55,032 bases of DNA, from IMG/VR virus record IMGVR_UViG_3300045020_000011, positions 1 to 55,032 of that record, one strand, 5' to 3'. This stretch comes from a virus. Lineage: Duplodnaviria > Caudoviricetes. Under the pieces are notes generated by a model that worked only from the letters and a program-made list of their open reading frames with translations, did not search any database and had not been told where the DNA came from. A program made the translations under genes and the position numbers. The stretch's first letter is position 1; each line of letters starts with the position of its first letter. Positions 1-55,032 of this stretch are shown here, piece by piece.

Positions 1-109
1 CCTGGAACAAGCCCGAAATACTGACAAAGAAACGATTGATAAAATTCTCCTGCATGTGAAGTCCATTGATGAGAACTTGAACCGATACAAGGGATTTCTT
101 GGAGCAGTT
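1..109. repeat. Terminal direct repeat, left copy (probable assembly overlap of a circularised genome)
   Basis: Bases 1-109 match 54924-55032 with one mismatch (T19 vs G54942); the repeat lies inside an ORF. Confidence 0.95.
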
Positions 110-175
110 TGGTTCGTGATCTCATGTGTTGGTATCTTCTTCAGTGCATTTAAATTCTTTCATAAAGGATAAATC

Positions 176-607
176 ATGGGTTTACTAGACTTAGTTACTG
201 GTCCGGTACTGGATATTATCAACAAGATTATCCCCACTCCGATGACTGCTGAGCAGAAATCACAAGCTCAACTGGCATTACAACAACTTCAACAGAACGA
301 AGAGTTCAAGCAAATGGATGATGCTCTTGCTGCTTCAGCGCAGCAAACAAACATCAACCAAGCTGAAGCTAGTAATCCAAATATGTTTGTTGCTGGTTGG
401 CGACCATTCGTTGGTTGGGTCTGTGGTGGTGGTTTAGCGTATCAATACCTAGCTGATCCGTTGCTTAGTTGGGGTGCAGCAATTGCTCATTTACCCGTTC
501 CTCCATCACTGGATATGTCTACGCTCATTACGATGCTTGGTGGACTTCTGGGTCTTGGTGGAATGCGTACATACGAAAAAATCAATAACGCACAAGGAAA
601 CCATTAA
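176..607 (+). CDS. Holin (GTA 3TM holin-like)
   Basis: FVAGWRPFVGWVC ... LLGLGGMRTYEK motifs; hydrophobic segments. Confidence 0.8.
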   Translation: MGLLDLVTGPVLDIINKIIPTPMTAEQKSQAQLALQQLQQNEEFKQMDDALAASAQQTNINQAEASNPNMFVAGWRPFVGWVCGGGLAYQYLADPLLSWGAAIAHLPVPPSLDMSTLITMLGGLLGLGGMRTYEKINNAQGNH

Positions 608-2079
608 TGGCTGCGGGTACAAATATGACATTTACTGACTACGGTTCACCTGTACCAGCGGTATGGTTGAACGGTGTCAATAGTTTTGTTAATAGTGTAG
701 TTTCTTCGATCAGTGCTCTAGCAGCACTTGATCAAAATTACCCATTCTCAACAATTGCATTTGTATCGGGATACTACACTGCCAACGACGGTGGTGGTGG
801 TATTTACATCTACAATGCTACTATGTCTCAAACACTGGCTAATGGTGGGACGATAATCGCCTCAACTAATGGAACTGGTTGTTGGGTACTTCAATTTACC
901 AACGGTGTTTCAGTTAAGCAGTTTGGCTGTAAACTCGATGGTGTAACCAATGACTACCAGTCTTTGAATGCAGCTATTCTGGCATCGATTGCGGGTAACT
1001 TTAAGCTGACTGCTCCTGCTGGTACTTGTTTTGTTGGTACTAGCACAGTCGCTTTTCCCAATACGATGCCCCAAGGCTACACCATTGATTTCCATCCAGA
1101 CTTCATTATTCAGTACTCTGGTACGGGAAGTGCGGTTACAGTAGATTCGTGTTACAATGCCAAGCTAACTTTTGGTCAGATTGTTTGTACTGGTGGTACA
1201 TCCTGTGCTACTGCTGCCCTGCACATTGCTCCTACTAATGTTGGAGCTAACGGACAGAATGCATGTGTTGTTTCGACAATCAACTTTCAAATGGTTTCTG
1301 GTGCTCAAAATGCACTGTATCTCGATAACCATAATGGTTCGATTGCCCAATGTGATATCAATGGTGTCTCGATTATAAACGGTTATCTACAACCAGCAGG
1401 ATCGATGACTGGGAATATTGTTGCCATTCTAGTAGATGGGGTTTCTCCGAATATCTTCCAGGGTAATATAGTTAATGTGAACTATCCTCAGCCCGCTCCA
1501 GCAGCTTTTGCCGCTGGTAATTCTAATTGGGTGGGAATACAGGATGGGAGTACCACATTTGGTCCCTCGTTAAACAATGTGAACCAATATATTTATGGTG
1601 CCATTGATGGGGCTGGATGCACTACTTCTTATGGTCTGAATCTGTTTGCTGGATACAATTCGTTCACTGGACCTATTGTTGATGTACAAACCGGAGTTCA
1701 GGTTGAGATTAACTCAGTCCAGAACCTCATCATCACTGCTGATATTAATATTCTGGCTGGTGGTACATTCGTTCGCGATCTAACTAACCACACATATGGT
1801 GCCTACACTATTGTTGGTGTGCCAACTGTTGGTAGAGCATATGGAACATCTACCGTTCTGTCAGTGGCGGCGGGAGGTTCAGCAAATTACACAGTTACAT
1901 TTCCGTACCCTATTGTTGGAGGCATGGTAAACAAAGTTGGAGCGACTGTTTTTAATCCTTCTGTTTTGGGATTGGTTGTTTCGATTTCAACTCTGTCAAC
2001 AACGGGTATGATTGTTACTGTTTTTAATCCTACGGTCAGTGCAGCCACTTGCCAAGTGAGTTGGTTTGCGGGAGATTAA
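607..2079 (+). CDS. Tail spike / putative polysaccharide depolymerase (beta-helix)
   Basis: GYYTANDGGGG ... NGGTII ... VSVKQFGCKLDGVTND spike N-terminal motifs; N/G/I/V-rich body. Confidence 0.75.
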   Translation: MAAGTNMTFTDYGSPVPAVWLNGVNSFVNSVVSSISALAALDQNYPFSTIAFVSGYYTANDGGGGIYIYNATMSQTLANGGTIIASTNGTGCWVLQFTNGVSVKQFGCKLDGVTNDYQSLNAAILASIAGNFKLTAPAGTCFVGTSTVAFPNTMPQGYTIDFHPDFIIQYSGTGSAVTVDSCYNAKLTFGQIVCTGGTSCATAALHIAPTNVGANGQNACVVSTINFQMVSGAQNALYLDNHNGSIAQCDINGVSIINGYLQPAGSMTGNIVAILVDGVSPNIFQGNIVNVNYPQPAPAAFAAGNSNWVGIQDGSTTFGPSLNNVNQYIYGAIDGAGCTTSYGLNLFAGYNSFTGPIVDVQTGVQVEINSVQNLIITADINILAGGTFVRDLTNHTYGAYTIVGVPTVGRAYGTSTVLSVAAGGSANYTVTFPYPIVGGMVNKVGATVFNPSVLGLVVSISTLSTTGMIVTVFNPTVSAATCQVSWFAGD

Positions 2080-2081
2080 TT

Positions 2082-2840
2082 ATGGCTATTTCTGGGGCAG
2101 CTAACTGGAATTACACAAGAGATCAGATCGTCAATGCCGCCTATCGTAAGATAGGTATTGGTGTTGATGGTTCTACAGTAACAGCTACACAATTGACCAA
2201 TGCCCAAGAGGCATTGAACAATCTCGTCTTCTCGTTGTATGCCCAGGGTATGCCCGTCTGGGCCATGACCACGACCTACTTCAACCCTATCCAAGGGCAG
2301 GTTGCCTATCCGGTTGGGTCTGGAATTGGTACTGGTAACTTGAATATCATTGCACCGTTGAAGGTGGTACAGGCTTGGTCGAGAGATACCAACGAGTACG
2401 ATACCGATATCCCAATGAACATCTACACTCAGTACAACTACAATTTGCTGAGTACGAAGATCAACGAAGGATATCCGATTCACTTCTGGTATCAACCTGG
2501 AAATCAATCTGGTACAATCACGATCTGGCCAGCACCGGACAGCTACTCTGCTCAGTATCGTCAGATTTGGTTTGTGTACCAACGCCCGTTTGATCAGTTT
2601 AATGCTGGTACAGATACTCCTGACTTCCCTCAAGTCTGGATTGAGCCACTGATCTATTCGTTGGCTCATCGCATGGGACCGGAGTTCGGTCTACCCCTGA
2701 GTGAAATTGATAAGCTCAACGAAACAGCAAACGAACTTATTACCAATGCCTTGTCGTTCGGTACTGAAGAAGGTAGTCTCTTCATTCAGCCTGATTGGGT
2801 TGTTATGGGCATGGGGGGAGGGAATCCCTATGGTGGGTAA
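2082..2840 (+). CDS. Head-tail adaptor (P22 gp4 / tail tubular A-like)
   Basis: Position; TRDQIVNAAYRKIG, ITIWPAPD, PDFPQVWIEPLIYSLA; GGAG RBS before ATG 2082. Confidence 0.65.
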   Translation: MAISGAANWNYTRDQIVNAAYRKIGIGVDGSTVTATQLTNAQEALNNLVFSLYAQGMPVWAMTTTYFNPIQGQVAYPVGSGIGTGNLNIIAPLKVVQAWSRDTNEYDTDIPMNIYTQYNYNLLSTKINEGYPIHFWYQPGNQSGTITIWPAPDSYSAQYRQIWFVYQRPFDQFNAGTDTPDFPQVWIEPLIYSLAHRMGPEFGLPLSEIDKLNETANELITNALSFGTEEGSLFIQPDWVVMGMGGGNPYGG

Positions 2841-3180
2841 ATCTAGCAAAGTTGCAATGTGGTATGCCAAGTTTCGTGGCTCGGCTGCTTTCCTCTGGGG
2901 CCTTACTGGATTCATTGTTGCTTGGCTTACGATCCATTGTATCATTAGTTGGTGGGACAAAGACCTTTCTCTTATCAATCTTCTTCTTAGCTCAGAAGCA
3001 TCGGTCTCCCTGGCTTTCTTTGCCATGATGCAGGAACAGACTGAAATGTACCATACTGAGTTGATGGAGACCATTAAGAAGATGGTCAAAGATATCAGCG
3101 AAGATGTGGATGATATCAAAGAGGAAGTAGAAGAAACTAGCGATGCTAATCGCGTTGAGGGCAACGCTCATGGCAACTAA
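2830..3180 (+). CDS. Two-TM membrane protein, DUF1003-like
   Basis: GSAAFLW...W...D...LINLLLSSEAS...MMQ pattern followed by an acidic coiled coil. Confidence 0.55.
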   Translation: MVGKSSKVAMWYAKFRGSAAFLWGLTGFIVAWLTIHCIISWWDKDLSLINLLLSSEASVSLAFFAMMQEQTEMYHTELMETIKKMVKDISEDVDDIKEEVEETSDANRVEGNAHGN

Positions 3181-4615
3181 TCCGTATTTTACACAATATC
3201 ACACACAACGATTCTCTTTCATTGGTTCCCCCCAACAACGGGATGGTACGTATCAGAAGGACCAACGGTTCCTCAATATGTACCCAGAACTGATCAAGAG
3301 TCCTATTAGCGATGGTAAGAAGTACTACCTCAAGAAACGACCCGGAGTCGCAGCAGGTACAACCTATTCTGGTACTCCCCAAGGGATTTTCTATTGGGCC
3401 AAACCAAATATTTATCTGGTCGCTGCTGGTGGGACATTGTACTTCAATGGTACAGCAATCCTCACCCTAGCAACCTCGACCGGTGTAGTTGGATTCACTG
3501 AGTATGACATTTCAACCGAAGATGTTCTCTTTGTCTGTGATGGAACTCAAGCATACACCATCAATGGGTCAGGCACTGTAACAGCAACGATTACATCTGC
3601 AAACGGTCTACCAAGCCCACATATTCCGGCTCCAGTATTTCTTGACGGTTACATCTTTCTGGCAAGTGCCAATAGCCAATCCATCAACAACAGTAACTTG
3701 AATGACCCCACTACATGGCCTGCGGACGGTTTCATCTATAAGGAAATGTTCCCAGATAATGTAGTATGGATGACGAAAGCACAGAACTATCTGGTTGGTA
3801 TTGGTTCAGCATCGATTGAGTTCTTCTATGACAATGCTAACTCCACTGGTTCACCGCTGTTGCCAAACGCTCCAGCAGTTGCTCAGTTTGGGTGCCCAGC
3901 CCCACAGTCGGTGGTTCAAACGGAAGTGGAAACAATCCTGATTGGATCAACAGATGCTGGTGGTCATACGGTGTGGACCATTAGTGGTTTCCAACCAACT
4001 GAGATTGCAAGTGAGCCGGTACGAGAAGCACTTGACTTGGAAGGTACGAGTCTGACTCAAGCTACTGGTTTCTGTGTTCAGTGTTCTGGTCACAAGTGGT
4101 ATGTGATGAACCTAGTTGGGAATAGCCGTACCTTCGTATATGACTTCGATGAGCAGATGTGGCACGAGTGGTCATCTGGTACGACTCAGCAGTACTTCCA
4201 GTGGGCATTTGCAGCAGATAGTGGTAATGGTTCCCCAATGCTCCTGTCAGCTACCTCTGGTCAAACTGGTGTTCTCTCACCAACTAACTACACTGATCTA
4301 GGTAACGCAATTAACTGTGAGGTTATCACCAGTAAGCTGGATTTTGATACCATCATGAGAAAGCGTATCTTCCGTCTTTCATTGATTGGGGATGCACCAA
4401 ATGCTAATAACAATGTACCTCTCACATTGAACTGGTCAGATGATGACTACAATACTTGGGTTGGTGGCTTAACAATTGAGATGAGTGGGGATTATCCCAC
4501 GGTAACACAGTTAGGTTACACACGTAGACGAGCATTCCAATTCATCTACCAGCAACCTTATCCGCTTCGACTTGAGGCATTTGAAGTAGACATTATCCAG
4601 GAGGTACGTCGATGA
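3170..4615 (+). CDS. Tail nozzle / DNA stabilisation protein (P22 gp10-like)
   Basis: LKKRPG, FLDGYIF, SIEFF, TFVYD...WHEW, WSDDDYNTW, LGYTRRRAF motifs. Confidence 0.8.
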   Translation: MATNPYFTQYHTQRFSFIGSPQQRDGTYQKDQRFLNMYPELIKSPISDGKKYYLKKRPGVAAGTTYSGTPQGIFYWAKPNIYLVAAGGTLYFNGTAILTLATSTGVVGFTEYDISTEDVLFVCDGTQAYTINGSGTVTATITSANGLPSPHIPAPVFLDGYIFLASANSQSINNSNLNDPTTWPADGFIYKEMFPDNVVWMTKAQNYLVGIGSASIEFFYDNANSTGSPLLPNAPAVAQFGCPAPQSVVQTEVETILIGSTDAGGHTVWTISGFQPTEIASEPVREALDLEGTSLTQATGFCVQCSGHKWYVMNLVGNSRTFVYDFDEQMWHEWSSGTTQQYFQWAFAADSGNGSPMLLSATSGQTGVLSPTNYTDLGNAINCEVITSKLDFDTIMRKRIFRLSLIGDAPNANNNVPLTLNWSDDDYNTWVGGLTIEMSGDYPTVTQLGYTRRRAFQFIYQQPYPLRLEAFEVDIIQEVRR

Positions 4616-5097
4616 CTGCTGGTTTACCGCCGCCACCGATTAACAGCCCGGATGGTAGCTTCTACTGGATTCAGTGGTACACACAGCTTACTAACATTCT
4701 GAGTGGAACTGGCTACCCTTGGGCATCGATTAACTTTGCTGGATCAGATATCGCTAGCATCGTAACTCGTAACCATAACGAGTTGTCCAATATCCAAGGG
4801 GGTACAGCCACTGGAACCTCTCCAGGTGCAGGCGATGCATATCACATGACAGGTCGAGGGTATGTCTCTGCTGCTGGCGCTGGAACTGGTCTACCAACAG
4901 GATGGTCAGTAGCATTGACTTCCACTGGTGTCTACACCATCACTCATAATCTTGGTCTGGCTGCTCCGAATATTGGTGCTGTAGCTACGTCAAACACTGC
5001 TGGAGTTACCGTATCCTATATTGACCTATCCAGTACTACGCAAGCAGTTGTGCATCTAAGTGGTAACGGTGCTTTTACTTTCATAATTACCTCATGA
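4612..5097 (+). CDS. Putative tail protein
   Basis: ATGA-coupled to the nozzle gene; W-x-x-W N-terminus, TGVYTITHNLG. Confidence 0.55.
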   Translation: MTAGLPPPPINSPDGSFYWIQWYTQLTNILSGTGYPWASINFAGSDIASIVTRNHNELSNIQGGTATGTSPGAGDAYHMTGRGYVSAAGAGTGLPTGWSVALTSTGVYTITHNLGLAAPNIGAVATSNTAGVTVSYIDLSSTTQAVVHLSGNGAFTFIITS

Positions 5098-5540
5098 TTA
5101 AAACACAACTAACTAGAGAAGATGCCCTTCAAATCTTGGAACTTGGTCGGGCTTTACACAATGAGTCCCGATTCAAGGACGAACCATTTGATACCGAGAA
5201 ATGTTGGGCAGTTCTCGATAGCACACTCCGATATCCAGATAAACGATTCATTGCCTACGATGATCAGTTTCATGGATTCATCATTATGTCAATGAATGAA
5301 GAATTCTTCAATCATGTAAAGTGGGCAGCAGATTTGTGTTTGTATGTTGCTCCAGAGTTTCGTGGTAGTTCACTAGTCATACGACTGCTTGACAGTGCTG
5401 AGAAGTGGGCTAAAGAAAATGGAGCGCGAGATATTACAATATTCCACAATACAGGAATTGATACCGAGAAAGCTCCCAAACTATTTAATAAACTTGGATT
5501 CCATATGAAGGGATATATCTTTGCCAAGGAGCTAGTATAA
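5094..5540 (+). CDS. GNAT-family acetyltransferase in the virion module
   Basis: LYVAPEFRGS ... AEKWAKENGA ... LFNKLGF. Confidence 0.85.
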   Translation: MIKTQLTREDALQILELGRALHNESRFKDEPFDTEKCWAVLDSTLRYPDKRFIAYDDQFHGFIIMSMNEEFFNHVKWAADLCLYVAPEFRGSSLVIRLLDSAEKWAKENGARDITIFHNTGIDTEKAPKLFNKLGFHMKGYIFAKELV

Positions 5541-7105
5541 TGTGTGGTGTTCTTGATGACGTTCTTCCGGTACTAGGTGGCATTGGGGGCTTCTTGCTTG
5601 GAGGCCCTGTTGGCGCAGCCATCGGGGGTGGTCTCGGTGGTGCAGTTAATGGTGGTATTCAAAGTGGCTGGAATCTCGGAGATACCCTGCTTGGTGGTGT
5701 AACTGGTGGAGTGGGTGGAGCTTTTGGGGCTGGTGGTATCGTCAACGGACTCAGTAGCCTTGGTAGTACTCTGAGCGCTGATACTCTCGGTGATCTAGGC
5801 TCAGCCGGTGGCTTTGCTGCTGGACTTGGCTCGGCTACGCCATCCACCCTTGGGGGCCTTGAATCGGCCACAGGTGGCGCTGGTTTGTTTGGTGTTGGGT
5901 CAGGTACTGGTACCGCTATTGGAGACGCTTCACAGGCTCTTGGTGGCTCTGGATTGGGTATGGCTGGTGGCGATGCTCTGTCTGGTGTTACGGGTAATTC
6001 TGCCTACCTTGGTGGCCTTGGTGGTGGAACCCAGGGAACTGGTCTAGGAACTCCAGGATCGGCACAGCTTGGCAATACCGGTATGGGCCAGTCAACTGCT
6101 GACCTCTCTGGTGCTCAATCAGCGGCAACCAACCCAATGATGGGTCCTACCAGTCCTATGCAAACCGCAGGGATTTCTGGTAGCCCTACAGTTGGTAACA
6201 ATATTGGTACTCTTAGTCAGACGAATACTCCTGGGATCACTGGTGGTGGTGCCATTCCGACTGATTCTGGCTCAACCTCCCTAGAGGGATCACAAGGTAT
6301 GGCTCCTGGTGGGGCTCCTCAGATGGCCCCTGGTGCTGATCCCTCTCAAGCAATGGCGGCAGGGGCTATGAGCCCTGGTGCAACAGGAAGCACAGGTAGT
6401 AATCTTTCAGCAATGTTTGGGCCAGACTCAACGGCTACATCTAGCCCAATGGGTCAAGCAATTTCAAACGCAGGAACTAGTTCCGTCGGAGGAGGCGGAG
6501 CGTTAGGAGAAAACATGGGTGATGATGGTAGCAGTTTCTTGAGCCAACTATTTGGCGGTGGTGGTGGCTCAGGTGGACAGGCCACTGATATCCCAGGTCA
6601 ATCGATTGGATCAAATTATGGTACAGCAGCTAACTCGGCTGCACAGGGTGGTAACTTCGGCAATACTCTCAGCAGCTTCTTTAGTGGTTTGGGGAATAAC
6701 TCAGCAAGCACGTTGTCTCCGATGGCTGGTCTGCTTCAATCTGGTCTGAATGCATACCAACAATATGCTCGGCAGAATGCGGCTAGTAACTATGCAAACC
6801 AGATTCAGCAGATCTATAGCCCGACTGGTCCCTATGCACAACAGATGCAATCGAACATTGCACGTCAGTATGCAGCGCAAGGTCGGAATGCCGAAGTTGG
6901 TCCGCAGCAAGTTCAATTGGCAGCATTGCTGGCTAACGGACAGGCTCAAGCATTGGGCGGTGCTCAGTATGCTAACGCTGCACAGAATACTTCTGGTGCG
7001 AATATGCTTAACGGCTTGTTCACGACTCCTGGTGCTATGACAGGCCTTGGTCAAGTAGCGGGCAGCGCGTGGAACGGTCTGAGCAATCTCTTTAGTGGGT
7101 TCTAA
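5540..7105 (+). CDS. Gly-rich internal virion (ejection) protein
   Basis: Position; hydrophobic Gly-rich N-terminus; low complexity. Confidence 0.6.
   Translation: MCGVLDDVLPVLGGIGGFLLGGPVGAAIGGGLGGAVNGGIQSGWNLGDTLLGGVTGGVGGAFGAGGIVNGLSSLGSTLSADTLGDLGSAGGFAAGLGSATPSTLGGLESATGGAGLFGVGSGTGTAIGDASQALGGSGLGMAGGDALSGVTGNSAYLGGLGGGTQGTGLGTPGSAQLGNTGMGQSTADLSGAQSAATNPMMGPTSPMQTAGISGSPTVGNNIGTLSQTNTPGITGGGAIPTDSGSTSLEGSQGMAPGGAPQMAPGADPSQAMAAGAMSPGATGSTGSNLSAMFGPDSTATSSPMGQAISNAGTSSVGGGGALGENMGDDGSSFLSQLFGGGGGSGGQATDIPGQSIGSNYGTAANSAAQGGNFGNTLSSFFSGLGNNSASTLSPMAGLLQSGLNAYQQYARQNAASNYANQIQQIYSPTGPYAQQMQSNIARQYAAQGRNAEVGPQQVQLAALLANGQAQALGGAQYANAAQNTSGANMLNGLFTTPGAMTGLGQVAGSAWNGLSNLFSGF
6192..6213. 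repeat. 22-bp imperfect palindrome (dispersed motif)
   Basis: TTGGTAACAA-TA-TTGGTACTCT. Confidence 0.65.
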
Positions 7106-7107
7106 TT

Positions 7108-8133
7108 ATGCCAGCATATGTAAATGATGCACAAACACTAGCAGATGTTGTAGGGCCTGCCGCTGCTGCTAATCAGATGCAGACGCAGAATGCGGCGGCC
7201 AACGTACAACAGGATATTGCTAACCAAGTAGCGCAAGGTACGGAAGCAGCAGATATCCAGAAGCCTTATCTGCAAAACCTGTTCACACAAGCCAATACAA
7301 ACAATACCAATGCGATAGCTCTACAGAACTCTGTCAAGGGTCTTACCGATCAGGCAGAAATGCCATCGGCTATTGGTGCTGGTGTTGCAGCTAATCAAGC
7401 TAAGATGACTGCGGATCAAGTTAGTAAGATCAGTTCTCTTGGACAGCTGGTAGGTCAGGTTGCTGGTGTCATGGACAACGTACCCCCGCCTGCTCGTCAG
7501 GCAGCGATGACTGAGATTCTCCAACGGAATAATATTGATCCGAGTACAGTCGGTCCTCTGATCTCTGGTGATCCTGATACTCTTCGTAGTGTTTCACAGA
7601 AGATGATTCAAGCATCAGCATCTTACCAAACTCAGATGATGTCAGAGGAAATGCGTAACCAAGGATCAGCACAAGTTGCAACCATTGGTGCACAAAGCCG
7701 TGAGCGTGAAGCAAAGACGATTGCTCAAGGTCGTACTGATGTAGCGTCCATAAATGCTGCGCAGCGTGCTCAACAATGGAACAACCAGAAAGGCGCTCTT
7801 GCAGCTAAGGTGGCTCAAGGTACTGCAACTCCTGCTGAGCAACAGACACTCCAGTGGATGACGCAGAGTGAGCAGATGGCTCGTCAGGGCAACCCGATGG
7901 CACAATCGGCAATGGGTATCAATGTTGAACCTAACGTTCCGAATGTTCCGAACACAAGCCCACAGCAACCCGCAGCACCACAGGCTCCTCAACAAGTTCC
8001 TCCAACTCCAGCACTTCAAACCGGAGTTGAACAGAAGTGGGGTAGGGGCAGCTACGATCCTAACAAGTACACCTATGTCCTAGCAGTTAATCCTGCTACG
8101 GGAAAACCGGACCTTGGCCGTATTCCAAAATGA
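7108..8133 (+). CDS. Internal virion (ejection) protein
   Basis: A/Q-rich helical protein between ejection genes. Confidence 0.55.
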   Translation: MPAYVNDAQTLADVVGPAAAANQMQTQNAAANVQQDIANQVAQGTEAADIQKPYLQNLFTQANTNNTNAIALQNSVKGLTDQAEMPSAIGAGVAANQAKMTADQVSKISSLGQLVGQVAGVMDNVPPPARQAAMTEILQRNNIDPSTVGPLISGDPDTLRSVSQKMIQASASYQTQMMSEEMRNQGSAQVATIGAQSREREAKTIAQGRTDVASINAAQRAQQWNNQKGALAAKVAQGTATPAEQQTLQWMTQSEQMARQGNPMAQSAMGINVEPNVPNVPNTSPQQPAAPQAPQQVPPTPALQTGVEQKWGRGSYDPNKYTYVLAVNPATGKPDLGRIPK

Positions 8134-8165
8134 GTCAGCGATCTGACGATCTTTTAAGGTAAACA

Positions 8166-11100
8166 ATGGCAGCTATTGACTTCGGAAATAACAGCGGCGC
8201 TCCCGATCAAGGGGGCGCTGTTTCATCTAGTGCCCTGCTTGCGCAGGATGCACTCCTTCAAGCTAAACATCCTAGCTGGCCTACTGGTGGTACGGCTGCT
8301 CAACTCGGTCAGGAGACGAGTGGATACGACAATAGTGCTGTCTCTCCCAAGGGCGCACAAGGTATTGCCCAGGTAATGCCCGATACCCTCAAATCGATTG
8401 AGGCACAGACTGGTCGTAAGTTGGACCCAAACAATGTCAATGACCAACTGTTCATTCATCGGTACATAATGGATCAGAATTTAGCCCGGTACAATGGTGA
8501 CCCGTCGGCATCTGTCGCTGCGTACAACAGCGGTACTGATCCTAGCAAATGGAACAATCCGGAGACAAACAACTATACCCGGACTTTCGATGCGAAGACC
8601 GGAATTGATGTTGATAGTCCCTACATGATGAACGCCGCTGTTCAACCGACTACCCCCCAACAGGCCCAACCGGCACAAAATAGTCAACAACCGGCTATAG
8701 ACTTTGGCCCGACAAATAGTGCTCCCCCCTCCAACGTAGATTTTGGAGATAAACCAGTCGATAATTCCCTGTGGGAAAATCTGAAGGGCTTGGGTATGCA
8801 AGCAGCCAACATCGTTGGTGGTGGTCTGGAGTCCATTCCAATTGCTGCCCATGCAGCCTATGAAGGACTTAGGCAAGGTAGCCTTGGTGCAGTGGCTCAG
8901 ACAGGTGCCCAAGATTTCAGTAAGTACAGCCCTGAATCTGGCCTCAATGCATTGGGTGTAAATACAGACGCCTTGCACAACACGGCTGGTTATCAGCTAC
9001 CTGCTCAGGCAATGAACTTCGCATTTGATACTGTCCCTGGTGTACTCGGGGAGGGATTGGCACGTACTGGTGAACTGGAGGCTGGTATGTCTCCAAGTCA
9101 GTTCACTCCAGAAGCAGCACAGCAAGGTAAGAACATTGTCCAGGCTGGTATGATCCTCAGTCCTCTAGCTGAGATTCCGCATGCGTTTGGTGCTCTGACT
9201 CATGGTGGTCCTAGCGAAGCTGAACTGGCAGCACAGAAGTTCGCTAACCATGACAATGAGCCTACTGGTATGCCTCCGGCTACTACTCCTGGTCAGATGC
9301 CGTGGGAAATGGGTCCTCAGCCGGAAGGTGGTGGTCCCCTGCAAGGCCAGCCTAACGCTGGTCCGGAGCGTCCCCCGATTGCAATGAACAGCCAGGGTAT
9401 TGGTATTGATCCCTTGCAACCGGTGACGGCAGAAATGAACGGGGCTGAACAAGCACGTAACCGTATGGGTCCGAATGAGGGTCCGCAGTTGCCAGAAGGT
9501 GTCGACCCAATGGCAGCTAAGGTTGCGGACTTCAACACGGCTGTACAGAGTGGACACATGTTCTCTCAAGGTGATTTGTTCAACGATCTGGATCAACGTC
9601 AGGTCGATCAATATGGTACGAGACAATACGATGATGAGGAATTAAAGACCCCGCCTCGTCCTTTGAACCGTGATGAATTCGATCAGACACTAGAGAATCT
9701 AGCTAGCCAAGTAGACGATCAAGGTCGCCCTAAGACTGGCTTCGAGCTACCTGAACCTGATGACCGGGATGCAGCATATGACAAGTACCTAGAAACGGTA
9801 ACTGACAAACAAGGAGGTCTATTAGACCGTCCTACCATTGCTGACAACTTCGCTAAGGCTATCGATGAATCTATTGTAGCTGAACGTGTAGCTAACCATC
9901 CGGCAGTCAAGGCTGCACAGAATGAAGTGAATCGTCTGCAAGATCAGATTGCAGCTACCCAGGGCTTTGACAAGCAGGCTCCGCTGCAACAAGCACTTCA
10001 AACAGCTAAGGATACCCTGGCTAAAGCTACGGCTAACGTTACCAAGTTCTTCAAGGATAGCTTCCCGAAGACCCAATCAGAAGATGGTATCACGTACCTC
10101 CATGCCGGGCTGCGCCCGCCTGACTGGCTCCTGAACGGTATCGGCAATATGCTGAAAGCGTTCCACGGACTTGTATTCCGTCAAGCAGCTAAGCTGATCC
10201 GTAAGCCTACCAATCTGGATTCTTTTGCTAAGATTGTACGCTCTGGTATTGCTGATCGTATCAACCGTGAAGTTAATCGTAACTGGGAAACAGAAAAGAA
10301 CGGGAATGCGGTTGACCACATTCAGAGTGGTCCTCTGGGAAAGTTCGACGCTATTAAAGAGTGGATTCCTGATGACCGTCCGTATGAAGAGTTGAAGCAG
10401 GACTTCATGGGTGCACCTGATATGGATAGCAACATGCTAACCAAGAACATGGGTGCTCAGGGTGGTCTGTGGGCGTCAGCGATCAGCAAGAACCCGATGG
10501 TTAAGTATGCGTACACCAAGATCAACGGTGCTCAGAAGGCTATTGACCTGCAAACCAAGATGCTTCTTACCGATAAGAAGACTGGTCTGCAAGCCAAGAT
10601 GCGTGCACTGACTGCTGCTGAGAAGGGTGAGATTTATGCACACATGGACTTGAACGAAGGGAAGCGGGCTTTCACGGATGCTGAACTCCAGCGTGCTGGA
10701 TTCAATGATCGACAGATTGATTACTACCGTACTCATCAAGAAGTAATGGGTAAGATACTTGATCAAGTCAATGATGCACGGTCGAAGATTGGTCTCGATC
10801 CGATTGATCCTCGTATCGCCTATATGTCTAGCCGGTTCGTTGGTGACTTCCGTTCACTGGTATACCAGAAAGGTACGGGACACATTGTGGGTTTCATCGG
10901 TCATAACTACCGGCCCGCACTACGTGCGATCATTCGCCATATTGACGAACAGAACCCTGGTAAGTATGACTTCGAGAAGCCTACACTGAACAAGCCTGAC
11001 ATGCAGCACCCGATGAATATGTTCCAAGGGTACATGAATGCTCTGGACATGCTCAGCAAGACGGACTCTGATGTTAAAGCTATTGTGGATTCGTACAGGA

Positions 11101-12968
11101 GCTATCTGACCAGCGATGCGGCCAAGATGCTTGGTGCATTGAAGCACGCGAAGGAGAAGGAAGGAATCTTTGGTGCGGAAGGGAAAAAGGCTTGGGAGAA
11201 CCAGAAGCAGAACGCTGACCAGGGGATGAAGTCCCAACTTAGCTACGCTGAGAATATGATCAAGTGGTCAAACATGCAAGATGCGGCTACTCAACTCAAG
11301 CAGATGTTGAGTGATCCTGATCTGCAAGACAAGCCCAATGCTAAGTCGTACGTCACTGACTACCTGAACAACGCTCTTGGTCATACTCGCTCAGCAATGC
11401 GCGATGCTATGAATGGGTTATTGAATGGGGTAGCTAATATAGCGGGGGTAGGTCCCAGCGTATTCCGTGGAATGAACAACTTCCAGAAGAGTGCTCTGCT
11501 TCAAATGTGGCTTGGCTTCTTCCGTATCCCCCATGCTATGCTAACGCTTACTCAGTTCTTCCAGAGTAACCCAGCGTTTGCACGGATGGTTAATGCACGT
11601 GGTATTGATGACGTTCACTTCTGGTCCAGTACCCTCAAGGGAACCAGTACAGCTTTCAAGATGATGCAGGAAGCGTTGGGTAGGCAAACCAACATGTCTG
11701 ACCGTGAGCGGGCCATCAGTGACTACAACAAGAAGAACCAAGTGTTTGCAGTTAACTTGAAGGACCATCTGTCTGACATTAACAACGAAGGTCCGATCAG
11801 TAGATTCATGCCGGGAGGCAGGTTGTGGAATGCAATCACTGAGGCTAACATCACATACCCTGAACTAGCATTGCGTTCAGTAACGTTCAGCACTTGGGCG
11901 CATGCCCTGGCTGACTCTGGTATGCCACTGAAGGAAGCACTTGGTACTGCGGAGAACTTCACACGTGGTGCCCTGGTGGACTACCGTCCTATCGAGCGTC
12001 CGTTGATCTTTGGTAAGATGGGATTCATGGGAGATATTGCATCTACCCTGACTCGCTTCAAAGCTAACCAGCTTAGCCAGCATGTGTACTTCGGTAAGAA
12101 CGCAATCAAGCAAGGAGACATTACGCCTCTGGCTACACTGCTTGGTACGTCGATTGCCTTTGCTGGTGCCAGCGGATTGCTTGGATTTGCTGAGGCTAAT
12201 GAACTCTATCGTGAGTACTCGAAGTGGATTGCTGGTAAGCCGGATACGTTGAAAGCAGTGTTCCTTCGTAACCTACCGGATTGGGCGAACTATGGACTGT
12301 TCAGCCAGCTTGGTATCAACATGCAAGGTAGCTACTCGAATGCGGATACCATCCCATCTGATCCATTGGCAGCTATGTTCCCGACGGGTTCTACCCTGAC
12401 TGATATGGCTAAGTCAGTTGGTGAGTTGGCTCTGCATCACGACAAGGCTACGGCTAAACAGGTTCTATACAACTTCTCACCCACGTCGTTGAAGGGTGTT
12501 GAAGAGAACTATATGTTCAGCCAACCTTCTGGTACGAATGGTAACGTTGAGTTCCACCGTCCTGGTACTGATGAGCTTCAATCAATCCGTAATCCTACGC
12601 AGCAGATGCAACGGAACTTCGCATTCCATCCGTTCCAAGAAGCACGGAACTACGATGTGGCGAATCAGTCGAGAACCATTGAAGGTGACTACTCTGATCT
12701 GCGTGATCTGGATATGAAGCGGTTGACTGACATTATGCAATCACGTCAGCCTACTCAAGCAGAACTCCAATCGTTCAATCAGAGTTACTTTGGTCAACAC
12801 CGGGGTACACCACAGACAATGGAAAATGATATCATGAAGTTCCGTGAAGCTCAGAAGCTGACTCAAGTACAACGAGCTTATGGCGTGTTGAATGCTAATC
12901 CGGGATTACAGGACCTGTATCGTCGTCAAGACCTACAGAATATGAAACTAAAGGATGATAACAAATGA
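8166..12968 (+). CDS. Large internal virion protein with N-terminal lytic transglycosylase (SLT) domain
   Basis: QETSG...AVSPKGAQGIAQVMPDT...AAYNSG...ETNNY SLT motifs; 1600 aa. Confidence 0.85.
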   Translation: MAAIDFGNNSGAPDQGGAVSSSALLAQDALLQAKHPSWPTGGTAAQLGQETSGYDNSAVSPKGAQGIAQVMPDTLKSIEAQTGRKLDPNNVNDQLFIHRYIMDQNLARYNGDPSASVAAYNSGTDPSKWNNPETNNYTRTFDAKTGIDVDSPYMMNAAVQPTTPQQAQPAQNSQQPAIDFGPTNSAPPSNVDFGDKPVDNSLWENLKGLGMQAANIVGGGLESIPIAAHAAYEGLRQGSLGAVAQTGAQDFSKYSPESGLNALGVNTDALHNTAGYQLPAQAMNFAFDTVPGVLGEGLARTGELEAGMSPSQFTPEAAQQGKNIVQAGMILSPLAEIPHAFGALTHGGPSEAELAAQKFANHDNEPTGMPPATTPGQMPWEMGPQPEGGGPLQGQPNAGPERPPIAMNSQGIGIDPLQPVTAEMNGAEQARNRMGPNEGPQLPEGVDPMAAKVADFNTAVQSGHMFSQGDLFNDLDQRQVDQYGTRQYDDEELKTPPRPLNRDEFDQTLENLASQVDDQGRPKTGFELPEPDDRDAAYDKYLETVTDKQGGLLDRPTIADNFAKAIDESIVAERVANHPAVKAAQNEVNRLQDQIAATQGFDKQAPLQQALQTAKDTLAKATANVTKFFKDSFPKTQSEDGITYLHAGLRPPDWLLNGIGNMLKAFHGLVFRQAAKLIRKPTNLDSFAKIVRSGIADRINREVNRNWETEKNGNAVDHIQSGPLGKFDAIKEWIPDDRPYEELKQDFMGAPDMDSNMLTKNMGAQGGLWASAISKNPMVKYAYTKINGAQKAIDLQTKMLLTDKKTGLQAKMRALTAAEKGEIYAHMDLNEGKRAFTDAELQRAGFNDRQIDYYRTHQEVMGKILDQVNDARSKIGLDPIDPRIAYMSSRFVGDFRSLVYQKGTGHIVGFIGHNYRPALRAIIRHIDEQNPGKYDFEKPTLNKPDMQHPMNMFQGYMNALDMLSKTDSDVKAIVDSYRSYLTSDAAKMLGALKHAKEKEGIFGAEGKKAWENQKQNADQGMKSQLSYAENMIKWSNMQDAATQLKQMLSDPDLQDKPNAKSYVTDYLNNALGHTRSAMRDAMNGLLNGVANIAGVGPSVFRGMNNFQKSALLQMWLGFFRIPHAMLTLTQFFQSNPAFARMVNARGIDDVHFWSSTLKGTSTAFKMMQEALGRQTNMSDRERAISDYNKKNQVFAVNLKDHLSDINNEGPISRFMPGGRLWNAITEANITYPELALRSVTFSTWAHALADSGMPLKEALGTAENFTRGALVDYRPIERPLIFGKMGFMGDIASTLTRFKANQLSQHVYFGKNAIKQGDITPLATLLGTSIAFAGASGLLGFAEANELYREYSKWIAGKPDTLKAVFLRNLPDWANYGLFSQLGINMQGSYSNADTIPSDPLAAMFPTGSTLTDMAKSVGELALHHDKATAKQVLYNFSPTSLKGVEENYMFSQPSGTNGNVEFHRPGTDELQSIRNPTQQMQRNFAFHPFQEARNYDVANQSRTIEGDYSDLRDLDMKRLTDIMQSRQPTQAELQSFNQSYFGQHRGTPQTMENDIMKFREAQKLTQVQRAYGVLNANPGLQDLYRRQDLQNMKLKDDNK

Positions 12969-13537
12969 ATCAGTCGATGACTTACTCTAACAATGGGTTA
13001 GCACTGACCCAGCACTTCGAGGGGTGTGTTCTTGAGTCGTATCAAGATATCACTGGAGTGTGGACGATTGGTTATGGACATACATCAGGCGTAACCCCTG
13101 GGATGACCTGTACCCAAGAACAAGCTACGCAGTGGTTGAGTGAAGATGTACAAGGTGCCGTGTATGCAGTCAATACGATGGTTACTGTACCTCTGAATCA
13201 GAACCAGTTCGATGCTCTTGTGGACTTCACCTTTAATCTGGGGAGTGGTAATCTCAAGTCCTCTACTCTGTTACGGTTACTGAATGCTGGTAACTACGAT
13301 GGAGCAGCAGCGCAGTTCCCCTTGTGGAATCATGCTGGTGGTGTGGTAGTTCCTGGACTCACTACTCGTCGGGATGCTGAAATGAAACTGTTCAATACCC
13401 CGATGGATGCAACAGTTACTACTCCAGTTACTACGACACCTACTGTCAGTACTGATCCTTTAGAGAGTATTGAGAAGGTGGTCGAAGACCTGGAAGCAGC
13501 CATCAAACAGCTACAAGATAAGTTCAGTAGCACATAA
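12965..13537 (+). CDS. Endolysin, GH24 lysozyme with C-terminal extension
   Basis: FEG...YQDITGVWTIGYGHT, NQFDALVDFTFNLG, GLTTRRDAE. Confidence 0.92.
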   Translation: MNQSMTYSNNGLALTQHFEGCVLESYQDITGVWTIGYGHTSGVTPGMTCTQEQATQWLSEDVQGAVYAVNTMVTVPLNQNQFDALVDFTFNLGSGNLKSSTLLRLLNAGNYDGAAAQFPLWNHAGGVVVPGLTTRRDAEMKLFNTPMDATVTTPVTTTPTVSTDPLESIEKVVEDLEAAIKQLQDKFSST

Positions 13538-13538
13538 C

Positions 13539-13569
13539 AAAAAAGGCCCCATATGGGGCCTTTCTCTTT
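13539..13569. terminator. Bidirectional intrinsic terminator at the convergence of the two arms
   Basis: A6-GGCCCC-ATAT-GGGGCC-TTTCTCTTT between converging stop codons. Confidence 0.88.
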
Positions 13570-13732
13570 AGTACCACTCATCATCCTCGTCATCAGTACC
13601 ATCATCCCATACATCACGGAACCACGTTACTCGGACGAATCCAAGATCAGCATTGATTACGAACCCAACCTCTGGGATATCTGCGTACTCAAGTCCAATA
13701 CTCAAACCATTAATTTGCTGAAATCTAAACAT
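13568..13732 (-). CDS. Small acidic hypothetical protein (54 aa, below the track cutoff)
   Basis: MFRFQQINGLSIGLEYADIP...DDGTDDEDDEWY; TGATG-coupled to the RNR stop. Confidence 0.65.
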   Translation of the reverse strand: MFRFQQINGLSIGLEYADIPEVGFVINADLGFVRVTWFRDVWDDGTDDEDDEWY

Positions 13733-15606
13733 CAAAGTATCTCACAGCTACCGGCGGAGCAAGCATACTCCTGGCTACCATTAGTTGTATCCTCTGCCAG
13801 TTCATAACTGTCGAACTCATTCCAATTGATGCGTGGAAAAGCCACAGCCAACCTATCATATTCATCTTTAGTTATATCCTGGTATGGTGCCTGTTGGTAA
13901 ACGTGCTCACTATGCGGAAGGAATGACACCCCTCCAATCTCATCCATATGCTTGTACACCCAAGCACCTACATCGAACCATTCGGACTCTCTAACATACA
14001 CAGTAATGCTAGGATTATGCTCGCACCAATGACGCTTAAAAAGCAGGTAATGCTCAAGCTGTTGAACAGCAGTCCGATCCCCGCGCAACACGGAACCGCT
14101 AGGAGCAGCAATGGGGAACGAGAAGACAAGGTTTGAGCCATTCGTAACATCCACTTCACACGGAACTCCCTTCTCTTTCAGGAACGTAGCCAGCGGGTCT
14201 TTAACATCGGCTCGAACAGTTCGGATATAAAATGAATTATGTCGAGGGTGAATCCCACTAGCAGAATCCACCAACTGACTGACAGTACCGGAAGGCTTAA
14301 CAGTAGTGATAGCAGCAGACTGAGCAATACCAAGTTTTTCAGCCCACTCTTTATTCGTGTTAATCGACTCATCTTTCAGAGACCGTAGTATAGTTTCCAG
14401 AGAATCGGAGGCATGATTAAGAAGGTGATTGTCCATAATACCAGTAAGACTGACACCCAGAAGTCTTTCCTCTTCAGCATTTATTTTCCACTGTTTACGG
14501 ATGTATCGGAAGTCCGTAAGAGTCGATTGAAAAGTTCCGAGGATACTTGCGATTCTAACTTTTCGTTTAAGGTCATCAACGCTGTCTGTACTTCGGACAA
14601 CAACTTCGGTAAGGTTGCAGAAACCAAAGGGTCGCAGGATGATTTCCCCACAAGGGTTTGTCCCAAACTCCCAACCCGCATCTCGGCGTCCTGTAGACTC
14701 TGCTTGACGTTTTGCAGAGACCCGATTAAAAATACCACGTTCTCCAGACTTAGATTCATAGAGTGCCGTCCATTCCTTTAGGAAGATTCCCACATCTGGA
14801 GTCTCCGTGTAGCTAACCGAATTATTAGCAAGAGCACGTTGACCGCTGGCTTCCCACCAAGCCCCATTCTTTGCATTACGCATGCGCTCGTCTGTAAGAT
14901 TAGACAGACTAATGAGAGCACTGCGTCGCACACCCCCAACCACGACAATTTGAGCAATCTTGCAAACAAGGTCATGACATTCCAGTGAGTTTAACTTTCT
15001 CCCAGCAGCCTGCCGGAAGAGGGCGGTAGTAAATCGGAAAAGGTCGGCCAGAGGATCAGGTCCCGAAGCGCGTCCACCAAACGTTCTGAGTCGTGCACCG
15101 GCAGGGCGAATTCGAGATAGATCCCATCGTGGCGCTTGACCTGTATATAGTAGTGCGAGCAGTTGTCTAAAGCCTGATGCCCAGCCTTGCTTACTGTCAG
15201 CCACAACAATGGTTGTTTCACTGTCATATATCTTCTCGGGAATCTCCGGTAGCTTATTGATGAACTGACGTTCAACTGAGAACCCAACGCCAGTGCCACA
15301 CATCAGTACAAACATCAACTCATCGAAACAACGAACGTCTTGAATCGGTAGGTAACTACAGTTGTATCCAGCGACGTTATCTCGTTCCAGAGCCGTACCA
15401 GCGGTCATCAAAGCCCGCATGGATGGCATTACTTCTAGGTTATGAATGGCACGATAGATATCGTCATATGGAAATGTATCAGGATAGCGAGTAAGCCAGA
15501 AATCACAATAACGAGCAACAGTCTCATCCCACGTCTCCCGTCGTCCCTTGTCATCTAACCAACGTGCGTACCGACTTTTATATACGTAGAACTGGAGATC
15601 ATTCAT
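13732..15606 (-). CDS. nrdJ: Class II (adenosylcobalamin-dependent) ribonucleotide reductase
   Basis: PSMRAL, GTGVGFS, GGVRRSALISL, TNPCGEI, TTVKPSGTVSQL, C-terminal CSAGSC; no NrdB gene. Confidence 0.92.
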   Translation of the reverse strand: MNDLQFYVYKSRYARWLDDKGRRETWDETVARYCDFWLTRYPDTFPYDDIYRAIHNLEVMPSMRALMTAGTALERDNVAGYNCSYLPIQDVRCFDELMFVLMCGTGVGFSVERQFINKLPEIPEKIYDSETTIVVADSKQGWASGFRQLLALLYTGQAPRWDLSRIRPAGARLRTFGGRASGPDPLADLFRFTTALFRQAAGRKLNSLECHDLVCKIAQIVVVGGVRRSALISLSNLTDERMRNAKNGAWWEASGQRALANNSVSYTETPDVGIFLKEWTALYESKSGERGIFNRVSAKRQAESTGRRDAGWEFGTNPCGEIILRPFGFCNLTEVVVRSTDSVDDLKRKVRIASILGTFQSTLTDFRYIRKQWKINAEEERLLGVSLTGIMDNHLLNHASDSLETILRSLKDESINTNKEWAEKLGIAQSAAITTVKPSGTVSQLVDSASGIHPRHNSFYIRTVRADVKDPLATFLKEKGVPCEVDVTNGSNLVFSFPIAAPSGSVLRGDRTAVQQLEHYLLFKRHWCEHNPSITVYVRESEWFDVGAWVYKHMDEIGGVSFLPHSEHVYQQAPYQDITKDEYDRLAVAFPRINWNEFDSYELAEDTTNGSQEYACSAGSCEIL

Positions 15607-15772
15607 CGTTAATTAGTTTTCCCTTTTGTTCAATATAGTCTTCAAGAATCTTCTGAGTCTTTGCGTTACGATGATAATTACGATCCAGGTAGTCTTTGAT
15701 TAGTTCATCAGCTTCGCTTGCATTCGCTTCACTAGCTGCCTTACGCTTGGTACGGAATTCATTCTTCTTCAT
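15599..15772 (-). CDS. Hypothetical protein (57 aa)
   Basis: Fills the gap and overlaps both neighbours; MKKNEFRTKRK... Confidence 0.5.
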   Translation of the reverse strand: MKKNEFRTKRKAASEANASEADELIKDYLDRNYHRNAKTQKILEDYIEQKGKLINDE

Positions 15773-15941
15773 CTGGTTCGCTCAGATACTCAATCAATTG
15801 GTCATACTTATATTCGATCTGGTCCGAAAGAAACTCAACCAGTTCTTCGCTGGTAACATCCAGCAATTCGAGGATAGTTAGTTCGTCTAGCTGTGCAAGG
15901 CGCTCCTTTAGTTCCTCAAGAGTCTTATTAGTGATTAGCAT
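15759..15941 (-). CDS. Small acidic phage hypothetical protein
   Basis: TLEELKERLAQLDELTILELLDVTSEELVE; operon packing. Confidence 0.7.
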   Translation of the reverse strand: MLITNKTLEELKERLAQLDELTILELLDVTSEELVEFLSDQIEYKYDQLIEYLSEPDEEE

Positions 15942-16218
15942 TCAACACCTTCATTCCAAGTTGGACTGCAATGTACCATTCCAAGCTAGCTCCTTTGGAC
16001 TTCCTCCAGCCCTCTAGCATATAGACGCCATCACAATCTACCAATTGTTTAATATCTGCCCGCATGCAGTCCAACCAGTCTGCAAGGATATCAGGATTGA
16101 TACGAGCAGGGTTAATTACCTCATGTCCCATCATTACTAGTTCGTCTTCGGCTTTGAAGAATGCCGGGAAGTTCAGATCGTCGTGGCCTGTCATGGGACC
16201 AGCGATATAGATTCTCAT
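15928..16218 (-). CDS. DUF4406 / nucleoside deoxyribosyltransferase-like protein
   Basis: MRIYIAGPMTG...NFPAF...CDGVYMLEGWRKSKGASLE. Confidence 0.85.
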   Translation of the reverse strand: MRIYIAGPMTGHDDLNFPAFFKAEDELVMMGHEVINPARINPDILADWLDCMRADIKQLVDCDGVYMLEGWRKSKGASLEWYIAVQLGMKVLNANH

Positions 16219-16595
16219 TCCTTGGGTTCCTTCCAAAGATCATCAAGGTCGGGGCGGCGCTTCATAAAATAAGACAGAAACATCCAGCAACAGCCAACAT
16301 GATCAATATGGGGTAGGCCAGATTCGCCATCAATATACTCACCTTTCTTGATAGCCCCAATATGGCGCTCCAGAGCAGCAACCAACCGACTGTACGTAAT
16401 ACCTCCCCGCCAGTTGTGGGCAGCGTACTTCTTGGCACCAAAGGCAAGTACGGCAGCCAGCCCTTCCAGTGCCCAAGGATCGAGTAAATCCATCCGAGGT
16501 TTGTCGCTATCATACTTTAGTCCAGCGGGCTTTTTTATCAAGTCCATCAATGGGTGCATTTCATATTCCCGCATCAGTTCTTGTGTCTTGTCCAT
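16215..16595 (-). CDS. dATP/dGTP diphosphohydrolase domain protein (DUF5664)
   Basis: KYDSDKPRMDLL, FGAKKYAAHNW, ALERH, DGESGLPHIDH. Confidence 0.85.
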   Translation of the reverse strand: MDKTQELMREYEMHPLMDLIKKPAGLKYDSDKPRMDLLDPWALEGLAAVLAFGAKKYAAHNWRGGITYSRLVAALERHIGAIKKGEYIDGESGLPHIDHVGCCWMFLSYFMKRRPDLDDLWKEPKE

Positions 16596-16602
16596 TCTGT
16601 AT

Positions 16603-16803
16603 TTACTCGGAAAGGATAATAGATTGATCGGGGGAAGGTGGTTCAAGTCGTGCCAGACGATCATTTAAATCCAGGATAGCGGTTGCAAGGACATGGAATA
16701 CACTAGAGTTAGCGTGTTGCCAGTCGTTCAGTTGGCCTGACATTAGATTTGACTCAGCCCCCCTTACGAGCAGGGCGAGTTCTGCGTAGTCAATACGATC
16801 CAT
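16603..16803 (-). CDS. Hypothetical protein
   Basis: Operon packing. Confidence 0.5.
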   Translation of the reverse strand: MDRIDYAELALLVRGAESNLMSGQLNDWQHANSSVFHVLATAILDLNDRLARLEPPSPDQSIILSE

Positions 16804-16972
16804 TTATGATGTTCCATTTAAGAAATTCGAGAACTCCGATTACCGTACCCATAGGTACAGACTCATATCTATCTGAGTTAATGACTTCATAGAGTTCATC
16901 TTGCAGCTTACTGATAATTGGATTCCCTCTATGAAGGTCAATAACCTCAGCCGTCGGCTCGCTCATCTTCAT
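16790..16972 (-). CDS. Hypothetical protein
   Basis: Operon packing; IGVLEFLK. Confidence 0.55.
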   Translation of the reverse strand: MKMSEPTAEVIDLHRGNPIISKLQDELYEVINSDRYESVPMGTVIGVLEFLKWNIINGSY

Positions 16973-17099
16973 ATTCCTTTATAGCCCGCACAGCATCGAA
17001 GATCATCTGCGCTGCATACTCGAACATATATTCATATTCAGGAGCTTCGTAGATGGAGTTAATGGCTAAGGCAAGCTTGTACTCTCGTTCACTTACCAT
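16947..17099 (-). CDS. Hypothetical protein (50 aa)
   Basis: MVSEREYKLALAINSIYE...; fills the gap. Confidence 0.5.
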   Translation of the reverse strand: MVSEREYKLALAINSIYEAPEYEYMFEYAAQMIFDAVRAIKEYEDERADG

Positions 17100-17853
17100 A
17101 GCGACGCTCCAGGTAGTCAAGGCTCACGAACATTTCGTCAAATTCTCCATCATCAACCTCGTTAAGCACAACGACACCGCGCCAATGTTTATTTCCTTGG
17201 GGTCCCATATAGTCTTCATTATGCTCGTAACACGATCCAGCAATAATGCTTGCAATTCGTCGTCCGTCAGCACGGTATCCATATGCAACCTGTCGTCCTT
17301 GTTGGTGCCCTGCTATGCAGGACATATGCTTCTTTGTAAGAGTGAGTTGAGCGGAGCTAATAGGACGCCCGGCAACACCACTGACGAAATAGTGGCTATA
17401 AGCAACACCGTCAATAACAACAACGTCAAGATACGGGTGTACCGTCCAACCATAAGCTTCATAGTTAAGATCGCCGATTGATATAGTCCCGTCAAGCTTA
17501 GGATCACCATTAACCACCCGATCAATTCGATCTTCATGATTCCCCAGTGTCAATACCATACGTGGTTTATATTGCTTCTTACTGTTCTTACGCTGTCGTT
17601 GATTGAATTCCTCAATAGGTTCGAGCAACCGAGCCATAGCCATATGCGATGCTTCCACGTCAGCCTTATAGCGCCGACCCTCAAAAGACTTCTTACCCAC
17701 ATCATAACTTGACAGTGAGGCCATGTCGGCGAAATCTCCGATATTAACCAGTACATCAGGCTGCTGATCGACAATGTATTTGCCGATACGTTCCAGGTAA
17801 TCATAGTTTCCACCAACTTTAACTTGACAGTCAGGAATGATAAAGTGACGCAT
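17089..17853 (-). CDS. Calcineurin-like metallophosphoesterase
   Basis: IIPDCQ, IGDFAD, GNHE, SHY, GHQQ motifs. Confidence 0.88.
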   Translation of the reverse strand: MRHFIIPDCQVKVGGNYDYLERIGKYIVDQQPDVLVNIGDFADMASLSSYDVGKKSFEGRRYKADVEASHMAMARLLEPIEEFNQRQRKNSKKQYKPRMVLTLGNHEDRIDRVVNGDPKLDGTISIGDLNYEAYGWTVHPYLDVVVIDGVAYSHYFVSGVAGRPISSAQLTLTKKHMSCIAGHQQGRQVAYGYRADGRRIASIIAGSCYEHNEDYMGPQGNKHWRGVVVLNEVDDGEFDEMFVSLDYLERRYGK

Positions 17854-17858
17854 TTTGT

Positions 17859-18050
17859 TTACTGTTCTCCGTCAGGTAACTCGTGTATGTCATGCAGTTC
17901 ATGGGTTTGTGTACTCAAGAAGGGACTGTCGTGTGTTGCGAAGATGGCATCCAATCCACACTCGATTACAAAAGCCAACTCGGCCCCCTCAAGGATTCCT
18001 TGGAAGACTACGCTTCCGTCTGCTCGCTCAACTACCTTTTTGATTTGCAC
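17859..18050 (-). CDS. Hypothetical protein
   Basis: Operon packing. Confidence 0.6.
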   Translation of the reverse strand: MQIKKVVERADGSVVFQGILEGAELAFVIECGLDAIFATHDSPFLSTQTHELHDIHELPDGEQ

Positions 18051-18419
18051 TTATTTAAGCCACTCCGCAGGAATACCCCTCTCAAGAGTTGTCCATTCGT
18101 ATCCATGTTCTTCGGCCCACATGGCGTAGGTCGTCTTAGATACCTTATTGAGTTTCAGATTAGGGTTTTGGAATATGAAGTAGATTTTAATCTCGGGGTG
18201 TTGTTCTTTTATGTGTAGGTGCTTGGCCCTATCACTTGCCCGAAACAAACCTTTCGTTTCAATATACACGTTTTCTTTTACTTTGAAGTCAGGTGTATAG
18301 TGATGCTCTACCGTGTAGCTTATGCGGTCTGGTTCATACGTTACCTTCGGCATCAAATCCGAAGCCCGCTTCTCCAGTCCCGACCTGAAGCCGGTAGGTA
18401 CAGTTCGTCGTCGTCTCAT
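18051..18419 (-). CDS. T7 endonuclease I-like Holliday junction resolvase
   Basis: FRSGLE, YTPDF, IETKGLF, KTTYAMWAEEHG. Confidence 0.92.
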   Translation of the reverse strand: MRRRRTVPTGFRSGLEKRASDLMPKVTYEPDRISYTVEHHYTPDFKVKENVYIETKGLFRASDRAKHLHIKEQHPEIKIYFIFQNPNLKLNKVSKTTYAMWAEEHGYEWTTLERGIPAEWLK

Positions 18420-19089
18420 CCGGTGGTTGCCACATCCTCCCTTCTTGTCGTAGGATAAATAGGAGTTGTGCGTTCAAATGCATTTCCTCAAGTCGTTCAG
18501 GCCCGTACATGGCCTTGCACACTTCGTACATATCCAATTCGGTTTGGAGATCGTTAATGGCACGGGCGGACTTTACTGGTCCGATCCCACCGATCCCACT
18601 AATATTGTCAGTAGTATCACCAGTGAGAAGGCTACGGTAGAGACTACGGAGGCCCTCCAAAGGAGAAACAAGACTGCGTTCATTCTTCCTCCAGTTATAA
18701 TGATAACCTGGAATCTGTTTTAAGTCTTTGTCGATAGAGCAGATAACAGTCGTTCCAAACTCTTCGCTACACTGTTCAATTCCAAGACGGTCATCTGCCT
18801 CGTAGCCATCAGTGAGTGTAGCTCCCCAAGCCGTGATGAGATAAGCTCTCGAATCTTCGAGGTACTGTGGCTTAACTTTATCCTTTCGGTTGGCTTTATA
18901 CTCTGGGTAGATTTCATATCGGAAGTTGTTACTGCCGGTTAGCACAGCGAGGTATGAGTCGCTGTCAGTAGTCTCGATAATACGCTTCATTAGCTGATCG
19001 ATATCTTCCTGACAAGCGGCCCATGAGAACTCGGCATTATACGCTGCGCAACTAAAGCCTACAATGTCAGCATCAATTAGAGCCTTCAA
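18334..19089 (-). CDS. 5'-3' exonuclease (T7 gp6-like)
   Basis: LIDAD, NFR...YKANR, EADD, DKDL, GDTTDNISG. Confidence 0.92.
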   Translation of the reverse strand: MKALIDADIVGFSCAAYNAEFSWAACQEDIDQLMKRIIETTDSDSYLAVLTGSNNFRYEIYPEYKANRKDKVKPQYLEDSRAYLITAWGATLTDGYEADDRLGIEQCSEEFGTTVICSIDKDLKQIPGYHYNWRKNERSLVSPLEGLRSLYRSLLTGDTTDNISGIGGIGPVKSARAINDLQTELDMYEVCKAMYGPERLEEMHLNAQLLFILRQEGRMWQPPDETTTNCTYRLQVGTGEAGFGFDAEGNV

Positions 19090-19389
19090 TCATTCATCCT
19101 GGTTTATTTCAACATGCATCGGTGGAAAGGCATCACCATTGACTCCCATCTTTACATCTTCGTATGGTGCTGCCATCCTTCGGTAGAACTCCATCTTGGC
19201 ACACTCCAGAACTCCAACAGCCGAATTCATGGCGTTGTACCGTTGTGCAAATGCGGCAGACAACAGACGGGTTACGATGTAGTTACACATCCCCGCCTTG
19301 TCGTCTGGAGCCACAAATGACAATGATTGAATGAGTTCCGCGAGAGTGTCGTCTACCTTTGCACGTTCTTCACGGGCAATGTATGGCAT
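19090..19389 (-). CDS. Conserved phage hypothetical protein
   Basis: MPYI...G.CNY...GVLECAKMEFYRRMAAPYED.K...NGD. Confidence 0.75.
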   Translation of the reverse strand: MPYIAREERAKVDDTLAELIQSLSFVAPDDKAGMCNYIVTRLLSAAFAQRYNAMNSAVGVLECAKMEFYRRMAAPYEDVKMGVNGDAFPPMHVEINQDE

Positions 19390-19391
19390 AG

Positions 19392-19610
19392 TTACTCAGC
19401 CTTCGGTGCCTCGGCAGCAACAGGAGCAGCGGGGGCTTCAGCGGCCTTCGGAGCCGCGTCAGGAGCCGGAGTACCCGTCACAGCAGTCGTGCTATCGACA
19501 TGGGCTGAGAACAGCGTGTCGAGCTTGCTTTCGATTGCAGCAAGGCGCGATTGGAGAGCCGTGAATGCGTTCTTAACGTCAGTCTTGAAAGTCGAGAAAA
19601 AAGAGAACAT
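19392..19610 (-). CDS. Small coiled-coil protein with Ala/Pro-rich tail
   Basis: AAGGA RBS before ATG 19610; LQSRLAAIESKLD. Confidence 0.6.
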   Translation of the reverse strand: MFSFFSTFKTDVKNAFTALQSRLAAIESKLDTLFSAHVDSTTAVTGTPAPDAAPKAAEAPAAPVAAEAPKAE

Positions 19611-19650
19611 GTCGTATCCTTTATAGATGATTACTAGGGTTTCAAATGTT

Positions 19651-20226
19651 TTAGAAAGGGATATCTTCGTCCAGAGATTCGATATCTTTGGAAGCAACTT
19701 CTTGACAGGAATTGCGAGTACAGCTATCCAGGACGTAACCTTCAAAATACTTTGCCAGTTCAATTATATCCTCCCGCTTCGGGGCAGTTTTGGCACCCAC
19801 GGAGAGGGTTGCCACAGCATTCGCTAGACTTGACTGACGGATGATGTACACTTGCTTCTTGGCTCGTTCCTCCGGCGTTTCCCAATTGCCCTTGGCGGGT
19901 GCAGTGCTTGCACTTGAATTGCCACGGCCAGCCGAAGAGGTAGCACCCGCGTCTGCCGCAGGCTGTGCAACTGTACCCTTCGTTACCTTTACCCAATCGT
20001 TGTACCCCGCAGTGTTCTTAACCACTTCCACATCAAAGATCGTGGTAGGTGTTGCTGTAGCCAGCGTCTTAAAAGAATCGGCCTGTACGCCGAAGTCAAA
20101 CAGCTTCTTCGACTCTACCTTGCCTTGAAAGGTCAAGTTCTTGTATGCTACTTCCAGGACTTGCATGGGCTTGCCCTTGCTGTTGGTCTGGGTCGTAACT
20201 TGGTTGCTCAAAAGTTGAATCTGCAA
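19651..20226 (-). CDS. Single-stranded DNA-binding / annealing protein
   Basis: OB-like N-terminus, IIRQSSL, acidic C-terminal tail LDEDIPF; GGAG RBS with TTG start. Confidence 0.7.
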   Translation of the reverse strand: MQIQLLSNQVTTQTNSKGKPMQVLEVAYKNLTFQGKVESKKLFDFGVQADSFKTLATATPTTIFDVEVVKNTAGYNDWVKVTKGTVAQPAADAGATSSAGRGNSSASTAPAKGNWETPEERAKKQVYIIRQSSLANAVATLSVGAKTAPKREDIIELAKYFEGYVLDSCTRNSCQEVASKDIESLDEDIPF

Positions 20227-20256
20227 TGTGCTCTCCTAGTGTTGATATATAATATC

Positions 20257-20988
20257 TTATGCATACTTGAAGCCTCTGTCAACCTTTTTCATGTTCAGCA
20301 TGTCAGGGCCGACCTTGACCTCTCCGGCCAACGGTACATTCCACCCACACTTGAACACAAGGTTGAGGTTGTCAACAAGATCGTCAAACACGTCGTACAT
20401 CAGGTCAACCACCTGTGAGACATATTTCTTTGGTGCATCTACGACAATAGAATCGTGGACGGTCGAGATTAAAAAGACCGGTAAACCAAGCGAACGAAGA
20501 CGCCTCGCGAAGCTTATGCGGGCAATCATCATAACATCGGCACCAGTACCCTGTACCGGATAGTTTGTTAGCACTGTCCACGGAATCTTTACGTTTCCCC
20601 AATTGTCCCTCCCCAGAGGTATGCTCCATTGTCTTCCGGTTGGTCCCGTAATTGGTTCACCCCGTACCACGCTTTGACTCCACGCCACATGACATTCATG
20701 AATTCCTGCGTACTTAGCAAAGAACTTACGCCCAACTTCGTCCCAGTACTTGGGGTCGGTGGAGACGTGCATAAACGCCGGATCATTTGCAAAGCTGAAT
20801 CCACTTCCTCGGAATATTGTTCGGAAGAGATATATCTTTGCAATGAGTCTAGATGGTAGTTCAAAAGCCTTTTCGTTGAGCGAGTGCGTATCTTGGCCTT
20901 GCTTAACCTCCGTGATCCCAACTTGGTCTTGGCTAAGCTGGAGGATGGTACGCCATTCGAGTTGACTTGCATCACATGCGATAAGCAT
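20257..20988 (-). CDS. DNA polymerase family A, C-terminal part (palm/fingers)
   Basis: Motif A DASQLEWR, motif B RLIAKIYLF, NYPVQGTGAD, motif C VHDS. Confidence 0.92.
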   Translation of the reverse strand: MLIACDASQLEWRTILQLSQDQVGITEVKQGQDTHSLNEKAFELPSRLIAKIYLFRTIFRGSGFSFANDPAFMHVSTDPKYWDEVGRKFFAKYAGIHECHVAWSQSVVRGEPITGPTGRQWSIPLGRDNWGNVKIPWTVLTNYPVQGTGADVMMIARISFARRLRSLGLPVFLISTVHDSIVVDAPKKYVSQVVDLMYDVFDDLVDNLNLVFKCGWNVPLAGEVKVGPDMLNMKKVDRGFKYA

Positions 20989-22128
20989 TTAGTCATTGAA
21001 CCTACTTATGAAGATGTCTTGAGCGGCTCCGTCGAGATTCTGGAGGTTGGGGTTGCTGCTGCTGAGGCGACCGGTTTGTGCCACGCACTGGTTGAATTGT
21101 CCGTGCAACATTCCCTGCTCCCAGTTGCCATTGACATTTGCATTAAGTAACCCTCGATACGTCTTAGTGAGTAGAGAATCGAGTCTAACTTGTCGTTGGA
21201 TAAGCTCGATGATTCGCTTAGTAGCTCCTCGGGGACGCAGTTTAAGAAGAGTGTCTGCATTTGTCGCAAATACTCCTGGCTTTTTAAGCTCAGAACCTCG
21301 AAGGGGTTCGACCAGTCTAGGGAGTTCGTGTCCAATTTCTACCTTTTTATATTTTGGTTGTCCTGCTCGTTCACCTGTTTTGAAGAACCCAATATGCTCC
21401 TGACCTTCTGTCGTAATAGTCCCGCCATACAGAAAGGCAGACAACTGATCCCCAGACCCAAAATTAATAGGGATGCCAGGGTATATTCCAGATAGTTCAT
21501 CCGTGATCTGTTTAATCTCCTGTTCAATCTCTTGAGCGCGTTTATCACAAACCTCATGATCAAACCGAATCCCATTCCATTCCATTTCCTCAAGTATCAG
21601 TAGGTCCATGCACTGTAGGCGACACAATCGTTTCTGCTGCGGTGACATACACTCCTGTTGGCGTTGATACAAGCTCAACGTTAAGCGAGCGTCTTGTTCC
21701 GCATACTCTGCAAGTTCGTTCCAGGGTATGTCCTCCGTTTGGATTCCATTCTTCCAATACTTCTCCGCAATCACATCGATCTTGGTTCCTAAACCATAAC
21801 GTGCGCAAGATTCGTCCAGGCTTGGATATCTCCATGTTTGGTTACTCAGGATGAACTCTGCGACTTGGCAGCACCAGATTGGTTTGTCTCCCCAATCGAC
21901 TCCGAGTTTTCTAAGAACGTGGAGGTCGTATTTGAAATTGAAGCCAACGAGAATATCAGCCTGTCCAACTCGATTCGCAAGTTCAGCAATTGAGTTCTCG
22001 TCTGTCTTAGCTGCTCCCGTGTCTTTACTAGATGCCCAAGAATAGCAAATGTTTTTGAATCGTCTGTCAAAGGGATTCCCCTTATTCCATGTGTTGTTTT
22101 CAGTATCAATCGCTAGAGCATTAGACAT
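20989..22128 (-). CDS. DNA polymerase family A, N-terminal part (3'-5' exonuclease and thumb)
   Basis: ExoI DTE, ExoII FNFKYD, ExoIII YAEQD, TGRLSSSNPNLQN. Confidence 0.92.
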   Translation of the reverse strand: MSNALAIDTENNTWNKGNPFDRRFKNICYSWASSKDTGAAKTDENSIAELANRVGQADILVGFNFKYDLHVLRKLGVDWGDKPIWCCQVAEFILSNQTWRYPSLDESCARYGLGTKIDVIAEKYWKNGIQTEDIPWNELAEYAEQDARLTLSLYQRQQECMSPQQKRLCRLQCMDLLILEEMEWNGIRFDHEVCDKRAQEIEQEIKQITDELSGIYPGIPINFGSGDQLSAFLYGGTITTEGQEHIGFFKTGERAGQPKYKKVEIGHELPRLVEPLRGSELKKPGVFATNADTLLKLRPRGATKRIIELIQRQVRLDSLLTKTYRGLLNANVNGNWEQGMLHGQFNQCVAQTGRLSSSNPNLQNLDGAAQDIFISRFND

Positions 22129-22324
22129 AGTGCATGGTTACTGCAACAGAAAAGGTGATACCCTTAATCTCTCTCTCCTGCATATCAAGGTTGTACCCCT
22201 CAGCGTTACCCACAGCCGTCTCAAGGTCATCGAACACAGCGACAGGCAGAGCCGTGCCAGTTACATCATCGGTGCGCATCACCACATAAACCTGCGTAGC
22301 CTTGTAGCTCATTGTACCTCCCAC
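22121..22324 (-). CDS. Hypothetical protein
   Basis: Operon packing. Confidence 0.55.
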   Translation of the reverse strand: MGGTMSYKATQVYVVMRTDDVTGTALPVAVFDDLETAVGNAEGYNLDMQEREIKGITFSVAVTMHYV

Positions 22325-22494
22325 TCATGAAGTTCGTAATAGAGTCCGTCCGGTGCTTCGGCTTCCTTCGGTGCCATATATTCCTCAGCCTTGTCCTGAG
22401 TATCAAACACTGCGATGATCTCTTCCCCTTCGTAGGCATACCATTTGGTAACGATAAAGACCTTCATAGTTCTTTCTCCTCTGTCCAGCCACAA
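22309..22494 (-). CDS. Hypothetical protein
   Basis: MKVFIV...IIAVFDTQDKAEEY small phage protein pattern. Confidence 0.6.
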   Translation of the reverse strand: MWLDRGERTMKVFIVTKWYAYEGEEIIAVFDTQDKAEEYMAPKEAEAPDGLYYELHEWEVQ

Positions 22495-22655
22495 GTTTTA
22501 CAGGTACGGCGTTGATAAATATATCCGGCACTTGGTTGCCATTGGTTGTCATTCTTAGCACCGCAATGCTCACACCTCCAAGTAAACTCTACAGGGTTAG
22601 TCTTAAATCGTTTCAGGAAATTAAAGATCACGGTATCTCCCAACCATAGGTTCAA
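22464..22655 (-). CDS. Small zinc-ribbon protein
   Basis: CEHC...CKTC. Confidence 0.5.
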   Translation of the reverse strand: MNLWLGDTVIFNFLKRFKTNPVEFTWRCEHCGAKNDNQWQPSAGYIYQRRTCKTCGWTEEKEL

Positions 22656-23844
22656 TCAAAGTTTCCCACCGATCATGACGCTTCTGTGGGTCTGTATCTT
22701 CATCACCAGGAAGCTTGTTCTTACTCAGATGCATAAAGCGTAGATTGTCATAGCCAACATCGTTCACCTTTCCGATACCAAGAATCCAGTCCGCCTCAGC
22801 TTGTTTGCTTGTTTTGGCGTTAGCAACATTGGCCATAGATAGCCAACGCTGGCCTTCACCCGACCCATCTGCTTGGCATACCCCAATGATAGGACAATGT
22901 TCTTTCGCAAGTTCACGAGCCCAGATGTAAATGGAACCCAATCGAAGGTCTTCCCGGTCGTTATCAAACCCTTTGATCTTATCGATTTGATCGAACACAA
23001 CGAGAGACGGTTCATACTTAGCACAGAGTTTTTCGACTTGACTCTGCGTGATGCTTGCGCTGTCCACAAGTTTGATCTTACCTTGGGTTGCTTCATGATA
23101 ACGTTTCCTATTCCCTTCCAGGTCTGAGTACAGTTGAGTGAGGTCCAACCCCAAAGCTGCTTGGTAGCAGCGCAGCATTACTTCTGTTCCGACTTGCTCG
23201 TTGTTGAGCCAGAGTATTGGGCGTGCGCATTGTGAAGCCATATGAGTAACTTCACTTGCCAGGAAAGTGGTTTTCCCTGTTTCTGGTCGAGCAAATACGA
23301 ATCCAAAGTTCCCTTTACGAATGGACCCAAGAGCTTTATTGAGAGAGTTAAGACGCCATCGAAGACCTTCCACACTACGACTTGCATTAACAAGCTCAAC
23401 GAGGTCATCACTAACGAAATCAGCTTCACCTTCACCATCATCTACCTCTATTGGTTTACCTAGTTCTGTGTACTTATCCAGTATCTTTTCGACACTGGTT
23501 CGACCTTCGGCTGCTTCATATGCTTCAAGGGACAACTCACGCAGTAACCGAATCTGCCTGAGACTACCGATCAACTTCGCAATGCTTTCTTCGTTTGCTT
23601 CGTTCTTCTTGAGGTTGTCAAATACGCCTTGGAAGAACTCAAGGTCTCGCCGGTTTACAGAGAAGTACAGATTGGAAAGATCGTCTACTGACAGATCGGC
23701 ACTGTCTTCTTGCTTGAAGTGTGCGTCGATTGTACGGACGATGCCTTGGAGGTCCTTACTAAAATCAGAGACCTCTAGTTGGTTCCTGTGCTTATTGTAA
23801 TTGTCCTTGCTGAGAAGGAGTTTCAGTATGGAAATGTCCACCAT
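22621..23844 (-). CDS. Replicative SF4 (DnaB-like) helicase
   Basis: Walker A ARPETGKT, VVFDQIDK, CQA, KQAEADWILGIG, KNK. Confidence 0.9.
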   Translation of the reverse strand: MVDISILKLLLSKDNYNKHRNQLEVSDFSKDLQGIVRTIDAHFKQEDSADLSVDDLSNLYFSVNRRDLEFFQGVFDNLKKNEANEESIAKLIGSLRQIRLLRELSLEAYEAAEGRTSVEKILDKYTELGKPIEVDDGEGEADFVSDDLVELVNASRSVEGLRWRLNSLNKALGSIRKGNFGFVFARPETGKTTFLASEVTHMASQCARPILWLNNEQVGTEVMLRCYQAALGLDLTQLYSDLEGNRKRYHEATQGKIKLVDSASITQSQVEKLCAKYEPSLVVFDQIDKIKGFDNDREDLRLGSIYIWARELAKEHCPIIGVCQADGSGEGQRWLSMANVANAKTSKQAEADWILGIGKVNDVGYDNLRFMHLSKNKLPGDEDTDPQKRHDRWETLIEPMVGRYRDL

Positions 23845-24250
23845 ATATTTTTAATATTCCATTAGCAAATGCGATTAATTGTTCTGGTGTGGCATTTGAT
23901 TTCATCTGGTTTGCTAAATGGGAGATAATCTGAATGTTATCTCTAGTGTAAGCTTTGCTGGAATCAATACGGTCAATTGAGGCGTTAGACCACACATGCC
24001 CCCGGCCCGTGATGTTTGTCAGCTTGCAACCCAGATATGGACAGTACTCAGGAATCACAATATCCTCTTTCGTAATCTCAAAATCAATACCACGTTTCTT
24101 AGCGCGGGATTTGGCTGAGATTACCAAGCGGTTTGCTTGATCCTTTGCACGATGCTTGCGTGAAGCTATTAGATTTCTCTCTCGATACTTATCTTTATTA
24201 GCGTGATAATAATCAAGATGGTATTTTTTCTTCTTCTGTGTATCTATCAT
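23792..24250 (-). CDS. HNH-type homing endonuclease-like protein
   Basis: AKSRAKKRG.DF, CPYLG, SIDRIDSSKAYTRDNIQIISHLANQMK. Confidence 0.8.
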   Translation of the reverse strand: MIDTQKKKKYHLDYYHANKDKYRERNLIASRKHRAKDQANRLVISAKSRAKKRGIDFEITKEDIVIPEYCPYLGCKLTNITGRGHVWSNASIDRIDSSKAYTRDNIQIISHLANQMKSNATPEQLIAFANGILKIYGGHFHTETPSQQGQLQ

Positions 24251-24710
24251 CGATCAAGACCTTGTTTGTAATGAATTCTTCTAGGGCTTGTTTTACCTGA
24301 GCTTTAGTAAACTGTGCTCGTCGAACTACTTTACTCCGGTGGACTACTGGAGTGGGGTTATTCAACTTCTCGTTGTTACTCCGATAGGTTGCCAGCATTT
24401 CTCTCTGTGTTGTTAGCTTTAGATTCTCCCATTTGAGGTTAAGAGAGTTACCGTCTTTGAATCCGATTGGTTGGTCAGGTATCTCACCAGTCATGAAATA
24501 CCATGCAATTTTAGTACAGGATATTTTATAATCCTTAAATGTAACTACTCGATAACCTCTTGTTGAGGTAGTACCTGCAAGGTGTTGTCTACCTTTCTTT
24601 GCTACTAACCAAAGGAAGTTACCAGAATCAGGTTCATAAACCAACTGCTCTTTTAGTTCTTCTAAAATCTCTTTCATTATATTTATAGATATGCAGGGAA
24701 GAGAAAACAA
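24213..24710 (-). CDS. Degenerate HNH-like protein
   Basis: LVYEPDSGNFLW...AGT...GY N-terminus; the HNH motif is altered to IGFKDGNSLNLKWENL. Confidence 0.65.
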   Translation of the reverse strand: MFSLPCISINIMKEILEELKEQLVYEPDSGNFLWLVAKKGRQHLAGTTSTRGYRVVTFKDYKISCTKIAWYFMTGEIPDQPIGFKDGNSLNLKWENLKLTTQREMLATYRSNNEKLNNPTPVVHRSKVVRRAQFTKAQVKQALEEFITNKVLIDDRYTEEEKIPS

Positions 24711-24757
24711 ACTAAGAGAGCCTTGCGACTCTCTCTAAAAGAAAAGAGAAGATATAG

Positions 24758-24786
24758 ATCTTATGCTATCTTAGAGGGTCTGTCAA
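24758..24786 (-). promoter_or_regulatory. sigma70 promoter TTGACA-17-TAAGAT
   Basis: Minus strand TTGACA gaccctctaagatagca TAAGAT; upstream of the replication genes. Confidence 0.8.
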
Positions 24787-24830
24787 CCCCTAGCCAGCCT
24801 AACCTCTCCTTTCCCACCTCAGTACCTAAT

Positions 24831-24859
24831 ATTCTACCACGTTCAGTCTGTCTTGTCAA
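24831..24859 (-). promoter_or_regulatory. sigma70 promoter TTGACA-17-TAGAAT with extended -10
   Basis: Minus strand TTGACA agacagactgaacgTGg TAGAAT. Confidence 0.75.
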
Positions 24860-25068
24860 CCCCCGGTCCGTAGTGGGTCTCTTTGACTTCATGGGCCTGC
24901 TCTGCCTCTAGCCGATTCCGCTCGTTGATACACTTGCGGTTGTGCCAGAGCATTTCAAACTCAGCCTCGTCGTGGGACCAGCAATCCCCTTTGACTAGGC
25001 ACCAACCATTGTCAGTTAAGACGGACACCGACCAACGAGTAGGCTTGTCATGAACGATCTTGTACTGG

Positions 25069-25458
25069 TTAATCAGGGGTGTCGTTTTCAACTCCATTAG
25101 CGGGTTCGACGGGTGGGATGGGGGCATCTTTGATAATTGCCATATGCCCTTCATTACGCTCCAGAGCGATGCCACAGTGATTCTCCTGAAAGAAAGCAAG
25201 GAATGAACACATCCGACAACCACCACCCCAGGTAGGGGGCTTCTGCGCTTGCTCATATAGCTGAGCCTTCGCACAACGGCTTGAGATCGTCTCGTCAGGG
25301 TCTCCCAATGCCAGGGCATTACAGAAGCAGTCGAACGTCACCAGGACGTTTTGAATGTAGCTGTCAGCCGGGTGGTACGTGTACATCTTGATGACCGACA
25401 GGGGCATACGAACAGCCCCCAATGCAACGTTTCTTACATATTGTAACACTTTATTCAT
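25069..25458 (-). CDS. Conserved phage hypothetical protein (GDPDETISSR motif)
   Basis: D.FCNAL.LGDPDETISSR...C..L......HC. Confidence 0.7.
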   Translation of the reverse strand: MNKVLQYVRNVALGAVRMPLSVIKMYTYHPADSYIQNVLVTFDCFCNALALGDPDETISSRCAKAQLYEQAQKPPTWGGGCRMCSFLAFFQENHCGIALERNEGHMAIIKDAPIPPVEPANGVENDTPD

Positions 25459-25652
25459 TTCTCAAGTTCCCTAATCTTGTGTTGAAGTTCTGCGTTGATG
25501 GCTCGAAGCATATTATATTCGACAGTCAACTCCGTATATAGCTTTTCCCAATCACGTTCCAGATATCCCGCTTCATTAAGATAAAGGTGATCGGGTAATG
25601 GATGGCCCATCGCTACGGGGGAATCATATTTAGTCATTTTCAATCGCCACAA
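25455..25652 (-). CDS. Hypothetical coiled-coil protein
   Basis: Operon packing. Confidence 0.55.
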   Translation of the reverse strand: MWRLKMTKYDSPVAMGHPLPDHLYLNEAGYLERDWEKLYTELTVEYNMLRAINAELQHKIRELEK

Positions 25653-26325
25653 GGTCGCTGATCGGTGTCAGGAAGCTCAGACCATAGGGTACATCTGACA
25701 ACGGGCTGGCAGGTTGCACCAGTTCGGCAGAACCGATCACACACTGGTATAGAACGTCCACAGCAGGCCCGCCACTGTTACCCGGTAGTATCTGCCCATC
25801 GAACAGCACAAAGCCTTGTGCGTACTTCTTAGGCCCTGTAATGTCCGTTAGACTCACAACCGGATTGCCAACATGCCCGAACGACACACTCTTTGACCGG
25901 CCAAGCGGACCACCCATGACGACCAATTCTTCGCCGTAAGTTGGACTGAACGGACACACATCGAATCCACCCGGCCAGTTGATAGTCCTGTCATTTGTGG
26001 TGAGTGTCATGAGGTCAGGAGCAGACCCGAAGTTCTCGTCACCTTTCTTCCGAATATGGAACGGGTGCTTCTTACCATCCCCGAAGTCCACATGCAGAGT
26101 TTCAGTACCATCACCTTTGGAACAGTGTGCTGCGGTGACAATCTCATGCGTACCCTTCTTGACCCAACCACTACAGTACGTACCATCGTCCCCGGTGATA
26201 GACACAACACTATCGAGTTGCTGGAGAAGTGACGGCGTGGTGGTTGCTTCATACGACGTGTGGCCGAAAATCAACATCAACGTAATGAACGCCAGAGCAC
26301 CCAGCGCCGAAAAAGTTTTAAACAT
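25630..26325 (-). CDS. Membrane-anchored or secreted trypsin-like serine protease
   Basis: N-terminal hydrophobic helix; TAAHC, DL and GNSGG catalytic motifs. Confidence 0.88.
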   Translation of the reverse strand: MFKTFSALGALAFITLMLIFGHTSYEATTTPSLLQQLDSVVSITGDDGTYCSGWVKKGTHEIVTAAHCSKGDGTETLHVDFGDGKKHPFHIRKKGDENFGSAPDLMTLTTNDRTINWPGGFDVCPFSPTYGEELVVMGGPLGRSKSVSFGHVGNPVVSLTDITGPKKYAQGFVLFDGQILPGNSGGPAVDVLYQCVIGSAELVQPASPLSDVPYGLSFLTPISDLVAIEND

Positions 26326-26557
26326 TTTTTAACACCTCTTTAAGTTTGTCATCATCCATGATCGTGTTGATCATCTTGTAAGCTGCCCGAATTGACGAAC
26401 CCATCAGTTGATCCGGCGTGTACGTATTGTTCGGATTAGCAAGAGTACTTCCAAGAATACCAGAAGCATAACAGAGTAGCCTTTCCTTTTCGTTATAGTT
26501 CATATCTATATCCTTTCTCATATCCTTCAGTATAGCCTTCATCAAAACCTTCTCCAT
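26318..26557 (-). CDS. Hypothetical protein
   Basis: Operon packing; true start probably internal. Confidence 0.5.
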   Translation of the reverse strand: MEKVLMKAILKDMRKDIDMNYNEKERLLCYASGILGSTLANPNNTYTPDQLMGSSIRAAYKMINTIMDDDKLKEVLKNV

Positions 26558-26681
26558 AATGCTCCCTCAGTTTGGGAACGATTAGGTTTGCCATACGTTC
26601 CCTCAACTGTTGAGTATCATGAAACTCCCTTGCTACTGCTGTTACTTCATTAATGAGTAATGCTATCTCATGATCGTTCAC
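26493..26681 (-). CDS. Hypothetical protein with GxxEG repeats
   Basis: YGEGFDEGYTEGYEKGY; coupled to the primase stop. Confidence 0.55.
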   Translation of the reverse strand: MNDHEIALLINEVTAVAREFHDTQQLRERMANLIVPKLREHYGEGFDEGYTEGYEKGYRYEL

Positions 26682-27439
26682 TTCACCAGGTCCCTTATTG
26701 TTTTAATATCGTGCTCCTTTGGATCAGCTTCAGTCCAAACAACCCTGGTAGTAAGACCCAGGGCTGCGCCTTGCAGTGCTATCTTGGTTGCTTCATTACA
26801 CTTATCGTGGTCCAACCAAACAACCACTCTTTCATACATCTTCGCTAGCTGTGCTAGCTTTTCTTTTGACATCGTTGCACCAAAGCAAGGTACTCCGTCG
26901 TAGCCTGCGTAGCTGACTTTGATCCCGCTAATGCAGTCTTCAACAATGCAGCACGTGTCTCGATCTTTGCCTGTACTATATTTTGCAATAACCTTTTCTG
27001 GTGAACCTCCAGTAAAGAAGCGGAGTTTATGGGTTGTTCCTCGCTTGAAGTTACGGGCTTGCCACAGGACCACATCCGTACCTGCGCCATAAAATGTATA
27101 TAAGAGCTGCTCACGGCGGGGACTCCAGTAAACGTTATGTTCCATCAAGTTCCGTGGTTCCAGATCGTACTTCGTGATCCAGTCTACTACGGGTTTTGGA
27201 TAAAAAAGTACAGCGTCATCAGGATAGGATCGTACCGAATTGCCTTCTTTACTCCCCCCCAATCGTTCTGTAACCACTGGTCGTGAATACGGGTGTTCTC
27301 CCAATATCTCTGTGGGGCGTTGGTAGTACCCGCACCCGAAACAAAAGCCTGAACCCGAAGAGTAGAGCGCCAAGTTGTCCTTTGAGCCACACTTCGGACA
27401 GGCCGTATGCTTGAGAAAATGTGATTGTACGGCATGCAT
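26678..27439 (-). CDS. DNA primase (zinc-binding and TOPRIM domains), stand-alone
   Basis: CPKCGSKD...FCFGC, IVED, WLDHD, DPKE. Confidence 0.88.
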   Translation of the reverse strand: MHAVQSHFLKHTACPKCGSKDNLALYSSGSGFCFGCGYYQRPTEILGEHPYSRPVVTERLGGSKEGNSVRSYPDDAVLFYPKPVVDWITKYDLEPRNLMEHNVYWSPRREQLLYTFYGAGTDVVLWQARNFKRGTTHKLRFFTGGSPEKVIAKYSTGKDRDTCCIVEDCISGIKVSYAGYDGVPCFGATMSKEKLAQLAKMYERVVVWLDHDKCNEATKIALQGAALGLTTRVVWTEADPKEHDIKTIRDLVK

Positions 27440-27441
27440 TA

Positions 27442-27753
27442 TTACCTCTTCTTCTGCTTCGGAATGTGAGTGGCATTCGGTGGTGTCACCGTGATCTTCA
27501 TCACCTTCGGACAGCTATAATAATACTGTCCATTATCCGTGTTCATATCCCGACCATTTGGAACATCTGCCGTGTGAACTTGAATCGCGTTAGGTCTCTT
27601 TGCTTTTTCAATTACCTGTTGGGCGAGGTGCATTGATTGCTCGACATTAGGACAACTACAGTTAGGATTTTCACAATAACGATTGTTTCTCCATTCCTCG
27701 TATGTGAACTTTTCATTGCATTCCTTACACCGAACCAATCCGGGCCTACTCAT
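27442..27753 (-). CDS. Zinc-finger hypothetical protein
   Basis: CKEC...CENPNC; start re-assigned to ATG 27753. Confidence 0.55.
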   Translation of the reverse strand: MSRPGLVRCKECNEKFTYEEWRNNRYCENPNCSCPNVEQSMHLAQQVIEKAKRPNAIQVHTADVPNGRDMNTDNGQYYYSCPKVMKITVTPPNATHIPKQKKR

Positions 27754-27979
27754 AGTCGGCTCCAATTCCGGTATATCCAGTAAAGCCGAGATCATCGTGT
27801 TCATCATCGAGAATAGAATCATCACCAATCTCATCTGGTTCAATTACATCAGGAATATCGTCGGAGACAAAACTAAAACAGTGATCACACAGATCAATAA
27901 ATGTCCCAGACGTGCTGTACTTACGTGTTGATTCACGATCATTCAAGAGTTTGTTACAAGCAAGGCAACGCATCATCAT
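27746..27979 (-). CDS. Small zinc-finger protein with acidic C-terminus
   Basis: CLAC...CDHC; D/E-rich tail ending GADYE. Confidence 0.7.
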   Translation of the reverse strand: MMMRCLACNKLLNDRESTRKYSTSGTFIDLCDHCFSFVSDDIPDVIEPDEIGDDSILDDEHDDLGFTGYTGIGADYE

Positions 27980-28008
27980 TCCTTTGTTATATTAATAGGT
28001 AGTGTCGA

Positions 28009-28587
28009 TCAACGTTCGTTCAGGTCTGGGTCGTAAAACTCAAATGGTTCCGGATTAACTTGTACCTGATTTTGATTATTACGACGAAGGCGGGCCAGTG
28101 CATCATTAATCCGGCGCTGTTGCTCATTATCAGCTTGCGGCTGAACCGGTGCTGCCTGGGCTACGCCATTACCCCATCCCTGGACTGCTGGCCAATCGTA
28201 CATCACATACTGTTGTTGAGGTGCATTGTCCACGACCTTAGCCGTGACCTTCGGCTTGGCCTTCGCCTGTTCTCTCATCTTACGTGCCGTTACTTCTGGC
28301 GGTTCGATGGAGACAACTACATCTTCTTCGGTCATCCGATCAGGAAAGTTCTTGGCCTTCTCGCTAAAGATGATGATCCGGCCATTGATCGGACTCGGGA
28401 TAGCTTCTACCCCATCATTCGTTTCAAGGACGAGCAACGGTTGCTTGAGCTTCGCCGTGCCCACGTCTGCTGGAAGTATATGGAAGCACTCGCACAGCTT
28501 CTCTTCGATACACTTCTTGGTAAATCCAATACTCATCATGCCATCTGGCTGTGTTTCACACCAGATATCACCGTAATTCGTTTTCAT
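28009..28587 (-). CDS. Glycine cleavage H / lipoyl-domain-like protein lacking the lipoyl lysine
   Basis: IGFT...LPADVGT...LVLETNDGVEAIPSPINGRI...NFPD aligns by eye with GcvH (GIT...LPEVG...VESVKA....PVSGE....P). Confidence 0.7.
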   Translation of the reverse strand: MKTNYGDIWCETQPDGMMSIGFTKKCIEEKLCECFHILPADVGTAKLKQPLLVLETNDGVEAIPSPINGRIIIFSEKAKNFPDRMTEEDVVVSIEPPEVTARKMREQAKAKPKVTAKVVDNAPQQQYVMYDWPAVQGWGNGVAQAAPVQPQADNEQQRRINDALARLRRNNQNQVQVNPEPFEFYDPDLNER

Positions 28588-28760
28588 TTCTTCAAGTCCG
28601 TAAGAAGAAGTTTAGCCTTCTCATATAGAGAAGTGTCCTTCGAGCCGAAACCCCCCATCAAATGGGATGCTCCAGCCGCAATGATCTGGCGAAACTCAAT
28701 AAGTTCTTCCGCCGTTTCAATAACAATTGTGACAGGTGCAAATTCTTTTGTGATCTTCAC
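28584..28760 (-). CDS. Hypothetical protein (58 aa, GTG start)
   Basis: GTGA and ATGA coupling on both sides; MKITKEFAPVTIVIETAEEL... Confidence 0.6.
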   Translation of the reverse strand: MKITKEFAPVTIVIETAEELIEFRQIIAAGASHLMGGFGSKDTSLYEKAKLLLTDLKK

Positions 28761-29584
28761 TTGAGCTTCTCCACGAACGCTTGCGCGTACTTGTCTACGG
28801 TTGTGCCTTCGAGACCAGGCGCGGTATTAACTTCAAGACAGTAACACCAATTCCGTTTGGCGTTATAAAGGAGGTCACATGCTCCGAAGTCGAGGCCCAA
28901 TTCTTGCACTGCCCGGATCGCCATCTCTCTAAGTCCAGTAGGCTCGGTAATGTCTTCACGACAATAGACCCATCCGGTGTGATGATTACGTACCTGAAAG
29001 TTGGCTTCACCTTCGTAGTCGTTCCGCTTACGCTTTTCTTGTACATCGATCACTTCTCCAAAGGCAACATGAACTCGAAATTCCTTTTGCTTCTTAACAT
29101 ACTGCACATAAAGAGGCGCAGGAACCACATCTTCCACCTTGCCAGCAAGAACAATCCCATCACCACTGTGACCACTGAGCTTAGTACGACAAACAACAGT
29201 ATGTCCGGAGTTAATCCATTGCTTAGCAACGTTATGATCGACTGTAAATTCAGGGATACGTATGCCATCCTTTCCTTTCAGGAGATTAAAAGTACTAAGC
29301 TTGTTACTTGCATTACAAACAGCTTGCGCTTTGTTTACAACTACTATGGGTTCTCGAACATCTAGGTTGTTGGAAAGCCAACTGCTGTTCCCCCAATTAA
29401 TAATTTTGTGCCACTCACGCGGAACAAACGTCGGGTTAGGCCGATCAGTGAATAGTCGGCGAACTTTGTACCCCAGGTGTTCCCCCATCTTTCTTGCTAG
29501 TTCCCTCGCTGAGTTCGACCCGATTTTGTACGGGACGATGACGCAGGGGGCTCTCCCCAGCTTCACGGGCTTGTTTGAAGGCAT
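28757..29584 (-). CDS. ATP-grasp ligase (RimK-like, phiEco32 type)
   Basis: IINWG, ASNK, GHSGDGIV, EFRVHV, LGLDFGACD, LEVNTAPGL; AGGAG RBS before ATG 29584. Confidence 0.92.
   Translation of the reverse strand: MPSNKPVKLGRAPCVIVPYKIGSNSARELARKMGEHLGYKVRRLFTDRPNPTFVPREWHKIINWGNSSWLSNNLDVREPIVVVNKAQAVCNASNKLSTFNLLKGKDGIRIPEFTVDHNVAKQWINSGHTVVCRTKLSGHSGDGIVLAGKVEDVVPAPLYVQYVKKQKEFRVHVAFGEVIDVQEKRKRNDYEGEANFQVRNHHTGWVYCREDITEPTGLREMAIRAVQELGLDFGACDLLYNAKRNWCYCLEVNTAPGLEGTTVDKYAQAFVEKLK
29289..29310. repeat. 22-bp imperfect palindrome (dispersed motif)
   Basis: AAAGTACTAA-GC-TTGTTACTTG. Confidence 0.7.
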
Positions 29585-31139
29585 CTTTTTCTTCTCCTGA
29601 CAGTGCTTGTTCGACACAACTTGAACACATTAACTTAACAACGTTCTCCGGAAATGCCATTCCCTTCCCGAGAGTGGACGTGAATGATACGGAAGTGAAC
29701 TTCGGATTGGCTTCGTGCATCTTCTTGCCACACTTCATGCAGGTACAATTGCAGACACCATATCCCCATGCGGCCAACGGTATAATTACCTTGTTGTGTG
29801 TAGCAACGACGCTTGCCAATCGCATATCTGCAACGTAAACGCTAGTCCCTCCTACCGTGTTCGTAACATACAGAATGCGGCCAGTACAATACTTACCAAC
29901 CATCGCCGCAGGGTCTGCTTCATCGGGAAAGCAACCAATAACATCGACAAGAGACTCACCCGGTTCGTGCAGCTTGCCACGAAACTTGAAGTGCTGCTGT
30001 GCCAGGGTAATCTCATGAGGCTTGAACAATACCATCCGTCCTTTCATCAAGGTTGGATGTTGAATCTGAATCCGCCGCGTATTGTTCTCCGCATCTCGAT
30101 CAACTTCACTGGCTTTCTTCTTGGGAACGAGGGTAAGGCCAGACGAATTCGGTGGACTTAGATGGTTCTCGCTCTCGCTCTTGCTGCTGTCGTTCTGCCC
30201 ATCTTTTACCTGCGTGAGCGCACAACTTTTCGAGCCCATCCCCTTGGTTTCGACGGACTCTTTTATGATTAAAGGGCAGTCATCACTCGACCTCCCTTCG
30301 CTCATGTACTCCCAGTAATCTCCTTCGAGAGAATCTTCGACCAAATCTTTGGTCACGTTGTTGGGCTGAGTAACCGTTTCCTTGTAGTCCCGCCCCCACT
30401 TGCCATTCCCCTTGTACGTCGTGGAATAGCTGGAATAGGAGACGACCGGCTTCTCAAGCTTACGAGAATCCATCTTGCCCTTCTGATCGAATTCAAGCAA
30501 TTCAAATGTGGGTACTTCAACCACATTCTCGATCTTCCGGTTCTGACGGGACAACGGCAACGCCGCAATCATCGGTTCGCTCGACAACACAAACATGTTG
30601 TCAGATTCAATGATAAACAACGGACGTTCATCATTCCGTACTGCAAAGAGCTTCTGCTTCTCCGTGTCATACCACACAAGAGCATATGCCCCACGCAGCT
30701 TGGGCAATACTTCTTCGATGGGACTCTCTGACAACGCATGCGCAATCGCGTTACTGTCCACGTCAAACTGCTTGTCAGACAGCTTGCTATGGTCCCACAG
30801 AGTACCGTTGTGGACGAGAATGATGTTGTTCTCGACGAATGGGTGTGCATTCTCCGTTGTTACAGCACCCTTCGTTGCTGCGCGATTGTGCCCAATCACC
30901 AGCCGACCACGACTCACCATCGAAGTGCGAAAGTCCGCCCATTCCTTCGTGCGGAATAGATTGAACGGGTTGCTACCAAGCTTCAGCACTTCTGCTTGCT
31001 TGTTGCGGAATGTGGTAAAGACTCCCGTTGAATCCTTACCACGCAGCGAGTTGACGATCAGCAATTGCTCCAGCAAATCGGCATCACGTTGCCAGAAACC
31101 TTGATCAGTTCGAGCGATCAGTCCAATAATGCCGCACAT
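29445..31139 (-). CDS. Class II (Ntn) glutamine amidotransferase with long C-terminal extension
   Basis: MCGIIG, RGKDSTG, GHNRAAT, NAHPF, HNGT, VDS, RNDERPL. Confidence 0.92.
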   Translation of the reverse strand: MCGIIGLIARTDQGFWQRDADLLEQLLIVNSLRGKDSTGVFTTFRNKQAEVLKLGSNPFNLFRTKEWADFRTSMVSRGRLVIGHNRAATKGAVTTENAHPFVENNIILVHNGTLWDHSKLSDKQFDVDSNAIAHALSESPIEEVLPKLRGAYALVWYDTEKQKLFAVRNDERPLFIIESDNMFVLSSEPMIAALPLSRQNRKIENVVEVPTFELLEFDQKGKMDSRKLEKPVVSYSSYSTTYKGNGKWGRDYKETVTQPNNVTKDLVEDSLEGDYWEYMSEGRSSDDCPLIIKESVETKGMGSKSCALTQVKDGQNDSSKSESENHLSPPNSSGLTLVPKKKASEVDRDAENNTRRIQIQHPTLMKGRMVLFKPHEITLAQQHFKFRGKLHEPGESLVDVIGCFPDEADPAAMVGKYCTGRILYVTNTVGGTSVYVADMRLASVVATHNKVIIPLAAWGYGVCNCTCMKCGKKMHEANPKFTSVSFTSTLGKGMAFPENVVKLMCSSCVEQALSGEEKDAFKQAREAGESPLRHRPVQNRVELSEGTSKKDGGTPGVQSSPTIH

Positions 31140-32054
31140 TTAGGCAACTCCCTGTTGGTTAGCTTGCTTCTTGAATTTGAAGAACGGTGCATCCAATGAC
31201 ACTTCACGAGCCAATGCATCCAACACATTAGGCTGGCCAAACGCGAACTTCACCATGTTGGTGGAATCCCGGATATCCACGTAGTCCATATACTTCATGT
31301 ACTGCACATCATCGCCAAAGATTTCACGCAACAACGATGGATAATCCGTTGTGTCGCCCAAAGTTGATAGTCTCTCTCGGTGCTCACTAACCGTTTTGGA
31401 ATTCACCCAATCGCACAGACGACAGATCAACCTGATCCACGTACAGACCTTGGTAACATCAAACGTGCCATGCATATGTCTGAATTCGATGGTGCCCAAC
31501 GATGACAATGGATGGATGTTGAGTCCGGTGTACTTGGACCACTGCGCTACGCGCTCAGGCAAACGTGCTCGCTCGAAGTTCGCGAGGATGTTCGACTCAT
31601 TCACGGGCACACAGTAAATGTTCTTCGCTCGACCTCGACCAGTGAACTTATAGAACAACGGTTCGAACGCTGTGTACCACATCACCAAGTTCTTGACTTG
31701 ATCGACTTGCCACTTCTGCATGTCAGCGTGAATGTGAATCGACGTGCGCGGACTGAAGCAGCACTCTTGTGACAGCAGGTTGTTCATCAAATGGTGCAGC
31801 GCAAATGGTGCCATGTCTGCCTCAATCGGCTGACTCACGAACTCTGCGCCGTTGTTGCGCAACGAACCATCATCCTTGAGATTCCACACCATCGTTGATA
31901 CACCCTGCTTCGCGGCGTAGTTCTCAACCTCAACTTCGATGCCAATCACTTGCTTCGACGGAATAACCGGCAGGTCTTTCACTGCCTTATACTTCGCCGC
32001 CATAGATGCTGGCGTTACTGCACGAAGATCAAACGTTTCCAGAATGGTTGTCAT
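31140..32054 (-). CDS. Putative amidoligase (glutamine synthetase / GCS-fold COOH-NH2 ligase)
   Basis: GIEVEVE, DGSLR, EFVS, SIHIH, KYTGLN, TIEFRHMHGT. Confidence 0.88.
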   Translation of the reverse strand: MTTILETFDLRAVTPASMAAKYKAVKDLPVIPSKQVIGIEVEVENYAAKQGVSTMVWNLKDDGSLRNNGAEFVSQPIEADMAPFALHHLMNNLLSQECCFSPRTSIHIHADMQKWQVDQVKNLVMWYTAFEPLFYKFTGRGRAKNIYCVPVNESNILANFERARLPERVAQWSKYTGLNIHPLSSLGTIEFRHMHGTFDVTKVCTWIRLICRLCDWVNSKTVSEHRERLSTLGDTTDYPSLLREIFGDDVQYMKYMDYVDIRDSTNMVKFAFGQPNVLDALAREVSLDAPFFKFKKQANQQGVA

Positions 32055-32665
32055 AGGAAATGCTTCATCAAGAGAGGAGAATAAATCTTCTCCAGACATT
32101 GCGTGATATGACCAGTCTTGTCACACTTCGCTACCGGATGGGTGTAATGAAACACCAGATACTCAGCCTTGGCTGTAACCGGCAAACAAATGGATAGGTT
32201 ATCTTCCAATGCAACTGAACGCACTTCTCCTTTATTAAGCATCCGTACTGCGTCCGTTACAGAATATACCTTGTGTTGAAAGGCACTCTGTATCGTGTTG
32301 AAGTCAATGATGCGTACCTGTCCACCAACGCGACGCGTCGTGTCCAAGATTGCACAGTTATCAGCACAGATACCACGCCGATACTGCCGCAACGGACGAC
32401 GATGGAACAGACACGAATTCCCTTCGTGTTGAAACACTCCCGTAACAGGATAACGAAACTTGATGGCATGCCCTTCCGATCCCATATTCAAGGACAAGCT
32501 ACCATACTCCCGTGTATCCACATAGATCACCCCGAGCTTCGTGGGGTGGCTCTCGATGTTGACAACACGTGCCAACACTTCCTTCTGTTCAGCGTGGATA
32601 TCCAGCCAGACAAACGTACCGGCGTAACGCCTACGAAAGTCGGCAATGATTTGATCGTTGGTCAT
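32051..32665 (-). CDS. Hypothetical protein within the ligase cluster
   Basis: Coupled between the two amidoligases; RRPLRQYRRG. Confidence 0.75.
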   Translation of the reverse strand: MTNDQIIADFRRRYAGTFVWLDIHAEQKEVLARVVNIESHPTKLGVIYVDTREYGSLSLNMGSEGHAIKFRYPVTGVFQHEGNSCLFHRRPLRQYRRGICADNCAILDTTRRVGGQVRIIDFNTIQSAFQHKVYSVTDAVRMLNKGEVRSVALEDNLSICLPVTAKAEYLVFHYTHPVAKCDKTGHITQCLEKIYSPLLMKHFL

Positions 32666-32668
32666 GGT

Positions 32669-33436
32669 TCACAGATCGAATTCGGCCTTGAGTTCGGCCA
32701 ACAGTTCCAGACTGCTACGATTGATACACGCACGAATCTTCATGCCCTGATCTTCCGTGAATGCTTCACCAGCCATCGCACGTTCCACCGCCTTGTCCGT
32801 CTGGTCCCAGACCCACGCGATAAGATCATCGTTCTCAATCCAGGCATTGGATGCCGTGCGGTACTCCACACCATACTTCTTCGGACGGAATGCACCCGGT
32901 TTGCCATACAACTTCCTCCGATCTTTGTCGTTGTCGAACTCCAACATCATGCAACCCACATACAAATCCATCCACTGCACGACGAGACACTTATCCACGA
33001 ACTCCGGTATCTCGATATGGATATGGCCTCCCGCCGAACGCAGGTTAGGATTCTGTGCTGCCGGACGCGGATTCATACGTCCACCTTCCCACGCATTATA
33101 GTCAGGCTCACAGCCGAACGTCTGCGCCGCTTCCGTTTGCAACTGATCGTCATCGAACACAGCACTGGGTTTCAACGCCACAGTAAGGCCGAGTTGCTTC
33201 GCCTTTTCGGCCAACCAATCCTTGTTCTTCCTGATGTTGTCAATAAACATTTGCTTACTGCTGCACGGCGGCGTGTTGAATTCGACAGCAACGTTGTCTT
33301 CTTGTACCGCGTTGCCAGCATCGTCGATGGGCATGGGATCATCTTTCGTACCTCCGATCAGGCCGACGGAAGAAATAAACTTGCCTTCGGCATTAACGAG
33401 AAAGACTTCGGGATCACATCCAAGGTTTGTCAACAT
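32669..33436 (-). CDS. phiEco32-like COOH-NH2 ligase type 2
   Basis: LGCDPEVFL, QEDNVAVEFN, FGCEPD, RSAGGHIH, RRKLYG, GVEYRT. Confidence 0.92.
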   Translation of the reverse strand: MLTNLGCDPEVFLVNAEGKFISSVGLIGGTKDDPMPIDDAGNAVQEDNVAVEFNTPPCSSKQMFIDNIRKNKDWLAEKAKQLGLTVALKPSAVFDDDQLQTEAAQTFGCEPDYNAWEGGRMNPRPAAQNPNLRSAGGHIHIEIPEFVDKCLVVQWMDLYVGCMMLEFDNDKDRRKLYGKPGAFRPKKYGVEYRTASNAWIENDDLIAWVWDQTDKAVERAMAGEAFTEDQGMKIRACINRSSLELLAELKAEFDL

Positions 33437-33437
33437 G

Positions 33438-34148
33438 TCAAATCTCCAGGTATTTGCGGGTAACTTCCATGCAGTACTGCACGAACGGATCAGTCAACGG
33501 CTTGCGGTGAAACTCGGGGTGTCCTTGGATTGCAAGACCCTTGATCGTCGGGAACCACACCACTTCGGGTTCATGATGCATGTGCATCGGCTCGTAGTCA
33601 CTGTTATCGCCGACCACATACTTGTCCGACCGGCGATTGGTAGACCACGCAATCAGCTTGTGCTCCACGTCATACGGATACATCATCTGGTGATGCACCG
33701 ATGAAGTCATGATTTCACGGCCATCATCCGTTGTCATAGGATGGGAAATGCCATGATTATTGACATGCTGAATAAGAAAACCACCAGCAAGAGCACATAC
33801 AAGTTGAGCGCCTCGGCAGATTCCCAGAATTGGGATGCCTCGACTGATCGCGAACTTCGCCGCGTTGACCTCGACGCGATCACGGACTGATAGATGCTCA
33901 GTAGCACCAGTATAGGTACTAACAGCATGCCCATAAATACTAGGGCTAATGTCAGCACCACCCCAAATAACAAGTGCATCGATATCCGCACCAGCCGCAA
34001 TATCGGACGGCTCCAACTCGACGCCGTTAGGAAACACTTGATCGAATGGCTCGTGAGTGCCTGTGCCATACCCGAGATAGCCAAGCGTGAGAACTTTCTT
34101 CGGGGTACTAACATTGTTACTCTCCTTACTAACTGTAATGTCAGACAT
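33438..34148 (-). CDS. Class I glutamine amidotransferase / peptidase C26 (gamma-glutamyl hydrolase)
   Basis: GGADISP, GICRGAQL, HHQ, QGHPEF (Cys-His-Glu triad). Confidence 0.9.
   Translation of the reverse strand: MSDITVSKESNNVSTPKKVLTLGYLGYGTGTHEPFDQVFPNGVELEPSDIAAGADIDALVIWGGADISPSIYGHAVSTYTGATEHLSVRDRVEVNAAKFAISRGIPILGICRGAQLVCALAGGFLIQHVNNHGISHPMTTDDGREIMTSSVHHQMMYPYDVEHKLIAWSTNRRSDKYVVGDNSDYEPMHMHHEPEVVWFPTIKGLAIQGHPEFHRKPLTDPFVQYCMEVTRKYLEI
34102..34123. repeat. 22-bp imperfect palindrome (dispersed motif)
   Basis: GGGGTACTAA-CA-TTGTTACTCT. Confidence 0.7.
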
Positions 34149-34523
34149 TTACTCTGCTCCATTCGTAAGAACATATGCTTCAATGGTATTACCGGTATTG
34201 GCATTAACCCACTTACCGATAAACTTAACATCAGGTTCAGCCTTGACTAACTTGCGTAAGATGTTTGCCTCATACCACAAGGTTCCCTTACGCTTAACAA
34301 AGTTAAAGATGATTGGACGAGTGCCAGTATGATAACCCTCCTTTGCTCGTTCTCGCATCTTCGCGATTGCTTTTGTCCACGCCTCATGATAAGAATCAGC
34401 ATGGACATTCTCACAACCTGACCAGTCATCAGCTTCTTCGTGCCGAAAATCACCCGACTCAAAGAAGCCACAGCAGGTTGGCAATTGATTCAAATCAAAT
34501 GAAACAACTTTCTTCTTTGACAT
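34149..34523 (-). CDS. Hypothetical protein (CCG motif)
   Basis: Operon packing. Confidence 0.7.
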   Translation of the reverse strand: MSKKKVVSFDLNQLPTCCGFFESGDFRHEEADDWSGCENVHADSYHEAWTKAIAKMRERAKEGYHTGTRPIIFNFVKRKGTLWYEANILRKLVKAEPDVKFIGKWVNANTGNTIEAYVLTNGAE

Positions 34524-34525
34524 GA

Positions 34526-34942
34526 TTACTTACCTACCAGACGAAGCTCCCCATTTTCATTGAACTCCTTCTCAATGACAGTGGGAACAGTTGTTTCATA
34601 TACACCGATGCACGAAAACACACCGAATGGACGACGCGGTTCCTTCTCTGCACGCTCTTTCGCCGATGTAATGGCGAAGTCCTCCGTCGTGTACGCCTTT
34701 TCAAATTGCTTGCGTGACACAGAGTCCAGATAGAATCCACGCCCCACAGGTGGCTGATTGCCAACAGGTTCTGGCGCTGCGTCAAGGTTGACCTGATTAC
34801 GACCAATGCCCCGATTACGCGGTTGAGGCGCTTCCTGAATACCCAGGTCCACTTCGGGGCCAAACTCGCCACGATTTTGATCCTGAACCAGATCAAGTGG
34901 CAACACAAACCACAATCTACGAATGGTCATCTTATCCTCCAA
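34526..34942 (-). CDS. Hypothetical protein
   Basis: Operon packing; GGAGG RBS. Confidence 0.7.
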   Translation of the reverse strand: MEDKMTIRRLWFVLPLDLVQDQNRGEFGPEVDLGIQEAPQPRNRGIGRNQVNLDAAPEPVGNQPPVGRGFYLDSVSRKQFEKAYTTEDFAITSAKERAEKEPRRPFGVFSCIGVYETTVPTVIEKEFNENGELRLVGK

Positions 34943-35198
34943 TAACTAGGTTGACCAACTCTTCTTCAATCAACTTCATTGCGTTAGGCTGATCGATCAA
35001 ATTCGAAGTGAGACAGAAGAATGGAGTTTTGGTAAACATACCAGGGAATGCCGCGTCTTGTTCCTCCACATAACGCACCACCTCGTCAACTACTTCGTCA
35101 AACGGAATCTGAAACGAGATTACCGTCACATAGGCATTACCACATACAAACGTACTCCATACGCGATAATCCGCAAATTGAGTGGTTTTGATGTTCAT
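34932..35198 (-). CDS. Hypothetical protein
   Basis: ATGA coupling. Confidence 0.6.
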   Translation of the reverse strand: MNIKTTQFADYRVWSTFVCGNAYVTVISFQIPFDEVVDEVVRYVEEQDAAFPGMFTKTPFFCLTSNLIDQPNAMKLIEEELVNLVIGG

Positions 35199-35755
35199 TT
35201 CATGTCTCGAACGACCTTGGCGGCCTCCGTGATATCAACGCCTTGCGCTTCCGCGATATCCAGCAGCAAATCACGGTCGAGGCAGGCATGCACCACGAAC
35301 AAATCTTCGCCCCAGGCATTTTCAAGGGGTTTCTCCGAAGAGAACCAACGAATCTGATACGGCGCATAATCCGCGCTGATACCAGGATAACGATTCAGGT
35401 GGATAATTACTCCCCATTGGTGAGGATAAAGAAACCGTACACCATTGGCCCACCGACGAGCAACAATCGAACCTTCGCCGTAACCGTGAATCTGATTACG
35501 AACGAAGTATTCTTCAACATCACTCTTCGATGGGTACTGTGAAATCTGATACTGCACTTCGATCTTGTCGCCGAATGTTTCACGGCACGACTTTGTGCGT
35601 ATCGGGCCTTTGATGCCATTGGCAGAGTCAAACACAGGATTCGGCATGGTCGTCACTGCGGGTTCTCCAATCTTGAGTACAGTCGGTTTCTCGAAGAAAA
35701 TCTTGTTCGTTTCGTCAAACGCCGGTTCTTGTTTCTCCTGTTCACGTAGTCTCAT
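35195..35755 (-). CDS. Hypothetical protein
   Basis: ATGA coupling. Confidence 0.7.
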   Translation of the reverse strand: MRLREQEKQEPAFDETNKIFFEKPTVLKIGEPAVTTMPNPVFDSANGIKGPIRTKSCRETFGDKIEVQYQISQYPSKSDVEEYFVRNQIHGYGEGSIVARRWANGVRFLYPHQWGVIIHLNRYPGISADYAPYQIRWFSSEKPLENAWGEDLFVVHACLDRDLLLDIAEAQGVDITEAAKVVRDMK

Positions 35756-36705
35756 TTGCTATGCAATGCCTCGTTTAACTTCTTTAACATCGCAACGCTT
35801 TCAACCGTTGCTTTCGGATCACCGTCAGCATAGCCATAGGCCCTCTTGACGTAGTTGACCATCCTCTTTAATTCATCCGGCGTTGAATAACTGAGAATCT
35901 GATAAAACTGATTCAAATACCGCTCTAATTGCTTCTCCTGCTCTTGTCTCTGGAGTTCCTTTGCCCAATCCGAAAAAGCCTTGACATTGGCTCTCAGGCG
36001 TTCAAGGAGAACTACTTCCTGTTCAGCCGTCTGTTCACACCACCACAACGGATTCCACACAGGGATCGCATCACCATACCGGTTTCGTGTGATCGTCAAC
36101 TTCACAAAATTGTCAATATTCGGATTGTCCTTGAACGACAAGGCGAACATGTGAAGACTGTTCGGAGTATGGTAATAGTTGGGCCGTATGTCAATTTCCT
36201 TGGCACCCAACTTGATCAACAGATTGAGAATACGCCCTTCCGTCGTGGCGTGATGCTTCATCTGTGAAGATGAAGCAATGAAATACCAAGACAACGAATT
36301 ACCACCAACCCGCCGCAACCATATCGTAACGAGTTCTTGTTGTTGTTGCGTGGTTAGCAAGTTGCCACCATTCAAATCCATACCAGCAAGAGCACGCGCT
36401 CCACAGCAACGGAAAGGACCATAGGACAAGTCCGGTACTTCATACACGAACCTGAGCCATGAGCTATTGCTCGGGTCCCAAGGCATGAGAACATTACCTT
36501 GAAGCACAGGCTTTGCCTTCAACTGATACTTATCATTGACTTCAAAATGCATTAGCTGCTCGGGCATTTCTTTAACATCACTACGCCTAACCACTACTGG
36601 CTTTACCGTTTTCGCTGGTTGATTGGTTGTGGTAGTGGGCACAACCACTTCCATGTTGTTAAACACCTGTGCCATTTCATCAATGGCTTGAATGTTTTGA
36701 TTCAT
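35752..36705 (-). CDS. Hypothetical protein (CCG motif)
   Basis: Long ORF with RBS. Confidence 0.75.
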   Translation of the reverse strand: MNQNIQAIDEMAQVFNNMEVVVPTTTTNQPAKTVKPVVVRRSDVKEMPEQLMHFEVNDKYQLKAKPVLQGNVLMPWDPSNSSWLRFVYEVPDLSYGPFRCCGARALAGMDLNGGNLLTTQQQQELVTIWLRRVGGNSLSWYFIASSSQMKHHATTEGRILNLLIKLGAKEIDIRPNYYHTPNSLHMFALSFKDNPNIDNFVKLTITRNRYGDAIPVWNPLWWCEQTAEQEVVLLERLRANVKAFSDWAKELQRQEQEKQLERYLNQFYQILSYSTPDELKRMVNYVKRAYGYADGDPKATVESVAMLKKLNEALHSK

Positions 36706-36706
36706 G

Positions 36707-36967
36707 TTAACCCCTCTCCATCAAAGGTCGTCCGTCAATAATGAGGCAGTCTTCTCCGCTTCCAATGAAGACGCGCGGCTCGTGCCGTTGTTCCGAGAAT
36801 GGTACTTCTCCAGCTGCATCCTCTGTTGCGATTTGGCGAAGGAGAGCATTGACTTCATCGTAATTTTCTTCAAAGAATAACATGTCTTTACTCGAAATTT
36901 GAGAAATGTTACACCACCAACAATTAGCCCCTTCACGTTTCTGAGCAGTGCAGTTAGGACACCTCAT
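36707..36967 (-). CDS. Small zinc-ribbon hypothetical protein
   Basis: CPNC...CWWC. Confidence 0.6.
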   Translation of the reverse strand: MRCPNCTAQKREGANCWWCNISQISSKDMLFFEENYDEVNALLRQIATEDAAGEVPFSEQRHEPRVFIGSGEDCLIIDGRPLMERG

Positions 36968-37311
36968 TCTTCAACCTCGAAGGTATGTTGACCAAGCAAC
37001 TCATAAGACGCGCTCGACATACACGGCACCGGCTCTATCGTCGACATAAATACACCTGTCGGTTTGTAACGAAACAAATACACCGTTATTTGCTTCTTGA
37101 CTGGTGCCATGAACAGGTCGCCAAGACCTACTTCCCGAGCGGCAACTTTTCCGTCTTTAAAACGGGTTCTTAGATATCCGTCCTTATCGCGAACAATCAA
37201 TTGACTGTATGGCCGCAGATTCTCATCAAATACCACTAAGAACATTGGCCGTCCGGCACGAGTTACCAACGGCTTACCAGCCAATGCTTCTTCCAGGTTA
37301 AACGGCTTCAT
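36964..37311 (-). CDS. Conserved phage hypothetical protein
   Basis: MKPFNLEEALAGKPLVTR.G...DLFMAP pattern. Confidence 0.75.
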   Translation of the reverse strand: MKPFNLEEALAGKPLVTRAGRPMFLVVFDENLRPYSQLIVRDKDGYLRTRFKDGKVAAREVGLGDLFMAPVKKQITVYLFRYKPTGVFMSTIEPVPCMSSASYELLGQHTFEVEE

Positions 37312-37484
37312 TTCCTTTTCTCCGCTTTCAGATGGTCTTCAATCAATTGGCAGTAGGTTTCACCACCAACCAAATTTTGGAACTCCTTCGCTAAAACTAT
37401 CAGAGCCAATGCGAGTGGGGTAATCACACCCGTCTGTTCCAGTTGCTCCGCTTTCAGCAACGCTTGCGCTACGGTCATCGGCAT
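37308..37484 (-). CDS. Hypothetical protein
   Basis: ATGA coupling. Confidence 0.55.
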   Translation of the reverse strand: MPMTVAQALLKAEQLEQTGVITPLALALIVLAKEFQNLVGGETYCQLIEDHLKAEKRK

Positions 37485-37626
37485 GATTATGCTCCACTCT
37501 AGCACTGATGGCAGCAGGATACAGCTTTTGCATGGCTTCGCCTGCCGTTTCCGCCTCGACGCGATATTCGCGAACCGTGTGCGGATGCTTGATACTCATG
37601 CACTTAACTATCCACGTGTGCAGCAT
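37360..37626 (-). CDS. Hypothetical protein
   Basis: AGGAGG RBS before ATG 37626; long overlap with the downstream gene. Confidence 0.45.
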   Translation of the reverse strand: MLHTWIVKCMSIKHPHTVREYRVEAETAGEAMQKLYPAAISARVEHNHADDRSASVAESGATGTDGCDYPTRIGSDSFSEGVPKFGWW

Positions 37627-37813
37627 TCTCTGCTTCCTCCTTTTTGGCTTCACGCGCAATACGGGCCTCTGCCTTTTGCTGAGCAACGAAACGGATATGC
37701 TCACGTTCACGTTGATTCTGATGGACTGCAATACCGAGAATCCGTTTGCCTAAATCCGTTTTTGTCGTAACGGATTCGCTTTTGACAAACGCTAATTGCA
37801 TGGCCGTCGGCAT
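37604..37813 (-). CDS. Hypothetical protein
   Basis: GGAG RBS before ATG 37813. Confidence 0.6.
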   Translation of the reverse strand: MPTAMQLAFVKSESVTTKTDLGKRILGIAVHQNQREREHIRFVAQQKAEARIAREAKKEEAENAAHVDS

Positions 37814-38182
37814 GATAATCTCCAAAAATGAGTTACAGAAAATGGACGAAAAATATCGTTCTGTGGGATTTACCCAAGTGAAACCACCAACCCGGAAAAT
37901 GACCCCCAAAAAATGGATAAAAAGGGGGGAGAAACGAGAAACGATTAAGCTACAACAAAGACTACTTTAAGGGGATAAAACAGATACAACAAGATACGAG
38001 AATGAGGTTAATCGTTAGATTGATTATAAACCTGGTGCTATCTCTCGCTTTTGAGGAAGAGTTGGGAAAATATAAACGCCGTGATTCAGCTCAATGAACG
38101 CAATACAAAATGACAGCATGGTACGCCTCGTTCTTTAATGTCTTATATCAACGCGTAGCTCAACGCGTAGTCCTAACATCAA

Positions 38183-38204
38183 GAAATACTAACCCTATTA
38201 CTTT
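38183..38204. repeat. 22-bp imperfect palindrome (degenerate copy)
   Basis: GAAATACTAA-CC-CTATTACTTT. Confidence 0.5.
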
Positions 38205-38270
38205 GCTTACAACTACCTTTCTAATTCTACAGCCTTTTATAGTAGCAATTGCAAAAACGGGTGAGGCAAT

Positions 38271-38308
38271 AAAAAGAGCCCCCCGTGTGTTAGGGGCACA
38301 CGAGAGGC
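38271..38308 (-). terminator. Intrinsic terminator, preceded by a second hairpin at 38309-38354
   Basis: GCCTCTCGTGTG-loop-CACACGGGGGGC-TCTTTTT on the minus strand. Confidence 0.75.
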
Positions 38309-38364
38309 AAAACCGCTAGACATAGCACCGGGGTGTGCTGAGGGCGTCTAGCGGGGAACGACCG

Positions 38365-38478
38365 TTAACACCAAGGAATGTCTTTAAAGGGCACCCATAG
38401 CCCACTAACGACCTTGGGATATATACCCGCTATCTTGTATATACGGATTTGCCAAAATCCGCGCTTTTGAATCCACAT
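38365..38478 (-). CDS. Small Trp-rich early protein (37 aa)
   Basis: MWIQKRGFWQIRIYKIAGIYPKVVSGLWVPFKDIPWC. Confidence 0.45.
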   Translation of the reverse strand: MWIQKRGFWQIRIYKIAGIYPKVVSGLWVPFKDIPWC

Positions 38479-38482
38479 GGTA

Positions 38483-38704
38483 TTAGACAACGTGGATTGT
38501 ATTCGTTTCTGGATCATAATAGCTCTTTTGCGTTATTACAGGTTTAGCCCAAAGAGATTGACGATTCAACCACCAAATACTATTGGCTTTGTCTTCATCA
38601 TACATTTGATTAACGGCAATCTCCGTTTTAAGGATATTATCGTTAATCTCCCTGTTGGCTTGCAAGTGCAAAACCATTACCGTTCCAAACAGTACGGATA
38701 ACAT
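38483..38704 (-). CDS. Early hypothetical protein, hydrophobic N-terminus
   Basis: AAGGAG RBS. Confidence 0.65.
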   Translation of the reverse strand: MLSVLFGTVMVLHLQANREINDNILKTEIAVNQMYDEDKANSIWWLNRQSLWAKPVITQKSYYDPETNTIHVV

Positions 38705-38765
38705 TTTGTTTCTCCTTGTTTAGAACAGGAAACCCGGCAATGATCCGCCGGGCTACAACTAAGGA

Positions 38766-38951
38766 TTAAGGCAGAATTATAATACCTTGTTTCTTGAATT
38801 CTACCATAATTTCTCGCCTATCCACTACAGTAAGTTTCGACAACTCCAACATGAAACCTACTGTAGTTTGCCCTGGCTGGAACCCAAAGTATTCCATTGC
38901 CGCGTCCGGAAAGGAGAGATACACCTTTTGTTGCTTTTCCTGTAGTACCAT
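38766..38951 (-). CDS. Early small protein, paralog B
   Basis: GAGG RBS; similar to 39095-39268. Confidence 0.75.
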   Translation of the reverse strand: MVLQEKQQKVYLSFPDAAMEYFGFQPGQTTVGFMLELSKLTVVDRREIMVEFKKQGIIILP

Positions 38952-38987
38952 TCGTTCAAAACCTCGTTTAAGTTACCGACTACTTAT

Positions 38988-39070
38988 GGACTCGTCAGCG
39001 CACGCCTTACGTGCGGACCCCGCTCATTTAACTGACCTATGCTTACCCATAGGTTAGCGGGGTTTCGTCC
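38988..39070 (-). ncRNA. Hammerhead ribozyme (type II)
   Basis: GGAC-GAAA-CCCCGCU...AGCGGGG-UC-CGCACG-UAAGG-CGUGCG-CUGACGA-GUCC: complete conserved core and three stems. Confidence 0.9.
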
Positions 39071-39094
39071 TGTCCACCCGAGACCAGGACAAAT

Positions 39095-39268
39095 CTAACC
39101 AGTTATGACGATGCCGTGTTCTTTCATTCCTTTGGCGATTTCTTCCTTGTCCGCAGGGGAAAGTTCACGAATCTCTGCCATGAAATCCGTTAGCCCTTGT
39201 CCTTCTTTGAATCCGAAGTAGGCACGGCATGCCGCAGGGAATGAGCGAAACGATTGATTGTCCATCAT
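39095..39268 (-). CDS. Early small protein, paralog A (57 aa, below the track cutoff)
   Basis: MMDNQSFRSFPAACRAYFGFKEGQGLTDFMAEIRELSPADKEEIAKGMKEHGIVITG; GGAG RBS. Confidence 0.75.
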   Translation of the reverse strand: MMDNQSFRSFPAACRAYFGFKEGQGLTDFMAEIRELSPADKEEIAKGMKEHGIVITG

Positions 39269-39274
39269 AACTCC

Positions 39275-39296
39275 AAAGTAACAAGGTTAGTATTTT
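39275..39296. repeat. 22-bp imperfect palindrome (dispersed motif)
   Basis: AAAGTAACAA-GG-TTAGTATTTT. Confidence 0.7.
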
Positions 39297-39342
39297 GCTT
39301 TCAACTGCATTACACTGATTATCATACAACAAAAACAGACAC

Positions 39343-39377
39343 AAAAAAAGAGCCCCGCCCAATTAAGGGCAGGACTC
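39343..39377 (-). terminator. Intrinsic terminator
   Basis: GAGTCCTGCCC-TTAATT-GGGCGGGGCTC-T7. Confidence 0.85.
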
Positions 39378-39432
39378 ACGAAAGACTAAGGACACATGGC
39401 GGTTGCAGTCCTTAGTCTGGGGTACTACAGGG

Positions 39433-40341
39433 TTAATGGTGCGCTTCTTCGCGTTGCTCTGCGGTTACGGCGTTTGCCTCTGCGTCACGTAATGCCACTT
39501 CCCGCGCTTCGTCGAGCACGCCGTTTGCCGGTTCGCCTTGTTCGCCTTGGTCGTCATCATCCACCGCTTCAATGGGCAGATGTTCATCGATCCACTCGCC
39601 CAAAGCACGATAGATACGGATCAAACGCGGGCCGTCGTGTTTCGATACGAGCAATTCGACGATTGCCTTTACTGCTGCCGCTTCGTTCTCTTCACGCGCT
39701 TCCTGCACTGCCTGATTGGACAGTTCAAGAATACGTGCCAGATACGCTCCGTCGGACTCGCCCACGCCTTGCGGGTTCTCGCTCATAACTTGCGCCCGCA
39801 CGCCCGTGATCGCCTTTTGCGAGCGGGCAATCGCCTTACGCTCTTTCTCTTCGGGGGTTGCCACTTGCGCGCCGTGCCACTTAATATGTTTCGCGTCAAG
39901 AGCACGCTTAGCCAACACTTGCATTGCATTGTAGCCCGTCCGATCGTCATACCCAAGCGACTCCAACTCTTTGCGGGCGAACTTCAACGCCCCCCATGAG
40001 TTTTGAATGATGGTACGAACGTTCATTGCCTGCTGCGTCTTAGGGCCACGATAGACTTTTTCCTTACCGTCTACCGTAACCTTGTCCGGGCAACCGGCAG
40101 CCTTGTCCACTTCCTTAGCGCGTTCGATCATCTTTTCACACGCGCCGTTGATCTGGAATGCATCGGCCCCCTTGTCAACCAGGGCACGAATCGACTGCAT
40201 ACGCGTTATCTGCGTTTCGTCCGATTGCACGAAGTTTTCGTACAACCATTGACCGGTAACGAGTAGTTGCTTGGTCGGCTCTTGCTTGCCTACCGGTTCC
40301 ATCTTGCCGTCAACTACTGCGCTTGTCGCTGTGTCACTCAT
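39433..40341 (-). CDS. Early hypothetical protein (helical, acidic C-terminus)
   Basis: Long ORF with its own terminator; AAGGGG RBS before ATG 40341. Confidence 0.8.
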   Translation of the reverse strand: MSDTATSAVVDGKMEPVGKQEPTKQLLVTGQWLYENFVQSDETQITRMQSIRALVDKGADAFQINGACEKMIERAKEVDKAAGCPDKVTVDGKEKVYRGPKTQQAMNVRTIIQNSWGALKFARKELESLGYDDRTGYNAMQVLAKRALDAKHIKWHGAQVATPEEKERKAIARSQKAITGVRAQVMSENPQGVGESDGAYLARILELSNQAVQEAREENEAAAVKAIVELLVSKHDGPRLIRIYRALGEWIDEHLPIEAVDDDDQGEQGEPANGVLDEAREVALRDAEANAVTAEQREEAHH

Positions 40342-40431
40342 GATATACCCCTTGGATTGTTCAAGGAACCCGAGCACATTGCCCGTAAGAACCATTATAT
40401 ACACCCCGCAAGAGAATACAAGAACTATTTG

Positions 40432-40460
40432 AAAGTACCAACCTTGTTACCTTGGTCTGA
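40432..40460. repeat. 22-bp imperfect palindrome plus shared flank
   Basis: AAAGTACCAA-CC-TTGTTACCTT; 26 of 29 positions identical to 41801-41829. Confidence 0.8.
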
Positions 40461-40649
40461 CGAAACCTCCTGCACTCAGTTGCACGCCTGGAGGTCGAAA
40501 CGCACTAGCGTGCTCATAGTCAGACGAATTACGCTCACCTGCTAACCATAATTCTATACTACCTATTCTAGCTTGCTAATACTCGTTTTAAATCGATCGA
40601 TCCAGGTGATAGCCTACCCCTTCGAACACGGATTTCCTACTACAATTCA

Positions 40650-40658
40650 ATTATAGCA
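40650..40658 (-). promoter_or_regulatory. Extended -10 promoter element TGCTATAAT
   Basis: Perfect TGnTATAAT in an AT-rich intergenic region downstream of a terminator. Confidence 0.55.
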
Positions 40659-40724
40659 CATTATATTAGGGCCATACCAACTGTTACATTTCCCATTTAA
40701 GCACTTACTTAATTCATTAGACGT

Positions 40725-40747
40725 AAAAAAAGCCGCTCTAGGCGGCT
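40725..40747 (-). terminator. Intrinsic terminator
   Basis: AGCCGC-CTAGA-GCGGCT-T6 after the stop at 40753. Confidence 0.85.
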
Positions 40748-40752
40748 AGTGG

Positions 40753-41007
40753 TTACGGTATGAACCTCAGTACCGGGTTATCCGGTTGCACGCTCTCACA
40801 CTGTTCGTATTGCTTGGACGACAGGTAAGAACCTCCATCGAAGTCGAGAGCCGCACCCAGTGCCCGCATAAATAGCGGGCCGTCTACCGTCTTTGATTCT
40901 TGTTCTCCAGACTGGCAGTCAGTCACAGTGTAGTCCGCTTGATTGTCCTTCGTGATTTGAAATTGTATGTTCAAATCTTCGAGAATGATTGATCCAACGA
41001 TTGCCAT
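40753..41007 (-). CDS. Early hypothetical protein
   Basis: GGAG RBS. Confidence 0.7.
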   Translation of the reverse strand: MAIVGSIILEDLNIQFQITKDNQADYTVTDCQSGEQESKTVDGPLFMRALGAALDFDGGSYLSSKQYEQCESVQPDNPVLRFIP

Positions 41008-41046
41008 GACAATTCTCCAGATGAATAAGGGAAATCCCCTAGTCCG

Positions 41047-41235
41047 TTAGCACCAAGGGTTTTGATCGGGGCCAACCTGACCATGCGCGCCGTTGCGATG
41101 CATAGCCCGGTCCTCTGCCATATCTAGCTGACCTGCCGCCATTGCTACCAACAGACCTAGCACGCTACAGCCGACCGTCAGCACGCCAACAGCAATCAAC
41201 AGCACAATGGTTACGGTATTCATCATACACCTCAT
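41047..41235 (-). CDS. Early single-TM membrane protein
   Basis: Long hydrophobic helix. Confidence 0.65.
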   Translation of the reverse strand: MRCMMNTVTIVLLIAVGVLTVGCSVLGLLVAMAAGQLDMAEDRAMHRNGAHGQVGPDQNPWC

Positions 41236-41396
41236 TGGAGGGTTATTGATGCAAGGGGAACCGTCCGACGATACACATTGCGATTCAGCCAGGGGACGTA
41301 TGTGTATTCATCATACGCGTTACTGCCAATGAACAACCAAGTGCAGAGAACATTCCTCCGACCAATGGTTGCGGTATCCAAACGATCATAGAGCAT
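41232..41396 (-). CDS. Early hypothetical protein
   Basis: AGGTG RBS before ATG 41396. Confidence 0.5.
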   Translation of the reverse strand: MLYDRLDTATIGRRNVLCTWLFIGSNAYDEYTYVPWLNRNVYRRTVPLASITLQ

Positions 41397-41496
41397 GATA
41401 CACCTGTATGAGTGATACAACAATACGAAGAATGAACAGAATGCCAGCAACGGCTACAGCACTGGCAAACAACAGATCAAAGAGAACGTCTTTCAT
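41386..41496 (-). CDS. Early small membrane peptide
   Basis: MKDVLFDLLFASAVAVAGILFILRIVVSLIQVYHAL. Confidence 0.55.
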   Translation of the reverse strand: MKDVLFDLLFASAVAVAGILFILRIVVSLIQVYHAL

Positions 41497-41500
41497 GTGA

Positions 41501-41707
41501 TTATTCCCCTTCCCAGTTGAAAGGACCAGCATAAACGGTCGTGACTGAACCATCATCGGATTCAGCATAGACGGTTAGCAGCGAACCCTCAGGGACACGT
41601 GCATCAAGGTTGTCAGCCGCATCGATAATCGCTTGCACCTTTGTATCACCATAACCATAGGTGACGTTAGCGAACTCCCGAAGTGTCAGCTTAGCAACGT
41701 ATCTCAT
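41501..41707 (-). CDS. First early gene, hypothetical
   Basis: AAGGGG RBS before ATG 41707. Confidence 0.65.
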   Translation of the reverse strand: MRYVAKLTLREFANVTYGYGDTKVQAIIDAADNLDARVPEGSLLTVYAESDDGSVTTVYAGPFNWEGE

Positions 41708-41800
41708 GATGTTTCCCCTTGTTAGACGGTTTATCCCGTCCATCTAGTCTAGGTGAAGAATCGACACTTGTTATTAGTGAAAACACCTACTTGTGCAGGT

Positions 41801-41829
41801 AAAGTACCAAGCTTGTTACCCTAGTCTGA
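41801..41829. repeat. 22-bp imperfect palindrome plus shared flank
   Basis: AAAGTACCAA-GC-TTGTTACCCT. Confidence 0.8.
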
Positions 41830-42052
41830 TCATTGCTAGTCTGTTGATTAGGTAACGATATATCATTATGGCTTAGAACCACATATCAAATGACCATCAT
41901 ATCATCACATCTTCACTCAATTTTTAAAACAGACCTATGTTTACGATGGGGGCAGGGGGGAAAAAGCAACGCAACGAAAAGCTCGAAACCCTCTAAACTA
42001 CGATTTTATGTACTTTTAGAAGGGTAGGGGGTATAAGTATGATGATATGAGT

Positions 42053-42074
42053 AGAGTAACTAGATTAGTACTCT
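42053..42074. repeat. 22-bp imperfect palindrome (dispersed motif)
   Basis: AGAGTAACTA-GA-TTAGTACTCT. Confidence 0.65.
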
Positions 42075-42232
42075 GAAGAGGAGCTCGGCATGATGAAGCC
42101 ATACCTCGCAGGGCCTGTAGGCCCAGCATACAGCTATCTTCTTTAGACTACATAAAAGACATGGAACAGAAAGAAGAAACAGAAGTACATACAATTTAAA
42201 ATATGTCTTCTGTAAAGAAGAAAGAACTATAT

Positions 42233-42261
42233 ATCTTATGCTATCTTAATCACTTTGTCAA
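42233..42261 (-). promoter_or_regulatory. Leftward sigma70 promoter TTGACA-17-TAAGAT
   Basis: Minus strand TTGACA aagtgattaagatagca TAAGAT. Confidence 0.8.
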
Positions 42262-42310
42262 GTACTTTGTTGTAGTTTTGGTACAACAGAGGTAGAACAG
42301 CAAATATTAC

Positions 42311-42339
42311 TTGACAAGTCCATTAAGAGTGTATAAGAT
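42311..42339 (+). promoter_or_regulatory. Rightward (late arm) sigma70 promoter TTGACA-17-TAAGAT
   Basis: TTGACA agtccattaagagtgta TAAGAT. Confidence 0.8.
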
Positions 42340-42402
42340 AGAAGGTCTGTTGTGAAAGTTGTTGACAGTTAACATCTTTTGTGGTAGTGGTTTACCACCG
42401 TG

Positions 42403-42417
42403 AAGGAGGTGATCCAA
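42403..42417 (+). promoter_or_regulatory. 15-nt perfect complement of the 16S rRNA 3' end in the late leader
   Basis: AAGGAGGTGATCCAA is the reverse complement of UUGGAUCACCUCCUU. Confidence 0.75.
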
Positions 42418-42506
42418 TATCTCCTACTGAGGCCGGTAGGTTACCAATGGCTATCGTCGTGCTGGGAGACGTTAAACCGCCCGGCGCTAACATTTCAAGG
42501 AAATAA

Positions 42507-43145
42507 ATGCTCTCTGACAACCCCAGAATGAAGTATAAACCAACGGGTCGTAGGCGAGCAGTCACTAAGTCGAAGGGGCACTGGTCAGACAGTCAAAAAG
42601 TTGAAGCAGTTCAGACTTATCTGATCCTAGGTTCTCTGAAACTGACTGCTGGTGCCCTTCGTATCCCGTTTGATACCCTCAAGGTCTGGAAACAAAGTGA
42701 ATGGTGGAAGACTCTTGTTGAGGAACTTCGCCTTCAAGAAGACCTACAACTCAGTAACCGTCTAAAAAAGATCATCACCAAGTCATATGACGTGCTTGAA
42801 GATCGTCTCGAGAACGGTGATTTTGTCTTCGACCAGAAAACGGGCGAAATGCGACGTAAACCGGTTGCAATGCGGGACGCACACAAGGTAGCAATCGATC
42901 TTGTGCAGCAGCGCCAAGACCTTGTAGATCGCCATTTAGGGGGTCAAACGGTCACGGAAGACAAAATTGAGAAAACACTTGCAAATCTGGCTGAACAATT
43001 CGCCAAAATTGCTAACCAAGTCACAAATGTCAAGCCTTCAGTAGAGGTTACTGACGTACTCTTCGGAGCAGATGCTCATTCCGAGCGCTCTGATGAGCTT
43101 TTATTTGGCCGAGAGGACGAAAACCATGCCGAGAAAGAATCCTGA
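42507..43145 (+). CDS. Terminase small subunit (HTH)
   Basis: Position; WSDSQK...HTH...WKQSEWW; RLENGD. Confidence 0.7.
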   Translation: MLSDNPRMKYKPTGRRRAVTKSKGHWSDSQKVEAVQTYLILGSLKLTAGALRIPFDTLKVWKQSEWWKTLVEELRLQEDLQLSNRLKKIITKSYDVLEDRLENGDFVFDQKTGEMRRKPVAMRDAHKVAIDLVQQRQDLVDRHLGGQTVTEDKIEKTLANLAEQFAKIANQVTNVKPSVEVTDVLFGADAHSERSDELLFGREDENHAEKES

Positions 43146-43383
43146 TGGGACTAGAGACTACAGTTACGACAAGAAATACGAATCCAGCCCTAAACAACGT
43201 GCAGCCCGAGTCGAACGTGATCTCGCTAGACGAGAACTGTCGAAAGAAGGCAAGGTTTCTAAGGGCGATGGCAAGGATGTTGACCATATCAAGCCGGTAT
43301 CTAAGGGTGGTACTAACAAGCGAACCAATCTTCGAGCTATCTCCGCAAGTGCTAATCGCGCGAAGGGAAATCGCAGCAAATGA
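43126..43383 (+). CDS. HNH endonuclease (packaging-associated)
   Basis: GDGKDVDHIKPVSKGGTN...NLR...ANR. Confidence 0.85.
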   Translation: MPRKNPDGTRDYSYDKKYESSPKQRAARVERDLARRELSKEGKVSKGDGKDVDHIKPVSKGGTNKRTNLRAISASANRAKGNRSK

Positions 43384-44897
43384 AGATCAATGCGGAAGTG
43401 GTAGCAGGCTTTGTAGGAAGCATCCTTGCTCCGACATTTGAAGATAGCTGTGCTTCCCCCGACTTTCACAAGGAAATGTGGCAACTATGCTGCTCAACCA
43501 ACAAATTTGTTGCGATAGCTGCGCCTCGGGGTCATGCCAAGTCCACTGCGGTGACTCTTGGTTACGGTCTGGCTACGCTACTCTTCCGGGAACGGAAATT
43601 TATGTTGCTGGTATCAGATACGGAAGCGCAAGCATCACTGTTTCTGGGCAACATCAAGAATGCACTACAAGAGAACACCCAACTGATCGAACTGTTCGGC
43701 CTGAAGAAGAATGATAAGGGCCTAGTCCAGTTCGTAAAAGACAGTGAAACCGATATCGTCGTGGAATTCAATGATGGTCATCGATTCCGGATCATAGCTA
43801 AGGGTTCTGAACAGAAACTTCGTGGATTACTCTGGAATAACTCCCGTCCTGACATTATCATCGGTGACGACATGGAGAACGATGAACTGGTGATGAACAA
43901 AGAACGTCGTACCAAGTTCAAGAAGTGGTTCAAGAATGCCCTTCTTCCTTGCCGTTCTGATCATGGTATTGTCCGGATTGTTGGTACGATCCTGCACATG
44001 GATGCGATGCTTGAGAACCTCATGCCCCGTCCATATGACAAGAAGACAGTTACCGAAGACCTAAAACAGTACAGTACTCGCCGTGGTATGTGGACCTCAG
44101 TTAAGTATCGTGCCCATACAGACGATTTTAAGGCCCTTCTGTGGCCTCAGAAGAAGAGTGCTGATGAGTTCAAGATGCTTCGTGATGAAGCCTTCAGAGA
44201 CGGAACACAAGATGGATACAGTCAAGAATACCTTAACATCCCTATTGACGAATCGACCACTTATTTCAGACGGGCGGATTTCCTCCCTGTTCGAGAGGAA
44301 GACCTCAAGAAACCCGTGCGGTACTATGTTACAGCCGATCTGGCTATCAGTGACAAAGAAACGGCTGATTACTCAGTATTTGTCGTTGGTGCTGTCGATG
44401 AAGATAAGAGGATTCAAATACGGAATGTCATACGTGAACGCATGGATGGTCGAGAGATTGTTGACACCATACTTGCGCTCCAGAAGCTTTACGAACCTGA
44501 GTGTATAGGAATTGAAGAAATGCAGGTCTCCAAGGCCATTGGGCCATTCCTTCGGGAAGAAATGATCAAGCATAACAACTATATTTCCCTATACCCATTA
44601 AAGCATGGTGGTAAGGACAAGATAACCAGAGCAAGATCAATTCAAGCACGTATGCGTGCGCAAGGATGTAAATTCGACAAGTCGGGTGATTGGTATCAAC
44701 CCTTCGAGGACGAATTGATGCGGTTCCCACGTGATAAGCATGACGATCAGGTGGACGCATTTAGTTACCTTGGCCTTATGCTTGATGTAGTAGTTGAAGC
44801 TCCAACGAAAGATGAACTTGAAGATGAGGCTTACGCAGAAGAGTATCAAGCCTCTGGTCTGGCCGATAAAGGCCGTAGCGAGATAACGGGGTACTAA
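43380..44897 (+). CDS. terL: Terminase large subunit
   Basis: Walker A APRGHAKST, Walker B IIGDDME, VGTILH, ADLA, HDDQVDA. Confidence 0.95.
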   Translation: MKINAEVVAGFVGSILAPTFEDSCASPDFHKEMWQLCCSTNKFVAIAAPRGHAKSTAVTLGYGLATLLFRERKFMLLVSDTEAQASLFLGNIKNALQENTQLIELFGLKKNDKGLVQFVKDSETDIVVEFNDGHRFRIIAKGSEQKLRGLLWNNSRPDIIIGDDMENDELVMNKERRTKFKKWFKNALLPCRSDHGIVRIVGTILHMDAMLENLMPRPYDKKTVTEDLKQYSTRRGMWTSVKYRAHTDDFKALLWPQKKSADEFKMLRDEAFRDGTQDGYSQEYLNIPIDESTTYFRRADFLPVREEDLKKPVRYYVTADLAISDKETADYSVFVVGAVDEDKRIQIRNVIRERMDGREIVDTILALQKLYEPECIGIEEMQVSKAIGPFLREEMIKHNNYISLYPLKHGGKDKITRARSIQARMRAQGCKFDKSGDWYQPFEDELMRFPRDKHDDQVDAFSYLGLMLDVVVEAPTKDELEDEAYAEEYQASGLADKGRSEITGY

Positions 44898-47188
44898 TGC
44901 CAATCAATAACACGCCCGGTGGGGCTATGCAAGCAATGGCCTCCGGTGCTCAAGGCGGGGGTGTTGATCCTAACCAAGACCCATATAACCTGGGTGATGC
45001 AGCACAGATGTTGGGGCAACAGCAGCAACAAATGAATCAGATGCCACAACCTCCGCAACAGCCTGACATTCCTCATCCGGACGCTAACCCAGGTCCGGAC
45101 AATCGCTTGCGTGGCTTTATCGAATCAGTCAACATCGCTGAGAAGTTGGACGAAGACACACTGCGTAAGATTTCTAATCAGGTCTGTGAAGGTTTTGAAG
45201 TCGATCTCCAATCTCGTAAAGAATGGGAACACAAGATCGATGAGTGGACCAAACTGGCCCAGCAAGTCCAAGAACAAAAAGCATATCCGTGGCCGAAAGC
45301 CTCGAATATCAAGTATCCTCTATTGTCTACCGCAGCGATGCAGTTTGCTGCCCGTGCCTATCCTACCCTTGTACCAAGTGATGGTCATGTGGTTACTGGA
45401 CAGGTTATTGGTAAAGACCCAGACGATTCCAAGCAAGATCAAGCTGAACGAATTGGTACATATATGTCCTATGACATTATGCACCAAATGGACGGTTGGG
45501 AAGAGGGAATGGATAAGCTCCTGATCACTCTACCCATCGTTGGTACGATGTTCAAGAAGACCTTCTGGGACCCGATCAAGAAAAAGAATTGCAGCCATGT
45601 ACTGCTGCCGAAGCATGTTGTCGTCAACTATTGGGCTACTTGTCTCAAAGATTGTGAACGTATCTCTGAGATTATCCCAATGACTAAGCGGATGGTTAAG
45701 CAACGTCAGATGAGCAAGTTGTTCTGCAAAGACGTTGATCTTGGTGAACCGCCCTCGATTCCAATGGACGGTCATAATCGAAAGTCCAACTGGATGCCAG
45801 CAAATGATGAGACGACTCCGTATGAGATTGTAGAACAGCATTGCTACTACGACTTGGACGATGATGGATATGCTGAACCGTATGTGGTCACGTTTCACCG
45901 GCAGTCCCGTAAGATACTTCGGATCACTGCACGGTATGACGAAAGTACAATTCTGTTTACTGATGATGGAGAGTTGGCTGGTATTGAGCCCATTCATTAT
46001 TATACTAAATTTGGTTTCATCCCTAACCCCGATGGGTCATTTTATGACATTGGTTTTGGGATGTTGCTTGGGCCTCTTAATGAGTCCGTTAACACAATCA
46101 TTAACCAGTTGACGGATGCAGGGACTCTGAATAACCTCCAGAGTGGTTTTATAGGGAAGGGCCTTCGACTCCGTATGGGCGATCATCGCTTTATGCCGGG
46201 TGAATGGAAGGCTGTCAATGCAGTAGGGGATGATCTCAAGAAGCAGATTTTCCCGCTTCCAACTAAAGAACCTAGCCCTGTTCTATTCCAGTTGATGGGC
46301 CAATTGGTCACATCGGCTAAGGAACTGGCTTCGGTCGCTGAAATCTTCACCGGGAAGATGCCCGGTCAAAACACTCCCGCTACTACCACGATGGCTACCG
46401 TGGAACAGGGGATGAAGGTTTTCACGGCCATCTATAAGCGTATCTACCGTGCTCTGAGTGAAGAGTTCTGTAAGCTGTTCAAGTTGAACGCTACATATCT
46501 CAACCCCCAGACGTATGCGGCAGTTATTAACGAACCGGTTGGTCCAGATGACTTTGATGAAACAACGTACCGGGTTATCCCGGCAGCGGACCCGAATGCC
46601 ACTAGTGCCCAGGAGAAATTGCAGAAAGCAGAAGGACTTCTCCAGTTGCTTCCAATTGGCGTGCTTGATCCGGTACAGGTCATCACACGAGTACTCAAGG
46701 CTCAGGAACAGCCGAATTATGAGCAGCTATTTAACCAAGCTGTACAGCAAACGGGCCAGATGCCGCCGCCACCTCCTGATCCAAAGGTGCAAGAACTTCA
46801 GATGAAGTCTCAAGCACAACAGCAGGAAATGCAGTTGAAGACGGCACAGCAGCAACAGCAGATGGAGCTAGAGTCTCGTAGTAAGCAGCAACAAATGGCG
46901 ATGGAAGCGCAAGAGCATCAACAGAAGATGCAGATGCAAGCCCAGGAAGCTCAAATGGATGCCCAAGTACAGGCCCATGCAGCTAACGCCCAGATTGCGG
47001 CTGAACAGATGCAGATGCAACATCAACACCAAATGAACCAACAAGAGTTGCAAATGACGCAAGAGAGTCACAAGGCGTCACTACAACAGGGTCAAGAAGC
47101 CCATAAGGCCAAGGTCCAACAGACTAAGGAGAGCCAAAAATTACAAGCCCAACACAAATCTTCTCAGACTGGCGCAAGGAAGAAGTAA
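44897..47188 (+). CDS. Portal protein with Q-rich C-terminal barrel
   Basis: Follows TerL; PWPKASN, QFAARAY, G.MFKK; long Q/M-rich coil. Confidence 0.9.
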   Translation: MPINNTPGGAMQAMASGAQGGGVDPNQDPYNLGDAAQMLGQQQQQMNQMPQPPQQPDIPHPDANPGPDNRLRGFIESVNIAEKLDEDTLRKISNQVCEGFEVDLQSRKEWEHKIDEWTKLAQQVQEQKAYPWPKASNIKYPLLSTAAMQFAARAYPTLVPSDGHVVTGQVIGKDPDDSKQDQAERIGTYMSYDIMHQMDGWEEGMDKLLITLPIVGTMFKKTFWDPIKKKNCSHVLLPKHVVVNYWATCLKDCERISEIIPMTKRMVKQRQMSKLFCKDVDLGEPPSIPMDGHNRKSNWMPANDETTPYEIVEQHCYYDLDDDGYAEPYVVTFHRQSRKILRITARYDESTILFTDDGELAGIEPIHYYTKFGFIPNPDGSFYDIGFGMLLGPLNESVNTIINQLTDAGTLNNLQSGFIGKGLRLRMGDHRFMPGEWKAVNAVGDDLKKQIFPLPTKEPSPVLFQLMGQLVTSAKELASVAEIFTGKMPGQNTPATTTMATVEQGMKVFTAIYKRIYRALSEEFCKLFKLNATYLNPQTYAAVINEPVGPDDFDETTYRVIPAADPNATSAQEKLQKAEGLLQLLPIGVLDPVQVITRVLKAQEQPNYEQLFNQAVQQTGQMPPPPPDPKVQELQMKSQAQQQEMQLKTAQQQQQMELESRSKQQQMAMEAQEHQQKMQMQAQEAQMDAQVQAHAANAQIAAEQMQMQHQHQMNQQELQMTQESHKASLQQGQEAHKAKVQQTKESQKLQAQHKSSQTGARKK

Positions 47189-47370
47189 CCGTCGCAGTCT
47201 TTGAATACCTAAAACAACTACGTAGTAATATTCTACAAGACTTAGAATTTAACGCTGGCAAAGATGCCCTACAAGATCGATACAATACAGGTCTCCTTGC
47301 CGGTATTAATGAAGTGCTCAATATGAGAGCAGACGACATTATAGACGAGGGAGACCTAAATGACAACTAA
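47140..47370 (+). CDS. Hypothetical protein (76 aa) with probable ATT start
   Basis: TAAGGAG RBS 8 nt before ATT; in-frame stop upstream; open frame fills the portal-GroES gap. Confidence 0.6.
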   Translation: MTSPTQIFSDWRKEEVTVAVFEYLKQLRSNILQDLEFNAGKDALQDRYNTGLLAGINEVLNMRADDIIDEGDLNDN

Positions 47371-47707
47371 AGCCGTCATTCACCGATTGGTAGTTAAACC
47401 TGTAAAGCTTGAAGAGTATGACGATGTTGCAGCGAAGCTACATGAACTTGGTTGGGAACGTGCCGTTACTGAAGAAAGCAAGTATCAGCACACCCAGATT
47501 GACCAAGGTACGGTAATCGATATCGGACCTACAGCTTTCCTGGATTATGTAAAGAAGCATAACCTGGATATCCCTGTAAAGGTTGGCGATATGGTTACAT
47601 ATGCTCGCCACAGTGGCAAGTTTGTAAAAGACCCCTTCAACCAGGACGTTGAAGAACTTGTTGTTATCAATGATGACGACGTGATTGCGATTCACACACA
47701 GGAGTAA
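47360..47707 (+). CDS. GroES-like co-chaperonin
   Basis: HRLVVKP...GTVIDIGPTAF...VKVGDMVTYARHSG...INDDDVIA. Confidence 0.82.
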   Translation: MTTKAVIHRLVVKPVKLEEYDDVAAKLHELGWERAVTEESKYQHTQIDQGTVIDIGPTAFLDYVKKHNLDIPVKVGDMVTYARHSGKFVKDPFNQDVEELVVINDDDVIAIHTQE

Positions 47708-47713
47708 GCAGAG

Positions 47714-48496
47714 ATGGCTGACACAAATAACGCACAAAACGAACAAGGAACACAGGTTCCTGGTGAAGCACTAAGTCCCGTCCAACAAGAAGCGTTGGAG
47801 CAAGGGTGGGTCCCGAAGGACCAATTTGATGGTGATCCCGAGAAGTTCGTAGATGCGGGTGAATTCCTCCGTCGTGGAGAACTCTTCCGGAAGATTGAGT
47901 CACAATCGAAGGAAATGAAGGAACTGCGCAAGGCTCTTAATGAACTTGCCAAACACAACGCCAATGTTCGCAAAGTTGAATATGAGCGTGCTGTCCAATC
48001 ACTGAAGGCTGAGAAGAAGCAAGCACTCGCAGAAGGCGATGCAGACAAAGTTGTAGAGATTGATGATCGTATCGATCTCGTGAAAGATCAACAAAAGCAA
48101 CTTCAATCTCAGGTTATTCAGGAGTCGATTCCTCAAGAAGTCCATCCGGAACTGAAGAACTGGATGAACAAGAACCCCTGGTACGAAAGCAATCGTTCCA
48201 TGCGTGGTTGGGCTGATGCCCGTGGCATTGAACTCGCAGAAGCGGGCAAGTCACCGACTGAGGTTCTCAAAGCTCTTGAAGCTGAAGTGAAGGACCGGTT
48301 TAAGGAAAAGTTCCACAATCCTAATCGCGACAAAGCTGGTGCAGTTGAGGGGAATCTTCCCCGTGGCCGTACCAAGGAAGCGGATTATGAATTGTCGGAT
48401 GTCGAGAAGACAGTGATGAAAACCCTTGTTGATGGTGGTCATATTACCAAGGATGAGTATATCAAACAACTCAAGGCCGTTAAGGGCCAAGGCTAA
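47714..48496 (+). CDS. Putative scaffolding protein
   Basis: EQGWVPKDQFDGDPEKFVDA; coiled coil; W...NPWY; position. Confidence 0.7.
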   Translation: MADTNNAQNEQGTQVPGEALSPVQQEALEQGWVPKDQFDGDPEKFVDAGEFLRRGELFRKIESQSKEMKELRKALNELAKHNANVRKVEYERAVQSLKAEKKQALAEGDADKVVEIDDRIDLVKDQQKQLQSQVIQESIPQEVHPELKNWMNKNPWYESNRSMRGWADARGIELAEAGKSPTEVLKALEAEVKDRFKEKFHNPNRDKAGAVEGNLPRGRTKEADYELSDVEKTVMKTLVDGGHITKDEYIKQLKAVKGQG

Positions 48497-48516
48497 AATT
48501 CCAAGAGGATCAAATC

Positions 48517-48960
48517 ATGAATCGTAGAACTTCCAATTCCGATACCCAAGAACAAGCTGTTGGGGCAACAAGTGTCCGCCCGAAACGTGTGCCTGTAGGG
48601 ACGCGTCCGCGTTTGCATGTGTCTGGTAAGAACCCGAATTTTGAATATCGCTGGGTTAATGACACTCCGAACAACATCAATCTAATGCAACAATATGGCT
48701 GGCAACTCTGTACCAACGATGAAGTAGATGTTGGTAACTTCCGTACCGAACAAGCGTCTGGTGAAGGTTCACTAGCTTGCACGGTAGTGGATGGTGGCAA
48801 TGGTATGAAAGCGTATGTGATGAAGATTTCCAAGGAAGAGTACAAGGAAATCCAAGATGCATTCGCCGAGATTACCGACGCAAGTGAAGAGACGCTGCGG
48901 CCAAATTATAACGATGGTGAATATGGAAAAATTTCTATTGATCGATCTGGTCGTCGATAA
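48517..48960 (+). CDS. Conserved head-module hypothetical protein
   Basis: EYRWVND...GW...YVMKI. Confidence 0.7.
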   Translation: MNRRTSNSDTQEQAVGATSVRPKRVPVGTRPRLHVSGKNPNFEYRWVNDTPNNINLMQQYGWQLCTNDEVDVGNFRTEQASGEGSLACTVVDGGNGMKAYVMKISKEEYKEIQDAFAEITDASEETLRPNYNDGEYGKISIDRSGRR

Positions 48961-49007
48961 GTTCCGTGTTAGCCATCTATTATCTTAATCCAATATGGAG
49001 ATTTTAA

Positions 49008-49607
49008 ATGGCTAACGTAAGTCGTATTAATGGCTTCCGCCCGGTTAAACATATTGATGGTTCTCCTTGGAACGGCCAAGTGAACCGGTATGTTACCAAC
49101 CCGTCGGACGCAACGCCTATTTTTCAAGGCGATTTGGTAGCTCTGGCAGCCTTTACGGATTCCCCCGGTTCGACTCCCTACCAAGGGACCGTCGGTGGTA
49201 CGCAAGGTGTTACTAAAGCAACTCTCGGCGCTGCTCAACCTGCCGTTGGTGTTGCTGTCGGTTTCATGATTAATCCCCTTAACCTGAATAGCCCGCAATA
49301 TCGTCCTGCTTCGACCCAGTTGTATGTTTTGGTCGCTGACGAACCGACGGTAGTGTTTGCAGTTCAAGGTCCTAACTCGGCTAACCCGACTGACCTGAAC
49401 CAAAACGCGACGGTGACGGACAATGGTGGTTCGACTGTTACTGGCCAATCTGGTCAATATGTCAGTGCTTATCTGGGCACGGCGGCAGGACAGGTAAAAG
49501 TACTTGGCGCAGTCCAAGCGGCTGACAATGACATTACCTCGGCTAACTACAAGATTTTGGTGATGATTAACAATCACCAATATTCTGGTGGCGCTGTTGG
49601 CGTCTAA
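49008..49607 (+). CDS. Capsid decoration / minor capsid protein
   Basis: MAN....GFRPV...IFQGDLV; immediately upstream of the MCP. Confidence 0.65.
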   Translation: MANVSRINGFRPVKHIDGSPWNGQVNRYVTNPSDATPIFQGDLVALAAFTDSPGSTPYQGTVGGTQGVTKATLGAAQPAVGVAVGFMINPLNLNSPQYRPASTQLYVLVADEPTVVFAVQGPNSANPTDLNQNATVTDNGGSTVTGQSGQYVSAYLGTAAGQVKVLGAVQAADNDITSANYKILVMINNHQYSGGAVGV

Positions 49608-49623
49608 TAAGGGAGAATAAAAC

Positions 49624-50538
49624 ATGGCTGGTATTATCAATAGTTCAAGCTTTGCCAAGGCCCTCTGGCCCGGCGTAAATGCTTGGTACGGTAAGGCATA
49701 TGATGAGTATCCCGTTGAATGGGACAAACTCTTCGACAAAAACACTTCGCGTAAGCAGTACGAAGAAGACGTTGGTATTTCGTCCTTCGGTCTTGCTTCG
49801 GTGAAGCCTGAAGGTAGCCCGATCACGTATGATTCGGAACAGCAAACCTTCACCACTCGTTATACCCACATCGTCTATGCTCTTGGGTTTATCATCACCC
49901 GAGAAATCATGGAAGATGACCAGTATGACGTAGTTGGTCAGCGTAAGGCTCAAGGTCTCGCGTTCTCGATCCGTCAAACGAAGGAAGTTATCGGTGCCAA
50001 CGTTTACAATCGTGCTTTCAATAGCTCGTATGTTGGTGGTGATGGCGTGTCGCTGATTAACTCGGCACACCCGTTGTTTGCTGGTGGTACGTTCTCGAAC
50101 CAAATCTCGACGGCTGCGGACTTGTCTGAAGCTGCTCTTGAGCAGGCTTGCATCGATATTGCTAACTTCACGAACGATCGTGGTCTGCGTATCGCTGTCC
50201 GTCCTGATTCGCTTATTCTTCCGATTCAACTCGAATTTGAAGCTGAGCGTATCCTGAAGACGGAACGCCGGGTTGGTTCGAACCTGAACGACGTGAATGC
50301 TCTCAAGCAAACGGGTCGCTTCCCGAAGGGTATCATCCTTAACCATTACTTCACGAACCCGCTCGCATGGTTCATCCGCACGGACGTGAAAGATGGTATG
50401 AAGTTCTTCGAGCGTCGTGGTGACGAGTTTGAAATGGACAACGATTTCGATACTGAAAACGCCCGTTTCAAGGCAACCTCGCGTTACTCGTTCGGCTGGA
50501 CTGATCCCCGTACTCTGTACGGCAGCGCTGGCGTCTAA
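49624..50538 (+). CDS. Major capsid protein (Mu gpT-like HK97 fold)
   Basis: KALWPG, KPEG..ITYD, YALGFIITRE, RYSFGWTDPR; followed by a terminator. Confidence 0.9.
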   Translation: MAGIINSSSFAKALWPGVNAWYGKAYDEYPVEWDKLFDKNTSRKQYEEDVGISSFGLASVKPEGSPITYDSEQQTFTTRYTHIVYALGFIITREIMEDDQYDVVGQRKAQGLAFSIRQTKEVIGANVYNRAFNSSYVGGDGVSLINSAHPLFAGGTFSNQISTAADLSEAALEQACIDIANFTNDRGLRIAVRPDSLILPIQLEFEAERILKTERRVGSNLNDVNALKQTGRFPKGIILNHYFTNPLAWFIRTDVKDGMKFFERRGDEFEMDNDFDTENARFKATSRYSFGWTDPRTLYGSAGV

Positions 50539-50544
50539 TGAACC

Positions 50545-50569
50545 GGAGGGCTTCGGCCCTCCTTCTTTT
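50545..50569 (+). terminator. Intrinsic terminator after the MCP
   Basis: GGAGGGC-TTCG-GCCCTCC-TTCTTTT. Confidence 0.88.
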
Positions 50570-50579
50570 GGAGATTTAA

Positions 50580-51041
50580 ATGGGTATTAAAAGTGTTGCG
50601 GACCTTGTTCCGCTGAATCCCGCACAGATCACCCCAATCACGCCAGAACGTAAGTCTCGTCTTGTTGTTCCATTCCAGGTTCTTCGCTCGAATACGACTG
50701 CTACTAAAGTAGCGGTACTTCCTGCTGATGCAACGATTACTGGTTTTCAGTGGTTCGTTCAGACTCCTTCGAATGCAACGACGACTGCGATTGTTACGTT
50801 GACGGGTCAAGGTGTTGGTCCCTCGGGACAGACTTTTGCGTTTGGTTCACAAAGCGTGCTGACTGCGGGTAGTGGTTGGATGAATGCTACGGCTAACATC
50901 CTGACTGGTGTGTTCAATCTGGAACGTGCTCCGGCTACGCAAACCAGTGGCGATATTATCATCTATGCAACGTATTCGGAAACGGGTAATGCATCGACGG
51001 CTGGTGGTCCTTTCTACTTCCTTATTGATTACGTGAGGTAA
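50580..51041 (+). CDS. Virion structural protein
   Basis: Beta-rich; RBS; position. Confidence 0.65.
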   Translation: MGIKSVADLVPLNPAQITPITPERKSRLVVPFQVLRSNTTATKVAVLPADATITGFQWFVQTPSNATTTAIVTLTGQGVGPSGQTFAFGSQSVLTAGSGWMNATANILTGVFNLERAPATQTSGDIIIYATYSETGNASTAGGPFYFLIDYVR

Positions 51042-51042
51042 T

Positions 51043-51360
51043 GTGATGCGGCGAATTACTCAAACTGTAACAGGTGTAGGTTCTTCGCCCGTCATTCCTA
51101 TGGATTCACGGGCGCAAGTGTTTAACGTTGGTTTTGGTTGTGAAGTGAATGGTACGGCAACGTACACAGTGCAACATACGTTTGATGATATCTACAATCC
51201 AGCGATTACGCCTGTGTGGTTTCCTCACCAGTATGTAGCTGCTCAAACGACTAATCAAAATGGTAACTATGCGTTTCCGATCTCTGCTATGCAGTTGGTA
51301 ATCACTGCTGGTACAGGCTCGGTCACGATCAATATTCTTCAAACGGCAGGACAGGGTTAA
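51043..51360 (+). CDS. Virion structural protein
   Basis: TYTVQHTFDD; beta-rich. Confidence 0.65.
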   Translation: MMRRITQTVTGVGSSPVIPMDSRAQVFNVGFGCEVNGTATYTVQHTFDDIYNPAITPVWFPHQYVAAQTTNQNGNYAFPISAMQLVITAGTGSVTINILQTAGQG

Positions 51361-51363
51361 TCT

Positions 51364-51780
51364 ATGGCAACTAATCTCAAGTATAGTGCTGTCCTTAAAA
51401 ATGCTCAGCTAAATGCGATCTCCACCACGGTGGGGACTTCGGCGTTGCTGAACATCTATAGTGGTACTCAACCGGCTAACCCGGATACTGCTGTTACTTC
51501 CCAGGTTCTACTCGCTACACTCGCATGTAGCGCCACGTTTGCTGGCTCTGCCTCTGGTGGTGTACTCACTGTGAATGCTGTTTCCAATGGTACAGGCACC
51601 GCTGGTGCTGGTGCTGGCACGACCGCAACTTGGTTCCGCGTTACGACTTCTGGTGGTACTGCTCACATGGATGGGTCTGTTGGCACATCTGGTGCTGACT
51701 TGAACCTCACTGGTTCTGCATCTATTGCTACTGGTCAAACTGTTAGCGTCACAAGCTGGACAATCTCTAGCGGGAACTAA
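51364..51780 (+). CDS. Virion structural protein
   Basis: LNIYSGTQPANPD, GTTATWFR, DGSVGTSGADLNL. Confidence 0.7.
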   Translation: MATNLKYSAVLKNAQLNAISTTVGTSALLNIYSGTQPANPDTAVTSQVLLATLACSATFAGSASGGVLTVNAVSNGTGTAGAGAGTTATWFRVTTSGGTAHMDGSVGTSGADLNLTGSASIATGQTVSVTSWTISSGN

Positions 51781-51782
51781 TC

Positions 51783-53219
51783 ATGACCGTCGTCGTCCTG
51801 ACTTCGGGAACCTCATGGACAGTACCAACTGGCGTTACCACACTAACACTCGTCGAAGTATGGGGTGCTGGTGGTGGTGGCGCTTCTGCTAACTATACAG
51901 CAACAGGATCATGTGGTGGTGGTGGAGGTGCTTATTCTTCAGTAGCCAACGTTTCAGTTACACCAGGACAAGTTATCACTATTAACATTGGTGCTGGTGG
52001 TACTGGAGAAACAGGTTCTAAAGCTGCCATCTCGGGTGGAAGTTCCTGGTTTAACGGTACTTCTGTCACTGCCGCTACTTGTTCAGCATACGGTGGTTCG
52101 GCTCCGGCTCAGAACGGTACTACAGGAGGTGCTGGTGGTGTAGCAACTGGTGTAGGAACTACCAGTTATGCCGGTGGAGCAGGTGGTAGTGCTGGTATCT
52201 CTAATGCAGGTGCAGGCGGGGGTGGAGCAGGTACTGCGACCGCAGCGGGTGGAGCAGGGGCAGCCGGTACATCAGGTTCAGGAAAAGTTGGTGGTGTTGG
52301 TGGTTCAAGTGCTGGTGCAGGGGGTGCTGGAGGGACAAGTACTAGCACAACTGGTGGTACAGGAACTGCTAATACAAATGGGGGAGGTGGTGCAGGCGGG
52401 GGCTACTCAACCAATGGTAATGGTGGTGCTGGTGGACTTCCAGGAGGCGGAGGTGGTGGTGGTGGATCATATGCCAACTCGACCCTGGGTGGTGCTGGTG
52501 CGGGCGGTCAGATTCAGATTACCTATTCTACTGGGTCTTCTCCTGCTACTGGTACTATTGCATCTACTCAGAATGCTCAGACTGACGTTCTCTTTGGTTC
52601 AGCAGTAATTAGTGGTCCAATTGCTTCAACTCAAGACCCCAATACTGATGCAATTACTGGAGCAGTCACAAACGGTGGAGCGGGTACGATAGCTGATGTA
52701 CAGAATCCACAAGTCAACACAATGGCTGGTGCTGTTTCTCTGTCAGGAACCATTGCTTCAACGCAGATTCAAACTGACTTGATTGTGGGACTGTTAGGAG
52801 ATATGGGTACTATTGTTAGTACTCAGAACAACCAAGTTAGTACAACCACTGCGTCAGTTGTTGTATCTGGAACCATCAGTGATGCTCAAAACAATCAAAC
52901 TGATTCGTTCGCTGGTCGAGTTGTGGTCTCTGGACCAATCGCTAATACTCAGAACGCACAGACAGATGCTCTAGCTGGAATGGTGACGTCTGCTGGTAGT
53001 GGCTTCTTAGCTGACTCACAGCAACCTAATACTACGGCTGTGGCTGGAGCAATTAAGGTTTCGGGTTCTATTACGTCGGCTCAGAATAACCAATCGATGA
53101 TTGCAGTGGAACAACCTTCTGGCGAATCAACTATATCTCTTGGTCCGAATGTGACCTACTGGCAGGATGTTAATGAAGCTGACGCTATCACGAGTTGGCA
53201 CTCTATTACAAAAGGCTAA
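51783..53219 (+). CDS. Glycine-rich fibre/adhesin with C-terminal repeats
   Basis: SWTVPTGVT...VWGAGGGG poly-Gly domain, then repeated G.IA.TQ..Q units. Confidence 0.7.
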   Translation: MTVVVLTSGTSWTVPTGVTTLTLVEVWGAGGGGASANYTATGSCGGGGGAYSSVANVSVTPGQVITINIGAGGTGETGSKAAISGGSSWFNGTSVTAATCSAYGGSAPAQNGTTGGAGGVATGVGTTSYAGGAGGSAGISNAGAGGGGAGTATAAGGAGAAGTSGSGKVGGVGGSSAGAGGAGGTSTSTTGGTGTANTNGGGGAGGGYSTNGNGGAGGLPGGGGGGGGSYANSTLGGAGAGGQIQITYSTGSSPATGTIASTQNAQTDVLFGSAVISGPIASTQDPNTDAITGAVTNGGAGTIADVQNPQVNTMAGAVSLSGTIASTQIQTDLIVGLLGDMGTIVSTQNNQVSTTTASVVVSGTISDAQNNQTDSFAGRVVVSGPIANTQNAQTDALAGMVTSAGSGFLADSQQPNTTAVAGAIKVSGSITSAQNNQSMIAVEQPSGESTISLGPNVTYWQDVNEADAITSWHSITKG

Positions 53220-53222
53220 TAA

Positions 53223-54206
53223 ATGGCAACAAACCAAAATGTAACGCAATTAACACAACAAGTTGGTAGTGCCAACACTAGCTCCCTTTTCTATGCGGCT
53301 GTTGGCTCCAACGACACAGGACTCCCACTTTCTGTATTTGTGAACAACCTTGGACTGACTGGGGTGCCAACTGCACCTACCGCAGCCGTCAATACAAACA
53401 CGATTCAGATCGCTAGTTGTGCTTTTGTGATTAATCAGGGGTATTTGACTACCTCTAGCGCAGCTTCGACCTATGCTCCAAAAGCAAATCCGACCTTTAC
53501 TGGTACTATTGGTGGTGCATCTGCCTCTATAAGTCTTGGTGGAATGGCTTCCTTTTCTTCGATTCAAAGTACTCCGATTGGTACAACGTCGTCGGCTGCT
53601 GGATCATTTACTACTCTAAGTACTACCGGTATCTATACCTCGAATAACGCGACACAATCTACTAACAGTACTACTGGTGCTATTACGACTTTAGGTGGTA
53701 TTGGAGTAACTGGTAATGCAAATATTGGTGGTGCTGTAGGTGTTGGTTCAACCCTACAAGTTGGTGGTTTAGCTACTCTGGCTGGAGGCATTCAGGGTGT
53801 TACAAATGGTAGCAACGCCGCTGCTGGTAATGTGGGCGAGTATCAATCAGTTACTGTTAGTACTGCGGTATCTTTAACAACGACTACTTATATAAACATT
53901 GCCTCACTCAGTCTTACGGCTGGTGATTGGGATGTGCAGGGAGTTGTCGATTACTTGCCAGCAGCTTCCACAGTAATAGGTGAACAAGTAGCAAGTATTT
54001 CAACTGCTTCTGCGACTACTGGTGGTCTTGGATTCACTGCTGCCATTGCTGGAGCGGTTGTAACTGGAACGGGGCATGTTATACCAACACCAGTATCTAG
54101 GCTAAGCCTTACAACTACCACAACTGTTTATCTTGTGGGTTGGGCCTCTTTTAATACTAGTACCTGTACGGCTCAGGGCTTTCTTTCCGCACGTCGTATA
54201 CGTTAA
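53223..54206 (+). CDS. Tail fibre protein
   Basis: LTGVPTAPTA...QIASCAFV, PTFTG, GVTNGSNAAAGNVGE, LTAGDWDV, ARRIR. Confidence 0.75.
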   Translation: MATNQNVTQLTQQVGSANTSSLFYAAVGSNDTGLPLSVFVNNLGLTGVPTAPTAAVNTNTIQIASCAFVINQGYLTTSSAASTYAPKANPTFTGTIGGASASISLGGMASFSSIQSTPIGTTSSAAGSFTTLSTTGIYTSNNATQSTNSTTGAITTLGGIGVTGNANIGGAVGVGSTLQVGGLATLAGGIQGVTNGSNAAAGNVGEYQSVTVSTAVSLTTTTYINIASLSLTAGDWDVQGVVDYLPAASTVIGEQVASISTASATTGGLGFTAAIAGAVVTGTGHVIPTPVSRLSLTTTTTVYLVGWASFNTSTCTAQGFLSARRIR

Positions 54207-54218
54207 GGAAATAGCATA

Positions 54219-54458
54219 ATGTCTACCTTTACTTCAGGTTCAGCAACAGTTATTCATGCAACCTTCCAAGGCTTAGCAACTCCTGGCGGGATTAGTATTC
54301 CCGGTCTCCTTGTTGGGGATGTGGTGGTGTCAATAATCCCCTCTCCATTCCAACCAGGATTTGAACAGATTGTGTCAGTAGCAGACCAACTCCAACAAAT
54401 TACAACTGAGAATTGGAGTACTATGAATTTTGTAGTTTACTTGATTCGTGGTGCTTAA
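54219..54458 (+). CDS. Small structural / fibre-associated protein
   Basis: AAGGA RBS; PGLLVGD. Confidence 0.55.
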   Translation: MSTFTSGSATVIHATFQGLATPGGISIPGLLVGDVVVSIIPSPFQPGFEQIVSVADQLQQITTENWSTMNFVVYLIRGA

Positions 54459-54460
54459 TT

Positions 54461-54898
54461 ATGCCGGGTAATTACTTTAAATCTGGTGAGTGGAACGTCT
54501 ACTGCATGGTCTGTAACCGGAAGATCAAATCTGGCCTCATGATGAAGCGCTGGGATGGTCTTCTGGTTTGTCCAGATGACTATGAGAATCGTCATCCAAT
54601 GGACTTTCTCCGCTCACGACAAGAGCGAATTTCTGTACCGTTTTCTAGCGATACAAGTTTTAACCAATTTACGGATGTGACATATCCAACCTATCCATAC
54701 TGTAATGCAGAAGGTTCCAGTGGTGTTCCTGCATTAGCCATTGCTGGCTGTATGAGACCTGGAGTTGGCTTCCCGAATGGACTCCCAGTCACACCTGTCG
54801 AAATACCCGACGAGCCACCGGTTACGTACTTTGAACTTATGTCTGGTGGAAACCTAAACAAAATGGATGGTACTCAACTGGTCTATGTAAGCACATGA
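54461..54898 (+). CDS. Conserved virion-module protein with CxxC motifs
   Basis: GEWNVYCMVC...WDGLLVCPDDYE.RHP.DF. Confidence 0.7.
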   Translation: MPGNYFKSGEWNVYCMVCNRKIKSGLMMKRWDGLLVCPDDYENRHPMDFLRSRQERISVPFSSDTSFNQFTDVTYPTYPYCNAEGSSGVPALAIAGCMRPGVGFPNGLPVTPVEIPDEPPVTYFELMSGGNLNKMDGTQLVYVST

Positions 54899-55032
54899 TT
54901 GAAATTCACGAACGGGTGGCTGCCCTGGAACAAGCCCGAAAGACTGACAAAGAAACGATTGATAAAATTCTCCTGCATGTGAAGTCCATTGATGAGAACT
55001 TGAACCGATACAAGGGATTTCTTGGAGCAGTT
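54895..55032 (+). CDS. Small membrane protein spanning the circular junction (continues to TAA at 170-172; coiled coil plus C-terminal TM helix; lysis-associated candidate)
   Basis: Joined translation MIEIHERVAALEQARKTDKETIDKILLHVKSIDENLNRYKGFLGAVWFVISCVGIFFSAFKFFHKG; lies directly upstream of the holin. Confidence 0.7.
   Translation, partial: MIEIHERVAALEQARKTDKETIDKILLHVKSIDENLNRYKGFLGAV
54924..55032. repeat. Terminal direct repeat, right copy
   Basis: Matches 1-109 at 108 of 109 positions. Confidence 0.95.

Follow-up and report, generated by a model that had tools for sequence, protein, structure and literature searches.

The 'amidoligase' cluster of phages of the phiEco32/LUZ24/PA11 type was reportedly defined through comparative genomics by Iyer, Abhiman, Burroughs and Aravind in 2009 (Mol Biosyst 5:1636), a study from which the Pfam families PF14395 and PF12224 are also said to stem. 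Among better known pathways, those built on a gamma-glutamyl handle use a ligase of GS/GCS type together with a hydrolase of GATase fold, such as PuuA/PuuD in putrescine catabolism and EgtA/EgtC in ergothioneine synthesis, and ATP-grasp ligases of the RimK/LysX type act on protein carboxylates, namely of ribosomal protein S6 and of the amino-group carrier LysW. The clusters of other phages come with a GGCT, and in the LUZ24-like phage UFV-P2 the gene order, as given in the accessible part of its description, is COOH-NH2_lig, a hypothetical protein of ~186 aa, amidoligase, GATase and ATP-grasp, followed by the primase (PMC3890496). The searchable literature on the phage amidoligase cluster identifies no product, in keeping with what the first-pass annotation of the present DNA had said of it.

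The window, i.e. the whole stretch of 55,032 nucleotides analysed here (IMG/VR record IMGVR_UViG_3300045020_000011), encodes eight co-directional minus-strand genes at 28009-34148. The region is very probably a member of the conserved cluster known from phiEco32, LUZ24 and PA11, transcribed with the middle and replication genes of a podovirus-like phage of ~55 kb. The first-pass annotation had recorded these genes at the same positions and read them as a phiEco32-type phage operon of amide-bond-forming enzymes, which the gene families and the synteny support; its family calls also held, as PHROGs agree with Pfam for the five enzymes and the GcvH call was recovered through profile and structure. 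The tight coupling it had described is evident from the short gaps and the stop/start overlaps in the sequence, with intergenic distances of 1, 3 and 0 nt at three gene pairs and 4-nt ATGA or GTGA overlaps joining the 204-aa protein to the amidoligase, the ATP-grasp ligase to the 58-aa ORF (orf58), and orf58 to the GcvH-like gene. Besides, the 3' end of the class-II GATase gene overlaps the likely start of the ATP-grasp gene by 140 nt, which is unusual. The coupling is not specific to the cluster, as an equally tight array continues into the primase gene without a strong terminator; no terminator-like site with more than four G-C pairs was found on the minus strand from 38.2 kb to 25.5 kb, and the primase, helicase and polymerase genes lie directly downstream. 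No integrase was found among the ORFs scanned in the record and the phage appears strictly lytic, and a search of 50,697 phage records returned no nucleotide-level similarity to it.

Comparison of 45 related loci revealed all five enzymes together with the 204-aa protein in 29, and several of the loci without the full set are cut by contig ends. The genes are thus co-conserved as a unit, as had been anticipated, and the core is of six genes and not five, comprising the C26 protein, COOH-NH2 ligase, 204-aa protein, Amidoligase_2, Ntn GATase and ATP-grasp ligase. The 29 complete loci show three gene orders (21, 7 and 1 loci), in the second of which the class-II GATase is no longer beside the amidoligase; the COOH-NH2 ligase, 204-aa protein and amidoligase are always contiguous. 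A primase gene comes after the cluster in 26 of the 45 loci. Amidoligase homologues were detected by tblastn in 327 phage records, with Gram-negative and Gram-positive hosts including Pseudomonas, Escherichia, Vibrio, Aeromonas, Arthrobacter and Bacillus, and synteny with the cluster was observed in the cultured Alcaligenes phage vB_Af_QDWS535.

Three of the core members are ligases assigned through Pfam and PHROG, and the first-pass claim that the catalytic motifs of all five enzymes are intact is upheld by conservation among homologues. The 255-aa phiEco32-type COOH-NH2 ligase type 2 (32669-33436, minus strand), a GCS2/YbdK-like carboxylate-amine ligase, matches PF14395 COOH-NH2_lig (2.2e-8, 34.1 bits, above the cut-off of 25) and PHROG 3815 (4.9e-71), and its residues E10, E52, E110, H138, H140, E191 and R193 are kept in 41-42 of 42 homologues. 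The Amidoligase_2 protein, a GS-like carboxylate-amine ligase (31140-32054, minus strand), likely starts at ATG 32054, which overlaps the upstream stop as ATGA, rather than at 32099, where the longest ORF (31140-32099, 319 aa) begins. It matches PF12224 (3e-11) and PHROG 7469 (2.3e-36, with the alignment from residue 16), and E55, E57, E86, H122, H124, E205 and R207 are kept in all 39 homologues. The RimK-family ATP-grasp ligase (28757-29584, minus strand) likely starts at ATG 29584 with a GGAG 9 nt upstream, the longest ORF (28757-29617, 286 aa) running from GTG 29617. It matches Pfam RimK (4.6e-7), PHROG 2599 (5.5e-76), the PDB RimK entries 5zct and 4iwx (1.5e-5) and, under their cut-offs, NCBIfam rimK_fam and MptN (2e-11), and K95, E168, R170, K184, D237, E251 and N253 are invariant in 35 sequences.

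The two remaining enzymes are of GATase folds. The class-I GATase fold/peptidase C26 protein (33438-34148, minus strand, 236 aa) was found in 36 of the 45 loci and matches Pfam Peptidase_C26 (3.9e-18), GATase (3.2e-9) and PHROG 7218 (1.9e-29), with 3fij and 7d4r as the closest PDB chains. Its triad Cys111-His210-Glu212 is kept in 32-33 of 33 homologues. Among solved or named proteins, those closest to the C26 protein are C26 hydrolases of gamma-glutamyl amides (Lin1909, SpuA-type and gamma-glutamyl-CDP-amidate hydrolase, the last being the top NCBIfam match, far under its cut-off). The Ntn protein (29445-31139, minus strand, 564 aa) opens with a class-II GATase domain (residues 1-~260); the linker behind it is poorly conserved, and the C-terminal region is rich in Cys. 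Pfam GATase_6 covers residues 72-188 only (6.2e-19) and PHROG 4736 residues 1-259; alignment with the GlmS N-domain displays the Cys nucleophile (MCG) and the HNRAAT, HNG and D-S motifs, and C2, R86, N111, G112 and D128 are kept among homologues. In an alignment of 37 homologues every column of at least 85% conservation falls within residues 2-187 and none lies beyond residue 187, i.e. there is no conserved synthase domain. A search of the ESM Atlas with residues 345-530 gave matches of TM<0.5 only, with OB-like hints, and NCBIfam gave a weak EgtC match among matches to GlmS, AsnB and PurF.

The 204-aa protein (32051-32665, minus strand) had been listed as an unknown protein, and its family still has no match in Pfam, PHROG or NCBIfam; it is no mere passenger, as iterative search located it in 36 of the 45 loci, always between the two GS-like ligases, and the joint presence of the five enzymes and this protein in 29 loci makes it the sixth core member. 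It has a conserved R-x-P-x-R-Q motif (R89) and a structure model (pLDDT 91), for which no PDB match at E<=1e-3 was found and BFVD matches are solely uncharacterised phage proteins. The top VIA result (Z 6.3, residues 1-104 only) is to small Tudor/Sm-like barrels. The protein is a putative non-enzymatic beta-barrel protein.

Downstream of the ATP-grasp gene, orf58 and the gene for the GcvH-fold protein form a lineage-specific module that goes with this ligase. The 58-aa ORF (28584-28760, minus strand) is coupled on both sides by the GTGA and ATGA overlaps and has no Pfam, PHROG or NCBIfam match; its homologues take the same position in loci L003, L004, L050, L051, L083, L086, L091-L094 and L096. 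The 192-aa GcvH-like protein (28009-28587, minus strand), assigned as a lineage-specific accessory through profile, model and synteny, has a GcvH-fold domain (residues 1-~110) and a tail of low complexity, with a helix predicted at 153-174. Pfam GCV_H alone falls under its cut-off (E=0.0017, 18.7 against 22.2 bits), as does NCBIfam. A search found 156 representative relatives at E<=1e-3. A profile built from 141 sequences matched E2p lipoyl domains (7.3e-9) and GcvH (1.2e-5) in PDB, and the AlphaFold model (pLDDT 98 over residues 1-110) had GcvH chains as all of its top 22 Foldseek matches (best E 6e-6, prob 1.0), so the GcvH-like assignment is confirmed. In its hairpin motif E55-T-N-D58, D58 aligns on the lipoyl lysine, and this position is Asp in 104 and Glu in 21 of the 141 relatives, because of which the protein cannot be lipoylated; it cannot carry lipoate or biotin. 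The relatives were met solely on phage or metagenome contigs beside an ATP-grasp gene, and two peptide patterns found none in 185,579 species genomes. As for co-occurrence with the cluster, a check proposed earlier, the gene does occur there, but in only 5 of the 45 ligase-selected loci (one lineage plus two divergent copies), always after the ATP-grasp gene where there is enough upstream sequence; the cluster overall therefore does not need it. Further downstream by 29 nt and immediately ahead of the primase module, orf77 (27746-27979, minus strand) encodes a 77-aa Zn-ribbon (CxxC...CxxC) with an acidic tail, which may belong either to the amidoligase cluster or to the replication genes. It is present in 22 of the 45 loci, with 43 ORF matches over all loci examined; C5, C8 and C31 are invariant, C34 is nearly so and the C-terminus is not conserved. 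No PDB relative was found, and 13 of 27 members match DUF7685 weakly.

Our best explanation as a whole, covering cluster identity, core, mechanism and accessories, is held with middling confidence, and the mechanism itself, a glutamyl-type build-and-trim ligation pathway read from the sequences, is put forward tentatively as a possible one. The three ATP-dependent carboxylate-amine ligases would work in series and assemble on some acceptor a short amide or isopeptide chain that contains glutamate. A macromolecule (protein or cell-envelope precursor) would be a likelier acceptor than a free metabolite, the one basis for this preference being small beta-barrel-like domains whose matches are weak. 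The two GATase-fold enzymes would act on gamma-glutamyl amide bonds, trimming or removing the gamma-glutamyl handle in the manner of PuuD and EgtC, or would release ammonia from glutamine, and the 204-aa protein may be, as a guess, a substrate-binding adaptor for its two flanking ligases. The glutamyl specificity is suggested by the named relatives of the ATP-grasp protein (the alpha-L-glutamate ligases RimK, MptN and CofF), by the YbdK/GCS2 carboxylate-amine ligase family of the COOH-NH2 ligase, by the PuuD/SpuA-type and gamma-glutamyl-CDP-amidate hydrolases related to the C26 protein, by the weak EgtC match of the Ntn protein and by the GGCT that goes with the cluster in other phages; it is a lead and not a result, as all NCBIfam matches are far under the curated cut-offs.

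The ligases might instead amidate or glutamylate the stem peptides of peptidoglycan, or the cytoplasmic precursors of these, and so block superinfection or tune lysis, which we consider unlikely. The pair MurT/GatD, a ligase and a GATase that amidate lipid II, offers an analogy, and the occurrence of the cluster in phages of Gram-negative and Gram-positive hosts agrees with a universal target like peptidoglycan. However, the cluster has no Mur-ligase, transpeptidase or envelope-targeting domain, a signal peptide or membrane segment is not evident in the eight translations, and an apparently strictly lytic phage has little time to remodel the wall for excluding competitors. The envelope proposal for phiEco32 is credited to Iyer et al. 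2009 in the accessible parts of PMC10580990 and PMC11318856, which report no published test of it.

As both GATase-fold proteins retain all residues required for plain glutamine hydrolysis, they may donate ammonia, and the first-pass annotation had proposed that each feeds ammonia to one GS-like ligase for two amidations, the ATP-grasp ligase adding a peptide bond and the GcvH-like protein serving as covalent carrier. In the gene order of the window each GATase does adjoin one ligase and the GcvH-like gene is translationally coupled to the ATP-grasp gene through orf58, but the adjacency is broken in 8 of the 29 complete loci, so that the pairing is unstable across the three gene orders. The feeder role is also not favoured because gamma-glutamyl-amide hydrolases are among the closest named relatives of both GATase-fold proteins. 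The sequences argue against channel-coupled amidotransferases as well, with no conserved domain after the Ntn domain and a variable GATase gene order, and no GS/GCS-type ligase is known to require a glutaminase partner. The carrier role is weakened by the missing hairpin lysine and by the 40 of 45 related clusters that do without the gene, and the model in full is improbable. Hypermodification, in which an amino-acid-derived group is placed on DNA bases or the nucleotide pool to evade restriction, appears just as doubtful. The adjoining replication genes, here and in the loci with a primase after the cluster, would suit it, as would the weak resemblance of partner domains to small nucleic-acid-binding barrels (Sm/Tudor-like and OB-like) and the association of amidoligase and glutaminotransferase Pfam domains with thymidine-hypermodification genes in viral contigs, as given in the accessible portion of PMC8989533. 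Against this, no thymidylate-synthase-like dUMP hydroxymethylase was found in the whole record, and the ORFs scanned nearby showed no kinase or glycosylase-like family. DNA modification is not known from phiEco32 and LUZ24, two well-studied carriers. A mere increase in glutamine/glutamate turnover in aid of phage replication is very hard to credit as the role of these genes, as the five enzymes all stay under the cut-off of every housekeeping NCBIfam equivalog and such a boost would need no order-conserved unit of six genes with a phage-only non-enzymatic member, even though amidoligase and GATase are listed as AMGs in the accessible parts of PMC10580990 and PMC10945688.

Compared with known systems, the build-and-trim reading draws on PuuA/PuuD and EgtA/EgtC, whose fold pairs (GS/GCS-like ligases with a C26 and an Ntn amidohydrolase) recur here, with PuuD/SpuA-type PDB and NCBIfam neighbours for the C26 protein and the EgtC match for the Ntn protein. 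The cluster differs from them in scoring far under the equivalog cut-offs, in adding a third, RimK-type ligase and a phage-only putative adaptor, and in having no other enzyme of those pathways. Among solved structures RimK comes closest to the ATP-grasp ligase, and the small proteins immediately downstream are acidic-tailed or carboxylate-presenting, i.e. the GcvH-like protein through D58 and the Zn-ribbon orf77; orf77 has no sequence match to LysW in PDB, and its C-terminus is not conserved. The GcvH-like protein shares with GcvH/lipoyl domains, including Firmicutes GcvH-L (PDB 5a35), the fold (target-normalised TM ~0.55-0.68 over the top 22 Foldseek matches), the hairpin glutamate and the S-P-x-x-G turn, but it has Asp in place of the lipoyl lysine, a long low-complexity C-terminal tail, and nearly invariant C34 and H36 that stand opposite non-Cys/His residues in two GcvH alignments. 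With the phiEco32/LUZ24/PA11-type cluster the locus has in common the same four Pfam families above their cut-offs and the C26 protein and, as far as the accessible descriptions go, the conserved ~200-aa protein between both GS-like ligases and the gene order followed by the primase in UFV-P2/LUZ24-like phages and vB_Af_QDWS535. The amidoligase reaches at best 36% protein identity to a cultured phage, against ~51-52% for each of the C26 protein, COOH-NH2 ligase and ATP-grasp ligase. The record also differs in its lack of a GGCT/AIG2 gene, an absence remarked earlier that holds at Pfam level, PF06094 giving only a 13.9-bit sub-threshold match within the portal gene and PF13772 none. The slot after the ATP-grasp gene is filled here by orf58 and the GcvH-fold protein, and the locus thus represents a new instance of a widespread phage cluster of peptide-bond-forming enzymes, extended by a protein shaped like a lipoyl carrier without the lipoyl lysine.

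On its plus strand, the complete-looking record of 55,032 bp has late genes of podovirus type, among them those for the terminase (43380-44897), the portal (44897-47188) and an internal virion protein of 1600 aa that contains a lysozyme domain (8166-12968), and its early and middle genes form a long minus-strand array from ~42.5 kb down to 13.7 kb. At the switch between early minus and late plus genes, divergent promoter-like sites (TTGACA-17-TAAGAT on both strands) were located at 42233-42356. Three strong terminator-like hairpins were present on the minus strand at 40.7, 39.4 and 38.3 kb, and as the scan of this strand from 38.2 to 25.5 kb gave no terminator-like site with more than four G-C pairs, the amidoligase cluster (28009-34148, minus strand) is probably co-transcribed with the replication genes. 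These genes lie 3' of the cluster on the same strand and begin, after a zinc-ribbon ORF, with the primase (26678-27439), a 231-aa trypsin-like serine protease with a hydrophobic N-terminus (25630-26325; Trypsin_2, 4.6e-12) sitting amid replication genes, an HNH endonuclease and a DnaB-type helicase, followed by a split family-A DNA polymerase, an exonuclease, a metallophosphoesterase, a MazZ-like domain protein, a DUF4406 protein and ribonucleotide reductase. The polymerase (20257-22128) consists of two in-frame ORFs parted only by a TAA (20989-20991) and then an ATG (20986-20988), and the consulted sections of PMC3890496 also describe a two-part polymerase for LUZ24-like phages. At 15928-16664, the gene with the dGTP_diPhyd_N domain (N-domain of MazZ-like dATP/dGTP diphosphohydrolase, 8.3e-30) adjoins that of the DUF4406 nucleoside-deoxyribosyltransferase-like protein (5.9e-28), both adjoining ribonucleotide reductase; no PurZ-like gene was found among the ORFs scanned in the window.

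The cluster itself comprises eight contiguous and co-directional ORFs, all found where the first-pass annotation had placed them, and the identities it had given to the five enzymes were confirmed by Pfam and PHROGs. The COOH-NH2 ligase type 2 scored 34.1 bits against PF14395 (cut-off 25) and matched PHROG 3815 at 4.9e-71, and the Amidoligase_2 (PF12224, 44.1 bits), class-II glutamine amidotransferase (GATase; 68.8 bits) and RimK-like ATP-grasp (30.1 bits) were all over their Pfam cut-offs. The catalytic motifs, described earlier as intact, were kept in the window as well as in homologues from related loci. The class-I GATase retains Cys111, His210 and Glu212, and the class-II (Ntn) GATase retains Cys2, Arg86, Asn111, Gly112 and Asp128 in the alignments with its homologues and with GlmS, so that both have the catalytic residues of glutamine hydrolysis. 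The Glu/His/Arg sets of both GS/GCS-like ligases are kept among homologues, and the ATP-grasp, which aligns with RimK (5zct), has K95, E168, R170, K184, D237, E251 and N253 invariant across 35 sequences. Its score of 43.8 bits against the RimK family TIGR00768 lies below the cut-off of 143.4, and glutamate as the residue that it adds is putative. The absence of a gamma-glutamyl cyclotransferase (GGCT) also held, as no GGCT gene was found in any frame of the record; the search of the whole 55 kb for AIG2/GGACT families gave a PF06094 match of only 13.9 bits inside the portal gene and none for PF13772.

The junctions between the genes refined two of the starts. The amidoligase most likely starts at ATG 32054, where the sequence ATGA combines this start with the stop codon of the preceding gene for a 204-aa protein, and the ATP-grasp, by its start context, most likely starts at ATG 29584 with GGAG 9 nt upstream. 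With this start it overlaps the last 140 nt of the class-II GATase gene (29445-29584), perhaps as a long overlap that is conserved between the two genes, or else as a possible frameshift fusion. The tblastn alignments of these two proteins overlap in relatives too, for instance in locus L047 at 9114-9295. Overlaps of 4 nt join the ATP-grasp to a 58-aa ORF (orf58, 28584-28760) and orf58 to the GcvH-like gene (28009-28587). Directly upstream of the class-I GATase gene lies a 124-aa protein (34149-34523) with no assigned family, which is kept in the close lineage and occurs as a tandem duplicate in loci L003 and L004 (7468-8254).

No match to the 6.1-kb region was obtained in a nucleotide search of 50,697 phage records. 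The amidoligase protein has homologues in 327 of these records, 111 of them from Pseudomonas, 93 from Escherichia and 21 from Vibrio phages, among others, the best being that of Alcaligenes phage vB_Af_QDWS535 (OK172329), where the gene order is the same with the primase last. Co-conservation was assessed in 45 loci, namely 44 IMG/VR loci selected by the COOH-NH2 ligase alone and the Alcaligenes phage locus, whose ORFs were labelled by iterative search with the window proteins. Apart from the COOH-NH2 ligase, present in all 45 by selection, the amidoligase was found in 39 loci, the class-II GATase and the ATP-grasp in 37 each, and the class-I GATase and the 204-aa protein in 36 each. All five enzymes occurred together in 29/45 loci, and all five along with the 204-aa protein likewise in 29/45, so that the genes are conserved as a unit, and the lack of such co-conservation, which the first-pass annotation had named as a refutation, was not observed. 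Several of the incomplete loci stop at a contig edge. Four others have neither the class-I GATase nor the 204-aa protein; of these four, two lie on contigs >120 kb and three have much longer ORFs for the class-II GATase and the amidoligase. Another five hold the class-I GATase and the COOH-NH2 ligase only. Among the 29 complete loci, the order class-I GATase, COOH-NH2 ligase, 204-aa protein, amidoligase, class-II GATase and ATP-grasp was found in 21, an order with the class-II GATase moved to second place in seven, and another variant in one; the triplet of COOH-NH2 ligase, 204-aa protein and amidoligase was unbroken in all.

This co-conservation and the never-broken triplet make the 204-aa protein a core member of the cluster, and the earlier count of five core enzymes with one additional unknown protein has to be revised to six core genes. 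The protein had no match in Pfam, PHROGs or NCBIfam, and the alignment of 32 homologues revealed an R-x-P-x-R-Q motif. Its AlphaFold model (pLDDT 91) gave nothing at E<=1e-3 in a Foldseek search of PDB, good matches to uncharacterised phage proteins only in BFVD, and, in a wide VIA-align search, Tudor/Sm-like barrels as the best match, at a Z of 6.3 that is within the common range of the tool and applies to residues 1-104 only. We infer an adaptor role without enzymatic activity, serving the ligases on either side.

The two GATase-fold proteins had been proposed as ammonia donors to one ligase each, and this pairing is unsupported, since gene adjacency is unstable and no column past residue 187 of the Ntn protein is conserved at >=85%. 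The nearest solved relatives of the class-I protein in PDB are peptidase C26 members such as Lin1909 and SpuA-type 'probable glutamine amidotransferases', and its best NCBIfam match is gamma-glutamyl-CDP-amidate hydrolase, with PuuD also listed and all scores far below the cut-offs. The Ntn protein aligns with the glutaminase domain of GlmS, beyond which come a linker of low conservation and then a region rich in Cys. Across 37 homologues, the columns conserved at >=85% all fall within residues 2-187, Pfam and PHROG coverage reaches from residue 1 to ~260 only, and residues 345-530 gave weak OB-like hints (TM<0.5, from a poor model) against ESM Atlas. Neither the conservation of the Ntn protein in these homologues nor the gene orders, between which the neighbours of both GATase genes differ, pointed to a conserved synthase domain that is either part of a glutaminase protein or its constant partner. 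Because of the C26 relatives, the poorly conserved C-terminal part of the Ntn protein and the unstable adjacency, stand-alone enzymes that act on gamma-glutamyl amide bonds are the likelier reading, ahead of dedicated glutaminase-ligase pairs. Plain glutamine hydrolysis by both proteins is still a tenable reading.

In the Puu and ergothioneine pathways, a GS/GCS-type ligase working with a C26 or Ntn hydrolase adds and removes a gamma-glutamyl handle, and this pairing of folds is common to those pathways and the cluster. The named relatives of the ATP-grasp in PDB and NCBIfam, RimK, MptN and CofF, all add alpha-L-glutamate. From the GATase relatives, the shared fold pairing and these glutamate-adding relatives, the cluster may be read as a glutamyl-type ligation pathway that would build on a putative acceptor and then trim.

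A role in DNA hypermodification may also be suggested, as the cluster adjoins replication genes and PMC8989533 reports that genes for thymidine hypermodification co-associate with those for amidoligases and glutaminotransferases. However, the record has no thymidylate-synthase-like gene; the dUMP hydroxymethylase family (thymidylate-synthase fold, PF00303) gave no match at E<=1 in its six frames. Besides, none of the ORFs neighbouring the cluster had a kinase-like Pfam match.

The position after the ATP-grasp is where lineages differ. In the window it holds orf58 and the GcvH-like gene. In 16 other related loci (L006, L008-L010, L012-L017, L019, L020, L022, L034, L041 and L043), the ATP-grasp is directly followed by an uncharacterised family of ~240 aa (220-260 aa; for example 10797-11534 in L008) that is unrelated to the GcvH-like protein. 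This family has no Pfam match, no homologue in the window and two copies in L014 and L017. Ten ORFs following the ATP-grasp in other loci gave nothing significant in Pfam. In LUZ24-like phages, this slot is occupied by GGCT according to the accessible text of PMC3890496. Since the occupant changes with the lineage, the slot is a variable accessory position.

The GcvH-like protein was difficult to place by its own sequence, which scored 18.7 bits against Pfam GCV_H (cut-off 22.2) and 16.2 bits against NCBIfam GcvH (cut-off 117). Used as a single query, it gave nothing in phage records or IMG/VR by tblastn and pattern searches, and a word-indexed protein search returned two relatives; an exhaustive search was needed, which yielded 156 representative relatives at E<=1e-3, 126 of them at E<=1e-10, all sharing the first ~100 residues. 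A search with the ECWHILP motif as a degenerate DNA pattern gave 27 matches, all of them out-of-frame chance hits, and was discarded; two peptide patterns found no relatives in the species-genome collection. The profile of 141 relatives matched the E. coli E2p lipoyl domains (7.3e-9) and GcvH proteins (best 1.2e-5), and the model of residues 1-110 (pLDDT 98) had only GcvH chains among its top 22 Foldseek matches (best E 6e-6), GcvH-L of S. pyogenes being among the top ones. Together, the profile and the predicted model make the assignment of a GcvH (barrel-sandwich hybrid) fold sound. In this fold, Asp58 of the hairpin E55-T-N-D58, whose Glu is invariant, aligns on the lipoyl lysine. Among the 141 relatives, this column holds Asp in 104 and Glu in 21, and the six commonest residues, covering 138, do not include Lys. 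Judged by this alignment, the protein cannot carry a lipoyl or biotinyl group, and its proposed role as a carrier is unsupported in that form.

Its association with the cluster, which the first-pass annotation had proposed to check across phages, is strict where the gene is present and narrow in range. In eight IMG/VR loci it precedes the zinc-ribbon ORF, a 133-aa ORF and the primase, and where the contig extends upstream, the ATP-grasp is found on that side, orf58 being present or absent. Of 18 metagenome loci, 14 have the ATP-grasp directly upstream, and the other four have <200 nt of upstream sequence. These loci were found with a narrower alignment of close relatives, outside which lie distant ones of ~30-40% identity, and as they belong to one lineage with ATP-grasps 57-81% identical, their synteny is not separable from descent. 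In the ligase-selected set, the family HMM detected the gene in only 5/45 loci (L001, L003, L004, L005 and weakly L006), one of them the Alcaligenes phage (L001, OK172329), where an unannotated 94-aa ORF at 10981-11265, between the annotated ATP-grasp and the next gene, matched at E 1e-13. The literature searched contained no paper linking a GcvH-like protein with these phage clusters, and the GcvH-fold accessory with an acidic lipoyl-site residue is lineage-specific and previously unreported.

A bolder proposal makes the GcvH-fold protein a carrier of a new kind, a lipoyl-type swinging-arm domain with a carboxylate in place of the lysine at the hairpin tip. This Asp or Glu would be activated by the RimK-family ATP-grasp or a GS-like ligase and an amide-linked chain built on it. 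The acidic residue in 125/141 relatives, a hairpin Glu that is invariant and the strict place after the ATP-grasp agree with this, but Tyr or Leu stands in for the Asp in the two copies that diverge most, and we regard the proposal as a long shot. The complex prediction for the ATP-grasp and the GcvH-like domain (scores of 0.01 and 0.02, the mark being 0.32; controls absent) speaks neither for nor against binding. If the proposal were true, the modification would be a mirror image of lipoylation, functionally akin to the amino-group carrier LysW, and the acceptor in the slot would differ in other lineages, being the ~240-aa family, for instance, or missing altogether. The zinc-ribbon ORF itself (orf77; 77 aa, 27746-27979, minus strand), found between the cluster and the primase in 22/45 loci, has a CxxC...CxxC ribbon with conserved cysteines, an acidic tail with varying C-terminal residues and a weak Pfam match to DUF7685 only, and its likeness to a LysW-type carrier is one of architecture, with no sequence support and no LysW among its PDB matches at E<=10.

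Taken together, the first-pass interpretation was right in kind, as a phage biosynthetic cluster, and wrong or unsupported on three points, namely how many genes make up the core, the pairing of glutaminases with ligases, and the carrier. With homologues in 327/50,697 records by amidoligase alone, the cluster ranks among the most widespread function-unsolved enzyme sets of tailed phages, and Pseudomonas and E. coli phages that are candidates for therapy are among its bearers. The non-enzymatic, phage-only sixth core member belongs in any reconstitution of the cluster, the resemblance of the GATase-fold pair to gamma-glutamyl-amide hydrolases more than to ammonia donors changes the products to look for, and the GcvH-fold protein, with its acidic lipoyl site and coupling to the ATP-grasp, offers a concrete, small and testable candidate substrate. 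The window does not solve the role of the cluster, a phage system already described with its function unsolved. PMC10580990 and PMC11318856 credit Iyer et al. 2009 with the proposal that superinfection is prevented through cell-wall modification by the enzymes of phiEco32, and these 2023-2024 papers describe the function as still to be explored. The literature search, with subscription journals mostly outside its reach, found no experimental study of the product.

Among known systems, the nearest are the clusters of phiEco32 and LUZ24 type. In the LUZ24-like phage UFV-P2, the genes shared with the window keep its order, given in PMC3890496 as COOH-NH2_lig, a 186-aa hypothetical protein, amidoligase, GATase, ATP-grasp, AIG2/GGCT and primase. 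Such clusters and the window have four Pfam families in common (COOH-NH2_lig, Amidoligase_2, class-II GATase and RimK-like ATP-grasp), whereas the AIG2/GGACT partner, frequent among them without being universal, is absent from the window. The window adds a distant new member to the phiEco32/LUZ24-type amidoligase clusters.
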